The notes under the pieces were generated by a model. The model saw only the letters and a list, made by a program, of their open reading frames with translations. It did no database searches and had not been told where the DNA came from. A stretch of DNA of 64,000 bases from Nemertoderma westbladi. Its lineage: Eukaryota; Animalia; Xenacoelomorpha. Both the position numbers and the translations under genes were made by a program. Location of the stretch: contig JAUCBJ010007171.1 of NCBI GenBank assembly GCA_032718475.1, forward strand, positions 37,170 through 101,169. The letters are read 5' to 3'. Positions 1 to 64,000 of the stretch are shown piece by piece (position 1 is the first letter of the stretch; each line of letters begins with the position of its first letter).

Positions 1-156
1 AGCTCTATGGAGCGAGTAAAAGGACAACTGTTTCAACAACCACAAGGACCTCAAGAGCAGGGACAACTGCTTTATCAAGTTAGAGAAACAATTCTGCGAA
101 TCAGGCTAATCTTATCAGCCTTTGAGGAGGCTTCTAAATGAAGACAAGACACGTCG

Positions 157-3100
157 TTGCAAGTTGCCGTAAAGACTTGGTTTCAACGGGTGAGTCTCCA
201 GGTTCAAGGAACAGCTCAGTGGAAAGCTCAGCTGGAGGAGCGATCAACCCATGGAGAATCAACAGACGCCACTTTTTCCCAAGTGGAAAGTGAAGCAACG
301 GCAAAGAAACCGCATAAGAGGGATGCCATTGACATCTATCTGTCAGACTATCAACGTTTTTTAGGTGATGACGAGTTGAGGAGAAGGTTAGAGGGACTTA
401 GCCCTAATAGTGAAGGAACCAAGCTTGTGTTGGATGCCATCGATGTGGAAATGAGGGCTGCGAACCAGGCTAAATTTGATGAACAACTCCGCATCACACG
501 AGTCCAGGAGGAGCAAGTAAAGAAAAAACGTATAGAAGACAGAAAGAAAGCAGCAGTGGTAGCTGCAGAAGCAGAAAGAAAAGCGGCAGCGGCAGAGGCA
601 GAGGCAGCGGCAGAGGCAAAGGCGGCAGAGGCAGCGGCAGAGGCAAAGGCGGCAGCGGCAGCGGCAGAAGCAAAAGCGGCCGAAGCTGAAAGAAAGGCAG
701 CAGAGGCAGCGGCAGAGGCAAAGGCGGCAGAGGCAGCGGCAGAGGCAAAGGTGGCAGCGGCAGCGGCAGAAGCAAAAGCGGCCGAAGCTGAAAGAAAGGC
801 GGCAAAGGCAGTGGCAGAAGCAGAACGGAGAGCGACTGAAGAAATCACCCAATTAGAATTGGAAAACATTCAGGAGAATCAAGACTGCATAAATAAACAG
901 TTAACAGCTAGTAATATGCAGATGATGAATCGATCTACTCCCAAAAGGCAGGGATATACATCATCTGAGGAAGGCGATACCACCGATACTGAAGGCAAAG
1001 GAAATAGATCTCGTCTAAGTAGACGTAAAAGAACATTCCACCGTCAGAAATTGCCTGATTTGCCTCCAGCTGTTAGAAGGCAACTAAATAACACCAACTT
1101 AGGTAGTACAGAGCCCACAGACCAAATAATTAAAATAGAAAGACTCCCTACTATAGTAGATGAGCCTGAAATAATTAGGCCTGTTCTTGAGATCACCCCT
1201 TCGGTGATAGACACACCTGTGCTCCCTGAAACTACCTCTAAATTCCCTCTGCACAGCACTAAGCTACCTGTGCCCAGTAGAACAGCCCATGAGACAGTTC
1301 AGGTCCTGGACCCCGAGCAAAATATTCATGATTTGTCGCCCGTTGTCCCTCGTCCGCCCGCTACAACGTTGGCGACTCCCGCTTCTGCGGTCGAATGGGT
1401 GGACGAGAGACGGCGGGGGATGGATCTCCTGCTCGGGCAGATGCAGGAGACTGTTCAGCAATTCAAGGGCACAGTAAGGGAAAGTAGACTAGAGTTGCAA
1501 GAAGTGCAGCAAAATATCGCGCTAGAACGTGATAAATTAGTAAATTTACAAAAGGGTATACTACCACCCCTTGTAACAATGTGTCAACCTGTTAGGTCTG
1601 AAGTATCTCATGCGCAAGGTGTGGAGCCTACACGCATCTATACTGCTAGCGAAGTAGAAACTCCTATAGTCAACCCTATTAAGGGTAATTATAAACCTGT
1701 TGATAATGATATTCCCTATAGACCGGATCATAATCCGAGAAATTTATATACCGATAACTCGATATTAAATAACACGATGGCCCAGGAAAGTTTTACGCGT
1801 CAAATGGCTAGAACCGAAGCCCGGCAAGCGGTAAAGGTGGGAGAGATCGTCAAGTTCAATGGAGATGAGATGAAATGGTTACCTTTTAATGAATATTACA
1901 AAGATAACATACAGAACTCTGTGCTATCTAATGGAGAGAAACTTAGATTCCTCATCGAGTGCTTGGAAGGATCTCCCAAGTCAATGGCGTTAAAATTTAT
2001 TGGACATCCAGATGGATTAAGACAAGTTTGGGATACACTAAACATCAGGTATGGTAATAGGACTAACATAGCTAGGTATTTATATGCGAAATTAATGGCG
2101 CCCCGAAAGTTTCTTAGCAGCGGGATTATAGAGTTTTCCGATGAGATTCAGGAGATCTGTAGTCAACTAGATTGGTTAGGTAAGTCTCATGAATACCAGA
2201 ATTCTATGGTTGTAGGAGCCTTAGCATCTACTTTGCCCAAGGGTGGAGTAGGTACACGCTGGGACAAGAAGGTGTTATATATGATGGAACAACAACAACG
2301 AGACCCTACCATGGCTGATCTCATGTCATTCTTGGATAGCGAGGTGAAATTACAGCTCATAAAGCAGTCCAGAGAGAAGACAGCGGAAAGTAAGGTAAGT
2401 GAGAAACCCGTTTCTAGGAGAAGGGTAACACCACTATGTTATACCGACGACGGTGAAAGCCAAACTTCTCAAGGAGAGGACAGCGGGAAAGACACTGACA
2501 GATCTTATTATGTCAATAAAATGCCTAAAGATCAGGTAAGTAAATCCGAGTCTCGACCCAATGACAGAAGGGAACCGGTACAAAAAACCCTTCCTACGTC
2601 TCCTAAAAGAATTCAGGTGAGAAAGCCCGAGGAAAGAACAAGTGTGCACCACATAGCACAGGTTAAAGTAAGTAACATCAAGCCGAAATGTGTGCTGTGC
2701 GACGGGCCCCACTGTTTAAATGCGTGTGATAAATTCCTGAGGAAATCACTAAAGGATAGACGTGAAGTCATGTGGGATAAGCGGTTGTGTTATAATTGCC
2801 TCAGACGAGGACACCAACGGCGAACCTGTTACTCCGACGCAAGGTGTGCAAAGTGCGGCGCAAAACATCATATCTTGTTGCACACGGAATTCGAACGAAA
2901 CAGCCCGAGTCAGGTAAGTGAGTCCGAACTACATGTCCAATTCAGTGATGTGAACGACACTGATCAATCTGAGATGGAAGGATTCTATACGGACGAGTTC
3001 TCTGACGAAAACGAATCCTGTTACTTAATAAACACCACCGCAGTGTATCGAGCACTCATGTATGAGAAAGACACAGACAGCGACCTCACCCTAACTACTT

Positions 3101-3228
3101 CAGATCAACAACCATCTTGGAAAGCGCCAACTTCCAATGTAGGAATCCGAGAATTTTACTGTAGTCCAGTTACGGGTCCACGAACCTCAGAAGAGCTATA
3201 TAGTGAACGCCCTCCTGGACTCCGGTAG
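157..3228 (+). pseudogene. gag: BEL/Pao Gag (element A), N-terminally truncated by a stop at ~139 and frameshifted before the protease
   Basis: KFNGDEMKWLPF..KLRFLIECLEG capsid-like motif; CVLCDGPHCLNAC, CYNCLRRGHQRRTC and CAKCGAKHHILLH knuckles typical of BEL/Pao; colinear with B gag. Confidence 0.9.
553..832 (+). repeat. Ala-rich in-frame tandem repeat in Gag (AEAKAAEAA / AEAERKAA)
   Basis: GCAGAGGCAAAGGCGGCA-type repeats; a shorter version lies at 27450-27590 in element B. Confidence 0.9.
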
Positions 3229-3760
3229 CACAGGAACATTCATCGATAAAGAACTAGCCGAAGTCATCTTTGCTGGACAACCCAAGTTCCGAACCAAGCT
3301 AAACATGTCAGGGATCATGCAGGTTTGGAATTCTACTGTAGCTGCCGACTATTATATAGGTGAGTTGTCCACTCCACAGGATAAACTAGGAGAATACAGT
3401 ATAAGGTCAGTAAAAATGGTGGCAATAAAGAACTTCGCTACCACCCAAGTGGAACCTTATAATTGGGACGAAGATGATCATGCCCAACAACTTAACATCC
3501 CTAGATTCGACACCGATTATCCTGGAGTACAAATATTAATCGGTCAAAACGCGCATGAGGCGCTGGAGACATTAGAGAAACGACCTACTCAACCGCAACC
3601 AATTCAGACCTATGCGGTAAGAACTAGAGTAGGTTGGTACCTTACTGGACCTTCCCGTAGAACGCTCAGAGAAAGACTGCTTCAAGATCGCGTCTGCCAG
3701 GTGAGTGAATGGGAAGATGATACTAGTGAGGGAGACGACCCAACTGAGGGAACACCATAG
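3203..3760 (+). pseudogene. BEL aspartic protease (element A)
   Basis: NALLDSGSTGTFI active site, ILIGQN flap and RTRVGWY motif. Confidence 0.9.
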
Positions 3761-4974
3761 TCCTCAGATAATGACGATATTAGCTCCAATGTAGATCAAT
3801 GGAGATATTGCCCCAAGAAGTTTAATCCAACTGACATCGCTTCCAGAGGAGCAACTCCTCAAGAACTGACAGATACTACAGACCGGTTAGGTGAACCCGA
3901 CTTCCTGAGTAAGGAGGATGAATGGCCTCCCCATCCTACTCCGACTGAGATTAGACCAGCCAAGGGAGCGGAGAAAGTTAAACCTAAAACCCGGACGGGT
4001 GGAGCGGAGTTATTTGAACCCGGGATAGATCTGTCGGTATTACATATTGCCAGGGACGATGCCGTGGATCTGGACCTCCCCGCCGCGAGTGGATCCTTTA
4101 TGAAGATCAGAGAGAGCGATTGGAGCTCTGGAACATCAGACGTCTCGCAGGGACTCTCACCTCTCCTGCAGGGAGCGACGGACCACTATAGCTCCTGGAA
4201 TCGGCTTTGTAAGGCCGTCGTGTACTTAGAGCGATGTTTCTATCGTCACTATTCCAGGACGAAGAGGAAACCTGGAATTGTATTCGGGATGCAGCGACTC
4301 AATCACCCAGTCGGTCGTTTGTGTTTACCGGAAGGGAATGGAGGACTCTCCGGAAACTATGGAAGACAAGAAACTCTTCCCACGACCACTTCCCTAATCC
4401 AACCAACACCTAGGGACTCCCCAACTTAATATCATTCGGAGTGGGCGTGTGACTCTATTATTTTATATTATTTTATTATTTTTATATTTATGTATGTATT
4501 ACTATGTAATTTTATTATAATCGTTTTATTTAATTTAGTAGAATATTATTTAGCGATTATTTAGTAGAATAGTGCAATATATTCGTGTTTATTACGTACG
4601 TAATTACTTATATTATATTTAGTGCGACGGCGAAGAAATAATTATTTTTTCTCTTTCCTTACTGTCCGTATTATATTATAAATACGTAACTACAGTAAGA
4701 TGAAATGTCCGTACTTATTAAAGTACAATAAAGCCACTACTATATTAAAGTATTATTGGTAGGCAGAGTATTAGGAATGCAAAGTTCAGATCCTCGTGTC
4801 TCAGCTAAACCAAGCTCTGGGTAGACCTTGGAAACGACTTGCCTCTTCACACTGACATTGCTTCGTGCGATATTGCTCTCATACCGTATATTAAATAATA
4901 CATATAGTAGCGTGATGTCCATTTAACAGTAGCGTATAACGCAAAATAAATCTGTTAAACCCTTTGACCATCTG

Positions 4975-5256
4975 TAATTCTAGTCGATTAAGATATCGTG
5001 GCACCCACCGATATACTTGAAAGACAAATTCTAGAATCAGTGGTTAACGTCCCCAGACAAGTTCTGGAATAAATCGGTGCCCATCTCAAATATTAATTAT
5101 TTAATATTTGCAAATCTAATAAATCAAAATCTGTAAAATTCAGATCCTTCAACAATTCTAGTCAATTAAGATATCGTAGCATTTACCGATATCCTTAAAA
5201 GACAATTGTCATAGAATTAAGGATCTTGTGTCCCCAGACATGTTCTAGAATCAAAA
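4975..5256 (+). repeat. Two ~95-bp direct repeats (~178-bp period) with internal hairpins in the pol-accessory ORF spacer; mirrored in B at ~21040-21380
   Basis: TCTAGTCRATTAAGATATCGT.GCA...ACCGATAT.CTT.AAAGACAA...TCCCCAGACA.GTTCT.GAAT occurs twice. Confidence 0.75.
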
Positions 5257-6081
5257 TATGTCAATTTAATTATCAAATAATAAAATTTCAGGGAATAAAT
5301 TTAAATTCATGTCTCTTAATGAATTTAATAAATTGCCATTTTTACGCAATTTATACATTCCCAAAATTCCATTAATTAATAGATCAAGGGAGCGGAGATT
5401 TATCTTATTATGCGTATGAGTGTGCGAAAGTCTCCCAAACATAGTCAATAGCCGATAAAATTCATAAAGTCATGTATAAAACAGGACATTGACTATTAAA
5501 GAATACTATTAAATAACATCCCAGATCTGTATGCATTGGAATTACCCTAATTCTACCGCTAGCTTTACATAATGTCACCATAGCAACAACCACGCTAGAA
5601 TTAGAATTGAGTTAAAAGAACAATAGAAAGCTTGTCCCATTGAATAGCATAGGGAATAAATAGTGCACTGATAGTATCCAAGGATACATAATAATACAGT
5701 GACATTCTGGAAGGCATTGACTAACGGACAAGTGACCCGAGTGTGTGTAATTTGTGACAAGTTGTGTGTGTGGTATTTGTGAGTTTATAGGCGAATGTTA
5801 CTACTAAGGTGTGTTTACAGTAGCGAGTCGCAATTGTGAAAGTAACCCTAACTCTCCAGTAAGAACCTGAGGTGTATCTAAGCCTTTGGGACGGACAGTC
5901 GAGTGACTTGTACCGGTTGTCGTTGTCGTTGTGCGGCTACGTCGTTGGCGAAAGTACAGCGGCGACGACACATCGGTGCTGAGGATCTCGCACTGTCCGG
6001 GGGCGGATTGGGGTAGGCAGCGACGCTCGCTAGCCTAAATATAAACTCATTATAATATTAATAAACTCATATATAGCAGAT

Positions 6082-7460
6082 ATGACGGAGTTGATAGAAG
6101 ATGGTCTTGGTATCAGGGAGCGATATAATCTACTTTCAAGCGTTTGTTGATAGCTTGATACGCGGTGATACTAGTCCAACTACTACGAAGGATGATGGTT
6201 GTTATATCGAACCTACGATTTCCTGGAAGTAACTTACGCGTGAATTGGACTATGGAAAATTCACCGCTCGCTACACGCATTGTAATGGTATGTATATGGA
6301 CTTCTTAACCATTGGCCATTCTATCGATTTACACGATACGGACTATGTCGAACATATCCTACCCAGAGGAGTCGAAACGATAAACCAAAATTCTAATGCG
6401 AAAATCCTATTCGAAATCGACTCGAAAGAAAAGACATTAAAGAAACAAATAAACGCGGTAACTCCAACATATATTTGGAATTCTTGATAGAAGCATTGTA
6501 ACAACAAATAAATATCATCCGCGTTTCCCCTACAAGACGTGCGTCTTTGGTATTATTACGATAAATGCCCTAGACCAACCAACAAACGGAAAGACATGAA
6601 CACCAGTGGAGACATTGCTTTGAACGCGGTTTGCTCGCTGTGTTTGCGGGAGTTTCGGGAGAAACTTGTTCGATGTGTTACCCACGCTCTCTCGACGCAG
6701 GCGATCCTTGAGTAGACCTATGATCTGAGTTCCGGAATACTCGGTCAAACCTCCTCATTCCTTAGTTGGACCTCAGACCTGCGATCCTGGTGGTGTCGCG
6801 GATCCTCGCGGACTGTATTCACTGTTCAAAGATCTAGTGCTACCCTAACAATTAATCGGTAACACTCCGACAGTGATTTCTAGCTAGCTGCCCATCTTAC
6901 CTAGCCGGATTGTGACGCGGACACCTAATATCACTATCCAACCGTATGGTCGTTCCCGTTTAACGCGATACAACCCTTCATCAAGGTGAAGGAGAGCGTT
7001 GTACGAAACGAGTTAAACGCTATTCTATAAAGATCAAAAAAGAAACCTGCGTTTGTTCAGATAAACGTAAGTTATAACAGTAAGTCCAATCGATAAACGA
7101 ATTGGCCTTATCTCAGTTCGATTGGGAAATCTCGAATCTCTAAGAAGATATCAAGCTTAGAAAACCCTATTCTCTGCGAGAGTTTTGGATGAACGTATCC
7201 AGCTACGAGTGGAGGAAAATCAGCTCGAGGAGAAGCATATCGAAACGGCGGATACCCCGACCATAATCCTACACCTTCTGATGCAATCATATTGCACCCT
7301 TCACCCAGGATTTATAGCCCTCCTAGTAAAGTGGCTCGCCCCAAAGAGAAAAGGACTCTTGCTAGCCTCAAAAACTGCGTAAACGCCGTCTGCGTAAGAA
7401 AGACTAACTGTTTAGAGTATCTTTATATTTTAGAAACTGTGATTTGTTATATTTTATAGA
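6082..7460 (+). pseudogene. Accessory ORF of unknown function (element A), degenerate
   Basis: Starts MTELIEDGLGIRERY; fragments match B 20212-18003; many stops and deletions. Confidence 0.85.
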
Positions 7461-7485
7461 CTTAAATCCTATTTTCTGGGAGCGG

Positions 7486-8711
7486 TGTAAAAGCTTTTGC
7501 GTAATTAGCCGGTTATTATCCCCGTAAAGTACTCTGTGGTTGGTTTACCAGGCATAAAAAGGCCGTGTCCTTGCTGTACTGGTGTTTTGGAGGACATAAA
7601 AGCCATTTCTTCTGTATTTGTACTTTAGAGGACATAATCTGCAATTTCGTGACGTAAAAAGCTCGATACTCTTGAAAACAGTGTCGCTACCATGACGACG
7701 GCTAACGGCTGATATTGCCACGTTGCCCCATAGCCCTGCTTTCTGTATCTGCCAATAGGATTTGAGTTGGTTTTGATTTTGACCTATCACAGATCTACTG
7801 AACTGAATTTCCTATCTGTATGCTCATTCTCTGTGGTGGGTGAGATCTTTGTAGAATAAGGGTAGCTGGTATTCTTATAGTTATTCTTATCAGTTTTTAG
7901 TGTTGTTGGTGATTCTAAGCCAGGAAGAACGGCTTTAGCCTTACACTAGTAGGCTTAATTATAAGGACATATATCCGTTATCTGCATTTATCACAACATA
8001 ACATACCATACCTAATCAAACAACCTGTGCATACTTTATATTGTTATACTGCTATTTGCTGTCAGTTCTTCATAATATGGTTGATGAATTATTATATTTG
8101 GAATAACGATAAATAACCCCGAAACCCAATATTCTTGATATACCGAAGGTAAGAGAGAAGGGTTACATATAACAATTGTGACTTATGTTAAAGTGGTTTG
8201 AAGTGAATCTAATGTTATTTGATAGACCCTACATGATTCGGTCCGTGTTCCTTTTATATGTGACTAAAATCAGTGAAGATCGGCAGATCAGTGTGCAGTA
8301 TTGTGCAGCATTGTGTATGAGTGAGACTGATAACGAAGCATTTCCTAAAGAATGCGCCATATATGTGAATTATAACTAAGCCATATCGTTGTGAGTAGTT
8401 TAAGTCATAACTCTGTTTGTATAGATAGAGCGCCACGTCCTAAAGGAACTGTTAATATTCCCCGAAGGTGAATAATATTGTCAGAGATTATATAATACTG
8501 TCAGTCGAATAATACATTAGGCTTACATAGCAATAAAATTAAGCCGTCGAACCCAATCTCCCGGGTATATCCAGCGGGTGAATGATCGCGCACAGATTGG
8601 TTTCGACTAGTGTAGTGAATTAAATACTTGTCATAGGCTAAAGGTGATTTATTATCTAGAAGACATCCTAATTTGGCGGGTTAAACTGCCAAAGGTCTGA
8701 AAGCGCGAACA
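7486..8711 (+). repeat. 3' LTR of element A (~1.23 kb, TGT...ACA)
   Basis: Preceded by GGGAGCGG PPT; starts TGTAAAAGCTTTTGC and ends AAAGGTCTGAAAGCGCGAACA, matching the ends of both B LTRs. Confidence 0.88.
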
Positions 8712-9891
8712 GATACCATTCATACCAGAAAACCGAACTGACTAGAAAATCATGTGTGATGTGTTCTAGATCTTGCATCCGCGCTTCTAGCCACACTGGT
8801 ATGCCACTTCACTACAGTATCTCTGTAGGTAGGACCTAAAATGTGGCTCTCTTGCTGTCTTAATATTAAATACCGCAACATCTGCACTTTAACTGTTTAA
8901 CATTTAGCAGATGACAAGATCCAACACTAACAATACTTGAATACTGGAATACACTAATACCAGAATACACCATTAATGTGCCTCTACTGGCTGACCTGTA
9001 AAACTATTGAAATGCATGCTGATTGGTTACTGTTCCTTGCCGGGCAACAATGGTTTCTGTGTAGTATTAGACACTTTCAACTTATTTTTTAGCAGCAAAT
9101 TAGGTTAAATTTAATGCTATTTAATGCCAATCATTTTTTCACTGTTTTCTGGACAGTTTATAGTTGTCCCTATGTTTTACGTAGATTACTTAATGGTGTG
9201 CTATGCGAGGAGTACATTTAAGATTACCAATTCAGTGTAATACATGTATTAAATTTCCTGTTGATCAATATTTTTACTTTTTCCGGGTGCATTACAGTGT
9301 TTTTCATTTGTTTTTCTAGTGCTTTACTGTTTTACTAGTGTTTTCCTAATTTAGAATTATCCTTCTTCCTAGACCTAGGCCTACTGTTGTTTATACTTAT
9401 TGGGAATTTGATCCAAAGGTAAATTCACAGCCAGCTAGCTGGGTTTCTAGTATTGAAATATAGTTGAAATCAAATCAGGGGACTTGGTTTTCACTCAGGA
9501 AGAACTCCAAACCACAGTAAATCGATTTCAACTATAGAGACTACGAAGTAGGTTTGCTGTATTTTAAGGGTGAAATTTGGCAAATTTTGCAAAATTTTAA
9601 AGGCCATGAGGCTGAGGAAGATTTATATGAAAATCACAATTTCACATTTTGTGTTTGTTTCCAACCTATTTGACATTAAATATTTGCATCTTCCTTCACT
9701 TTTATCTAAAATACAAAATATCTTGGATTTTCAAAACTGGCATTGCCTTCTCAAAAATTTGAAATTTTCAAGTGTCGTGAGGCCCGCTTAGAATTTTTCG
9801 AAATCAAAAATTTTTTTTTGCAAAGTTAGTTTAGACCGATTTGGCATCAGAAAAATAGTGCTTCCCTTAAAAATAAAGAAAAAAAAATTTT

Positions 9892-10663
9892 TCACTCCAC
9901 CCTAGTGGTGGGGCCTGTGGAGGATGCCACGGCAGGGGAAGCCGGCGACCCGCCTCTAAGGATTGGGCTGCTGAGAATCCTTAGGGTAAAGCAGGACTTG
10001 CGGGACAGGAGTGGCTGCTGGAGTCCCTCCAGCACCCAGATGTCGATTGTACAGGCGGTGTGGAGGTCGTGGCACTGGATCATAGCGGTGAACCGTCCCT
10101 TGAATTCCCATCCAGTCCGGCTGCCGTTGGCAAGTTTCGAGGCTTGTGGATTGGGGAAGGGTTTGTGGAGGATTCCGATCTGGCCACCAAACGCGATGAA
10201 TATCCGGAACGGAGTAGCCGAGATGTTGGCCCCAGAGTCCAGAAGAAACTGGAGTTCTTGTAGACTTGGAAGCCCAGGGTGACGGTCTCTAGTAACTCGA
10301 GTTGTTCGGTTGATGAAACAGCCGAGGCATTCTCGAGTTCGGTTCCAGGTAGGACCGACAACACTTCGGCATTGTTGGTTGCGGTGTGGTCCTCCATGTA
10401 GCATGGTGCCGGGGGTGCGGCCGCTGCGTGGGCCTGTGGGGGGCGGGGTCCGGGACACATCCTGTCGTAGTGTCCGACCAGTTTACAGTGGCAGCACCGC
10501 ACGTCCGTACCAGGGCAACGTTGGCCCGGTCCGTGTGGAGGATAGCTGCATTTGGTGCAGGTTGGGCCCGCTGGGATAGCGTTGGAGCGAGGGCTCCGGT
10601 TCCCTTTCCATCGTTTATCCGACCTTGCCTCTGCCTTAGCTGCCGTAGGTGCCGGTGTGGAGG
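9892..10663 (-). pseudogene. Gypsy/Ty3-like gag zinc knuckle plus protease fragment
   Basis: CHCKLVGHYDRMC knuckle (10502 ORF), then FLLDSGANIS...PLLSRKSC (10458 ORF); GC-rich, frameshifted and unrelated to the BEL copies. Confidence 0.7.
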
Positions 10664-11112
10664 AGCTGCATTTTTAAGAATGCTGTGCCGGCTTGTCGAC
10701 AAAATTGTGCCCCTCCCTACCGCACAACTCCCTATCACCCATGACATTTGCTAGATCATCCACATCTCCAAGGCCAGTGTCCTTTAAGATGCGTCTCAAG
10801 AAAGTCATGGGCTGTCCAGTCCACCATGCTTATTCACTCCATGAGGCAGCCAAAGTACAAGATTATGCACTGGCTGGTCCTCACGGCGAAAGCAATGTCC
10901 TGCAAAGCAGAGGCGATTTTGTTCTAGTGTCAAGCTTGGGGGAACCAATAAGAAACCTCCAATGTTGTAGGTCCAGGTAACAGAAGTCGTCCACATGCTC
11001 AAGCATACCATAATTTGAGCTTATGCTCATCCGATCAGAGACTTGCTGATGACTTTCAAAGTTAACTGTCAAATTTTGGCCATCTTGGAGTTAATAAAAA
11101 GACCAACACTGG
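10664..11112 (-). mobile_element. RTE-clade LINE fragment, rearranged second copy
   Basis: Repeats the 3' end of the 11113-12436 copy (QNRL.FAGHCFRREDQP) and carries the VGLFINSK..LEHVDDFCYL segment. Confidence 0.8.
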
Positions 11113-12436
11113 ACTACTAGGATCGGCATGCTGCATTGCAGCTGCATTTTTAAGAATGCTGTGCCGGCTTGTCAACAAAATTGCACCGCCACAACTCCCT
11201 ATCACCCATGACATTTGCTAGATCATCCGCATCTTCAAAGCCAGTGTCCTTTAAGATGCGTCTCAAGAAAGTCATGGGCTGTCCACCATGCTTATTCACT
11301 CCATGAGGCTGCCAAAGTAGAAGATTATGCACTGGCTGGTCCTCACGGCGAAAGCAATGTCCTGCAAAGCGGAGGCGATTTTGTTCTAGTGTCAAGCTTG
11401 TGGGAACCAATGAGACACCTCCAATGTTATATAGTGTCTGGTTGGAGATGTGTGCATTGTACTTGACACAATGAACCCGGCGTAGCATTCTTGTGAATGT
11501 GCCATCCAGAGATTTGGTGTCCTCAGCAGTTAGAGCCCAGCATGGACTCCCGTAGAGGAGTACTGGAACTACTGCTGCTCTAAATAATCGGACCTTAAGT
11601 TTCCGATTAATTTTCAGTGACTTCCAAATCCTGGAAAACCTCACTGGAAGCAGCATGTTCTAATGAGCTGAGGAGCCGTTGGGCTCCCTCTAGTGATTCT
11701 GAGAGTGCTGCTAAGTCATCAGCAAAGTCTAGATCAGTTAGGTACTTGGTAGGATTTCCTCGACTTCTGGAGCCAGTAGGCAGAGTTATCATCACACCAT
11801 CTTCATTATGATGATCTAAGGACATGCATAGAACATAGTCAACCACAATTATGAACAAGAATGGTGCAAGTGTGTCTCCGTGGAGGACGTCCCATAACAC
11901 TTCAAATGGTTAGGTGTCACCGTCAACAGTAGACACAAATGTTGTCGAACCATGAACCATCGTATACTGATCTGATTGCTGCAATAATTTCATCAGGAAT
12001 CCCATATAATGAAAGTATGCTGAACATACTTGAGCGAGAGACTGAATCAAAGGCGTTGAAGAAGTCAACAAAGATAACAGCCAGTTGCCTGTCTTTCTTT
12101 TTTGATAACTCTTCAATTATCCTTCTAAGTGCCAAAATGGGCTCCCTGGTCCCACGACATTTACGGAACCCATTCTGATTTCCACGGAGCAGTCTCTCAA
12201 TGGGATCCCTGATGTGATTTAATAGAATTCTATTGTATAGCTTTGCAGCAATCGAGATCAATGAGATTCCCCGAAAAGAACCATATAGTGTTAGGTTGCC
12301 CTTCTTGGGAACTGGCACCAACTTATTTGTTTTCATTTCTTGTGGGACTCTTGTTGTTCGGTACATGTCCACTATGATTGTATAGATGAGCTTTAAACAC
12401 TCAGGTATTTTAAAGACCTCATGGGGAACACCATCT
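11113..12436 (-). mobile_element. 5'-truncated, frameshifted RTE-clade LINE (reverse transcriptase)
   Basis: VPVPKKGNL..FRGISLIS, QNGFRKCRG, FVDF.NAFDS, GDTLAPFLF, LDFADD and RLRFAGHC motifs; (TAG)n tail. Confidence 0.88.
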
Positions 12437-13754
12437 TTTGCTGCACACGCTAACTGTATATCGAAATCTTATATTTTTATCAGAGAATCATTGAATTTCT
12501 GCGCGTATGATATTTATGCCTATCTCATGTTGTATACTGTGTGTATCATGTACATATGTTTATAGTATCATAATAACCTTTGTGCGGCATTGTGCGAGTG
12601 CAGCTATTGCAGGTGCATTTCCGTGCGAATTACTGATTTAGTCAAAGAGTTTACTTGTGTGACTGTGGTTTAATTTAACATTATTAGTGGTGCGTTTGCG
12701 AAGTCAGTAGAAGACCAATCACCCGAGGGAGTGTACAGGCACACTGCGTGTGAAATGGCTAATTACTAATAAATTACTGCATTCATTACCGTAGCTTAAT
12801 AATTTAGTCAGTGTTTGTATGGTATGTTATGGACGCTATTATTAAAATTGTTTTACTCCTTCAGTTTTATATTTACAGTAACTAACATCCTACGCCAATT
12901 TCATTCTGAACATAGCCATTTGTTTGGATTACAGGTGACTGCAGACATATATATTTATTCATAACAATATTATTTGCAGCAATAATCTCAGTAGTACTTG
13001 TACTTAGGATTTGAAATAAGCCCTACACATTAATTAGTTGCTCGTGATTTATTGCGACTTACAACTTAATTTTATCCCATGGCAATTTACATCTTGCCTC
13101 ACAACGACATACCATTCCAGACAATTTGTCGCGGAGTGCTTCAACCCAGCCATATACTTACTACAAATCACGAGACTAAACTTCTTTGTTCAACCTACTC
13201 AGGCACGACATACCAATTCCCCTGCCATTATTAGTGCTGATTACTTCCATTGAGTGTTGAGACGTAATACACCCCCACGGCTATCAACATACAATAGCGT
13301 GGCTCAACGTTTCCCATACCTATTGGCTTTGTGTGGCCTAATTGCTTGTCCAGTTCGTGGAATTCAGAGTGTCGGCTCCTTCCTATTGAATGGTAGTCCA
13401 TAGCAACGTTCTTGAATAGCATCACTGAATTGACAGTAGCGGATGGCATTTACTCGGATTACAGTAGACAGCAACTACTAGCGGTAAAACAAGAATTGTA
13501 AAAGCACTTTAATGATACTTGTTACTCCCGTTCTCTTTGAAAGGCGCTTCTTAATTTATTTGAGATAAAGCCACCCAGCGGGAGCAAAGAGTATTACATT
13601 CTTAATAATAGCCAAATTATTCATTTCTCTAGGTGGCGCAAATAGAATAACTTCTTTGGTGATTAGTTATTTATTTTGCAGAATAAATACTTGGTTAACA
13701 GGCCTTTATAGTTACAACATACTATTTGTGCATAGATTACATTAACTTGACATC

Positions 13755-16700
13755 ATGTCTGAGTCAGATATTGACACTGAACCATTTGTCCAACAACCAG
13801 TGGTCACGGCTGCCCCTCATACTAACATTCCCCCTTCTGTCGACCATGTTGCGCCACCTGCCCCCAACAAGAAATATTGGGACAGATCCCGCATCAGAAC
13901 TAGACAATTTACCGGAGGGATTGTAGATAACACAAATGTAGAACCACCCATAACTAGCATTGTACAAACTGGAGTGAGCTCACCATCACTACTAGTAATG
14001 AACACATCCCCTATTATGTTCGCCCCTTCACCCAACAGCAATGAGGAATTGCACCCCCTGATCAATAACACCCTTTCGCAGAACATTGTAGATGAAACAA
14101 TTCCTGTTCACCCGCAAGCAAGACTAGATTACTGGCTGGAGGAGATCGACAATTACCGGGAAAGGGTGGCAACCGGAACTGTAGCTTCTGAACAGGAGGT
14201 TTATGGGAAGTCTCCGGGAAGTATCTAGTAGGCACACGACGCAGAGCTCGCTGCCATAGTTTGCAGACAGTTAGCGGAAGTGGCGGTAATAGCCGGGAAG
14301 GCACTCACCCTTGAAAGGCTACATGGGCCGACCATTCCCCCGGGTGTGGATATAACATGTTCCGGTACCGTAGCACTGAGCAATCTGCGCACAGTCTCAG
14401 AGGATTCCGGAGAAGATGAGGATATGGATGCGATATCCCGTTATCTACAGTCTTATATAGCTGTGGTAGGAGAGACCGAACTTCATAGGAGGTTAAAGGG
14501 TTTGGCCCCCTCCAGCCCTGAATCAGCAGCCATCCTAGATGAGATAGACACTGAGCGCGACCTGTGGGCACAGATAGAGGGACATAAGGCTGATATGGAA
14601 ATCTTGGAAATGGAGACCAGACCTGCCTCCATATAATAGAGACAGGACACCCCCAAAGCAGACTGATTTGGATCATCTGAGACCATTGAACTCGCGGCCC
14701 CCCCTGGGTAGGTTACAGGAGGAAGATGAGCCAAACGATCCCGGGTTCGAGATCTATATAGATCCGCGGGAACGGGAACCACCTCAGTTGGTTGCACCCC
14801 CCTTGTGCGGTATATCAGCTGATCCGATCGACCCAGTAGTAGCTCCACACTTGAACATGAGAGCAACCCCATGCCATAATAGAGATGTTGTACCACCAGC
14901 AGTGGCACCAATTGTAGCTAAAGAAATACACAGTGAAGCCACAATCTCAAACCATACCTCTCGTATAACTTGCCCAGAACCCCCCAAACTTACTACCTGT
15001 CTAGTACCTTAGCCCAGCCTAAGGACGATAGAATGTTATTCGGCACTGGAATATCCCCAATCACCAGCTTGGCAGAAAATGATATTACATGCGTTACCAC
15101 ATGGTAACGAAGGAGGAAACAATAATATGATATCAATGGTATTCATGCCGAGAATACAGTACATCAGAACGACTAAAGCTCATATCTAATCGAACTTTTA
15201 CTAAACTCCTCAGCAGTCCAAACCGACCTCACCAGACATATGGCTAGAAACGAAGCCCGACAGTGCGTCTCCTCAGGTCAAATTTTAAAGTTTGATGGTG
15301 ATGAACAGAAATGGTTACCCTTTGCAGATTTCTGCAAAGACAGTATTCTAGAATCACCATTGAGTGAACGTGAGAAGCTTAGATATTTAATAAGTTGCCT
15401 GGAAAGACCCCTAAACAGATGGCTGCAAAATATGTGGGCCATGTAGATGGCATCAACACTGTTTGGGATACTCTAAAGGAGCGGTATGGCAATGAAGAAA
15501 GCTTGGCACGCAACATGTATGACAGATTAATCTCTAAAAATAGATCCACTCAAAACGGGATCGTGGAGTTTAGAGATGAAGTAGAGGAAATTTGTCGCCA
15601 GCTTGAATGGCTAGGACAGAAACAAGTGTACGATAGAATCATGACAGTACAGTTTGTTTCCAGTGCGCTTGCTTCCAAAGGGCTCCACTGCGACCAGATG
15701 GGATCGATACACTTACAATTACAAACTTAAACATGGATGTTTCCCCGATATGAACTCATTTAGAGGCTTCTTGAAAGCGGAAACCTCCACGTATCTTATC
15801 ACAATGAACCGGGAAAAAAGCACCCGTTCAGACACAAAAAACACTGATAAGACAGCATCTAAGAAGCGATACGCTTATGTCACCAACTATGAAGAGTGTC
15901 TCTCTGATCACTCTGGTTCAGACACAGAGGGATGTGAAAGCATATATTACGGTGAAGTGAACTCCAGATGTGAAAATAAGCACAGTGGCCAAGGCAAGAC
16001 AAATAGGAGAACACCTCCTCCCAAGGCTAATAGCACCCCCAAGAATGCATATGTGGATAACCGTAAGGCGACCACGAAAACCTATAATACAATCACAGCT
16101 GGCACAACCAACCTTAAGTGCCCCCTTTGTAAAATAGACGCACATCCACTTGCGAAATGCAACACCTTCATAAAAAAGACACTAAAGTAGAGACGAAAGA
16201 CGGTTTTAGACTTGGCAACATGCTTCTTGTGTCTTAGACCGGGACATTTGCGACGTAAGTGTAGACTAATGAACGCAAAAGCGTGTCCGGTGTGTCAGGG
16301 CTCCCATAACCCTTTGCTACACCTAGACCAGACCCCGAAGGAAGAGCTAGACCAACGTGTACACTTCACTGATGACGAGACAGACTCATCCGATGAAGGA
16401 CCGGATGCATTCTACTCCGGAGAATTTACTGACGACGATGAATGCTGTAACCATGTCAGTGTGTATGAAGCCTTTACCTATGAGGAACCAGCATCAGAAG
16501 ATTGTTTCAAATTGGAGAACAATGCATACAGATGTTGATAGGCCAAAATGTACCCGAGGCTTTAGAAATTCTGGAGAAACGACCCAGACATCCGGAACCA
16601 ATGTCAGCCTACGCCTGTCGGACGAGAGTGGGATGGTTCTGTACCGGGCCTTCCCGGAAAACTCTACTAGAACGATAAGGACCGACAAGTACAGACACTG

Positions 16701-16871
16701 ACACTCACAATTTAGTGACCCAACTCTGTAACGAGACCATAGAGACTGAAGAGGACATATTGACTACCACTGACCAAACCGACAGTGATAGTGATGCACC
16801 CCTGTCCTCCTCAGACCAAGACTGTTTCCTTACTAGGTACAGTGAACCTGACATCGTGTCCCCAATGACCG
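13755..16871 (+). pseudogene. gag: Degenerate BEL gag plus protease remnant (element C, left part)
   Basis: DAISRYLQSY..ELHRRLKGL homologous to A/B; KFDGDEQKWLPF; CPLC..H..C, CFLCLRPGH..C and CPVCQGSHNPLLH; RTRVGW remnant ~16620. Confidence 0.85.
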
Positions 16872-17976
16872 TGTTCACGCTTTTAGACCTTTAGCAGTTT
16901 AACCTGCCAATTTTAGTTGTCCTCTTGTTTATAATTCGACTTTAGCGTATATCAATTACCTAGTGTACTGAAGTTACATCAGCCGAAGCCAGTCTGTGCG
17001 CGACCTTTCACCCACGGTTTTGGGAGACTGGATTCGGATTCCTTGAGAGTTATTGCAGTGTAGACCTACTATATCATTCGATTGATCGTTACTATATAAT
17101 CTCTGACAATATATTTACTTTCGGGGAAAATATTAACAGTTCCTTTAGGACGTGGCGCTTTAAGTATAAAAATAGAGTTTTGACTTATACTAATCACAAC
17201 TAGATGGCCACAGAGTTTCGTAAATAGCGCATTCTTTAGGAGATGCTTTATTAACCTTCACACTACTTCACACTACTTCACACTAATCTGCCGACCGTCA
17301 CTGAATTTGATCATAAATAAGGAGGATCGCAACTGACACATGTAGGGATTATGAAATAGCATTTAATTCACACAACACCTATATAATGTAAGTCGCAGTT
17401 GCTACCGGTAAACCTGTTCCTCTTACCTTTAGTAATCAAGAAGATTGGGGGTTTTATGATTATTTATCGGTATTCTCCAAATATAACAACAATATCCATT
17501 AATATAACAACAATTAATAACAGACCTAAACAGAAGTAAAATAGTGCGGTGAACAGTCAGTTAATGAGAAATGATGATACCATGTGAAATTAGTAAGGTA
17601 GGTAAGGAGGGAGGGTAATAGATTTACGTTCTTATAATCAAAGCCATCTGATGTTCCTAAGCTAAAGTCTGAAACTTCCGCACAGAAGCACAGAAAATTC
17701 TGAGTTATTTCTGAGGCTCAGAAAAAATTAAACAAAGACCATAATGCATTGCGCGAGTTTCCATAGGCCTCTGTCAGACATAAAGGGAAAATTGCACTGA
17801 TTGGCTGAACGAGGCAGAACAAAGAAAAATTCCACGTCCACAAAGAATCAGCTGATAGATGTCGTCACACCAGCTCCAATTCCTTCCCGTCGCGTAGTTG
17901 GATAAATTTAGGGCTATTTTAGAGTATTCTGCGCATTGCGGTAAAATGACTTGTTAAGTCCGCAAAAGCTTTTACA
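16872..17976 (-). repeat. 3' LTR of element B (~1.1 kb)
   Basis: Minus strand starts TGTAAAAGCTTTTGCG right after PPT GGGAGCGG and ends AGGTCTAAAAGCGTGAACA. Confidence 0.87.
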
Positions 17977-18002
17977 CCGCTCCCAGAAAATGGGATTTAA
18001 GT

Positions 18003-20212
18003 CTATAAAATATAAAAATCACAGTTTCTAAAATATAAAAAATACTCTAAACGAAGTTTTTTGAGGCTAGCTAGAGTCTTTTTCTCTTTGGGGCGAGCCA
18101 CTTTACTAGGAGGGCTATAACTCCTGGGTGAGGGGTGCAATACAATTGCATCGGAAGGTTTAGGGTTACGGTCGGTGTATCCGCCGGTCGAGGTACCCGT
18201 TTGATCTATATCAACCTCAGTGGAATGAGGTCGAACAACCTTTAGAGTGCGTTTCAGGACAGCAGCTCTTACTGGTCCCTGACGAGTCGTTTGCATGAGA
18301 GCGGTAGGTGGACCGTGAGTAGTGAGAAATTTCCTCGGTTTGATGGTTCTTTTCAACTCGCGTTCTCTATATTCATATGGTCGTCTATGAACTTCTTGTA
18401 GCTCTGGATGCGAGTTTATGAACAAGTCACCGTATTTATCAATGGTAGAAACTTTAAACTGTATGTAGGATCTTCTGGTTTCACCATATAATATTGAGTT
18501 AAATTGACATAATAAGGATGGTCTTTGACCCCATAAAATGAGTTCGGTAAAGGTCTAGCGCGTAGGTTGACCTCGTGTACCATACGACGGACAAGATCCG
18601 CTCGATTGTCCGGAGGTTCAATGAGTATACCATCGACACGAGCAGCCTCGATTGGCGGACATTGTAACATAGGAGCGTCAGCGATAAGATCTCTAGATCT
18701 TAGGTTGATATAAACCGGTTGGGGTTGTACCGTGGCGAAGAGTTTGTCTCCGAAATGGGGAACCATTGAAGGATGAATAATGGTTTTGGAATAGAGATTA
18801 GTCATAAGGATTTGAGCTTCTGGCTGGGCTAAAGCTGCTTCTTCTCTCTTGTCCATTTCGATATGCTTCTCCTTGAGCTGATTTTCCTCCGCTTGTTGTT
18901 GGAAGCGTTCGTCCAAAAACTCTTGCAGAGAGTAGGTTCGTCCAAGTTCGATGTCTTCCTCGAGATTCTGGATTTCCCGAACGAACTGGGGTAAGGCTAA
19001 TTCCTTTACCACTTGGACTTGCTGCTGCAATTTACGTTTATCTAAACAATCGTAGGTTCCTTTTCCGATCTTTTGTCGAATAGCATCTAACGTGTTTCGT
19101 ATAACGCTCTCCTCCACCTCGGTGACAGGTTGTATTGGAGTTAAACCGTGACGATTATACGGGTTGAACGGAGATATTAGATGTCCGCATCCCAATCCGG
19201 CTAGGTAGGATAGGCGAATATCTACAGAGCCCACAACCGGAGTGCCACTGACTAATTGTTCGGGTAACACTAGATCTTTGAACAATGAGTACAATTCAGG
19301 AGGATCCGTCATACTATTAGGATCAAGAGTCTGAGGTCTCACTAGGGAATGAGGAGGTCTGACCGAGTATTCCGGAACTCTGATCATAGGTTTATTTAAG
19401 GATCATTTGAGTCGAGCGAGTGTGGGTGATACATCGAACAAGTTTCGCTCGAAGCTCCCGTAAGTATAGCAAGTAAAACTGTGTTTAGCCCAACGTCTCC
19501 GTGGATGTTTATGTCTTTCCGTTTGTTGGTTGGGTCTAGGGCATTTGTCGCAATAATACCAAAGACGCACGTCTTGTAGGGGAAACGCTGGTGATCTTTC
19601 TCCAGTTTTACAATATTCCTCCATCTGTTCGAAGCTATCCGGTACAACAGGTAGTGGTCGATCGGCGGTAAGATACATCATAGTGAAATAGAGTCGTTTG
19701 AGTTCTATCATAGGGTTATGATGTATACCTTGAGGATATCGAGTTTCTAGATTTTGTTGACTGGCTACATTGAGATATGTTTCTCTCAGGAATTCCAAAT
19801 ATTCGTTGAAGTCACTGCGTTTATCTGGCTCTTCAACGTCTTCACTTTCGAGTCGGTTTCGAATAGAATTTTCGCGTTCGATTCTCAGTTTATCATTCCG
19901 ACTCTGCTGGGTATGATATTTAAACAGGATCATTTCGGTGTCTACATCGTCCGTATCGTGTAAATCGATAGGATGACCAGTAGTTAAGAAGTCCATATAC
20001 GTACCATTATGATGCGTATAGCGAGCGGTTAATTTTCTATAGTCCAATTCACGTGTGAGCTGTTCCTTTGACATTGGCGGTTCGATATAACGGCCATCAT
20101 CCTCCATAGTATGTTGACTAGCGTCGCCGCTTATTAAACTATCAACAAACGCCTGCAATGGTAGGGTATATCGCTCCCTGATACCAAGATCATCTTCTAT
20201 CAACTCAGTCAT
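18003..20212 (-). pseudogene. Accessory ORF of element B (~730 aa in three frameshifted pieces), unknown function, not env-like
   Basis: ORFs 20212-19403, 19387-18416 and 18425-18003; WYYCDKC...H..H motif; no signal peptide or TM segment seen; homologs in A and C. Confidence 0.85.
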
Positions 20213-21932
20213 AGCTGCTATATGAGTTTATCGATATTATAATTAATTATAATTTAGGCTAGCGGTCGTCGCTGCATCCCCCTCAATGCCCCCGGACAGC
20301 GCAAGATCCTCAACGCTGATATACTGTCGTCGCTGTGCCTCTCGCCAACGTAGTAGCTACACAACGACAACAATAACCAGCGTGAGTCACTCCACTGTCC
20401 GTCCCAAGGGCTTAGATTTACTGGGGGTTCTTGCTACAGAGGCAGGGTAACTTTCACAACTGCGACTCGCTACTGTAAACACACTTTAGTAGTAACATTC
20501 ACCTATAAATACACAAATTCCACACTCCTGTCACAAATTGTACACATTCGGGCCATTTGTCCGTTAGTCAAGTGCCTTTCAGAATGCCACGTTATTATTA
20601 TGTATCCCTGGAAACTAGCAGGGTGCTATTTATTCCGCATGCTATTCAATGGGGCAAGCTTTCTATTGTTCTTTTAACTCGCTTCTAATTCTAGCGTGGT
20701 TGTTGCTATGGTGACATTATGGAAAGCTAGCAGTAGAATTAGGGTAATTCTCATGCATACAGATCTGGGATGCTATTTAATAGTAATTCTTTAATTGTCA
20801 ATATTCCCATTTATACATGATTTTATGAATTTTATCGGCTATTGACTGTACACTGGAGATTCTCGGACACTAATATGCTTAATAGGGTGAATCTCCGCTC
20901 CCATGATCTATTAATTAATGGAATTTTGGGAATGTTATAAATTGTATAAAATGACGATTTATCAAATTCATGAGAGGATATGAATTTAAAACTTATTCCC
21001 GTAAATTTTATTATTTGATATTAAAATAGACACAATTTTATTCCAGAACATGTCTGGGGACTAGGATCCTTAATTCTATAAATTTTGTCTTTTTAAGAGT
21101 ATCGGTAAGTGCTACGATATCTTAATCGACTAGAATTTTAGAGGATCTAAATTTTAACAGATTTTTGATTTATAGATATTCTAGATTTAATTTATCTGCA
21201 TTTACTCTATTATAACATTTGTTTTAATAGATTTTATAAATATTTATTAAATATTTAATATTTAAGATGGGCACCGATTTATTCCAGAACATGTCTGGGG
21301 ACGTTAACCACTGATTCTAGAAATTTGTCTTTCAAGTATATCGGTGCGTGCCGCGATATCTTAATCAACTAGAATTTCAGATGGTCAAAGGGTTTAACAG
21401 ATTTATTTTGCGTTTTAACGCTACTGTTAAATGGATATCATTCTACTATATGTATTATTTAATATACGGTATGAGAGCAATATTGCAAGAAGCAATGTCA
21501 GTGAGAAGAGGCAAGTCGTTTCCAAGGTCTACCCAGAGCTTGGTTTAGCCGAGACACGAGGATCTGAACTTTGCATTCCTAATACTCTACTTACTAATAA
21601 TACTTGACTACAGTAGGGGCGGTATTGTACTTTTAATAAGTACGGACATTTCATCTTACTGTAGTCACTTATTTATAGTACGATACGGACAGTAAGGAAA
21701 GAGAAAATGAATTATTTCTCGCCGTTAAACGAAATATATAATGCTAAGTAATTAAGTAATAAACGCGAATATATATTGCACTAATCTACTGAATAATCGC
21801 TAAAATAATATTCTACTAAGTAAAATTAAAGAAAACGATTATAATAATAAAATTACATAATAATGCATACATAAATATAAAAATAATAAAAAAATATAAA
21901 ATAATATAGTCACACACCCACTCCAAACGCTG

Positions 21933-22920
21933 TTATGTTGGGGAGTCCCTAGATGTTTGTTGGATTAGGGAGGTGGTCGTGGGAAGAGTATCTTGCCTTC
22001 CATAGTTACCGGATAACTCTTTGTCTCTTTCCAGTAAACATAAACGACCAACTGGGCGATTAAGTTGTTGTGTTTCGAATACAATTTCAGGTTTCTTAAA
22101 GTTACGTCGCATGACGACGAGTTCTACCGATTGCACCAAACCATCATCAGAGATATGAGTCTTGATGATACGACCTGTCTGCCACCGCTTACGTGGAAGA
22201 TCTGATTCCACAATAAGGACCATGTCTCCGGCGCTGACGTTTTCTTGCTGCGCAAACCACTTGGTTCGAAGTTGTAGCGTAGGCAGATAATGTTTTTCGA
22301 AATGGTCAGCAAAACGACGGGATAACAACTGCATAAGTTGCCAAGTTTGTCGGCAGTATTCGTCTCCGTCCGTGATTTCCGATCGTGGGAGCAGGGCTAC
22401 AGGTTTCTTCAGTAGGAAATGCACGGGTGTTAGCGCTTCTAGGGAGTCGGGACTCGATGAGACTGGCATAAGCGGTCTCTCGTTGAGATAGGCAGCGATT
22501 TCCTCCATTAACGTCCGCAAAAGTTCGTCGGTGAGGTTTTAGGTTTGACTTTCTCTGCTCCCTTGGCTTGTCTAATCTCAGCTGTGGTGAGATGAGGAGG
22601 CCATTCATCCTCTTATGTACTTAGGAAGTCGGGTCCACCTAACCAGTCTGGAGTATCTATCAGTTCTTGAGGAGTTGCTCCACTGGAGGCGATGTCGGCT
22701 GGATTAATCGTCCCCGGGCAATGTCTCCATTGATCTACATAAGAGCGACTGAGTATAATGGCTACTCTGTTGGTAACGAATACGCTGAACTGACAGACTT
22801 CATTGGTTATATACTCCAGAACGAGTAAAGCATCAGTCCAATAGACAGTTTTCTCCAGTGGATAGTCGATCTGTTCTGTTACATTCCGGCCGATGGCTGT
22901 AGCGTATAGAGCCGCCTTTA
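21933..22920 (-). pseudogene. BEL RNase H remnant and integrase C-terminal part (catalytic core deleted)
   Basis: IAAYLNERPL, ALTPVHFL, YLPTLQLRTKW, GDMVLI, WQTGRI, DGLV and RPVGRL motifs; YWTDA and NPADIASSG in 22680-22860. Confidence 0.85.
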
Positions 22921-24159
22921 ACTCCGCTCGAGGAACTCGTTTATCAAGTTGTTTATCAAGGCATTAGAGGTTACCAAGGCAACTTTAATTCCATCCGGAG
23001 TTTCAACCCTCAGGTAGGCTACTATACCTATTCCCATATCGCTGGCGTCTCCAAACACATGGAGTTGATAGGAATACGTAGGGAGAACATGATCAAAATA
23101 TGAACGGGAAATTATAAAGTTCTCGATGGCTGGTAGAGAATCTTCCCATTTCATCCACTTCTTTAATAATTCTCCCTTAAGTGGATCGTCCCATGAGTGG
23201 TTTTCAAGCCACATTTGTTGTACTAAACTCCGAGCAATCAACATAACTGGGCTAATAAATCCCAATGGATCGAAATAAGTGCTCAGGATACTTAAACAAA
23301 TCCGTTTAGTCCGAACTGGATTATCTCGCTGTTTTAGCTGGAAAAACAGGATATCTCTCTCTGTGTCCCATTTCAAACCAAGTGTCTTGGTTTCTGGAAG
23401 ATCATCTTTGATTAGGTCTAGGTCTTTCGCTCCTCGATCTTCTACCGGGATCGATTCCAGAAACTCACGGGAGTTGCTGGTGAATTTAGTTAATCGAAAT
23501 CCACCTCTTTTTAAGCACTCTACCATTCCTTTGGCGACATCAATGGCTTCTTCCACAGATGGAAGGGACTTTAAATTGTCGTCCATGTATATATCCCGTT
23601 TGATGTTGTCGATCACCTCTTTTGAGAAGGCGTCCCGGTTGTCATCAGCAGTGGTGCGCACCACTGAACAGGCGTTTGAAGGGCTTGAGATGATCCCAAA
23701 AGCCTGGATGGTCATCCAATACTCCACCGGTTTCTGATTGAGGTCTCCTTCAGGCCACCACAGAAATCGTAGGCTGTCTCGATCCCTATCTAGCGCCTTG
23801 ACTTGTAAGAACATGCCTTCTATATCGGAGGCGAAAGCGATTGAATATTGTCGTAATCTTAAGAGTATTCCCAACAAGGATTGGAGTAAGTTGGGTCCTG
23901 GTAACAACTCGGAATTAAGGGATTGGCCCATGTAGAGGGCGGAGCCGTCGAATACTACTCGTACCTCATGAGGTTTACCGGGTTTGGGAACGTAATGATG
24001 TGTTAAATAGTATGTTCTTTCAGTTAGGGGTGTTCCTTCCGGTACTCGCTCCGCATATCCCTTATTAATAAATTTCTTCAACTGAGTCTGATACATTTCT
24101 TTAGCTGAAGCATTTGCCGTAAGGCGTCGATGTAGTTGAGCAATTCTTTTCTCTGTCAA
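22918..24159 (-). CDS. pol: BEL/Pao reverse transcriptase and start of RNase H (element B, disrupted pol)
   Basis: YYLTHHYV, RVVFDGS, SLNSELLPGP, DIEGMFLQV, YMDD, GGFRLTKF, FDPLGF and HVFGDAS motifs. Confidence 0.92.
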   Translation of the reverse strand: MTEKRIAQLHRRLTANASAKEMYQTQLKKFINKGYAERVPEGTPLTERTYYLTHHYVPKPGKPHEVRVVFDGSALYMGQSLNSELLPGPNLLQSLLGILLRLRQYSIAFASDIEGMFLQVKALDRDRDSLRFLWWPEGDLNQKPVEYWMTIQAFGIISSPSNACSVVRTTADDNRDAFSKEVIDNIKRDIYMDDNLKSLPSVEEAIDVAKGMVECLKRGGFRLTKFTSNSREFLESIPVEDRGAKDLDLIKDDLPETKTLGLKWDTERDILFFQLKQRDNPVRTKRICLSILSTYFDPLGFISPVMLIARSLVQQMWLENHSWDDPLKGELLKKWMKWEDSLPAIENFIISRSYFDHVLPTYSYQLHVFGDASDMGIGIVAYLRVETPDGIKVALVTSNALINNLINEFLERS

Positions 24160-24162
24160 GGG

Positions 24163-27100
24163 TCAGTTGTTTATGAATTTTGGTTCTCGCTTTCGGAATG
24201 GGAGACCGATTTCATACCTACCTTGATCTTTAAGAAAATGTGTAGTTGTCTCCTGGATCTGCTTGGCTCTTTCTTCTTCTACCGATAGGGCCTTATCGTA
24301 GGAATTGGGCTCCACAGCCTCTTGAGTAAAGAATCGTACGGCGTGTTCATCTCGAGTTTTCGCGTTATATCTCTCGATTACGTCATTCAGTTCGTCGTTA
24401 TAGTTGACTTGTCCTGATGGATGAATGACTTGACATAGGTTCACTTGGTTTTGCCACGTCTCGTTTTCCGTAAGGATATCGATTGTATTCTCTTCGTCGA
24501 AGAGCTGATGGATATCGTCATTATCTGAGGAGTATGGTGTTCCCTCAGTTGGGTCGTCAACTTCACTGCTCTCCAGTTTCCATTCACTTAATTGATATAC
24601 CCGTTCTTTTGGTAATCTTTCCATTAGAGTTCTACGTGAAGAGCCAGTAAAGTACCAACCTACTCTAGTTCTTCCCGCATAAACTTGTAATGGTTGCGGT
24701 TGAGCAGGCCGTTTCTCCAATGTCTCAAGCGCTTCATGCGCATTTTGGCCGATGAGTATTTGCACTCCAGGGTAATCTGTGTTGAATCTAGGTATATTAA
24801 GCTGCTGGGTGGAATCGTCCTCATCCCAGTTATAAGGTTCTACTTGGCTGGTAGCGAAGTTCTTTATCGCCACCATTTTTACTGACCTTATACTATGTTC
24901 TCCTAGTTCATCCTGGGGGGTGGACAATGCACCTACATAATAATCAGCTACTACTGTAGATTTCCAAACCTGCATAATTCCTGACATGTTTAACTTAGTT
25001 CGGAACTTGGGTTGTCCAGCAAAGATGTCTTCAGCTAGTTCTTTGTCGATGAATGTTCCTGTGCTACCGGAGTCAAGGAGGGCGTTCACTATATAACTCC
25101 TTTTAGGTCCGTGGACCCTTAACTGCACTACTGGAAATTCTCGGATTCCTACATTGGAAGTTGGTGCTTTCCAAGATGGTTGTCGGTCAGAAGTAGTTAG
25201 GGGGAGCTCGCTGTCTGTGTCTTTTTCATACGTAAGTGCTCGATACACTGCGGTATTTATCAGGTAACAGGATTCGTTTTCATCGGAGAATTCGTCCGTA
25301 TAGAATCCTTCCATCTCAGAACCTTGGTCAGTGTCGTTCACGTCACTGAATTGGACATGCAGTTCGGAATCACTCACCTGACTCGAGTTGTTTCGTTCGA
25401 ATTCAGTGTGCAACAAGATATGATGTTTTGCGCCGCACTTCGCACACCTTGCGTCGGAGTAACAGGTTCGCCTTTGGTGTCCTTGTCTGAGGCAATTATA
25501 ACACAACCGCTTATCCCACATGACTTCCCGTCTATTCTTTAATGATTTCTTTAGGAATTCATCACACACATTCAAACGGTGGGTCCCGTCACATAGCGCA
25601 CATTTCGGTTTGATATTACTTATCTTATTTTGAGTAACGTTGTGCACACTCATTCTTTCTTCGGGCTTTCTTACCTGAATTCTCTTAGGAGACGTAGGAG
25701 GAGTTTTTCTTACCTGTTCTCTCCTGTCATTGGTTCGAGACTTGAATTTACTTACGTCTTTAGGCGTTTTATTGACATAATAAGATCTTTCAGTGTCTTT
25801 CCCGCTGTCTTCTTCTTGAGAAGCCTGGCTTTCGCCGTCGTCGGTATAACACACTGGTGTTACTTTTCTCCTAGAAATGGGTTTCTCACTTACCTTGTTT
25901 TCCGGTGTCTTCTCTCTGGACTGCTTTAGGAGCTATAATTTCACTTCTCCATCTAAGAATGACATGAGAGGGTCTCGTCATTGTTGTTCCATCATATATA
26001 ACACTTTCTTATCCCAGCGTGTACCTACTCCACCCTTCGGTAAAGTAGAGGCCACGGCTCCAATAACCATAGAACTCTGATATTCATGAGACTTACCTAG
26101 CCAATCTAATTGTCTACAGATCTCTTGAATCTCATCGGAAAACTCTATAATCCCGCTGCTAATGAACTTTCGGGGTGCTACCAATTTTGCATACAAATAT
26201 TTAGCTATGTTATTCCTATTACCATACCTGATGTTTAGTGTATCCCAAACTTGTCTTAATCCATCTGGATGTCCAATAAACTTTAACGCCATTAACTTGG
26301 GAGATCCTTCCAAGCACTCGATGAGGAATCTAAGTTTCTCTCCAGTAGATAGCACAGAGTTCTGTATGTTATCTTTGTAATATTCATTAAAAGGTAACCA
26401 TTTAATCTCATCTCCATTGAACTTGACTATCTCTCCCACCTTTACCGCTTGACGGGCTTCGGTTCTAGCCGTTTGACGCGTAAAACTTTCTTGGGCCATC
26501 ACGTTATTTAATATCGAGTTATCGGTATATAAATTTCTCGGATTATGATCAGGTCTATAGGGAATATCATTGTCAACAGGTTTATAATTACCCTTAATAG
26601 AGTTTACTATAGGAGTTTCCACTTCACTAGCAGTATAGATGCGTGTAGGCTCTACACCTTGCGCATGAAATACTTCAGACCTAACAGGTTGACACATTGT
26701 TACCGGGGGTGGTGGTATACCTCTTTGGGTATTTACTAATTTATTGCGTTCTAACGCGATACTTTGCTGCACTTCTTGCAACTCTAACCTACTTTCCCTT
26801 ACTGTGCCCTTGAATTGCTGAACAGTCTCCTGCATCTGCCCGAGCAGGAGATCCATCCCCCGTCGTCTCTCATCCACCCACTCGACCGCCGAAGCAGGAG
26901 CCGCCAACGTCGTAGCGGGCGGACGAGGGACAACGGGCGACAAATCATTAATATTTCGCTCGGATTCCAGGACATGAACATTTTCAGGGATGGTTCTGTG
27001 GGGCACAGGTAGCTTAGTGCTGTGCAGAGGGAATTTAGAGGTAGGTTCTGGGAGTACAGGTGTCTCTATCACCGAAGGGGTGGCGTCGAGAACAGGCCTA

Positions 27101-28767
27101 ATTATTTCAGGCTCATCTACTATAGTAGGGAGTCTTTCTATTTTAATTATTTGGTCTGTGGGTTCTGTACTACCTAAGTCTGGGTTAGTTAGTTGCTTTC
27201 TAACAGCTGGGGGCAAATCAGGCAATTTCTGACGGTGGGACATTCTTCTACGCCTACTTAGACGAGATCTATTTCCTCTGCCTTCAAGATCTGCGGTATC
27301 GCCTTCATCAGATGATGTATATCCCTGTCTTTTGGGAGTAGATCGACTCATCATCTGCATTTCACTAGCTGTTAACTGTTTATTTATGCAGTCTTGATTC
27401 TCTTGAATATTTTCCAACTCGAGTTGGGTGGTCTCTTCAGATGCTCTTCATTCTGCTTCTGCCACTGCCTCTGCCGCTTTTCTTTCCGCTTCGGCCGCTG
27501 CCACTGCCGCTTTTCTTTCTGCTTCGGCCGCTGCCACTGCCGCTTTTCTTTCCGCTTCTGCCGCTGCCACTGCCGCTGCTGCTGCTGTTTTCTTTCTGTC
27601 TTCTATACGTTTTTTCTTGACTTGTTCTTCTTGGACCCTAGCGATGCGGAGTCTTTCATCAAATTTAGCTTGGTTCGCAGCTATCATATCCGCATCGATT
27701 GCATCCAACACAAGCTTGGCTCCTTCACTATTAGGGCGAAGTCCAGACAGCCGTCTCCTCAACTCTTCGTCACCTACAAATCGTTGATAGTCTGACAGAT
27801 AGATGTCAATAGCATCCCTCTTATGCGGTTTCTCAGCTGTCGCTTCACTTTCCACTTGGGAAAAGGTAGCGTCTGTTGATTCTCCATGAGTTGAGCGCTC
27901 AGCCAGCCGAGCTGTCCACTGGGCCGTTCCTTGAACCTGGAGACTCACCCGCTGGAACCAAGTCTTTACAGCAACTTGCAACGACGTGTCTTGTTTTCTT
28001 TTAGAAGCCTCCTCAAAGGCCGATAAGATTAGTCGGATTCGTAGAATTCTTTCTCTAACTTGATAAAGCAGCTCTCCCTGCTCTTGAGGTCCTTGGGGTT
28101 GTCGAAACAGTTGTTCCTTTAATCGCTCCATAGAGCTGAAGAATCCTTGTACGTATCCTGCTGCGGACCTCTTCCACACAGCTGGATCGATGGTTTCTTT
28201 TGTTACTCCCATCCTGTGTATGTCTTCCCAGGCAGCTTCCGATAAGTCAAACGGTAGTCCGGGTCCGGGGAAGTTCCATTGCGACTCGACCATAGACTTC
28301 AGTTCTTCCCTTGTATATCCCGCATAACTATCCTTGGTCGATCGCTTACTTCTCACCCAATCAATCTGGTGTTCCTCCACCGCAATCAATACCCTAGTGA
28401 GTACGGCTGCAGGAAGGATGAGAAGGGGATCTGAATAAACTGCATCTGCCATCTCAGCTCCGCGCTCGGGTGTCAGCTCTACAGTATCAGCACTACTGGA
28501 GCTGTCGGGCCGCTGAGAAATAAGTTCTCGGCTCGAGTGTTGCTGCTGTTCCGCTGCTTCTTGGTCCCGCTTGACCTGAGCTCGAGTGCCTATGATAGAC
28601 CTATGGTGTTGGACTAGCCTAGGGTCTGATACTACTACTGGAGGGATGATCTTTCTTACAGTAGGAGGTGAATTGAACTTCGGTCTCGCGCGTTCCACAC
28701 TCCTGTCTGGGTCACAGATGGTTGTATCTAAGAGACTGTCTGACAGGTTTTGCTTTGTGTCGGACAT
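24163..28767 (-). pseudogene. gag: BEL gag-protease (element B), frameshifted
   Basis: ORFs 28767-27448, 27417-25978 and 25854-24163; triple knuckle and LLDSGS; close homolog of A. Confidence 0.92.
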
Positions 28768-28902
28768 GTTTGTTTGTACAGTGGAATGCCTACTGCTATA
28801 TTACAGTTAAAGTAAGTCTAGTAATTCAGTATCACCGTTAGCTTAGTAATTAATTACCGATATCGTTACTCTATGTAACGTGATATATATACAATATATT
28901 AG

Positions 28903-29275
28903 AATACCGGTATACACTTATAGTATATATATAAGTATTATTACAGACTAGGTTTGTCACAGAATACCGGTATAATTTCAGCACAAATATATATAAATAT
29001 ATAATAAGCCTATCGTGAATACCGGTATACAGCTTACACTTATAGTATATATAAGTATAATTATGGACTAGAATTAATTACAGGATACCGGTATAATTTC
29101 GGCCTAAATTTATAGAAATAAATATAATAAGCCTATTGTAAATACCGGTATGTAGCTTACACTTATAGTATATATAAGTATAATTATGGACTAGAATTAA
29201 TTACAGGATACCGGTATAATTTCGGCCTAACTTTATAGAAATAAATATAATAAGCCTATTGTAAATACCGGTATT
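28903..29275 (-). repeat. ~120-bp tandem repeat (3 units) in the element B leader, with two ATACCGGTAT palindromes per unit
   Basis: Repeated ATACCGGTAT...CACTTATAGTATATATAAGT...GACTAG...ATACCGGTATAATTTC...ATAATAAGCCTAT. Confidence 0.85.
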
Positions 29276-29377
29276 TCAATTATTTTAGAATAATTGAATT
29301 TCTGAATTTTAGGGGTTACTTGGTTACTTTACTTTACTTAATTACCGTTATTTAAGCAGTAGTCCAACTGACATTAA

Positions 29378-30092
29378 GGGGGGGGGTACACCATTTTCGG
29401 AGAACTCTTCGATTTATCACTCTCAGCGTTTCAAAATTGTTTGGTTTTGGCTATAATTTGGAATATAAGTGCCTAAGATGCTATTCTACATGACAGGTTA
29501 GAACATTTTTATTTTTCGCTATTTAATATTAGTTAATACTAGTTAACAACAAAAAAAACTTAGTTGCGCTTAAAACACTAAGGCTTTTACAGTTTTGAAT
29601 ATAATCACATGAAAATTTTTTTATATGATAGATCAAAGATGGGGCAACATAACTATCAGGCGAAATTTTGTGAAAATAATTCTGCACCGCTAGATGGCGC
29701 TGCAAATTTATGCCTAATTTTTAGGTTTGTTATAAATAGTATTAAATTTTATTAACAAATAATTTCGAAAAGTTGTCTGATACTTTTATGCAGGGTGGCT
29801 ATGTAGACATCCACAGAAAATTTCAGACTAATTGCTCAAAAATTATAGAAGTAGTAGGGTTTTGAAGTTGAAAATTTCATAAAAAAAATATTTTGAGATA
29901 ATCGACCTTTCATTCTACATAGTAATAGTAATTTCAATAGGATTCCCTAAATGGAAATTGTTATAACTGAAAAACTAAAAGAGCTATTAAAAAGCGGTTT
30001 TCAGATTTGGAAACACCATTCAATGGTGCATTATAATAGACCATAAATAAATAATTTCGACATATTTTTGACCAAAATGGTGTACCCCCCCC
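29378..30092. mobile_element. Non-autonomous DNA transposon (MITE), Kolobok-like
   Basis: TIRs G(8-9)TACACCATTTT / AAAATGGTGTAC(8) with TTAA on both sides (29374-77, 30093-96); GG..CC termini with a TTAA TSD fit Kolobok rather than piggyBac. Confidence 0.85.
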
Positions 30093-31192
30093 TTAAGACC
30101 TAATTGATGTAAGACAGGCCTACTATTTATAAATCGTTTGAGTTGATTTATAATATATATATACCCGTATAATGGGTTTTGTCAATATTTGAAATAAATG
30201 TTATTATTTCTAGGAAGGAGTCACTGCACAGAAGCTGTATGCTCTCAGTGAAGTGCTACTTGTTGGACACTAAAACAAATAATTCTAATTTACCTAAGTT
30301 ACTTAATACTACAAATTACGTATAATTCGGGGTGAGATTACAATCTCTAAATAAACATAAAAATTACACGTACGAATTTTTAGGGTAATTTTACAAGAAA
30401 TCTACAAACCAGCCTAACAAAGGGTTAGAAAATCTGGTTATTACAACGGACAGGGTACTACAGTATTTGAAAATAACAAAGCAGTAGTAAATATACTGCG
30501 TTGTCCAGATAGGAAAAATACCACCGTCTGACGACTTATAGCCATATCGCTATAAGTACTACGTTATGTATCACGGAGTGTTCCTACCTAGAAGTTAACT
30601 ACCGCGGTCTACCAGAACCAACGTGCCTATTAACCACTTTACAACACAAATATACTGCCTACACACTAATTACCTTCGGAAAGCACTGTACACTAAACCC
30701 TAAATTAGGTACAAGTACTTATACAACAAATAATCAGCAGTTAGAAATACTTGTACAGCTAAAAGAACCACGGTATCTGCTGGAGTGACCGGGGCACAAA
30801 ATCACCAGTCTTTACCTATGCCAAGCAGCCCTGATGTAGTACCGGAGTTAATTTAACTATAACGGTATATATAACAAGCACAATTACTGTAGGAATAAAC
30901 TTGGGGATATGAATGTTACGAATAATCGCATAAACTCTGAATAATAAATATTACGCTACCCGTACAGACTACACAAACAAAATACAGACCAAACGCTGGC
31001 AGACTACCATCAGGCCTAAACAAACTACAGTATATGCAGACTCCGAAATGGTTAGTTAGTATGCGTTCTAACCGAGTAGTACGACTTATTCTTTCGAGGG
31101 GATTTACCTCACAGCACTGGAAGCCCCTACGTTCCTAACTAGTACTTTATCGGATATACACTCTACACACACTGCAATCTCTTCAGACCTAA

Positions 31193-32127
31193 CAACAGTC
31201 AGACAACAATCTAGCCTACAAATCACCTGTACAATCTGAGCAGGCTTACACGTCTTCTGCTCAATATTAACCTACAAGTAAATAAAACTGACAGAAATAA
31301 GTAAGCTCCAAAAGAAACAAGTGGTGTACAGTCCCTAATCTCTTAAACAGCCTACCGGTATACAATATCACAATCGAAATAATACTAGTACCTGTACTGC
31401 AGTAAGTACCGGTTCGGGTGTTAGGTAGTTAGGCCTACTAGGTACCGGTTGGCCGGTACTTCAGCTTTATTGCCTACTGCAATACAGAAGCAATATCTGT
31501 TATTGTTCGCGCTTTCAGACCTTTAGCAGTTTAACCTGCCAAATTTAGATGTCTTCTAGATTATAAATCGACTTTAGCCTATGACAAATATTTGATACAC
31601 TACATTAGCCGAAGCCAGTCTATGCGCGACCATTCACCCGCTGGATATACCGCTTATCAACAGTCAGACAACAGTCCAGCCTACAAATTATCTGTATAAT
31701 CTGAGCAGGCTTACATGCCTTCTGCTCAATATTAGCCTACAAATAAATAAAACTGACAGAAATAAGTAAAATCCCAATAAAAAACCAGGGCGGGCCCTCC
31801 CTGATTAAATATCAAGACCTACCGGTATATAATTATCAAAATCGAATAATACTGCTGTACTTGTACTGCTGTAAGTACCGGTTCGGGTAGTTAGGCAGTC
31901 AGGCCTACTGATTACCAGTCGACCGGTACTTTAGACTGTATTTATTGCCTACACTACAATCATAACTCAATAACTGTTATTGTTCGCGCTTTCAGACCTT
32001 TAGCAGTTTAACCTGCCAAATTTAGATGTCTTCTAGATTATAAATCGACTTTAGCCTATGACGAGTATTTGATACACTACATTAGCCGAAGCCAGTCTAT
32101 GCGCGACCATTCACCCGCTGGATATAC
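31193..32127 (-). repeat. Diverged tandem duplication (477-bp period) spanning the 5' LTR end / PBS / leader junction of B
   Basis: LTR end TGTTCGCGCTTTCAGACC at 31504 and 31981; CAACAGTCAGACAACA at 31193 and ~31658. Confidence 0.85.
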
Positions 32128-33046
32128 CCGGGAGACTGGATTCGGAAGCTAGACCTTATTGCGGTGTAGGCCTACTGTATTATTCGACTGATCATTAATA
32201 TATAATTTCTGACCAATATTATTCACTTTCGGGAAATATTAACAGTTCCTTTAGGATGTGGCGCTCTAAATATGTAAACAGAGTTATGACTTACACTAGA
32301 CACAACGGGATGGCTATGGATTCACGTATAAAGCGCATTCTTTAGGAGATGCTTTGTTATCAATCACAATCATGCACACTACTGCACAATGCTGCACACC
32401 GATCTGCTGACCTTCACTAAATTTAGTCACATATAAAGAGAACAACGACCGATACATGTAGTGCCTATGAAATAGCATTAGATTCACTTCAAAACCACTT
32501 TAATGTAAGTCGCAATCGTTATATGTAACCGGTCTCTTACCTTCAGTATATCAAGAAGATTGGGGGTTTTATAATTATTTATCGATATTCCAAATATAAT
32601 AATATTCCATCAACTGATATAATTAATGACCGACAGTAAATAGCAGTAAAAATGCGGTGTTTGTAGTTGACAATATGATTAGGTGAGTTTGTTTGATATG
32701 ATATGGTATGTAGTGATATGATAACAGATATACGTTTCTATGATCAAGCCTACTAATGTTGGGCTAAAGCCTGAAAACACAGAGATTCCAAAGCCGGTCT
32801 TCTGGCATCAGGAAAAAAGGAAAAACATTGACCCATAATGCATTGCGCGATTTCCCGGAGGTTTCTGTACAAATAACAGGAGAATCGCTCTGATTGGTTG
32901 TCCGAACAAAGAAACAAAGGAAAAGCTACACGTGTACATATATATTATCTTTAATTCAGGCCCAACGGCCCATAGACATTACATAGGACAAATGGTATAA
33001 CTGCAATTAAATAATTTAAACTAATATAAGCTAATATAAATATATA

Positions 33047-35947
33047 CTATGAAATAGATTCTAAATTATGTTGGTAAAGCCGCAACGAAAGGTAAGACTG
33101 CCACAATTTAGAGGAGGCTTTGCAACCAAAATAAATTGAAGATAATAGTTTGTTATCAGATGACCTTACACGATTGAAAAGAGAGTATAGTGAAAATCGA
33201 TGAATATGCACAAACGATCTGAGATTGAGACTGACTAACATTGCACTAGCACTATCAAAAGGTGTGAACCCAAATAATTTACGTACTGCATTGTTTATAG
33301 CAACTGAGAGTCGCTTTAAAACGCTCTGTGTGTGATATCCATCAGCCCAAAGGGCATTACAGTAGATACTTGTACAATAAGATCTGAAAAGATGTAATTT
33401 GACATCGAAAGAGCACTTTGAAAATTTCCTGATTAACGAGTTAGATCTGGCATAAAATAACCGGGTTTGGTGTCTAATATCTGTGTCATCGCAAAAGTCG
33501 GAGGTAATTATATGGCCTAAGTACTTAAAAGATGTGACTGTTTCTAAGATTCTGGAACCAATTCGAAAAGTACTACAAACATTACTATTATCTCTCAAAC
33601 GACTATGAAATACCATACACTTACTTTTTACGAGATTAAATACGAGATTATTTTTTCCTGCAAAATCGATACAGATGTCAATAAGTTTTTGCAAACCATA
33701 TGGAGAATTTGCTACTATATTAAGGTCATCAGCGTACACAAAGTGATTGGTAGGTCTACCATTTATTTGACAGCCTACGTTACTGTTACCTAGCGATAAG
33801 GATAGATCGTTTAAAAAAATATTGAAGAAAACAGGAGAGGCCAAACTTCCTTGCCGAACACCGTTAGTACAGCGAAAGGGCTCTGAAGTGTGCCCCCCCC
33901 ACCGCGCGTACACAAGTTGATTAATATACCAATATACTAGAACACGAATTATATGTAAGGGAATTTTACGGTCGCACAGTTTACTAAATAGTGCGTTATG
34001 ATCTACGTAATCAAATGCCTTAGTGGCATCTAGGTAAGCAACAAATACATTCGATCCATGTAGCAAATAGTGATTGATAGTTTCCTTCAAGGAATAAACG
34101 CACAACTCAGTACCTAGCTTTTTTTTAAAACCGAATTGGTTGTCAGTAGTGTATAGGAATACTTCTATTCGCACCAAGAATACAATTTCAAATAATTTGC
34201 TAAAAATACTAGACAGAGAAATCGGGCGATAATTACCTTTGTCTGCTGTAGACGAATTTTTGTCCTTAATTATTGGTACAATAACCGATGTAATTAGACC
34301 TTGAGGCAAAAAGCCATGCACATTACAGGAAGTAAATAGCATAGCTAGTAAAACTGAAAGTTTTTCGGATGCAAATATCACATGTTCTCCAAAAACGTTA
34401 TCTATTCCAGGTGCTTTATGGGTGGAAAGTAATTTAATTGCCGAAATAATATCGCCAGTATGCACAACCATGTCCTTGGAGTACACGATTGTACTAAATT
34501 CATTAGACAGACTGTCCAGTATGGGAGCACCCTTACCGTTGTTAAAAATAGATTTATAATGACTACCCCAAAAATCGGCTATATTTTTTGTTCCACAATT
34601 GCCATCAATATTAGTGGCTAGCGGTGTGTTACACTGCGTGTCCTTTTTTAGTTTTTTCCAGAAATTATAGCTACTGTCAGATTCAAGCGATTTCGCAAAT
34701 TTATTGCTTCTAATTGTGTCAGCGGAGCGTTTACAGTGTCTTACAGCCTGTTTGAACCGAGAACGGGCTTGTATCATCCGCCGGTGCGATGCGCTATTGT
34801 CACGAGGGCAACTGTCAGCTTTCCAGTCTAGAAAAGCATCCCTAGACTCGTGGTGTAAATCACGGACTATGTCGTTCCATCCAGGTAGAGACTCGACTCC
34901 AGAATGTCCACAACTATACGGGATCGTATCATGTGAGGACAGTTTCAGCGATTCTTCGATATCATTAGCGAAATCATTCAATTCATTAAAATGATTAGAA
35001 CACTGAGCATCCTTACATTTAAGGGCCGCCCAAGGAATTTCGATTTGCGATAAGTAAACATCGGAGGCCGCCCTGTATTTCTCCAGGTCCTCTGCAGTGG
35101 TTTTATCCCACTGCGGCCGTGGCGTCGGAGTCGGAGTATCCTTCTCGTTGACGGCCGGGTTAACACTTGCAAAGTCCGCGCATATGTCACAACTTAACGG
35201 TATGTGGTCGGCAAAGCTCGACTCGTAGGCTATAGACACATTGGAAATAATACTCTTCATTGAATTTGTACAAACTATGTGGTCCAGCCAGGATGTTGTA
35301 TTGTGGGCAGTACTAACGAAGGTAAAAGAATCCTGAGGTAGCACCTCGCGATCCAGAATACATAAATTGGTTTCAGCGCACATAGCTGAAAGTTCTGAGA
35401 AGAATAACCTGGCAGGATGCGCGTTGAAGTCGCCCACCACGCAAATGTTGCCAATTGTCGCCGCCTCGATTATTGCATGTATTTTTCCTAAATAGTCCAG
35501 GTACTCATCTAGATTATCGTCACATTCATATGGCATATAAACGTTTATAATTGTAAAAGATGCTGAAGAGGGTGGTGACACTTTAATAATCATTAACCGG
35601 GGATCGGCTGTATCTTCGATTGTAATGTAGTTCGATAATTCGCGTCTCCAAAGGACTGCCAGTCCCCCGTAAGGGCGTCCAACCATGGGCCCATCGGAAA
35701 GGCAAACCGGTGACGAGCCTTTCGCATCAAACAGTGTCGAGATGCATTTTAGTTTACCAAGATCTTCCGTTGGGAGTAAGTGTTCTTGTACGAGAATGAT
35801 ATCTGAAGAGTTGCATAAACCTTTTATAACGATTTCACTATCTGCCGTTCTTATCGAGTTACAGTTATATGATGATAGTTTTAACTTCATGATGATAATA
35901 TATATACATAATGGATGAAGGGATATATTACGATGAACTGGATACAA
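33047..35947 (-). CDS. LINE ORF2: APE endonuclease plus reverse transcriptase
   Basis: SYNCN, LVQEH, NVYMP, GDFNA, WLDH, DHIP (APE); NYRPISL, QFGF, DATKAFD, GVRQG, YADD, FKYLG (RT); uninterrupted 966 aa. Confidence 0.95.
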   Translation of the reverse strand: MYPVHRNISLHPLCIYIIIMKLKLSSYNCNSIRTADSEIVIKGLCNSSDIILVQEHLLPTEDLGKLKCISTLFDAKGSSPVCLSDGPMVGRPYGGLAVLWRRELSNYITIEDTADPRLMIIKVSPPSSASFTIINVYMPYECDDNLDEYLDYLGKIHAIIEAATIGNICVVGDFNAHPARLFFSELSAMCAETNLCILDREVLPQDSFTFVSTAHNTTSWLDHIVCTNSMKSIISNVSIAYESSFADHIPLSCDICADFASVNPAVNEKDTPTPTPRPQWDKTTAEDLEKYRAASDVYLSQIEIPWAALKCKDAQCSNHFNELNDFANDIEESLKLSSHDTIPYSCGHSGVESLPGWNDIVRDLHHESRDAFLDWKADSCPRDNSASHRRMIQARSRFKQAVRHCKRSADTIRSNKFAKSLESDSSYNFWKKLKKDTQCNTPLATNIDGNCGTKNIADFWGSHYKSIFNNGKGAPILDSLSNEFSTIVYSKDMVVHTGDIISAIKLLSTHKAPGIDNVFGEHVIFASEKLSVLLAMLFTSCNVHGFLPQGLITSVIVPIIKDKNSSTADKGNYRPISLSSIFSKLFEIVFLVRIEVFLYTTDNQFGFKKKLGTELCVYSLKETINHYLLHGSNVFVAYLDATKAFDYVDHNALFSKLCDRKIPLHIIRVLVYWYINQLVYARWGGHTSEPFRCTNGVRQGSLASPVFFNIFLNDLSLSLGNSNVGCQINGRPTNHFVYADDLNIVANSPYGLQKLIDICIDFAGKNNLVFNLVKSKCMVFHSRLRDNSNVCSTFRIGSRILETVTSFKYLGHIITSDFCDDTDIRHQTRLFYARSNSLIRKFSKCSFDVKLHLFRSYCTSIYCNALWADGYHTQSVLKRLSVAINNAVRKLFGFTPFDSASAMLVSLNLRSFVHIHRFSLYSLFNRVRSSDNKLLSSIYFGCKASSKLWQSYLSLRLYQHNLESIS

Positions 35948-35961
35948 TAAACCAAATTCCC

Positions 35962-37134
35962 TTAGGAGCGACGTTGACGAGAGTCATTCCAGTCCCTAAT
36001 GAGTGCGTCTCTCGGCCACTTCTCAGCAGCCTCGTCGCCCTTTAGGGTATCAGCGACTGCCTTCGTACAGGTTACTACGAAGGAATTAAATTCCGAGATA
36101 TTTGTTTCTACCTTTTTACAAGTGATGGCGACATCGAATTCCGTGGACACAAACGATGTAACATCCTCCTCCTTTGTATCGGGATGCAGACGGGAGACGT
36201 ACAGCTTTGTACTGCGTGCGATGCCACGAAGCGATGTGGCGTCGTTCTTACCAAAAGTTGCAGGTTTCCTCCGCAAAGCAGGCCGTTGAAAAGGCTGGTA
36301 GGCTGGTAGGCGAGTTTGGCGGATTGGTCGCCCATCCCTGCCAACAGTATTCCATCCCTGCATTCCGCTGTGAATGCTTTCCTCTGATGTCTGTGTACCA
36401 TCCCGTGCAGCAACAGCATACGGCACCGGCATACTGGTTGTACCTGACCCACTGGGGCGCGACGGGTGATCATAGCGTGAAGCGTTCGGATTGAGAAACG
36501 AGTAGCGGGTCCCATCAACGGGTGAAGTAACTACAACCGTCGGAGTACCAGCCGCGTCAATCAACGTGACATCGTTGTCAATTAAAGGTGTACGACAATC
36601 CTGTGATGGATGCGAAGGAATAGATGAAGGAATAGATGCAGGAAGAAACGAACCAGGATCTGAACTCGCTGGTGGACTTGTCTCCAGCGTTTGAACCCTG
36701 TCTTTCAGAGACTTAACATCCCTTACAAGCTCCGCCAGTACTGCATTGGCAGGCAGAACGGGGGGAAGCTTTGTAAAGTCTGCTACAACGAAGCAGATTA
36801 ACGGTTGTATTTCAGTGAACTCTGAAGTCTCGAACATGTTTAGAATATCCGTTAATAAACGTTCACGTTTTTTTTCCCCTGTATGCTTTGTAGAGAACTT
36901 CTTATTAATCTCTCGTCTATTGTCCCCATTACTAGATATTGTATCCACTAGGACTGAACGGGCGGACTCTATGTTCTGCGTTGAGAATCCGGGCCATATC
37001 AACATAGTACTCAATATGTCATCGAATAATTCGCCTTGGGCAACACGAACCCACCCGAAACATAGAATCGCATTTTCTATGAGCGTTTTATTTTCCATTA
37101 GTCGACGACGAAGCCAAAACTCGGACGACAACAA
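35962..37134 (-). CDS. LINE ORF1 (coiled coil plus C-terminal RRM-like domain)
   Basis: Lies directly upstream of ORF2; KLYVSRLHPDTKEEDV...NSFVV...WP motif resembles LINE ORF1 C-termini. Confidence 0.8.
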   Translation of the reverse strand: MLSSEFWLRRRLMENKTLIENAILCFGWVRVAQGELFDDILSTMLIWPGFSTQNIESARSVLVDTISSNGDNRREINKKFSTKHTGEKKRERLLTDILNMFETSEFTEIQPLICFVVADFTKLPPVLPANAVLAELVRDVKSLKDRVQTLETSPPASSDPGSFLPASIPSSIPSHPSQDCRTPLIDNDVTLIDAAGTPTVVVTSPVDGTRYSFLNPNASRYDHPSRPSGSGTTSMPVPYAVAARDGTQTSEESIHSGMQGWNTVGRDGRPIRQTRLPAYQPFQRPALRRKPATFGKNDATSLRGIARSTKLYVSRLHPDTKEEDVTSFVSTEFDVAITCKKVETNISEFNSFVVTCTKAVADTLKGDEAAEKWPRDALIRDWNDSRQRRS

Positions 37135-37511
37135 TCAATATTCAGATATTATAATAAAATATATTTAAATATAAATATATAAATATAAATATCAGTACAG
37201 TAGGCTGGACAAAATATCCTGAAATATCCAAAATATCCAAAATATCTGTCAGTATATATCCCTCTCCATTCATAACACTACAGATCAGCTGTTAGCCGTC
37301 GTCATAGTAACTACACTGTGTCAAGAGGATTTTAGCGTATTGCGACATAAAATTGCTAGTTATGTCCGCTAAAGTACACATACAGAAGAAATTGCTTTTT
37401 ATGTCCACTAAAACACCGGTACAGTACGTAAACGGTTTTTTATGTCCGTTAAACCAACTACAGAGTACTTTGCGGGGAAAATAACCAGCTAATTCTGCAA
37501 AAGCTTTTACA

Positions 37512-38880
37512 GCCCTGGATTGTTAAATCCAGCCGACATTGCTTCTCGCGGCGCCACCCCTCAGGAACTGATAGATACTAAGTGTTGGTTCCAAGGACCT
37601 GCCTTTTTGCGAGGCCACGAAGATAGTTGGCCCCAAAACATAATGCCTGCAGAGATAAGGCAGCAAGTGAAAGGCGCAGAATTCGCTAAGTATAAGAACA
37701 AGGCGTCCAAATCAAAATTATTCAATAACATCGACATATCTTCACTACATGTGCGTGAGAGTGTGAGCCCGCAGACCACCCCAGATAGTGAAGCCCTCAT
37801 TACCCTCTCTGTTCCAGACTTGACTGACGGCCTTTCACCGCTCATTAGCAGGGCCATGGATCACTATAGTTCCTACACTTACTTTGTCGTGCCGTTACCA
37901 TACTGAAGCATTATGTGTACTACCACTGTAATAAAAACAAAATCACACAATGTAGATAATTGGTACACGAAGTAGACTATACAAACAGGCAGCTACTCCG
38001 ACTATCCCAAATGCAAGAAAAGGCTCCACCGTACGGATACCACCTCAAGCACCCCGCTATGCAGTCGAATGATAAATTCTCCAGCGTGATGTTCGACGGC
38101 CTAATCAGAGTGGGAGGTAGGCTTACAAATGCTCCCCTTTCCCGCGTCACAATATTTCCCATTATTATCTATGATCTCGCCATACAAACAAAAGATAATA
38201 CAGGATGTACACAATCGGTTGTTGCACGCTCGAAGGGAGCATATACTTATATTAGTGAAGTGCGCACTAGGTATTACTTTGTAAAACCCAGGAAAGCATT
38301 AAGTAAAGTTCTGCGTAGCTGTTTACCCTGTAAGAAACTGTATTTCCAACCCATGACTCAGTTAGAAGCTCCCTTACCTAAGTAACGTGTTAGCTGCTAC
38401 GAGCCTCCCTTTACACATACAGGTGTAGACTTATTTGTACCAATAGAAGTCAAGAGGGCTCGAACCATGGTTAAAAGATGGTGAGGCCCTCACACCAGCC
38501 CACTTTCTGATGAAAAAGAAAGTAGTGTTGTTGCCAGGTTGAGGTTGAGGACGGTGATGAGTTACTGCGACAGACCTGGAAGATGACTCAACTGCTGTCA
38601 AGCCGATTCGAGAACCACATTGAGCGATTTTATCTTCCCAGCATACAACTCAGGAACAAATGGTTTTCCGTGAAAGACAACGCCAGAGTAGGCGACATGG
38701 TATTAGTAGTGGATCCTGATCTCCCACGGAAATATTGGCAGACAGCGCGCGTAGTAGAAACTACTACGTCCGTCCTATAGGCCACCTCTGCCTGCTAGAA
38801 ATGGCACGCGAAGAATCTGGCAACTACGGCAAGCAAGAAGTCAAGCTGACAGACTTGACATATTTTCTATTGGATTAGTT
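37512..38880 (+). pseudogene. pol: Element C RNase H-integrase remnants
   Basis: NPADIASRG, WFQGPAFL, GLIRVGGRL, CLPCKK, PFTHTGVD, GDMVLV and YWQTARV motifs. Confidence 0.85.
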
Positions 38881-39048
38881 AACTCCCTTGGAACGTTTGA
38901 GTGCACTGCATATCACACTCAAGTGTGGGAACGGGATATGTGTCGTTAACCACTGACCCCCATACGTTTTTTAATAATATGCCATATATTCAGATTGACA
39001 GGCTAACATAATTTATTCTTACATCGCTTCCATCCCCAAAAAACAATA

Positions 39049-39300
39049 GGACTATGGGATGTTTCATGATAAATCGTTTTATACACGGTGCATGAAACTT
39101 GATCTTAGTTCTAGAACAATTACGAATAAAATGATATAAACAATATGACTGTGGGATGTTTCATGATAAACTGTTCTATACAAAGTGCATGAAACTTGAT
39201 CTCAGTTCTAGAACATTCTAGAATATTATTAAGAATTGTGGGGTGTTTCATGATAAGTCGTTATACACACGACGCATGAAACCTGAACCCAACTCTTGAC
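39049..39300 (+). repeat. Three ~95-bp direct repeats with a GTTTCATG...CATGAAAC hairpin in the C post-pol spacer
   Basis: GGATGTTTCATGATAA....TATAC....GCATGAAAC.TGA repeated three times. Confidence 0.75.
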
Positions 39301-40652
39301 AACATGTTGCGATAAGTCATTATTAAACATGACGCGCAGCCAACCAAAACCTTAATAATTGTATGATGATGGTGATAATACAATTGAATGCGGAATCCAT
39401 ATCCTTTATTTCGGTTAAACCAAACTCTGGGTAAATTCTGGAGATGGCCCACCACTTCATGTATAACCCGAGTACATAAGGGAGTACGAGTAACAAATAA
39501 AATTATAATAAACTACACTAGTCATGATAAGTCATTTTTAAACATGTCGCATGACAATAACAAACCTTGGTCTTGCTGTATTATGACAGCCCAATAAAAC
39601 TTGATTGTAGAGTCTTAATTATTACTCCCACTTCTTGTCAATCGCCAGAGTACAGTAAGAGATGTCAATTATTAGTTGGCTTGAAACTTCAAGAACCAAC
39701 ATAGCTTGATATTGATTAATACAATATCACATCCATATAAATCCGGTCAAGTCACTATAATAATAAGCATTACGGGAACGGTCGCGTTCCACTTAGTGGA
39801 TCTCTCCCAAGGGATGAGTAAACCTAGTTTAAGTCACTGGATCGCGTAAATCTATATATATATTATTCATTACTGGTTTAACACCACCAACCCTTTAATC
39901 ACGACATTAATACGACAATAGTATAAACACCGATACTATACAGACAAACACCACAACCAAGTAAATAAATTAAATAATACAACCAACAAAGACGTAATAA
40001 TATCACAGTAGACCCAGATCTGTGTGAATGAGCAATACACTATTCAACCGCTATATTTGCCGAATGTTGACCCTCGATAAATTAATAACTAATTTAAAAC
40101 ATTGGGACGCTGGTGTGTTGCTTGCGCAACCCTTTTATTAAGGTTCAAGATTTTTATCGTACATCTTTCCTAAATTTAATACCTATAAATTTATTTAATG
40201 AGTCCATGGAAACAAACATCAACATTCGGGAAATAGTAAGTTTGTAACGAACATTATGCGTGTTGTGACATTGGGTGTATTAGTTTGCATGATAGTACGA
40301 ATAACAACTATTCTCCGTGTATTTACTGCAGCGAACCAAAACCCTATTGCAGACTAATTGCAGTCGCACTACAATAGTCGATACACCCTGACGAATAGCC
40401 CTCCGAGAGACCGGCCTCGAGTTTTTCCTACGCGTTAGCCGCTTCGTCTTCCAACCGTTCTTCCACACCTGTTGGATAGGGAATAGGCGTAGCGGCGCTA
40501 ACGTGGCCAGGGGCAGCTCGGGTCCGTGTCGGTTGGGGATAAAGGGCGGCTTGCCACTGCCCTATATAAACTCAAATAACCATAATAATTATCGACTCAT
40601 TGGTTCACTTCTGCTGGATTTTTAACATATTTGTTTATTTATAATAACAATA

Positions 40653-42555
40653 ATGGATACTTCTAAGGACGATTCAATGGGCAATATTTATGTGAGTTAA
40701 CAACTTTCAGAGGAATATCGCCGAGGTATGAGAGAGATGATGGAGGATCTGGTGACACCCGGAGCACCACAACAGTATACGGAGCCGCTAATGTCCCCCA
40801 TAGAGATATCAGAACGACTTCATGAACAGATACACCAATATTGATGGATCATACAAACCATTCGTTATATCCGGACATCCAAGCGACCTCATATATTCCG
40901 AAGACGTTCATGAGCGACAAGATATGGAAATGTGGCGCTACCATGTACGAAGACAATGAGAGAATTCCACCCAGATGGATAATGAAGATGCGATTCAGGA
41001 CGCCATGTCAGCGAACGATGCGGAAGCTATCAACAATGTGGCTAGATGTGAGGATTTAATTACCTTCCTCAGAGAAACGTATTTAAATTTGGCAGCAGCC
41101 CAAACCCAGCAAACTCATTACCCCAAAGGCATCCACCCAGATCCAATAGTGGAACTCAAGCGCTTGTACCACACAATGATGTACTTAACCGCAGCTAGAC
41201 CTTTACCCGTGTTGCCGGATCGTTTCGATGCTATTGGGGAGTATCACAAAACTGGTTCCCGATCTCCACACATAAGTCGCCAGGACTTTAAATTATGGTA
41301 TTTCTGTGACGACTGTCCACACCCTAACCAACAAGTAAACCATGATGACCACGCATGATGGGGCCGACCGGTCAATCACCCCCGTGAACGTTGCTCTAAG
41401 CACAGTTATACGCATTTAACATATGGAGGACACGAGCGTGATTTATTCGGCGTGGATGAACGAGCCTTAAAGAAATTACATAAAATGGAGTGTTTACCCA
41501 TTGACGTCCTACGATTTTCAGTGCGGCCCCCGGCTCCTAAAGTTCAACCGTCTCTAGTTCTTCTCCAGGATTTCGGCCCTTTAGATGAGGATTACTCCGA
41601 ATACCAAGACATGATTCTACCGGAACAGCTGATCCCTCGAGAGGAACCGGTGATAACCCCCTTGATACAGGCCATGGACAACACTGCGTTCTAACCAGAG
41701 ATCAATACATTGAGAGCTCGTATCGCCGAGGAAGACCTACAATCCTTCTGGGATTTCCTTTCCAATCTCCAAGCTGAGGCTAGAGAGAAAGAACGGCGTG
41801 AGGAAGAAGCGATAGCGCTGGAGGATGCCGACCTCATCGTCTACCGCCAACCTTATGTCCAATCGTTGATGGAAGGTTTTCAACCTAAACGTTACGTTCA
41901 CCCTTCCATGCAGCATAAGGTCTTCGGCACCAAGCAACCGTGCATCATCGGCGTGGCCACTGAAACCGCTTGTGCTATTGCCGATGTTCCGATGTTAAAG
42001 ATGCCTACCCTGGAACCATTACGTGTAGATGGTGAATTAGTTCCCCTTCTCGCACTTGAGCCGACGTAATTCGGGAAAAGATCCATGGAATAAATGTAGC
42101 GCATTGTCCTTTACACTATCCCTTCTACGGAATTAAAGACCATCCTTGGTTTGTGATGTTTAAACAACACTACGTCATACAACCAGAACACCCTGGACGG
42201 GATATGTGATTCTTACCATATTGGTGAACCCCTTGGACCTCGCCTGGACCAAAACTGGAGGCTTTGCATCTACATTTGGATTATTTGGTGAAATTAACAT
42301 AGTAACATTAACTTATAACATAGTAACAATACAAGCCAGTCCACGTCCACCCTTTAACTTGGAGACATTTATGGATTACCGTCTCCTCATATACTGGAAC
42401 TTAGATGTAACCTTCCTGGAGGATGATTTGAAATATATCGAACCAAATGTAAATACTAATGATATGCATAGCTATGAATCCATAAGAATAGCGCACGGAT
42501 GACCCAGTTCATTAGATACTCAATGGAAACCAGTAGAACTGACCACCGAAGTGGC
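40653..42555 (+). pseudogene. Element C accessory ORF, N-terminal part (homolog of the A/B accessory ORF), interrupted by element D
   Basis: FLRETYLN..YPKGIH..ELKRLY.TMMYLTA.RPLPV, WYFCDDC, PEQL, HPSM, ADVPML and FYGIKDHP match B. Confidence 0.85.
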
Positions 42556-44461
42556 TATAGAATTATATTCCCTAAATGCCGTGGATTTTCAAAATTTTAT
42601 TTTTATTCGAATTAACTTTGTAAAAGATTGCTTTGAGTCCTCATTTGTATTGCTATTTCTATTTGTACGCCTATTATTCAAGTGGTTCAGTAGCTCAGTC
42701 GGTAGAGCGTTGGAAATTATATGTGTAGTAGGTATTGAGTTCGAATCCTAGTAAGTGCGAATTATTTTTTGTACAGAATTTCAACTCATTTAAATTAACC
42801 GCTACAAATTAAATTGCATTTGTTTGTACCTAGATTAACCAATGAGACTGCAGTTATTTGATCGTAACCAATGTCGTGCAAGTTATATATTAGCTGGACC
42901 AATAGTTATCTTTAAAAACCTGTTAGAACCTATAGAACAATCGAGAATTTTCTCGATTGATTGCAGCACAAATTTGCTATATAAAGGTGCGATTTGTTCA
43001 TTAGTTATCTCTCAATCACTTCTTGCAATATCTCTTCTGTATTATTCAATATTGTTTATTCTGTCATTAGTTTTCAGATTATATTCGTATTATTATCTGC
43101 AATAAATTCAGAAATACCGCTACCAGCCTTTTCTATCTGTTTTACCATGATTCACTACGGTGAACAAACTTAAGAACAGGATGGCCGGCTAGAGATCGGG
43201 CCGCAGCAATGAACGGGAACATCACGGGAATGTAGACAGGAGACAACCCGCAATACCATCTCAGTTATTCGCCCATCGCCTGAAAGGTTAGACAGCGTTC
43301 GACGCCTTGCTACCTAAGCGTAAGACCAAAAATCAAAAGGTAGAAGTAGTGACACGCTGTAAGCCTAAAATTACATCTTAGGGACTGTACTGTCTTGATT
43401 CAGGAAAAAACCACAGTAGACCTTCACATTCCTACGGGGGAGAGCGCAGGCAGAGATACTAGTACGCAGATAGGACGTAGGCACACCGGTACTAAGCATA
43501 CACATTGGTAGGGTGCAGCAAACTGTACGCCTAACTCTTGCTAAGTGCAGGTGCGTTTGCGACTATATGTAGTACAACGGTGTCCATTGCATTAGAACTT
43601 GTAGGCTAGGAGGGTTGCTGTGTTTCACCTGAATTGGGATTGTACCGTTCAGGCGGTAGGACAGTTTACAACTAGGCGCAAATAAATTGAGGCTATTAGG
43701 GATATACTAACATCTACCGTGTCCCCGCCAACGTCTTGATAGGAAGTTACCCAGCCTACCTAGGTGACTAAAATTCTAGATAGGACGCCAGGATAGCTAT
43801 TTGTAACAGTACGCCTACTGTAGTAAACTAACACATTTCTTCTTAGTATTAGGGGCCTGGTAAATTAAAATTGCCGAATTCTGGGCGTAGCATTAACCTT
43901 ATGCCTGAATTTGAGTCCTGGAAATACGCAAGAGGGGAAGGAACCTTATCATTCGTGAGTATTGGACCTACAAGTTACAAAATTAAAATATTCGTAAAAT
44001 GCACACCGTACCCAGTAATTATATATGTGAAGGAGTAAAACTGCTTTTGACCATTCAGAATTAACACACGCGCGTTAGAAATTATTTACACCTCAAAATA
44101 TATAAAATTAACTTTGTCCGTACTGTGCTTTGCCCGCTAGTTAGACATCTCAAAATCTCTGCCTCTGTACCTAGCTAGCGTCCCTTTCGCCCAACCATAT
44201 AAATCACACCGCGGCAAAGTATACGAGCCCTTTAGTCCGTCAGTGAGTCAGCCTGATTTTAGGATTCGCTGCGCGGGATTTTGTTTTATCGAAGTTTGTC
44301 TGCTCGTAGACTGTTTTCTGCCTCACCGGTTATAAGAGATCGATACTGCAATATATTCGCTTACTTAGAGTTTACTGTTTTGGTGAGAAGGTCGGATTTA
44401 TGATTTGATTCACAAACTTTACAGTAGGATATTGCAGGTATTGTTACTGTCTCTTCAAATA
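42556..44461 (+). repeat. 5' LTR of element D (1906 bp, TAT...ATA termini)
   Basis: Direct repeat of 57823-59716; TATA box at ~42979; AATAAA at 43101 and 43681. Confidence 0.96.
42684..42770 (+). ncRNA. tRNA-like Pol III cassette in the D LTR (second copy 57951-58037)
   Basis: A box TAGCTCAGTCGG with a perfect D-stem GCTC/GAGC, B box GAGTTCGAATCC and T6 terminator; acceptor and anticodon stems do not pair. Confidence 0.7.
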
Positions 44462-44480
44462 GTAGGAATGTGTTTTACTG
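44462..44480 (+). promoter_or_regulatory. Non-tRNA primer-binding site of D, complementary to its own LTR (43425-43435 and 43414-43420)
   Basis: GTAGGAATGTG is the exact reverse complement of CACATTCCTAC; no TGG start. Confidence 0.72.
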
Positions 44481-45270
44481 AACTACGGTTCGGTAGGACT
44501 AAAGTTATTTGAAAATTCTGTATTTTGAGGTAAAATTCATATTTGATTAGCTAAGTGCTAATTTTTTGAAATAAAAATTTGATTTGAACCGCGCGTAAAA
44601 TATTTTTGGAATTGAATACCGGTGTTTAAAAGGGTTTAAATACCATATTGTACCGGTACAAAATTTTTCGTAAAAGTAAAACCTAACTCTTTTGTTTTTC
44701 AGGATTCAGAACTCATTTCTAGACTGTAACGAGAGCAAGACCGTGTTTAGCAAGTTTGGGAGATAGATAACTCAACAACTTTGGTTGGGAAAATTGCGCT
44801 TCGTCCGCAACGTTAAAAACGGAAAGGTTCACGTCCGGTTTGTATCTGGGAATCTGTTTTTCTGGAGAATTATTGGAGTGGGTGAGTTCGAAAAGTTGCA
44901 TAAATAAGTTAGGCATTACCGCATTAGTTAAAATTATTGTGGGTTCCACTGTCTCAAGTATTTATGCATTCCGTATGATTTCTTTGTTCATTGCTGAATT
45001 AGTCCGTATTATTGTATTTAATTTACCTTTTGATAACGCATATCGTTATCCGATTTATTTGTTATAAAATTGGCCGCTAGGCTAAATTTATTATATACTT
45101 ATTCCGTGACATTTATTTGCTGTAAAATTGGCCGTTTAGGCTAATTTTATCCACCTGCTATAAAATCGGCCGGTAGGCTAATTTTATATGACTGTAATTA
45201 GTACCGTTTAGACAAAATACGGTAAGTTTGATACTTTGACACTCACTTTACTTGACTTACAACTACCGAA

Positions 45271-48200
45271 ATGAGTGACAAACAAGACTATACGAAGAAT
45301 ACACCTACCGACTATGACTCATGTGACGCGGATAAGTCAGCAGCGGAAGAACAACAGGGGAAGACTCGCGAGCCTACCGAACCTACACCGTGTGCGTCAC
45401 CAGTACATCCAACGGGAGTACCAGATGCCGTAGTACGAGGCGACGGCAGGACCGAGGACTTTCTAACTGTTCCGCAACCTAGATACAGGGAAACGGACAT
45501 GGTAAGTTCAGCAGGAAGCACAGAAAGTGTGGTTAGAAGCGTCGGCGGTTACATGGCGCATATTACCAGGAGTATTGGAGAAGGCCAACGCATATTAGAC
45601 GAGTTAACCGCTCCGATGTCTCGGCTCGAGTTCTACACTCTACAGGTGAGAGTACAGAGTAAAGTATATAAGTCCGTAGATAACCTAATTGGTCTGCAAG
45701 ATCTAGCTAGACAGAGACAGGATATGGACACTCAGCTTAGAATCCTCGAGAAACTAATGATCGCTAGAGAGAAACTGATTCAGTTTAAGTCGACGATTAG
45801 GCAGATACAACAGGAACAAGCGGACCAGTTGTTAGGTGAGTCAGTTTCGGACGAATTATTGCAACCCGAGGAAGAACAGGAACTGTACCGACTGGATGGA
45901 CAATTGAAACACCTGACGGATCACTTACGCATGTGCGGTGAGGACGTCGGAGATTGGGAAACCGTGCCGGAGGCTACGAGGGAAACTTCACTCGCACAAA
46001 TCGAACTGGCACCGGGGACACTAAATCAATCACTGGTGAGTATTCGCAGCGAAATTGGCGAGGTGAGTATGGCTACGTCAGAAATTGCTCGACAACAGCA
46101 ACTCTACAGACAACAACAGGAGATGGAGGAACAAACTCAACTGCTAATGGCACAAGCAGCCGTACAAGAAGAGAAACTACGGGTTGCGAATGTTGCAAGA
46201 ATTTCTCATCTGCAAGAACAAGCCGAGTTGGAAGCAGCCGAGATGGAAAGGTTAGAGTTGGACATTGCACAACAAATGCGGCAGCGGCAGCGGCTGAGTT
46301 AGAGCGACAAGCGGCGGCAGCGGCAGCGGCTGAGTTAGAGCGACAAGCGGCGGCGGCAGCAGCAGCTGAGTTAGAGCGACAAGCGGCGGCGGCAGCAGCA
46401 GCGGCCGAGTTAGAGCGACGGAGGTTAGTATCAGAAGCGAGAGCCGAGATGAAAAAACGGCAAATAAAGGCTCAATCAGCTATACGACAAGCGGAGTTCG
46501 AGGCGCAACAACAACAGACGGAACAACGCGAGAAGGAAGTTAAACTTCATTTCGAACTCGGGAAGAAGGCGAGAGAATTAGCCAATGCGAAGGAAGATCT
46601 GGATCTACAAGCCCGCGATCGATCGATGAGATCTCGTGACGGACACGATTTAGACCGGTTAGAGGTAAGACACCGCCAAATTCAGGAACGAATGAAGGAA
46701 GGAAGTGTAGGGGCACCTGGGCGAGAAAGACAATTAGTTAAAGACTTATGTCAAAGATTCCCTCAGGTAACTCCTATGTTTGCACCGGTTACGACTAAGG
46801 AACCTGTTTCGATTGCTGGTAGTAGTAATATTTCTCCTATCCATGGTGCGACGGAACACAGGTTTGTTATTCCGGACAAGTTTACACCGCCAAGAGCAAC
46901 GTCATCGCCTATTCCAAAAGTCAAGGTAAGTAACCCGCCGATTACAGATCGTAGTAGTTTATTAGTCGAACCTGTATTACTGACGACTAAACAGGTGAGT
47001 CCACCTTTGACACCTAAACCGGTTACGCACTACGCTTACCCAATGACGTTTCGACCTACAAGGCCAGTTGATTCAAAAGCGGTTATTCGACCACCGTTCA
47101 ACCAGTTTACATCGCAATCTACGACTTCGAGGAAGACTTGTGAGCCTACCGAACAACGGAGACCAGTGGATACGCGACCGTTCAACCAGTTTACATCGCA
47201 ATCTACGACTTCGAGGAAGACTTGTGAGCCTACCGAACAACGGAGATCAGTGGACGATGTTCCGGAACGAAAAGTGAGAATTCGTACGACGCAACGGACG
47301 CGAGCACGTCGACCACCATACCCAGATGATAGTAGTACTTCGAGCGAATCGGATTACCCGAAACGCGAGGTATTTAGAACAGGGGCGGCCGATGAATATA
47401 AACGCGAGCGTTCAGACAACTCCTTTGTAGACAATCCTCCACAGAATACACCAACACAGAAGGCGTTACAACCAACGGACGCAATCAGTACACAACAGTT
47501 CGCCGACATCATGCGACCAGTTGTTAACAAGTTGGCTCAGATCGAGGAACGCTTGGAGGAAGTTCACACCGACAGTTCGAGAAATTCCGAATTCGAACAC
47601 AATAGACACCCGAAGGAACCACAAAGACCGGTACCTTCAAAACACACATCGTATCAGGGAAAAGCGCCAAGAAGGGACATCAACCAGATTACCAACCAAG
47701 GACGCGAAACTCTGAACGTTGCCGAGGAGATAGCGAAATTCGCAGCCAGACAGGGATTGCCGGTACAACAACCACCGAAGTTTTCCGGTAGCTCAAAACA
47801 CTGGCACACTTTCGTGGACTATATCGAATCTCAGATCGCCGTGTGCGCCTTTACATCACGGGAGAAGTTTAATTACCTGCTTCAAACGTTGTCAGGAGAA
47901 CCTAAACGTTTGGCAGAGACCTTCGTTGGTGTACCGGACGCTTTCGAACTAGCGTACGATCGTTTAACTTCGATATACGGAGGTACAGTCAGCATGGCCA
48001 GGTCAGTGATAGAGGAACTCTGTAAGGGAGGGGCTATCACTAAACCCGTCGACTTATTAAAACTGGCTGACGAGATAAAGAACGCTATCACTACTTTGAG
48101 ATCCATTGGACAACTTGACTACGGGAATACCCCTACAGTCCTATTAAAGATCATAGGACGACTCCACATTCGACTTCGTCGGGAGTGGAGGAAGATCGAA

Positions 48201-50096
48201 TACCAGCGAGAAGAGCGGGGTGGATTCTTAAAATTGGAAGATGTGTACCTTTTGATATCCAGGGAGGCAGTGGTAGAAACTCGATCCAACTACACTGACC
48301 AGCACATCGTGGCAGAAGGAATCACCTTGCCATCCTCAAACCGACAAAAACCCCAGACAACATCCACTAAGACGGCCACTTACGCCACACCGACGGAATC
48401 ACGACAATTCTCGGACGGTAGTAGGGTATCTGCGCCCATTGGGACAAAACAGACGAGACAGCAACTCAGTACCAACTTCAGCGGCTGCCAATACTGCGAG
48501 CATTTAGGCAAGCGGTATATCGGTCACAAGTTGAGAGGTTGTCGACAGTTTCGCGAGTTAAACTCGGAAGAACGACGGCTGCAGATACGGCCATTGGACT
48601 CTTGTTGGCGGTGTACGCGACACGGACACGTTCGCAAGGATTGCCCAAATACCGACACTTGTCCATCCTGTGGACGCAACCACGACGGTCTGCTCCACAC
48701 AGACAGCCACACGCCGACAAAACGCTTCACCAGGGAACACCCGGAAGCAGCAGCGAAATGTGATGCGGCCTACAAAAATCGAGAATCGAAAACGACTCCA
48801 ACCTTTGTGACACATATCAAGGATTGCTTCTCAGAACAATCCGGATCGTCGGACGAAGAGTCAGAAGACGACGACGTATATTCTGATGGAGACGACCAAC
48901 CATCGATCGCGCTTCTGACAACTGACCAACTAAAGGGATTCAGCGTAATTCCGATTAAGATTACTGGCACAAAGGGGAGCAAGAGAATCTACGCTATCCT
49001 GGATTCAGCCTCATCTCACAGCTACGTGGATGAGCAGATAGCTGACGTAGTGACGGATCTCAGACAAGGTAAGTGCGTCAGCTATACCGTAAGTAGTATG
49101 CACGGACAACGTGCAATACCAGTGACACGAGTTAAGTTGGATTTAGACACTCTTCTTCCAAAATCGCAACACAGCGAGAGGGAGAGGTCTTTGTTACCCT
49201 TCAAGGATTTGACTTTTGCAGCCACCAAAGACTTTAGTAACCTACTAGGTCCTGTCCCAGAACAATCCTTGGAGGACCGTAAGTATTTCAGACACCTTGG
49301 TGTACCTGAATGTCCTGTCAATTATAGATCGGTAGCCATGCTGATCGGGACAGACCAATTCAATCTACATCAAGTGTGGGAAACCAGACCATCGGCAGTC
49401 GTAGCGGGAAACGCATACGCCTGTAGAACGCCGATAGGGTGGTATACTCGAGCGCCTGTGCGCACACTGGACATAAGTGACGAGGAAGACGATGTACAAA
49501 GTACATGTAGTTTATTAACTACAAATTCAATTCATTCCTTTTCACACGACGTGGACCATACTACCTTACATACAAAACATGACAGACGTGTAACTAGTAT
49601 GATAAGTCACAAGGAGCAGCTAATTCACCAGGTGAGTTTAGAACTTGGGGAGAAGACGAGTCAGCTAGAGATTCCATCGACGACAGATGATAACGCCGGA
49701 AGGCTTGCGAGTCTACCTACCCCAACAACCTCAACAATGCCTGTCGATATCGATGATGACGAGTTGAGAAATCATCAAGTGGAACAAGCTGCACTGGACA
49801 AAGAATTAACGGAGAAGACTATCAGGTGGTTAGAACAAGATACAGCTGAACCTGGTAGCTACGAACCATGTATGTCGGAACAGGAGAAACAATCTTTGAG
49901 GATCATGGAAGATACTATCCGCCAGACGGAGGACGGACATTATGAGGTAGGGAAGTTATGGCGTAGCCAAAGTCCTAAACTCATAAATAACTACCCACTA
50001 GCTTTAAGACGTCTACACTCAATACGACAACGTCTATTAAAGGACGAGAAAGCCCATCTGCAGTACAACACTCAGATGGAGACGTATTTGATTTAA
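45271..50096 (+). pseudogene. gag: Element D gag-protease (frameshift in the Ala repeat ~46277; stop at 50096)
   Basis: PKFSGSSKHW, KFNYL; CQYC..H..C, CWRC..GH..C and CPSC..H..LLH knuckles; ILDSAS, LIGTD and TPIGW; 84-bp in-frame duplication at ~47093-47255. Confidence 0.92.
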
Positions 50097-50659
50097 TTGT
50101 AATCGTAATTGTATACGCTATCCGAATGACTAACCCAGAGATAGTGACTAACCAGACATACTATTTGCCACATCACTATGTGAGACACCCCGACAAACCA
50201 GACAAAGTACGGGTAGTCAATGACTGTGCGGCTCTGTTTGAGGGAATGTCCCTCAATAGCGAGTTGATGGATGGACCAAACATGAATAATTATCTTATGG
50301 GGGTGATTATGCGCTTCTGTCAGCGTCAAGTAGCTTTTACTTGTGACGTTGAAGCTATGTTTCACCAAGTGAGAGCGTTAGAGCAAGACAGAGACAGTTT
50401 GAGGTTCCTCTGGTATCCGGAAGGAGACTTAAGTCTACCACCGGCGACTTACCAAATGCAAGTTCGCGTTTTCGGTGCCAGAGACAGCCCAAACTGTACG
50501 ATGTACGCCCTAAAACAAGCCGCTAGGGATCAGAAACATTTATATGACCCAGAGATAATTAGGATTGTGGAGCGTGACTTTTACGTCGACGACGGTTTAC
50601 AGAGTTGCGACACAGTAGAACGTGCTACAACAGTAGCACATCAATTACGGGACTGCTTA

Positions 50660-51096
50660 CCATGCTGGGCTCTAACTGCTGAGGACACCAAATCTCTGGA
50701 TGGCACATTCACAAGAATGCTACGCCGGGTACATTGTGTCAAGTACAATGCACACATCTCCAACCAGACACTATATAACATTGGAGGTGTCTCATTGGTT
50801 CCCCCAAGCTTGACACTAGAACAAAATCGCCTCCGCTTTGCAGGACATTGCTTTCGCCGTGAGGACCAGCCAGTGCATAATCTTGTACTTTGGCAGCCTC
50901 ATGGAGTGAATAAGCATGGTGGACAGCCTATGACTTTCTTGAGACGCATCTTAAAGGACACTGGCCTTAAAGATGCGGATGATCTAGCAAATGTCATGGG
51001 TGATAGGGAGTTGTGGCGGTGCAATTTTGTTGACAAGCCGGCACAGCATTCTTAAAAATGCAGCTGCAATGCAGCATGCCGATCATAGTAGTAGTA
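50660..51096 (+). mobile_element. 5'-truncated RTE LINE (437 bp) inserted in the D RT
   Basis: Near-identical to the reverse complement of 11113-11545, ends (TAG)n, and interrupts RDCL|AGGGFNLTKF. Confidence 0.93.
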
Positions 51097-52199
51097 GCGG
51101 GCGGAGGTTTTAACCTCACCAAATTCGCCTCAAACAGTGCCGAATTAGTAGACTCATTCGGAACGACTGAGCATGGAGGTGGTGACATAGACCTAGAGTT
51201 CGAACCACTACCGACGACCAAGGTGTTGGGGCTCTTTTGGGACCCAAACACGGACAACTTTCGAGTAAAGGTGAGACTGGACAGTCAAGAAAACACACTG
51301 ACAAAGAGATCATGCTTGTCAAAATTGAGCCGATTGTTCGATCCATTAGGATTCATCAGTCCAATAATACTGCAAGCCCGCATTTATATGCGCAGTATTT
51401 GGAAGGATGGACTGACATGGGACGAGCCGATCTCATCAGACCAAGTGGACTTATGGAAGACCTGGGAGGCGGAATTATCTTCGCTAGAGGATTATTCCAT
51501 ACCCAGAGTCTACTTTCCATTACAAACAACGTTTCCTGACAACTTGGAATTACATTGTTTTTCTGACGCCAGTGACAACGGTTTTGGTGTGGCAGCGTAC
51601 TTGCGCAGACAAGTAGACTCAGAAGAATTCGATGTTTCGCTCATTACTTCTAAGGCAAAAACAATGCCTACTAAGTATATGACGACACCACGAGCTGAGC
51701 TACAAGCCGCAACCCTGTCAACCACCATCGTGAACCTTATACAGACAGAACGACAGTCAAGTTTACAGATATTTTATTGGACTGACGCGACGTTGGTTTT
51801 ATTTTACATAAATAACGACACACTTGAATTCAAGACATTCGTAGCTAACCGTCGCGCGGAAATTCTAGACCGTTCAATAAAAGAAGATTGGCGACATTGT
51901 CCCGGACCACAAAACCCAGCCGATATTGCGTCGCGAGGAATGATGCCTGAGGAATTCTGTAAACCGGAGAACAAAGAATTTTGGCAACACGGACCCCAAT
52001 TCTTGCAGAAATCGACGCAAGATTGGCCACCACTATATGACAACAAGTCTAACACTATCCCTAAAGACGCGGAAATCAAGAAACCAAAAAAGGGGAAGGC
52101 AAAGAAAAAGACGACGGCAGCGAAACTCAAGAAAAAACCGAAGGCGAAATGGAAAGATATAACTTCAAAGGTCAAGAGAGGAAGACTTGCGAGCCTTTC

Positions 52200-52780
52200 T
52201 ACACCAGACATATCGCCAGACGGTCAACCAGACACGTTACTAGACAGCCAACCAGACATTTTACCAGACATGTCACAAAATGTTCTACCAGACGCTAGTA
52301 ACATATTGACAAATAGTAAAGCCGCAGTTTCCCTATTGGAGCGGCCTTCTATTGACAAACAACCAGATACGTTACCAGACGTATCGCCAGACACGTTACT
52401 AGACGGTCAACCAGACGTTTTGCCAGACACGTCACTAGATATTTCGCCGGATGTTCCGCGAAACATTTTACCAGACATGTCACAAAATGTTCTACCAGAC
52501 ACTAGTGACATACTGACAAATAGTAAAGCCGCAGTTTCTCTATTGGAGCGGCCTTCTATTGACAAACAACCAGATACGTTACCAGACGTATCGCCAGACA
52601 CGTTACTAGACGGTCAACCAGACGTTTTGCCAGACACGTCACTAGATATTTCGCCGGATGTTCCGCGAAACATTTTACCAGACATGTCACAAAATGTTCT
52701 ACCAGACACTAGTAACATACCGACAAATAGTGAAGCCGCAGTTTCCCTATTGGAGCGGCCTTGTATTGACAAACTACCAA
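52200..52780 (+). repeat. In-frame 207-bp (69 aa) tandem repeat built from xxPD tetrapeptides between RNase H and integrase
   Basis: AAVSLLERP recurs three times 207 bp apart; CCAGAC recurs about every 12 bp. Confidence 0.9.
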
Positions 52781-55324
52781 TTTTGACACACTTGAGCAAC
52801 CACAAGCACGGTGAAACCTCATGTATTACAGATGTGGGTAGTACCTACGCTAATGTAAATACAGGTGTTACTCTGCGCTCAAGAGACATACCAAACTTGC
52901 AACCTATGGTGAAACCTGGGATTAATGTCGGCAGAAAATTAAGTTTACCGAAACCCAGTGACCCCATAGAGTTCAAACCACCATTAACGATCGACTTACA
53001 AAGTACTGACAATCAAGGTAAGAAGACGAAGAAGGACAAATTACTTGTAGACCCGGACGGATCAACAGTCAACAAGGGAATACCTACCGGCGGACCCGTG
53101 GGCCCTTCTAGTAAATCAAAACCTTCCAAAATCTCCATTGACTTACCTGATGACGTCACAAATACTTACGTCGACCGTATTGTAAATCTAACAGATTCTT
53201 GGACAAACGCTTGCCGAAAATTAGCGTGGATTGTACGTTTTGTACAATACGTTAAAGGCAAACGTGACTTTACACGTCGACTTACATTGGCTGAGATTGA
53301 CAGGTGTGAGATTAAATTAATTCGCCATTACCAACTGCGATATTTCGCGCGCGAATTCACATCCATAAATCAAGGTCAACCAATCAAGTCGTCACCAATA
53401 CTGAGTTGGAGTCCGATAATTTATAATGGCTTAATTTGTCATAAATCTCGGCTTCAAAACATTGACTTTAACACAAACTTTAGATACCCAATAATAATAC
53501 CACAACATCACGAACTACAACGTGCAATGATACTGGACGCACATTTACATCTAAAACACGCTGGAAGACACCACTGTCTTTCCTACTTACGTACAAGATT
53601 TGTATTAATTAGACCCAGTAAAGCGTTAAGTTCAGTGACACGTACGTGTATTATTTGTAAAAAGGTACATTCTAGAATAGGTACCCAAGAAATGAGTGAA
53701 CTTCCACAAACACGACTTCAAGCATTCAGACCACCTTTTACAGATACTGGAATTGATTGCTTTGGTCCCATACATACGAAACGTGGACGTATACTAGTAA
53801 AACGCTGGGGACTGATTTTCACATGTATGTCCAGTCGGGCAGTTCATATTGAACGTGTGATGGATCTTTCCACCAACGCGTTTATACTAGCATTGCGGCG
53901 ATTTATCGCCAGACGCGGACTAGTGAAATGCTTGTACTCAGACCAAGGGACAAACTTTGTTGGTGCACGGAATGAGATTGCTAGAGCCTTTAAGAAATTA
54001 GATCATGATCAAATCTCGAACGAACTACAACCTCACAAGATTGTTTGGAAGTTTAATCCTCCAGATAGTCCATGGAGAGGCGGAGTCTGGGAGAGATTGA
54101 TTAGATCTATAAAGACAGCCATGGCAAAGGTCATTCCAGTAAACCACATATTGACAGACGACCAACTGACAACATTGTTTGTTGAAATCGAGGCAATACT
54201 AAATACTAGACCAATAGTATTAGTACCCGATGACAAACAATCTCAGTTCGCTTTGACACCGGCACACCTGCTTATGCAGGCACCGACCACATTAATGCCT
54301 ATTTCTATTCCAATAGAAAGCGACAGCTACGGTAGAAAAGCGTGGAAAATCACGCAACTACTGGCTAACAAATTCTGGGAAATATGGCAAAACCATTATT
54401 TGCCCTCTATTTCTGCCAGAACAACATGGTACAATAACACCCGCGCATTAAAGCCGGGAGATCACGTGCTGTTAGCAGAAGTGAATCTAAAAAGACGCTT
54501 CTGGATAACAGGTGTAATTTTAGCCACACATCCATCTATGGATGGAGTGACAAGAACTGTGACGGTCGTACAGTAGACAGACCGACTCAAAGTCTCGTAC
54601 TTCTTGAAGAGACTCGTAACGAGTCTGGAGACTATAAATCTCCAACTAATGTTAGTAAATAATTAGGAGTTTACAAATAGATTTCCACGTACCTGTACAC
54701 CGTAGTAAGGACAGCGGTAGAATTCCATTGTCTTTATATGTGAACATTGAGGGTAGTACCCTTATGTGTCACATAGGAGCGGGATTTGTAGGTATAAGAA
54801 ATGGAATTCTACTTGGAACTCACAATATTGAGACATTTTCGAAATTTTAGACAATCCATTTGGATTTGAAAAATTTTTAAAATTTTCTACAGTGAATAGA
54901 TTTCAGGGTACAGTCGGGTGGAACTTAAAATTAGAGAAACAAGAGAGGAAGACTTGCGAGCCTTTCTTAAAATTTTAATTAAATTTTACACGGTCTTGTT
55001 TCAATAAGTTACGTCAATAAATAGACTCCCCTATATTTATTACTAATTCTTGACTGCTTATTTCTGATAATAGTTTGGGATCAAAAAGTGAGTATTTTAG
55101 ACTCACAGCCAGTTTAGCCCAAATTCGTTTTTATTTCGGCAAAAAATTTTAGATAAGAAGCAGCGTGTCATTAAAGAAACCCTAGATCTTAGGCTATGGG
55201 TAGGAGGTTAGAGCGTTGTCGAGCCAAAAGGGCAGACGAAAACTCTCACGTCTCCTCACAACTAACTACAAACTCTGTTGTATTCCCTCTAGTAGCAATG
55301 ATTATGTAACCATTACTTCCAATA

Positions 55325-56928
55325 ATGGAGAAGGGGATACAAGGAGAGCCGAGATGGGGATATGATATCCAAGAGGAAGCAGCAGCGCCATTCGAACGAT
55401 TTGGAGCTAAAGATTACACTATATTTGGAATAAAGGAATTATCAGAAAGTACAGCGAAACTCGCAAACACTAAATATGACACGACGGTATCGTGGAGGTT
55501 ACGAACGAATCACGGCAGACGCGTGCGCCTATCGGTCACCTTGGTGATGATTTCGAAGTAACTACTACGATCACTGACGATCCTTTAGAGGAACTTCTTG
55601 AGATAGAAAGGAACCTCCCGAAGAAATCTCAGACGGAGATTCGACAACTTGAAGCAACAGATGCTATAGTTTGTATACAACCCTCAGAAACCTACCAACC
55701 CATAGATCCAGATGATTACGATTATAGTGTGGGAGGAAGCGCTCGACCGATTGGAGATCTTATATACGAACGAGTGTGGTACCCTGCCAATACGATGTGT
55801 GGTAAATGTGGCGTCGCTGGACATCATATGACCAAGTGCAGTGGAAAGCACATTACTACGACTCAGCTAATCTGTGGATGGTGTGGGGATCAAGGGTCTC
55901 ATATCTTTTATACTTGCTGGAGATTTATGGCTCAATGTACTTATTGCAATATAAAGGGGCATCGAGCATCTGAATGCCAACTAAGAGACATACCTTATGA
56001 ACACGAATCTGTAAAACTCGTGAGGAAATTATTTGATGAGTGGGAAGATTTAGCCGACGAACATGTATCGGCACAAAGAAGACGATTTCCGATGAGGGCG
56101 CATCTTGGATTTTGGGCGGTAAATTCCCAAACGATGATGTCGGAAGGATATATCTCCGCTATGCCCCAATATGACGAACTTATCGAGGTAGTCGATATTT
56201 TGCCCCACGACAGTGGATTCCGAGTAGTGCGCGAGTATCTACTACAGATTCACCCGGATAACAAAAACACGTGGAATTTTCAGAAAGTCATTAATCGCAT
56301 CACGTATGGTGAATTCGATCGTTTCCGAACTGAAAAGCGGAATAAAGGAGCTTGGTTAACCGTCGCATGGGCGTACCGAGCCGCGTTTTACCATAAACGT
56401 ATACGAGCGAGCGTATTCGAGGAAGAGGAGGTCCTAGAGGCGACAAATATACCAGCCACTCCGGTTGCGCCGTCTGCACGTCACCCTCGGGAGGACGGAC
56501 AGGGTAGGATCATACGGGTCCAGAAAGTGGGCCAACAGTTAAAGAAGTCTATTAATATAGAAGAACGCAAGGGAGTCGAGCCGACCATTCGAATTACTCG
56601 GGATACGGTATCACTTCCTAGAGAACCAACAGGAGGATCGGGACATACACCAGCTGATCAACAGGGGGCGCAAGCTACTCTTGGGTCTGCGTCGTCCGCT
56701 TCTCGCGCGTTCCCAGACGTTCTACCAACTGTAGTGACAACTGATCGGTCACGAGGAATCGGTCGAGGTTTTGGGATGCCAAATAGACGAATTTGCGAGG
56801 AAATAGTCGCACCGTCTCTCAACGTCCAAACGAAACCAGTGACTCGCCCCACAAGTCCCATATCGCGAGCAAAGTCACCTGTGCGCAGTTTTCGAGGACG
56901 CGGCAGGGCTCGATCAACTAAGCGATAA
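55325..56928 (+). CDS. Element D accessory protein with three zinc knuckles and an Arg-rich C-terminus (probable frameshift near 55490)
   Basis: CGKCGVAGHHMTKC, CGWCGDQGSHIFYTC and CTYCNIKGHRASEC; ends RGRGRARSTKR; lies between pol and the 3' LTR. Confidence 0.8.
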
Positions 56929-57822
56929 AGGGGAGGGCAAGGGTGGACGGAAGACTCGTGAGCCTTTCTTATGATTTGTGATTTATTCGAATTTATATTT
57001 ATATTTGTGTTTATTCCGAACTTAAGCAATTTGTATTGTTCCGAATTTATGAAATTTAGAAAGTTTATATTTAGAAGGAACTTATATTTGAAAGATTTAT
57101 GTTTCATATTTGAGATGCAAAGGAGTTTATATTATTCTAAACTTATGCAGTTTATATGTATATTTAGTAAGAATTTATATTTTGCAAGATTTATATTTTA
57201 TATTTGAGATTATTCCGAACTTATGCAATTTATATTGTTCCGAATACTATGCAATTTATATCTTATAAGCAGTATTTGTATTTACAGTGAAATAGAAAGT
57301 AAGAGTAGATGGAAGACTCGTGGGCCTTTCTTATAGTTTCATTTGTAAAGTGTTATATTTTGTATTTAGAAAGTTTTATAGTTAGAAAGTTTTGTGCTTA
57401 GAAAGACTCATATTTGTAATTATTCCGAACTTATGCAATCTACATTTAGGCACGAAAGTATTTGTAATTATTTGAATTTATGCAATATTTGAGATGCAAT
57501 AGTAGATGGAAGACTCGCGAGCCTTTCTTATGATTTTCATTTATTTGTATTTGTAATTGTTTGAATTTATGCAATATTGAGATGCAATAGATTTATATTG
57601 GTGAATTTAATTTAGATTTATATTGTACTTACTTAGTAAAGCCTTAACTACGTAAAGTTTGAATTTGTAATTATTTTGTATCGAATCATTACGTAGAAAG
57701 GAAGTATTGTTTGAAATTTAATTGTAAATATGTAAGTACGCCCTAAGTATTCTATAGTTTGACTGATTATTGGTGAAAACCGTATATTTTATGCACGATA
57801 ATATCCTGTTTTCATGGAGCGG

Positions 57823-59716
57823 TATAGAATTATATTCCCTAAATGCCGTGGATTTTCAAAATTTTATTTTTATTCGAATTAACTTTGTAAAAGATTGCTT
57901 TGAGTCCTCATTTGTATTGCTATTTCTATTTGTACGCCTATTATTCAAGTGGTTCAGTAGCTCAGTCGGTAGAGCGTTGGAAATTATATGTGTAGTAGGT
58001 ATTGAGTTCGAATCCTAGTAAGTGCGAATTATTTTTTGTACAGAATTTCAACTCATTTAAATTAACCGCTACAAATTAAATTGCATTTGTTTGTACCTAG
58101 ATTAACCGTTATTTGATCGTAACCAATGTCGTGCAAGTTATATATTAGCTGGACCAATAGTTATCTTTAAAAACCTGTTAGAACCTATAGAACAATCGAG
58201 AATTTTCTCGATTGATTGCAGCACAAATTTGCTATATAAAGGTGCGATTTGTTCATTAGTTATCTCTCAATCACTTCTTGCAATATCTCTTCTGTATTAT
58301 TCAATATTGTTTATTCTGTCATTAGTTTTCAGATTATATTCGTATTATTATCTGCAATAAATTCAGAAATACCGCTACCAGCCTTTTCTATCTGTTTTAC
58401 CATGATTCACTACGGTGAACAAACTTAAGAACAGGATGGCCGGCTAGAGATCGGGCCGCAGCAATGAACGGGAACATCACGGGAATGTAGACAGGAGACA
58501 ACCCGCAATACCATCTCAGTTATTCGCCCATCGCCTGAAAGGTTAGACAGCGTTCGACGCCTTGCTACCTAAGCGTAAGACCAAAGATCAAAAGGTAGAA
58601 GTAGTGACACGCTGTAAGCCTAAAATTACATCTTAGGGACTGTACTGTCTTGATTCAGGAAAAAACCACAGTAGACCTTCACATTCCTACGGGGGAGAGC
58701 GCAGGCAGAGATACTAGTACGCAGATAGGACGTAGGCACACTGGTACTAAGCATACACATTGGTAGGGTGCAGCAAACTGTACGCCTAACTCTTGCTAAG
58801 TGCAGGTGCGTTTGCGACTATTTGTAGTACAACGGTGTCCATTGCATTAGAACTTGTAGGCTAGGAGGGTTGCTGTGTTTCACCTGAATTGGGATTGTAC
58901 CGTTCAGGCGGTAGGGCAGTTTACAACTAGGCGCAAATAAATTGAGGCTATTAGGGATATACTAACATCTACCGTGTCCCCGCCAACGTCTTGATAGGAA
59001 GTTACCCAGCCTACCTAGGTGACTAAAATTCTAGATAGGACGCCAGGATAGCTATTTGTAACAGTACGCCTACTGTAGTAAACTAACACATTTCTTCTTA
59101 GTATTAGGGGCCTGGTAAATTAAAATTGCCGAATTCTGGGTGTAGCATTAACCTTATGCCTGAATTTGAGTCCTGGAAATACGCAAGAGGGGAAGGAACC
59201 TTATCATTCGTGAGTATTGGACCTACAAGTTACAAAATTAAAATATTCGTAAAATGCACACCGTACCCAGTAATTATATATGTGAAGGAGTAAAACTGCT
59301 TTTGACCGTTCAGAATTAACACACGCGCGTTAGAAATTATTTACACCTCAAAATATATAAAATTAACTTTGTCCGTACTGTGCTTTGCCCGCTAGTTAGA
59401 CATCTCCAAATCTCTGCCTCTGTACCTAGCTAGCATCCCTTTCGCCCAACCATATAAATCACACCACGGCAAAGTATACGAGCCCTTTAGTCCGTCAGTG
59501 AGTCAGCCTGATTTTAGGATTCGCTGCGCGGGATTTTGTTTTATCGAAGTTTGTCTGCTCGTAGACTGTTTTCTGCCTCACCGGTTATAAGAGATCGATA
59601 CTGCAATATATTCGCTTACTTAGAGTTTACTGTTTTGGTGAGAAGGTCGGATTTATGATTTGATTCACAAACTTTACAGTAGGATATTGCAGGTATTGTT
59701 ACTGTCTCTTCAAATA
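57823..59716 (+). repeat. 3' LTR of element D (1894 bp)
   Basis: Follows GGAGCGG PPT; differs from the 5' LTR by one 12-bp indel and about nine substitutions. Confidence 0.96.
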
Positions 59717-59721
59717 GTGGC

Positions 59722-61896
59722 CAATGCTGAATGGTTGCATACAGTTAATGACATTCATAGCTACGGCATTATGGTTTATGACAATGAGGGCTTAGTGCCA
59801 GATCATGAGCTCAGCTCAACTCGGTTGATTCATAACCGCGGCCTCACTGGAGCCACTCACATTTTTACGCATACTTGTCACGGTACCAACAGCGTTTTCC
59901 CAGCCTTGACAGCCTACCAGCGCCGTGCGAGACATCAACAATTTGTTAAAGCGGAGGCTTACGTCAATGACACGAATCAACACCCAGCCATGGGAATAGA
60001 CGCTGCTTTATTACCACAACCCGTATTAGACATTCTATTAGACAAATCCATTTATAAACTGGGTGCAGCCATCTATCGGGATTTAACAGACGATTTCCCT
60101 GTCATCCATGACATACCATATCCCTTTGTCGACACCCAAGTTATCCTTACTTGGGCGCAATCCCGCGGCTTCTTCCGGGTCATGTATCGACGTAACACTA
60201 ACGACACATATAGCAGAGTTGACCACACGTCCTCTGGCCACATTTCCTGGCTGCCTTTCAAGAGTATGGCTGGAACTTCAAAGAGACCGATCACGAGACG
60301 TATTCCAAGGTTTATCGTGACTCATATTCACCTTATTACTTTCAGGGACCACTCACCACCCCTGGTGCCGTATATAGTTTTATGAGCGTTCCCTTGCACC
60401 CCTCGTTGGCGATATACCTCATATTCGAAAACCAAGCGTTATCAGGATGGCTTGCGGATGTCTGTAGCCGTACATTGAAAGCGCACCCGTTGTTGTTGGG
60501 AACACAACTTGCCAACTCAATGAACTCGGTAAATTCCTGAACTTTGAATGCTTTTGGCGTTTCCTGACCCCCTTTGCCAACATTGACAGTTAGTTTCGCG
60601 TGAAGTTACTGTCTCAGCAAGAGTTATGTCGTTCTGCAACGGATGAGCTAGCCAGCAGTGGCTTTGCCATATTTCGAGACGTATGTATTTCCAATCTACA
60701 TCAATCGGTGATTGAGAGACCCATTATCAAACCAGGTTTCACGGTTGGGCAAATACAGACTGATATTATGGATGCCCCCGACAAAGCGGAGGAACCAATC
60801 CATCTAGAAGCGACCTCAGTAGCTACTACTGTCGTACCTGCCCCTGACAATGAGTCTGCTTTAATCGACTGGTATCGCGAGACCAAGCGGCTCACGGTTC
60901 GAGGTTTCCATTATCTATTATTTCGCAAACATGTCCGTTGTACGCATTGCGGACTTTGCACGCACAAGGCTCCCACCCAACCTAGAGTTCTTTGTGAGTG
61001 CCTTACCAATAGTCACATCAAACTCTATTGTCCCTACTGCCGCATTAACAACAACCACATCTTATTTACCTGTCTAGCCTTTGCCACCCAGTGTGAGCAT
61101 TACCAATTCAAGGGACACAGTCGTCCAAACTGCCAATTTGATCCCGACATTGAGGTAGAAGATGAAACAAGTGTCACACGATACATTCGATCGTGGGAAG
61201 GATGCGCATTGTGCAGATCTCAATGCGATCACCACGTCCTGATACGCCGCAGCAAAAGCTCACCTCGGAGTATACGCGGTTTCCCCCTTTATCTGCGCAA
61301 CAGATGTTCGGCGTGCTTTGCTACCGAGTTACGAGCTCCTCAACCGTGTAGCTTCCTGCACCAACACCTGCTTCGTCCGACACTTCCTTCGCGAGATACA
61401 TCCAGAGCGCGCGACGTCCTACAGTATAATAAACGATATAAAGAGTTATTAACGACTCTACGTTTTATGGCCTACAATTCCTGGAAAGAAATCCCGAGCT
61501 GCTCCCTCAGCATCGAGTTTTCAGCGAACACACTCAACGTGAAGGACCAGTTCTCCATGCTGTGCCTCCGAGAATTTTCCTCAGCAAGCAGCCCCATTTG
61601 GTGTCGCTACCCAAACTGTCCCCTCTGGACCAGTGCAGGCTCGTGTGCGGAAGCGCTTAGCTGCTCCTCCGGGATTAGAGGTCCATCGACCGGCTGTCGA
61701 CTCGGGCGCAACGAGACCGATTGAGTTCCTGTCCCTGCCCGGCACCTCCATCTGGACATGCACCGACCATCCGATTTCACCGACACCGGATGCGTTAGAT
61801 ATACACCCGGGTCCCAACGAGATGCTTTCAAGAGACAACCTGATGTTACCTGCGTCCCAAACACCTGCGAAGAAGAGGAAACGACTCTTTATGTGA
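59722..61896 (+). pseudogene. Continuation of the ORF interrupted by D (probably element C accessory region), including a degenerate triple zinc knuckle
   Basis: Frame reads ..LTTEVA|NAEWLH across the TSD; LYCPYCRINNNHILFTCLAFATQCEHYQFKGHSRPNCQ aligns with the D accessory knuckles. Confidence 0.7.
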
Positions 61897-63719
61897 AATA
61901 CCCCCAAACACCCCAAGAGAAAGCGATAATATAAGATTGTTATTAGTTAGCCTGTCAATCTTCATAAAATCACTGTACTCGTTTGTCAACAGCTAAGTAT
62001 GTTATAAAACTATCATATTTGTAAATAATGAACAATACGTATTTCTCACTGTAAGAATGAAACTCAATGTATTGGTTGAATTTATGTATTTTTATATTTG
62101 AAGGATAATATGACTCAATATTTACCTACTTACATTGATTAATTTACTTACCTACCATATTTGTAAATACATCAAACTCTAATATTGTTTGAAAGGTCGT
62201 TTAATACTTATTTAGTCTTACCGGAAGTGACTCAACAAACTTTATTACTTTATATGAGGAAGTTGATCTACCCTTAATTAATTTCGTTTAATTTTAGTTA
62301 GAATGTTTATCGCATTTAATTGTATGTAGCGAGTATTTGATATCGACGTCACCTTTGATTGTTGAAAGATTGTATATACCCCTTTCCATGCAAATTTCCG
62401 AAAAAACTCAATATTGTGATACTCATAGAACGATAGTTGAAACTTGTACGTAATTTTAGGGAATGGTTTTGCTGCACACCCTAACTGCATATCGAAATCT
62501 TATTTTTTTATCAGAGAATCATTCAATTTCTGTGCGTATAATATTTATGCCTAACTCATGTTGTATACCACCGTGAACCTTGTTTATATGTTGCCTAGCA
62601 GCAGTTGTGGTAGTGCTGAACTCTCTTTGGTAACTACCGGTACAGGTGTTCTAGTTCTAGCGTCCTATTGGCTGTCCTATTTTTGCAGTATTGCTTGTTT
62701 ATAGAGTCGATGTTCATCCCATTACTCTCAGGCATAACCTAACATCATATTAAGCCTGTTACGAGTAATTTAACTTGCAGGACTCGTGATATTTCACCTT
62801 GCTGCATGCATTGTAGCTTGCTGTATTACATTATCAACTTGTTGCATATATTATTGCATTATTATTATTTACTATTATTGCTTTACTGTTGTTGATGAAT
62901 ATACAAGACCAGAGATCAAACCAACTCGATTTCCACACGGTTAGTGCTGACTGCGCCCTGTCTGTAATAGATTCGGTTCATTTTAGTGCGAGTGTGTGCG
63001 TCCATAGTACTGCAATATTATTCCCCAACTGGTAACTAATATCTATTGACACCATGTATGCAGCACGAGTGAACTGTGCCCTTACCACGCACTAAGTCCA
63101 ACATAGTGTCCTTCCTGTAATATATGTAAGCAACACGTACATTTACTCACCAACAACACAATATAACGGAACGGTTTACACGTAACTGTCACTTTACTCC
63201 CTTGAAGCAGTTTATAAGCGCCGAAACTATATATACTTACAGTGATTGATTGTACATTCAGGTCAGATATATATATTAGATAATATATTAATTCAAAGTG
63301 CTACTGCACAGCCCGGCCAACTAAAGGAATATATATAATTGAAATGAGTTCGCCACTGAGGATAAACTTCTCGATAAAAAATGATGTTAATTTCCCAAAT
63401 TTTCGAATATATTTCATATCCTTCATCAGGGTTAATAATAAACAAATAACTAAAAACAGATAACTAAAAACAGCCTACACCTACTCACTCAACCCAAATA
63501 TAAATTCTCCAGTGAAAATACAGAATTACCAAAAAAACAACAAAAAATGCAGAAATGTGTTGGGCCTATCAGGCTAAAATTACATAAATTACTACTCTGT
63601 CAAACAATTTTCCCTGTATTATATAATAGTTTAGCACCAAAGCCAATTAACAATAATAATCAAAAATGTCGAATTTGATGGGCATATACACTATATGTAT
63701 ATAATCCACTTGTTCCGTG

Positions 63720-64000
63720 ACTGACTGACATGCACCCTACTGTACTGCCATACCTAGACTACCAGACCCTCTCCAGAAGTCTACCCGGCCTAACGCCTAA
63801 TCTACAGCTGTACTTTGTGGCCTGCCCCACATCTACTTTTTGAAGTTGGTACATATGTACAGCACTACGGTAGCTGGTCTAGGTACCGGTACATCGTGCA
63901 GCAGTCAAACAGCTGTAGATTAGGCGTTAGGCCGGGTAGACTTCTGGAGAGGGTCTGGTAGTCTAGGTATGGCAGTACAGTAGGGTGCATGTCAGTCAGT
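63720..64000. repeat. Perfect inverted repeat, arms at least 92 bp (63720-63811 / 63909-64000), 97-bp spacer; probable MITE running off the window
   Basis: ACTGACTGACATGCACCC...TCTACAGCTGT is exactly mirrored at the window end. Confidence 0.85.

Follow-up and report, generated by a model that had tools for sequence, protein, structure and literature searches.

How does a BEL/Pao retrotransposon begin reverse transcription when the sequence behind its 5′ LTR offers no site for a tRNA? BEL/Pao elements are officially regarded as tRNA-primed, and how they replicate is considered poorly understood. In the ICTV profile of the Belpaoviridae, the primer-binding site measures 18 nt and accepts host tRNA-Arg or tRNA-Gly, and the LTRs are 0.2–1.2 kb long (PMC8742986). 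The question is raised by a stretch of 64,000 nucleotides from the xenacoelomorph Nemertoderma westbladi (assembly GCA_032718475.1, contig JAUCBJ010007171.1, positions 37,170 to 101,169 of the forward strand; the window hereafter), which contains at least three BEL/Pao elements, A, B and C. Element A lies on the plus strand, has its 5′ LTR beyond the window and terminates in its 3′ LTR, whereas B lies on the minus strand, with a 5′ LTR that starts at 37511, is interrupted by an APE-type LINE and reaches its CA end at 31981. B is likely a composite element, since its two LTRs are only 73% identical in alignment and no target-site duplication is common to them. The two tandem leaders behind its 5′ LTR likely come from different subfamilies, because they are only 80% alike as against 98.6% for the adjoining LTR ends. 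B and C are 47% identical in RT and about 26% in Gag.

The classification of these elements follows from their domains (DUF1759, Peptidase_A17 and DUF5641) and from their structure, with LTRs, a purine tract and the order PR-RT-RH-IN; a target duplication of 5 bp was found in C and none in B. The best 120 RT matches are 38–46% identical, and nearly all carry PF05380. Those with a named source come from corals, echinoderms, molluscs and fish, which fits the marine clades described in the available passages of PMC6238403 without placing B in any of the named clades Sinbad, Sparrow, Surcouf, Suzu and Tas. Given the BEL/Pao domains and the lack of a chromodomain match, Tf1/sushi ancestry is not indicated. 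The LTR of C is 1.9 kb long and starts with TAT and ends with ATA, not TG...CA, and both C LTRs contain a tRNA-like segment (42680–42765 and 57946–58030, plus strand), with motifs that resemble an A-box and a B-box. This segment was called by neither ARAGORN nor Rfam; ARAGORN, and Rfam over 30500–45300, returned no match. A 433-nt insertion in the RT of C (50660–51092) is 98% identical, in inverted orientation, to a copy at 11113–11545. Further reading frames lie beyond pol and before the 3′ LTR in B (18003–20227, minus), A (about 4270–7480, plus) and C (55480–56928, plus), and those scanned, in B and C, gave no Pfam match; the frame in C has zinc-knuckle-like motifs and resembles one at 60594–61724. 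By eye, the remains of another BEL-like coding sequence appear to flank the 5′ LTR of B at 37520–38800.

Table 1. Features of the window's BEL/Pao elements, in window coordinates
Feature	Position	Strand	Remarks
A 3′ LTR; primer-equivalent segment 7971–7981	7486–8711	+	
B 3′ LTR, preceded by purine tract; primer-equivalent segment 17625–17615	16872–17976	−	
B gag-pol, stop-broken, BEL/Pao domains	21933–28800	−	DUF1759, Peptidase_A17, DUF5641
Tandem second copy in B: last 148 nt of LTR, primer-binding site and leader (~315 nt)	31190–31651	−	LTR end 98.6% alike, leader 80%
Leader strand of second helix, tandem copy	31484–31489	−	
Predicted primer-binding site of tandem copy, without TGG	31493–31503	−	11/11 complement
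Leader strand of second helix, intact copy	31958–31965	−	
Predicted primer-binding site adjoining intact B 5′ LTR end, without TGG	31970–31980	−	
B 5′ LTR, portion downstream of LINE, CA end (upper bound approximate)	31981–33000	−	80% to A 3′ LTR, 73% to B 3′ LTR
Core of predicted self-primer, B 5′ LTR (11 nt)	32721–32731	−	11/11 with 31503–31493, 10/11 with 31980–31970
LTR strand of second helix, 5′ of core	32736–32745	−	Duplex −18.8 kcal/mol (duplicated site), −15.1 (intact site)
Reading frames of APE-type LINE within B 5′ LTR	33047–37134	−	Exo_endo_phos, RVT_1
B 5′ LTR, first part, starts TGT	37284–37511	−	82% to start of A 3′ LTR
C 5′ LTR	42556–44461	+	98.9% to C 3′ LTR 57823–59716; 5-bp target duplication
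Candidate intron in C LTR, ending 21 nt before primer core	43320–43403	+	Donor 43320 or 43359
LTR strand of C second helix	43414–43420	+	
Core of predicted self-primer, C LTR	43425–43435	+	11/11; best duplex in LTR, −23.9 kcal/mol
Predicted primer-binding site of C, adjoining 5′ LTR, without TGG	44462–44472	+	
Leader strand of C second helix	44474–44480	+	

The first-pass annotation had proposed that B pairs the sequence behind its LTR with a segment of the LTR itself, and every string that it named was found in place. The duplicated site ATAACAGATAT (31503–31493) and the intact site ATAACAGTTAT (31980–31970) both start without TGG and face the same LTR segment, ATATCTGTTAT (32731–32721, all minus strand); the former is its complement in 11 of 11 positions and the latter in 10 of 11, with a T-T mismatch at position 8. 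A second helix is present in both copies, formed by TTCTGT (31489–31484) and ATAGAA (32741–32736) in the tandem copy and by TTATGATT (31965–31958) and GATCATAG (32745–32738) in the intact one. The equivalent LTR segment differs between copies, reading AAATCTATTAC in the B 3′ LTR (17625–17615, minus) and ATATCCGTTAT in A (7971–7981, plus). For the duplicated site the proposed partner forms the best duplex across the whole LTR; for the intact site, which has only 7 contiguous pairs, it is second best, another segment of the LTR reaching −16.2 versus −15.2 kcal/mol. Among dinucleotide shuffles of the B LTR, 15 of 3000 reached at least 11 bp at offset 0–5 (P about 0.005). Both B sites are near-palindromic (self-complementary in 8/11 and 10/11 positions, compared with 0/11 for the C site), which makes the evidence from B weaker when taken alone. 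Both also start with ATAAC (31976–31980 and 31499–31503, minus), five letters that the Tf1 site shares according to the accessible part of PMC11042837; this is probably a coincidence, since the relatives differ.

Element C repeats the layout of B with unrelated letters: the sequence adjoining its 5′ LTR pairs 11/11 with a segment of the LTR, and a 7-bp helix follows. At least 11 bp at offset 0–5 was reached by 10 of 3000 dinucleotide shuffles of the C LTR (P about 0.003). The energy of the C duplex is hardly altered by predicted splicing, amounting to −29.9 unspliced versus −30.3 and −31.5 with the two candidate donors, and in both B and C the primer core is present unsplit. A splice-built primer was also sought in B and none was found; a pyrimidine-AG 39 nt upstream of the core comes without a strong donor and is missing in A. 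A GTAAG donor is kept in all three A/B LTR copies (32541, 17437 and 8149), 167–188 nt downstream of the primer core, and possibly serves a leader or subgenomic splice.

The first-pass annotation had called for a survey of the clade for missing tRNA sites and for a phylogeny of the RTs. An RT alignment yielded 84 relatives (80 loci on metagenome and 4 on genome contigs), which were chosen by likeness to B, are 35–46% identical to it and fall into 48 families. The LTR end was fixed in only 15 of these families; in 14 the end of the 5′ LTR had been set by the point at which the LTRs diverge, prior to any pairing analysis, and the fifteenth is L055/L079. Another 23 families, mostly without LTR or site sequence and including L057, L037 and L081, were not scored. 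No TGG occurs at offset 0–5 in any of the 14. With splicing allowed, 13 of the 14 pair with their own LTR over 10–15 bp, 12 of them across an exon junction and one, the intronless L070, contiguously; L015 fails the strict test, having one mismatch in its 3′ LTR and a decayed donor in its 5′ LTR. When B and C are added, 15 of 16 reach at least 10 bp and 13 of 16 at least 11 bp, as opposed to 4 and 0, respectively, of 228 non-cognate combinations of site and LTR, a set that excludes 12 pairs among four related families with a common primer. The claim that the pairing is no coincidence and recurs with other letters is thus borne out.

The families outside this count fit the same layout to varying degrees. 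L055/L079 starts with TGG, yet from offset 2 it is complementary to its own junction over 14 bp, and its donor is weaker. A scan in which the LTR end was left free gave 10–12 bp in 10 further families (one of them, L083, read by eye); these were left out of the main count because the scan also yields wrong matches of 10–13 bp, in L011, L035 and L042. The 27 elements considered together (the 14 families, L055/L079, the 10 from the looser scan, B and C) have sites with 20 different 10-mers; the site starts with GT in 24 of them and with AT in 3. A second helix, set off by a small loop, was also read by eye in several relatives, and palindromes are present in a number of sites. The BEL/Pao elements L081–L084 lie on contigs assigned to metagenome-assembled genomes of bacteria or archaea, likely animal DNA in those bins.

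In most relatives, unlike in B and C, an intron splits the pairing segment. Their best unspliced complements are mostly 5–7 nt long and start right after a pyrimidine tract and AG. We had considered this AG as an initiator and dropped the idea once donors that complete the pairing emerged: a GTAAG donor lies 71–164 nt upstream in the relatives' LTRs, and the exon end extends the pairing. In 12 of the 13 pairing families the best partner spans the junction of a GTAAG...YAG intron of 71–164 nt. Judged from these junctions, the LTR intron, which is absent from the first-pass annotation, would build the primer in most relatives. In L049 a 117-nt GT-AG intron is present in the 3′ LTR and precisely missing from the 5′ copy, the sole such case found among the 84 loci and one that stands on a single assembled contig of unspecified molecule type; in L038 and L047 the intron is retained in the 5′ copies. 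The arrangement in L049 is what the model needs, with a spliced 5′ end to provide the primer and an unspliced 3′ end to pass the intron on. We consider it probable that a broad animal BEL/Pao clade gave up priming by tRNA and relies on the spliceosome of the host, acting on an LTR intron, to make the primer. In the same reading, the intron is removed at the 5′ end of the RNA and kept at its 3′ end, being inherited while the 3′ copy cannot compete, and B and C represent lineages whose primer core no longer needs splicing.

The trees place B and C within this clade. They are sisters in the RT trees (support 91/91 and 96/87) and in the RNase H tree (94/89), with the reservation that both are long branches and attraction is possible. 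In the RT tree, the pair is nested in a group of 41 rows, supported at 98/89, that holds most of the spliced-primer families. The sister relationship modifies a conclusion of the first-pass annotation, namely that the shared architecture of two families represents cross-family covariation: the same layout with different letters stands, but independent origins do not, since sister lineages make the pairing a single inherited trait. We infer a loss or shift of the intron in B, C and L070. L057, the single locus with a TGG start of the tRNA type, falls in a separate group of four (the midpoint root of the RT tree serves for drawing only), and its leader (L057:70-95) reads CA-TC-TGG, resembling the tRNA type, next to an LTR end that is unconfirmed. 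Lying apart from the self-complementary families, it represents a natural control.

Sequence variation within family B was followed in public assembled contigs aligned to 31935–32020, from four runs, two of which gave good cover. These contigs are mostly 60–100 nt long and do not link a site with an LTR type. Substitutions at 1% or more fill ten rows, of which eight concern 31965–31969, just 3′ of the site, where most of them fall in the predicted loop, and the other two are positions 1 and 8 of the site. At position 8 of the intact site, the letter that restores 11/11 pairing accounts for 46% and 52% of contig depth. At position 1, T accounts for 29% and 24%; it would mismatch the 3′ end of the primer and may derive from the flanks of solo LTRs. 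The first-pass annotation had predicted compensating letters in the sites of the A-type and B 3′ LTR-type subfamilies. The G expected at position 6 for the A-type appears in loose-end rows only, where it cannot be linked to an LTR type: one contig of run X5, with further differences at positions 1 and 5, and a majority row of run X1 that combines 14 contigs with low agreement. The X1 row has T at positions 5 and 10, as expected for the B 3′ LTR type, again with no link to the LTR type. A predicted G at position 1 is absent among the listed variants, where the T had not been predicted; such absence is weak evidence, as the LTR end is also without rows and 31956 is missing though seen in the other alignment. 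Among the 40 listed of the 394 substitution rows of that other alignment, none concerns the primer core. Contig depth is far greater over the LTR end than over the site. No member of the B family was found in viral contigs (four scans) or in metagenome contigs (a DNA-pattern scan).

The simplest reading is that B and C prime reverse transcription with the 5′ part of their own RNA in the manner of Tf1, and not with a tRNA, because the start of the duplex coincides with the required end of a minus-strand primer, a tRNA site is absent and the site of each family follows its own LTR. We put the probability of this reading at about 0.8. Self-priming likely underlies the combination of a site without TGG, an 11-bp core helix at the LTR end, a second helix set off by a small loop and a clade-wide layout, all read from sequence, and we infer from it transcription start, cleavage and priming as steps. 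Pol II would initiate within the 5′ LTR at a point upstream of the core. Splicing would then remove the LTR intron of most relatives and give the primer; B would need no such step, and C has its candidate intron a short way upstream of the core. The transcript's 5′ part would fold back onto the site across 740 nt in B or 1026 nt in C, and the element's RNase H would cut behind the core's conserved AC/AT terminus, leaving a free 3′ OH from which RT could copy U5 and R as far as the cut. For the region upstream of the cut, intron included, the template would be the RNA's 3′ LTR, which has to remain unspliced. Plus-strand copying of the primer would rewrite the site and so keep site and primer in step. 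Primer retention in Tf1 has reportedly been the subject of an earlier study. As far as the available text of PMC11042837 goes, a DNA copy of the site is retained in about half of Tf1 cDNA. In Tf1 the RNA's initial 11 bases are paired to the site, and RNase H makes its cut after base 11 (passages of PMC7175516). Since the second helix of B and C lies outside the core, their RNA, unlike that of Tf1, cannot begin with the 11-nt core, and the primer region would be longer than the core.

The same RNA segment could in principle act in trans, supplied by short transcripts of solo or 3′ LTRs or by a second packaged RNA. Solo LTRs are likely abundant, judging from the contig depth over the LTR end; the loop to be bridged in cis is long (740–1217 nt), and the intact copy of B tolerates a mismatch with its own LTR. 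We nevertheless find priming in trans improbable, as site and LTR match within families and not between them, L049 carries spliced junction and site on one contig, and Tf1 primes in cis. Whether in cis or in trans, the pairing would concern the primer; it is also conceivable that it is a structure of the leader, acting as a switch for translation, packaging or dimerization, and that priming falls to an internal piece of a tRNA or to some other host RNA. Copia elements include cases of half-tRNA primers that lack TGG (accessible text of PMC6317226), and palindromes occur in several sites. This explanation we hold to be unlikely, given that 20 host primers would be needed for the 20 different sites, every one of which has its match in its own LTR, and that the duplex begins 0–5 nt past the LTR end, where the primer must end, leaving no site free.

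For B considered by itself, chance or a by-product of AT-rich, near-palindromic sequence has to be weighed as well. The self-complementarity of its sites, the short contiguous run of the intact one and a P value of 0.005, which is modest, all point in this direction. The sister family C, whose site is not palindromic, has the same layout, however, the second helix is present in both B copies, and cognate and non-cognate pairs separate clade-wide, so chance is largely refuted and its remaining probability very small.

The closest parallels lie in other superfamilies. In the Ty3/gypsy chromoviruses Tf1, Tf2 and Tj1 and the Tf1/sushi group (Tcn1), too, a tRNA site is absent, about 11 nt after the 5′ LTR complement the element's own LTR and additional helices flank the core (as given in parts of 10.1101/2022.12.06.519325, PMC7175516 and PMC4600332). 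The elements described here differ in belonging to BEL/Pao and, in most relatives, in a primer that would exist only after splicing. The extra duplexes of Tf1 use the LTR downstream of the primer (10.1101/2022.12.06.519325, in the part available), whereas the second helix here uses the LTR upstream of the core. For the TAR lineage of plant Ty1/copia elements (Houba, Osr-1), self-priming has been predicted from an LTR complement of at least 10 bp located 0–5 nt past the 5′ LTR (PMC6317226, available passages). By that rule the duplicated B site and C (11 bp each) and 13 of the 14 relatives qualify, the intact B site pairing in 10 of 11 positions; TAR elements are copia elements of plants, and the same passages do not mention a splice-built primer. 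With the Belpaoviridae profile our elements share the order Gag-PR-RT-RH-IN, Pao-type domains, a purine tract and LTRs, and they depart from it in having no tRNA site, with TGG absent from offset 0–5 in both B sites and in C as in the 14 relatives, and in the LTR of C, which exceeds the given 0.2–1.2 kb and has TA...TA ends (PMC8742986). The feature of B and C belongs to a clade-wide signature that would be Tf1-like in its working and occurs in elements outside the Tf1/sushi group.

In the accessible text of three BEL/Pao papers (PMC554778, PMC3118150 and PMC6238403) no passage deals with the primer site, and the available parts of PMC8220671, PMC3601003, PMC6934838 and PMC5443660 do not mention self-priming of BEL elements. 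A literature search returned no paper on BEL/Pao self-priming or a spliced primer, while subscription journals, Repbase reports or supplements may hold an earlier note. If the reading is true, BEL/Pao would join gypsy (Tf1/sushi) and copia (TAR, predicted) as the third superfamily of LTR elements with self-priming. It would account for tRNA-based annotation missing the primer sites of such elements, and a splice-built primer would tie reverse transcription to host splicing and account for the retention of an intron in a retroelement.

Follow-up and report, generated by a model that had tools for sequence, protein, structure and literature searches.

According to the excerpts of PMC4600332, PMC5341516 and bioRxiv 2022.12.06.519325 on which we draw, Tf1 and Tf2 of S. 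pombe, Tj1, Tosmo and the Tf1/sushi elements have no tRNA primer-binding site (PBS); a short duplex forms between the long terminal repeat (LTR) and a PBS just past the 5' LTR, and a cut by reverse transcriptase (RT)/RNase H has been proposed. Self-priming is also described, in the part of PMC6317226 used here, for the Tcn1 chromoviruses (Ty3/gypsy) and for the TAR lineage of plant Ty1/copia elements (Houba, Osr-1), for which it was predicted from sequence. TAR places self-priming in a second superfamily, and that part of the paper contains no intron-split primer. For Belpaoviridae, the ICTV account (PMC8742986) gives an 18-nt PBS for tRNA-Arg or tRNA-Gly, priming by host tRNA and LTRs of 0.2-1.2 kb.

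Further BEL/Pao literature was compared from excerpts (PMC554778, PMC3601003, PMC8220671, PMC12451622, PMC3286476, PMC6238403). PMC3118150 mentions neither primer, PBS and tRNA nor intron and splicing; the parts compared of PMC6238403 mention no primer or tRNA, and those of PMC554778 no PBS or tRNA. No report of BEL/Pao self-priming or of an intron-split primer was found in the literature searched, a search lying outside the PBS tables of GyDB, Repbase and article supplements, which could bear on novelty. One BEL/Pao element, Cer7 of C. elegans, is said to have been proposed to encode its own primer RNA, a tRNA-like one, whereas the candidate primer described below is a stretch of LTR.

Element D and the site beside its 5' LTR

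The window, that is, the whole 64,000-nucleotide stretch of Nemertoderma westbladi DNA analysed here, contains an LTR retrotransposon, element D, in which the site abutting the 5' LTR is complementary to a segment within that same LTR. Its parts are as follows:

42551..42555, plus strand: left target-site duplication (TSD) of D, GTGGC
42556..44461, plus strand: 5' LTR of D, 1906 nt, TA...TA ends
43425..43435, plus strand: candidate self-primer core, 11/11 complement of 44462-44472; predicted primer 3' end C43435
44462..44472, plus strand: candidate non-tRNA primer-binding site abutting the LTR, no spacer, no TGG
45271..54576, plus strand: gag-pol region of D in four frames, from domain and motif content
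50660..51092, minus strand: insert within the RT of D, 98% identical to 11113-11545, which adjoins a LINE-type RT
55480..56928, plus strand: extra open reading frame (ORF) of D, 482 aa, Cys/His knuckles, no Pfam match
57816..57822, plus strand: short purine-rich tract, like a polypurine tract, preceding the 3' LTR
57823..59716, plus strand: 3' LTR of D, 1894 nt, with its own core copy at 58680-58690
59717..59721, plus strand: right TSD of D, GTGGC

Element D is a BEL/Pao (Belpaoviridae) retrotransposon, as the earlier note had it, and the 5' LTR end at 44461 that the note took from the TSD and the LTR alignment stands, GTGGC lying on both sides and BEL/Pao Pfam domains between. The two LTRs are 9 substitutions and one 12-nt indel apart in their alignment, which extends two bases (GT) past the end because the TSD also begins with GT. 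The gag-pol region contains a triple Cys-His box, a protease, an RT with YVDD, an RNase H (DAS/E/D) whose acidic residues D/E/D are kept, and an integrase with D(61)D(49)E, close to the D(62)D(49)E of Sinbad as given in the excerpted literature. Pfam matches are DUF1759, Peptidase_A17, DUF5641 and a weak Integrase_H2C2; the gene order is PR-RT-RH-IN between LTRs with a TSD, the arrangement that the BEL/Pao definition demands, and RT and RNase H are nearest to BEL/Pao proteins in a comparison that held no non-BEL outgroup. Given these BEL/Pao domains and no chromodomain match in Pfam, membership of D in Tf1/sushi (Ty3/gypsy chromoviruses) was rejected. With the ICTV description D shares the Gag-PR-RT-RH-IN order, the triple Cys-His box, YVDD, DAS and the 5-bp TSD; it differs in having no such PBS, a 1.9-kb LTR and TA termini. 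The copy is defective, with frame changes and an RT broken by the insert, and either it would have needed proteins supplied in trans or it was broken after insertion.

Several features of D stand apart from the pairing. Its LTR termini are TAT...ATA, not TG...CA, beside a TSD of 5 bp; non-canonical ends recur in metagenome loci L002 and L013, which start with TG and end with TA. Between RNase H and integrase, pol carries a long in-frame low-complexity insert with 207-bp tandem repeats (51900-52900), and ORFs to the right of D (59642-61724) have no convincing Pfam match.

The exact 11-mer complement without spacer or TGG that had been claimed is confirmed: 44462-44472 and 43425-43435, about 1 kb apart, form 11/11 Watson-Crick pairs. 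The expected number of such complements per D LTR is 4.1e-4 from base composition and 3.1-3.8e-4 from Markov models of order 1-2, so the chance of about 5e-4 given earlier is recomputed as 3-4e-4; empirically, 11 of 13,350 internal 11-mers of D have an exact complement in the LTR. The 18-nt PBS for a host tRNA 3' end of the ICTV description is absent, there being no TGG in D, in a second element of the window (B) or in 11 relatives; this criterion is descriptive only, as Belpaoviridae taxonomy rests on Pol. In all of these elements the site next to the 5' LTR, judged non-tRNA by the missing TGG, is complementary to their own LTR.

Given a post-LTR site without TGG and its complement in the LTR, D likely starts minus-strand DNA with its own RNA, and self-priming in some form is very probable on the same sequence grounds. 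The best reading, by analogy, is that the feature would work like Tf1 self-priming in a BEL/Pao element outside Tf1/sushi. The likeness to Tf1, as far as the excerpts describe it, is a PBS beside the 5' LTR that pairs with the element's own LTR, without a tRNA-type site; the Tf1 PBS begins with ATAAC (excerpt of PMC11042837), the same five bases as the PBS of B. The two systems differ in superfamily, BEL/Pao here and Ty3/gypsy there, and in that the primer of many BEL/Pao relatives is split by a predicted intron.

Element B, the relatives and a predicted intron-split core

Element B lies on the minus strand, has TG...CA LTRs and an RT about 46% identical to that of D, and carries core and PBS letters unrelated to those of D. 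Its pairing positions, and those aligned with them, are:

32721..32731, minus strand: LTR-internal core of element B, an 11-mer unlike that of D, 740 nt ahead of the LTR end
31970..31980, minus strand: first post-LTR site of B, after LTR end 31981, 10/11 complementary
31493..31503, minus strand: second post-LTR site of B, after the duplicated LTR end 31504, 11/11 complementary
7971..7981, plus strand: aligned core position in the 3' LTR of element A, one change relative to B, its PBS outside the window
17615..17625, minus strand: aligned core position in the B-side 3' LTR, differing at four positions, with no PBS to match it in the window

The two post-LTR sites stem from a tandem duplication of about 477 bp (31190-32128, minus strand) that covers LTR end, PBS and leader, its copies 86-94% alike; at the first copy, which has the mismatch, the core did not form in cofold. 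Because its 5' and 3' LTRs are only 73% identical and its flanks are not a TSD, B is probably a recombinant. It appears to have inserted into element C, a decayed third BEL/Pao element on the plus strand (13756-16322, with gag from about 13756, and pol remains at 37526-38824), for which no recognisable LTR pair was found in the window, a 102-bp repeat at 12436/62467 failing to extend. A LINE occupies 33050-37134 within the B 5' LTR; an element of about 700 bp with terminal inverted repeats and TTAA ends, which we take to be piggyBac-like, sits in the B leader (about 29380-30100), and the extra ORF or ORFs between pol and 3' LTR (18003-20227, minus strand) have no convincing Pfam match. An AG/GTAAGAG donor is conserved in three B-type LTRs (32541-32535 minus, 8150 and about 17425 minus), about 190 nt past the core, and D has U5 donors at 43955 and 44243 with a leader acceptor at about 44702; splicing at such donors would remove the PBS and give a translation-only RNA.

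Of 434 metagenome loci that were confirmed, the 80 scoring best in an RT alignment were taken as relatives, and a direct repeat flanks the RT in 34 of those 80; a search of viral contigs found no relatives. Among the 34 we selected by eye 11 loci in which two LTR copies stay alike up to a CA or TA end and part from each other past it. They form 11 separate clusters at 80% RT nucleotide identity, though L003, L016 and L025 have a nearly identical core. We find a complement to the own LTR of 10-13 bp, at an offset of 0-4, in all 11. In three it is contiguous, 10-11 bp long; in the other eight it comes about only when a GT-AG intron of the LTR, predicted from motifs and 67-186 nt long, is taken out. 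The contiguous match of these eight is just 6-9 nt, situated at a pyrimidine-rich AG, and grows to 10-13 perfect pairs once joined to what precedes a GTAAG or GTACG donor further upstream. The need for a predicted splice in 8/11 speaks for an RNA primer, that is, for a duplex in RNA. D itself has a possible 84-nt GT-AG intron (43320-43403) that ends about 21 nt ahead of the core, which forms without it.

The covariation of post-LTR and LTR 11-mers that the earlier note had named as a check is borne out: D, B (at its second end) and the 11 loci all pair at 10-13 bp with different letters, 13/13 scoring at least 10 with about 11 different sequences and TGG in 0/13. By the same rule, 6/156 PBS-by-LTR cross-pairs score at least 10, all within three sister families (0/150 of unrelated pairs), and 7/520 windows shifted into the leader do. 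The scoring rule, with its splice option and offset of up to 4, was fixed after inspection of the same loci, so these nulls control the flexibility of the rule, not its choice. Where only the LTR start was fixed and ends were inferred (12 loci), 8/12 give 10-15 bp, against 16/132 pairs of at least 10 in the corresponding null (6 of them same-family or sister pairs, 10/126 unrelated). Three of the four misses reach 11-15 bp once the region is lengthened and an offset of 5 allowed; L014 has no match of at least 10 even then. Under relaxed rules, and with no null, another 16 partial loci gave at least 10 bp in 9 cases and none in 7, and the matches of L009 and L019 look like chance. The 3' ends of the 13 cores are AC in 10, AT in 2 and CT in 1, which has AC one base in; this A-pyrimidine end possibly reflects a cut-site preference.

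As controls, a search of a genome collection with insect-branch proteins gave 15 loci, of which 8 were examined, evidently eukaryotic contigs inside bins. L088, L090, L091, L092 and L094 are whole BEL/Pao retrotransposons in prokaryotic genome bins, probably host contamination, and L094 is one copy nested in another. An LTR pair is present in 4/8, with a TGG-type PBS of the same sequence behind it in each, and the motif recurs in a fifth locus; the best self-complement of the TGG-PBS controls is 5-6 nt (4/4). We take this PBS to match tRNA-Tyr.

In two RT trees the self-pairing elements all belong to a single clade (support 99/94 and 95/95), together with proteins of fish, flukes and bryozoans; the insect rows and the TGG-PBS elements lie outside it. 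D and B group together (97/90 and 87/92). Elements with contiguous cores are interspersed among intron-split ones at three or four places in the tree, which suggests repeated loss or gain of the intron; the tree, built on 170 columns with many open forks and no outgroup, does not give the direction of the change.

Helices, transcript ends and rival readings

The question of how long the primer would be turns on sequences around the core and on where the transcript begins and ends:

43414..43420, plus strand: second helix, its arm in the LTR ahead of the core, from cofold, shuffle z -2.25
44474..44480, plus strand: leader arm of the second helix
43439..43449, plus strand: arm able to pair with the LTR end 44447-44456 (Tf1-type flank), from cofold, z -0.94, p 0.13, not significant
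42839..42985, plus strand: candidate Pol II promoter from motif scan, three CCAAT boxes and TATATAA (42978), about 447 nt before the core
43101..43106, plus strand: AATAAA ahead of the core; if self-priming holds, it is predicted not to serve as the genomic poly(A) signal
43681..43686, plus strand: first AATAAA past the core (+245); its counterpart in the 3' LTR is the predicted poly(A) signal

A second helix between LTR and leader, already put forward in the earlier note, does form in cofold, pairing 43415-43420 with 44474-44479 with one G-U and a 4x1 loop (shuffle z -2.25, p 0.03). In a set of 17 elements, pairing between the 18 nt that precede the core and the 18 nt that follow the PBS averages -8.7 kcal/mol, against -5.4 for mismatched partners (0/20,000 permutations). 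Against shuffles this upstream helix has z<0 in 15/17 and p<0.05 in 6/17 (Stouffer p 4e-7; B not significant), and the signal fades past about 12-24 nt upstream of the core. The Tf1 primer, in the excerpts, is the RNA 5' end, with two flanking helices formed by LTR sequence downstream of it, whereas the conserved extra helix here uses upstream sequence. D can form a Tf1-type helix between its LTR end and the stretch past the core, and the cofold of the whole duplex including it reaches -42 kcal/mol; across the elements, though, such a helix is not conserved (permutation p 0.12, shuffle p 0.47), and it was discarded as a general feature.

The 11-mer had been placed inside the transcript, well downstream of a TATA box at about 42979, and TATATAA indeed starts at 42978. 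The recurring upstream helix and the cores of relatives that straddle a predicted exon joint favour an internal position, but the fold of D from the start set by the 42978 TATA lacks the core. In folds of the 1.1-1.5 kb 5' region of D the core forms from starts at 43400 and 43425 (P about 0.9-1.0); from 43008, 43130, 43250, 43330 and 43380 no core forms, and forcing it costs 3.4-9.6 kcal/mol. With differences of only 1-2% of the total energy, folding does not place the start. What does not hold is the claim that an internal 11-mer needs an added cleavage or a separate RNA, because the Tf1 mechanism already cuts 3' of the paired stretch, and a longer 5' part would only lengthen the primer.

A start at 43425/43426 would give the strict Tf1 geometry, in which the capped RNA would supply only its first 10-11 nt as primer and the upstream helix would be incidental. 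An initiator-like TCA at 43424-43426, a core P of about 1.0 in the fold from 43425 and TATA-like boxes 31 nt ahead of the core in L068 and L036 are consistent with it. We regard it as possible but doubtful, as neither D and B nor 12/15 loci have a TATA-like box within 60 nt upstream (one about 30 nt before the core is found in 2/17 elements and is not conserved), the upstream helix is significant across families, and the first exon of intron-split relatives would be just 4-10 nt. It would still be self-priming and takes its part of the probability of the best explanation.

Alternatively, the pairing could serve as a regulatory or packaging switch in the RNA while a host small RNA, a tRNA fragment or a protein primes. 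Long-range LTR-leader pairings occur in retroviruses. Half-tRNA priming is described for Ty1/copia lineages in the part of PMC6317226 used here. We consider such a switch unlikely: the site is always 0-4 nt from the LTR end, in place of a TGG PBS, and the 10-13 bp are perfectly Watson-Crick with an A-pyrimidine end and letters that differ by family, whereas the tRNA-primed controls share one invariant PBS.

Very unlikely, in our view, is a separate short LTR RNA acting in trans with no RNase H cut, whether from a tRNA-like unit in U3 or as a transcript aborted at 43435 or processed to end there. The U3 of both D LTRs does contain a tRNA-like unit at about 42680-42770 with an A-box, a B-box and a T-run, perhaps what is left of a SINE or else a Pol III/TFIIIC site, and the AATAAA at 43101 suggests short upstream transcripts; the tRNA-like primer said to have been proposed for Cer7 would also fit. 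As a primer, the unit was rejected: its complementarity to the PBS is limited to 5 nt, about 650 nt separate its end from the core, and it is called by neither ARAGORN (0 tRNA genes in the window) nor Rfam (on 42500-45300, 4 sub-threshold matches only, no ribozyme or tRNA); the intron-split cores, moreover, point to a spliced Pol II RNA. Chance, or an inverted repeat at the DNA level with no priming role, is scarcely credible, for although the 11/13,350 positions show that one 11-mer can match randomly among many windows, 13/13 elements pair against 0/150 unrelated pairs and eight cores are absent as contiguous DNA.

Proposed mechanism and meaning

In the self-priming that we favour, the 5' part of the transcript, spliced in many relatives, would fold onto PBS and leader. 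The RNA would then be cut after C43435, behind the A-pyrimidine, putatively by the element's RT/RNase H, a role assigned from the Tf1 analogy only, and the resulting 3' end would be extended. RT would copy U5 and R back to the cut, leaving strong-stop DNA that ends at 43436; strand transfer from such an end needs an RNA 3' end past the core, so the genomic RNA would be polyadenylated downstream of it, at the equivalent of the AATAAA at 43681, not at 43101. A poly(A) hexamer lies 12-97 nt past the core in 11/15 loci, the first of D at +245. In plus-strand synthesis the primer would be copied and the PBS thereby regenerated, which would keep the core perfectly Watson-Crick. That the primer is longer than the 11-nt core is the somewhat more probable arrangement, because sequence up to about 12-18 nt upstream of the core pairs with the leader across families. 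The template for everything 5' of the cut, any intron included, would be the RNA's 3' LTR, so that an LTR intron would survive if unspliced there, and intron-less forms like D and B would arise if it was spliced.

Extended to the whole BEL/Pao branch, the scheme would have a capped first exon gain a few second-exon bases by splicing, pair with PBS and leader and be cut after the A-pyrimidine, while the 3' LTR copy keeps the intron and cannot prime; D and B would be intron-less descendants using the same long 5' RNA, the intron-less state having arisen several times. We give this extended scheme an even chance. Self-priming of D, for its part, gives single-base predictions, an RNA end at 43435 and poly(A) downstream, checkable in existing 5'- and 3'-end and long-read RNA data.

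Replication of Belpaoviridae is called poorly understood in the ICTV account (PMC8742986). If the reading is correct, a large non-insect branch of BEL/Pao would work without a tRNA primer and BEL/Pao would become the third LTR superfamily with self-priming, which would explain why LTR finders that rely on a PBS would overlook such elements. It would also be the first case found in which splicing would assemble a primer, coupling reverse transcription to host splicing, and the elements would escape control through tRNA supply and 3' tRNA fragments.
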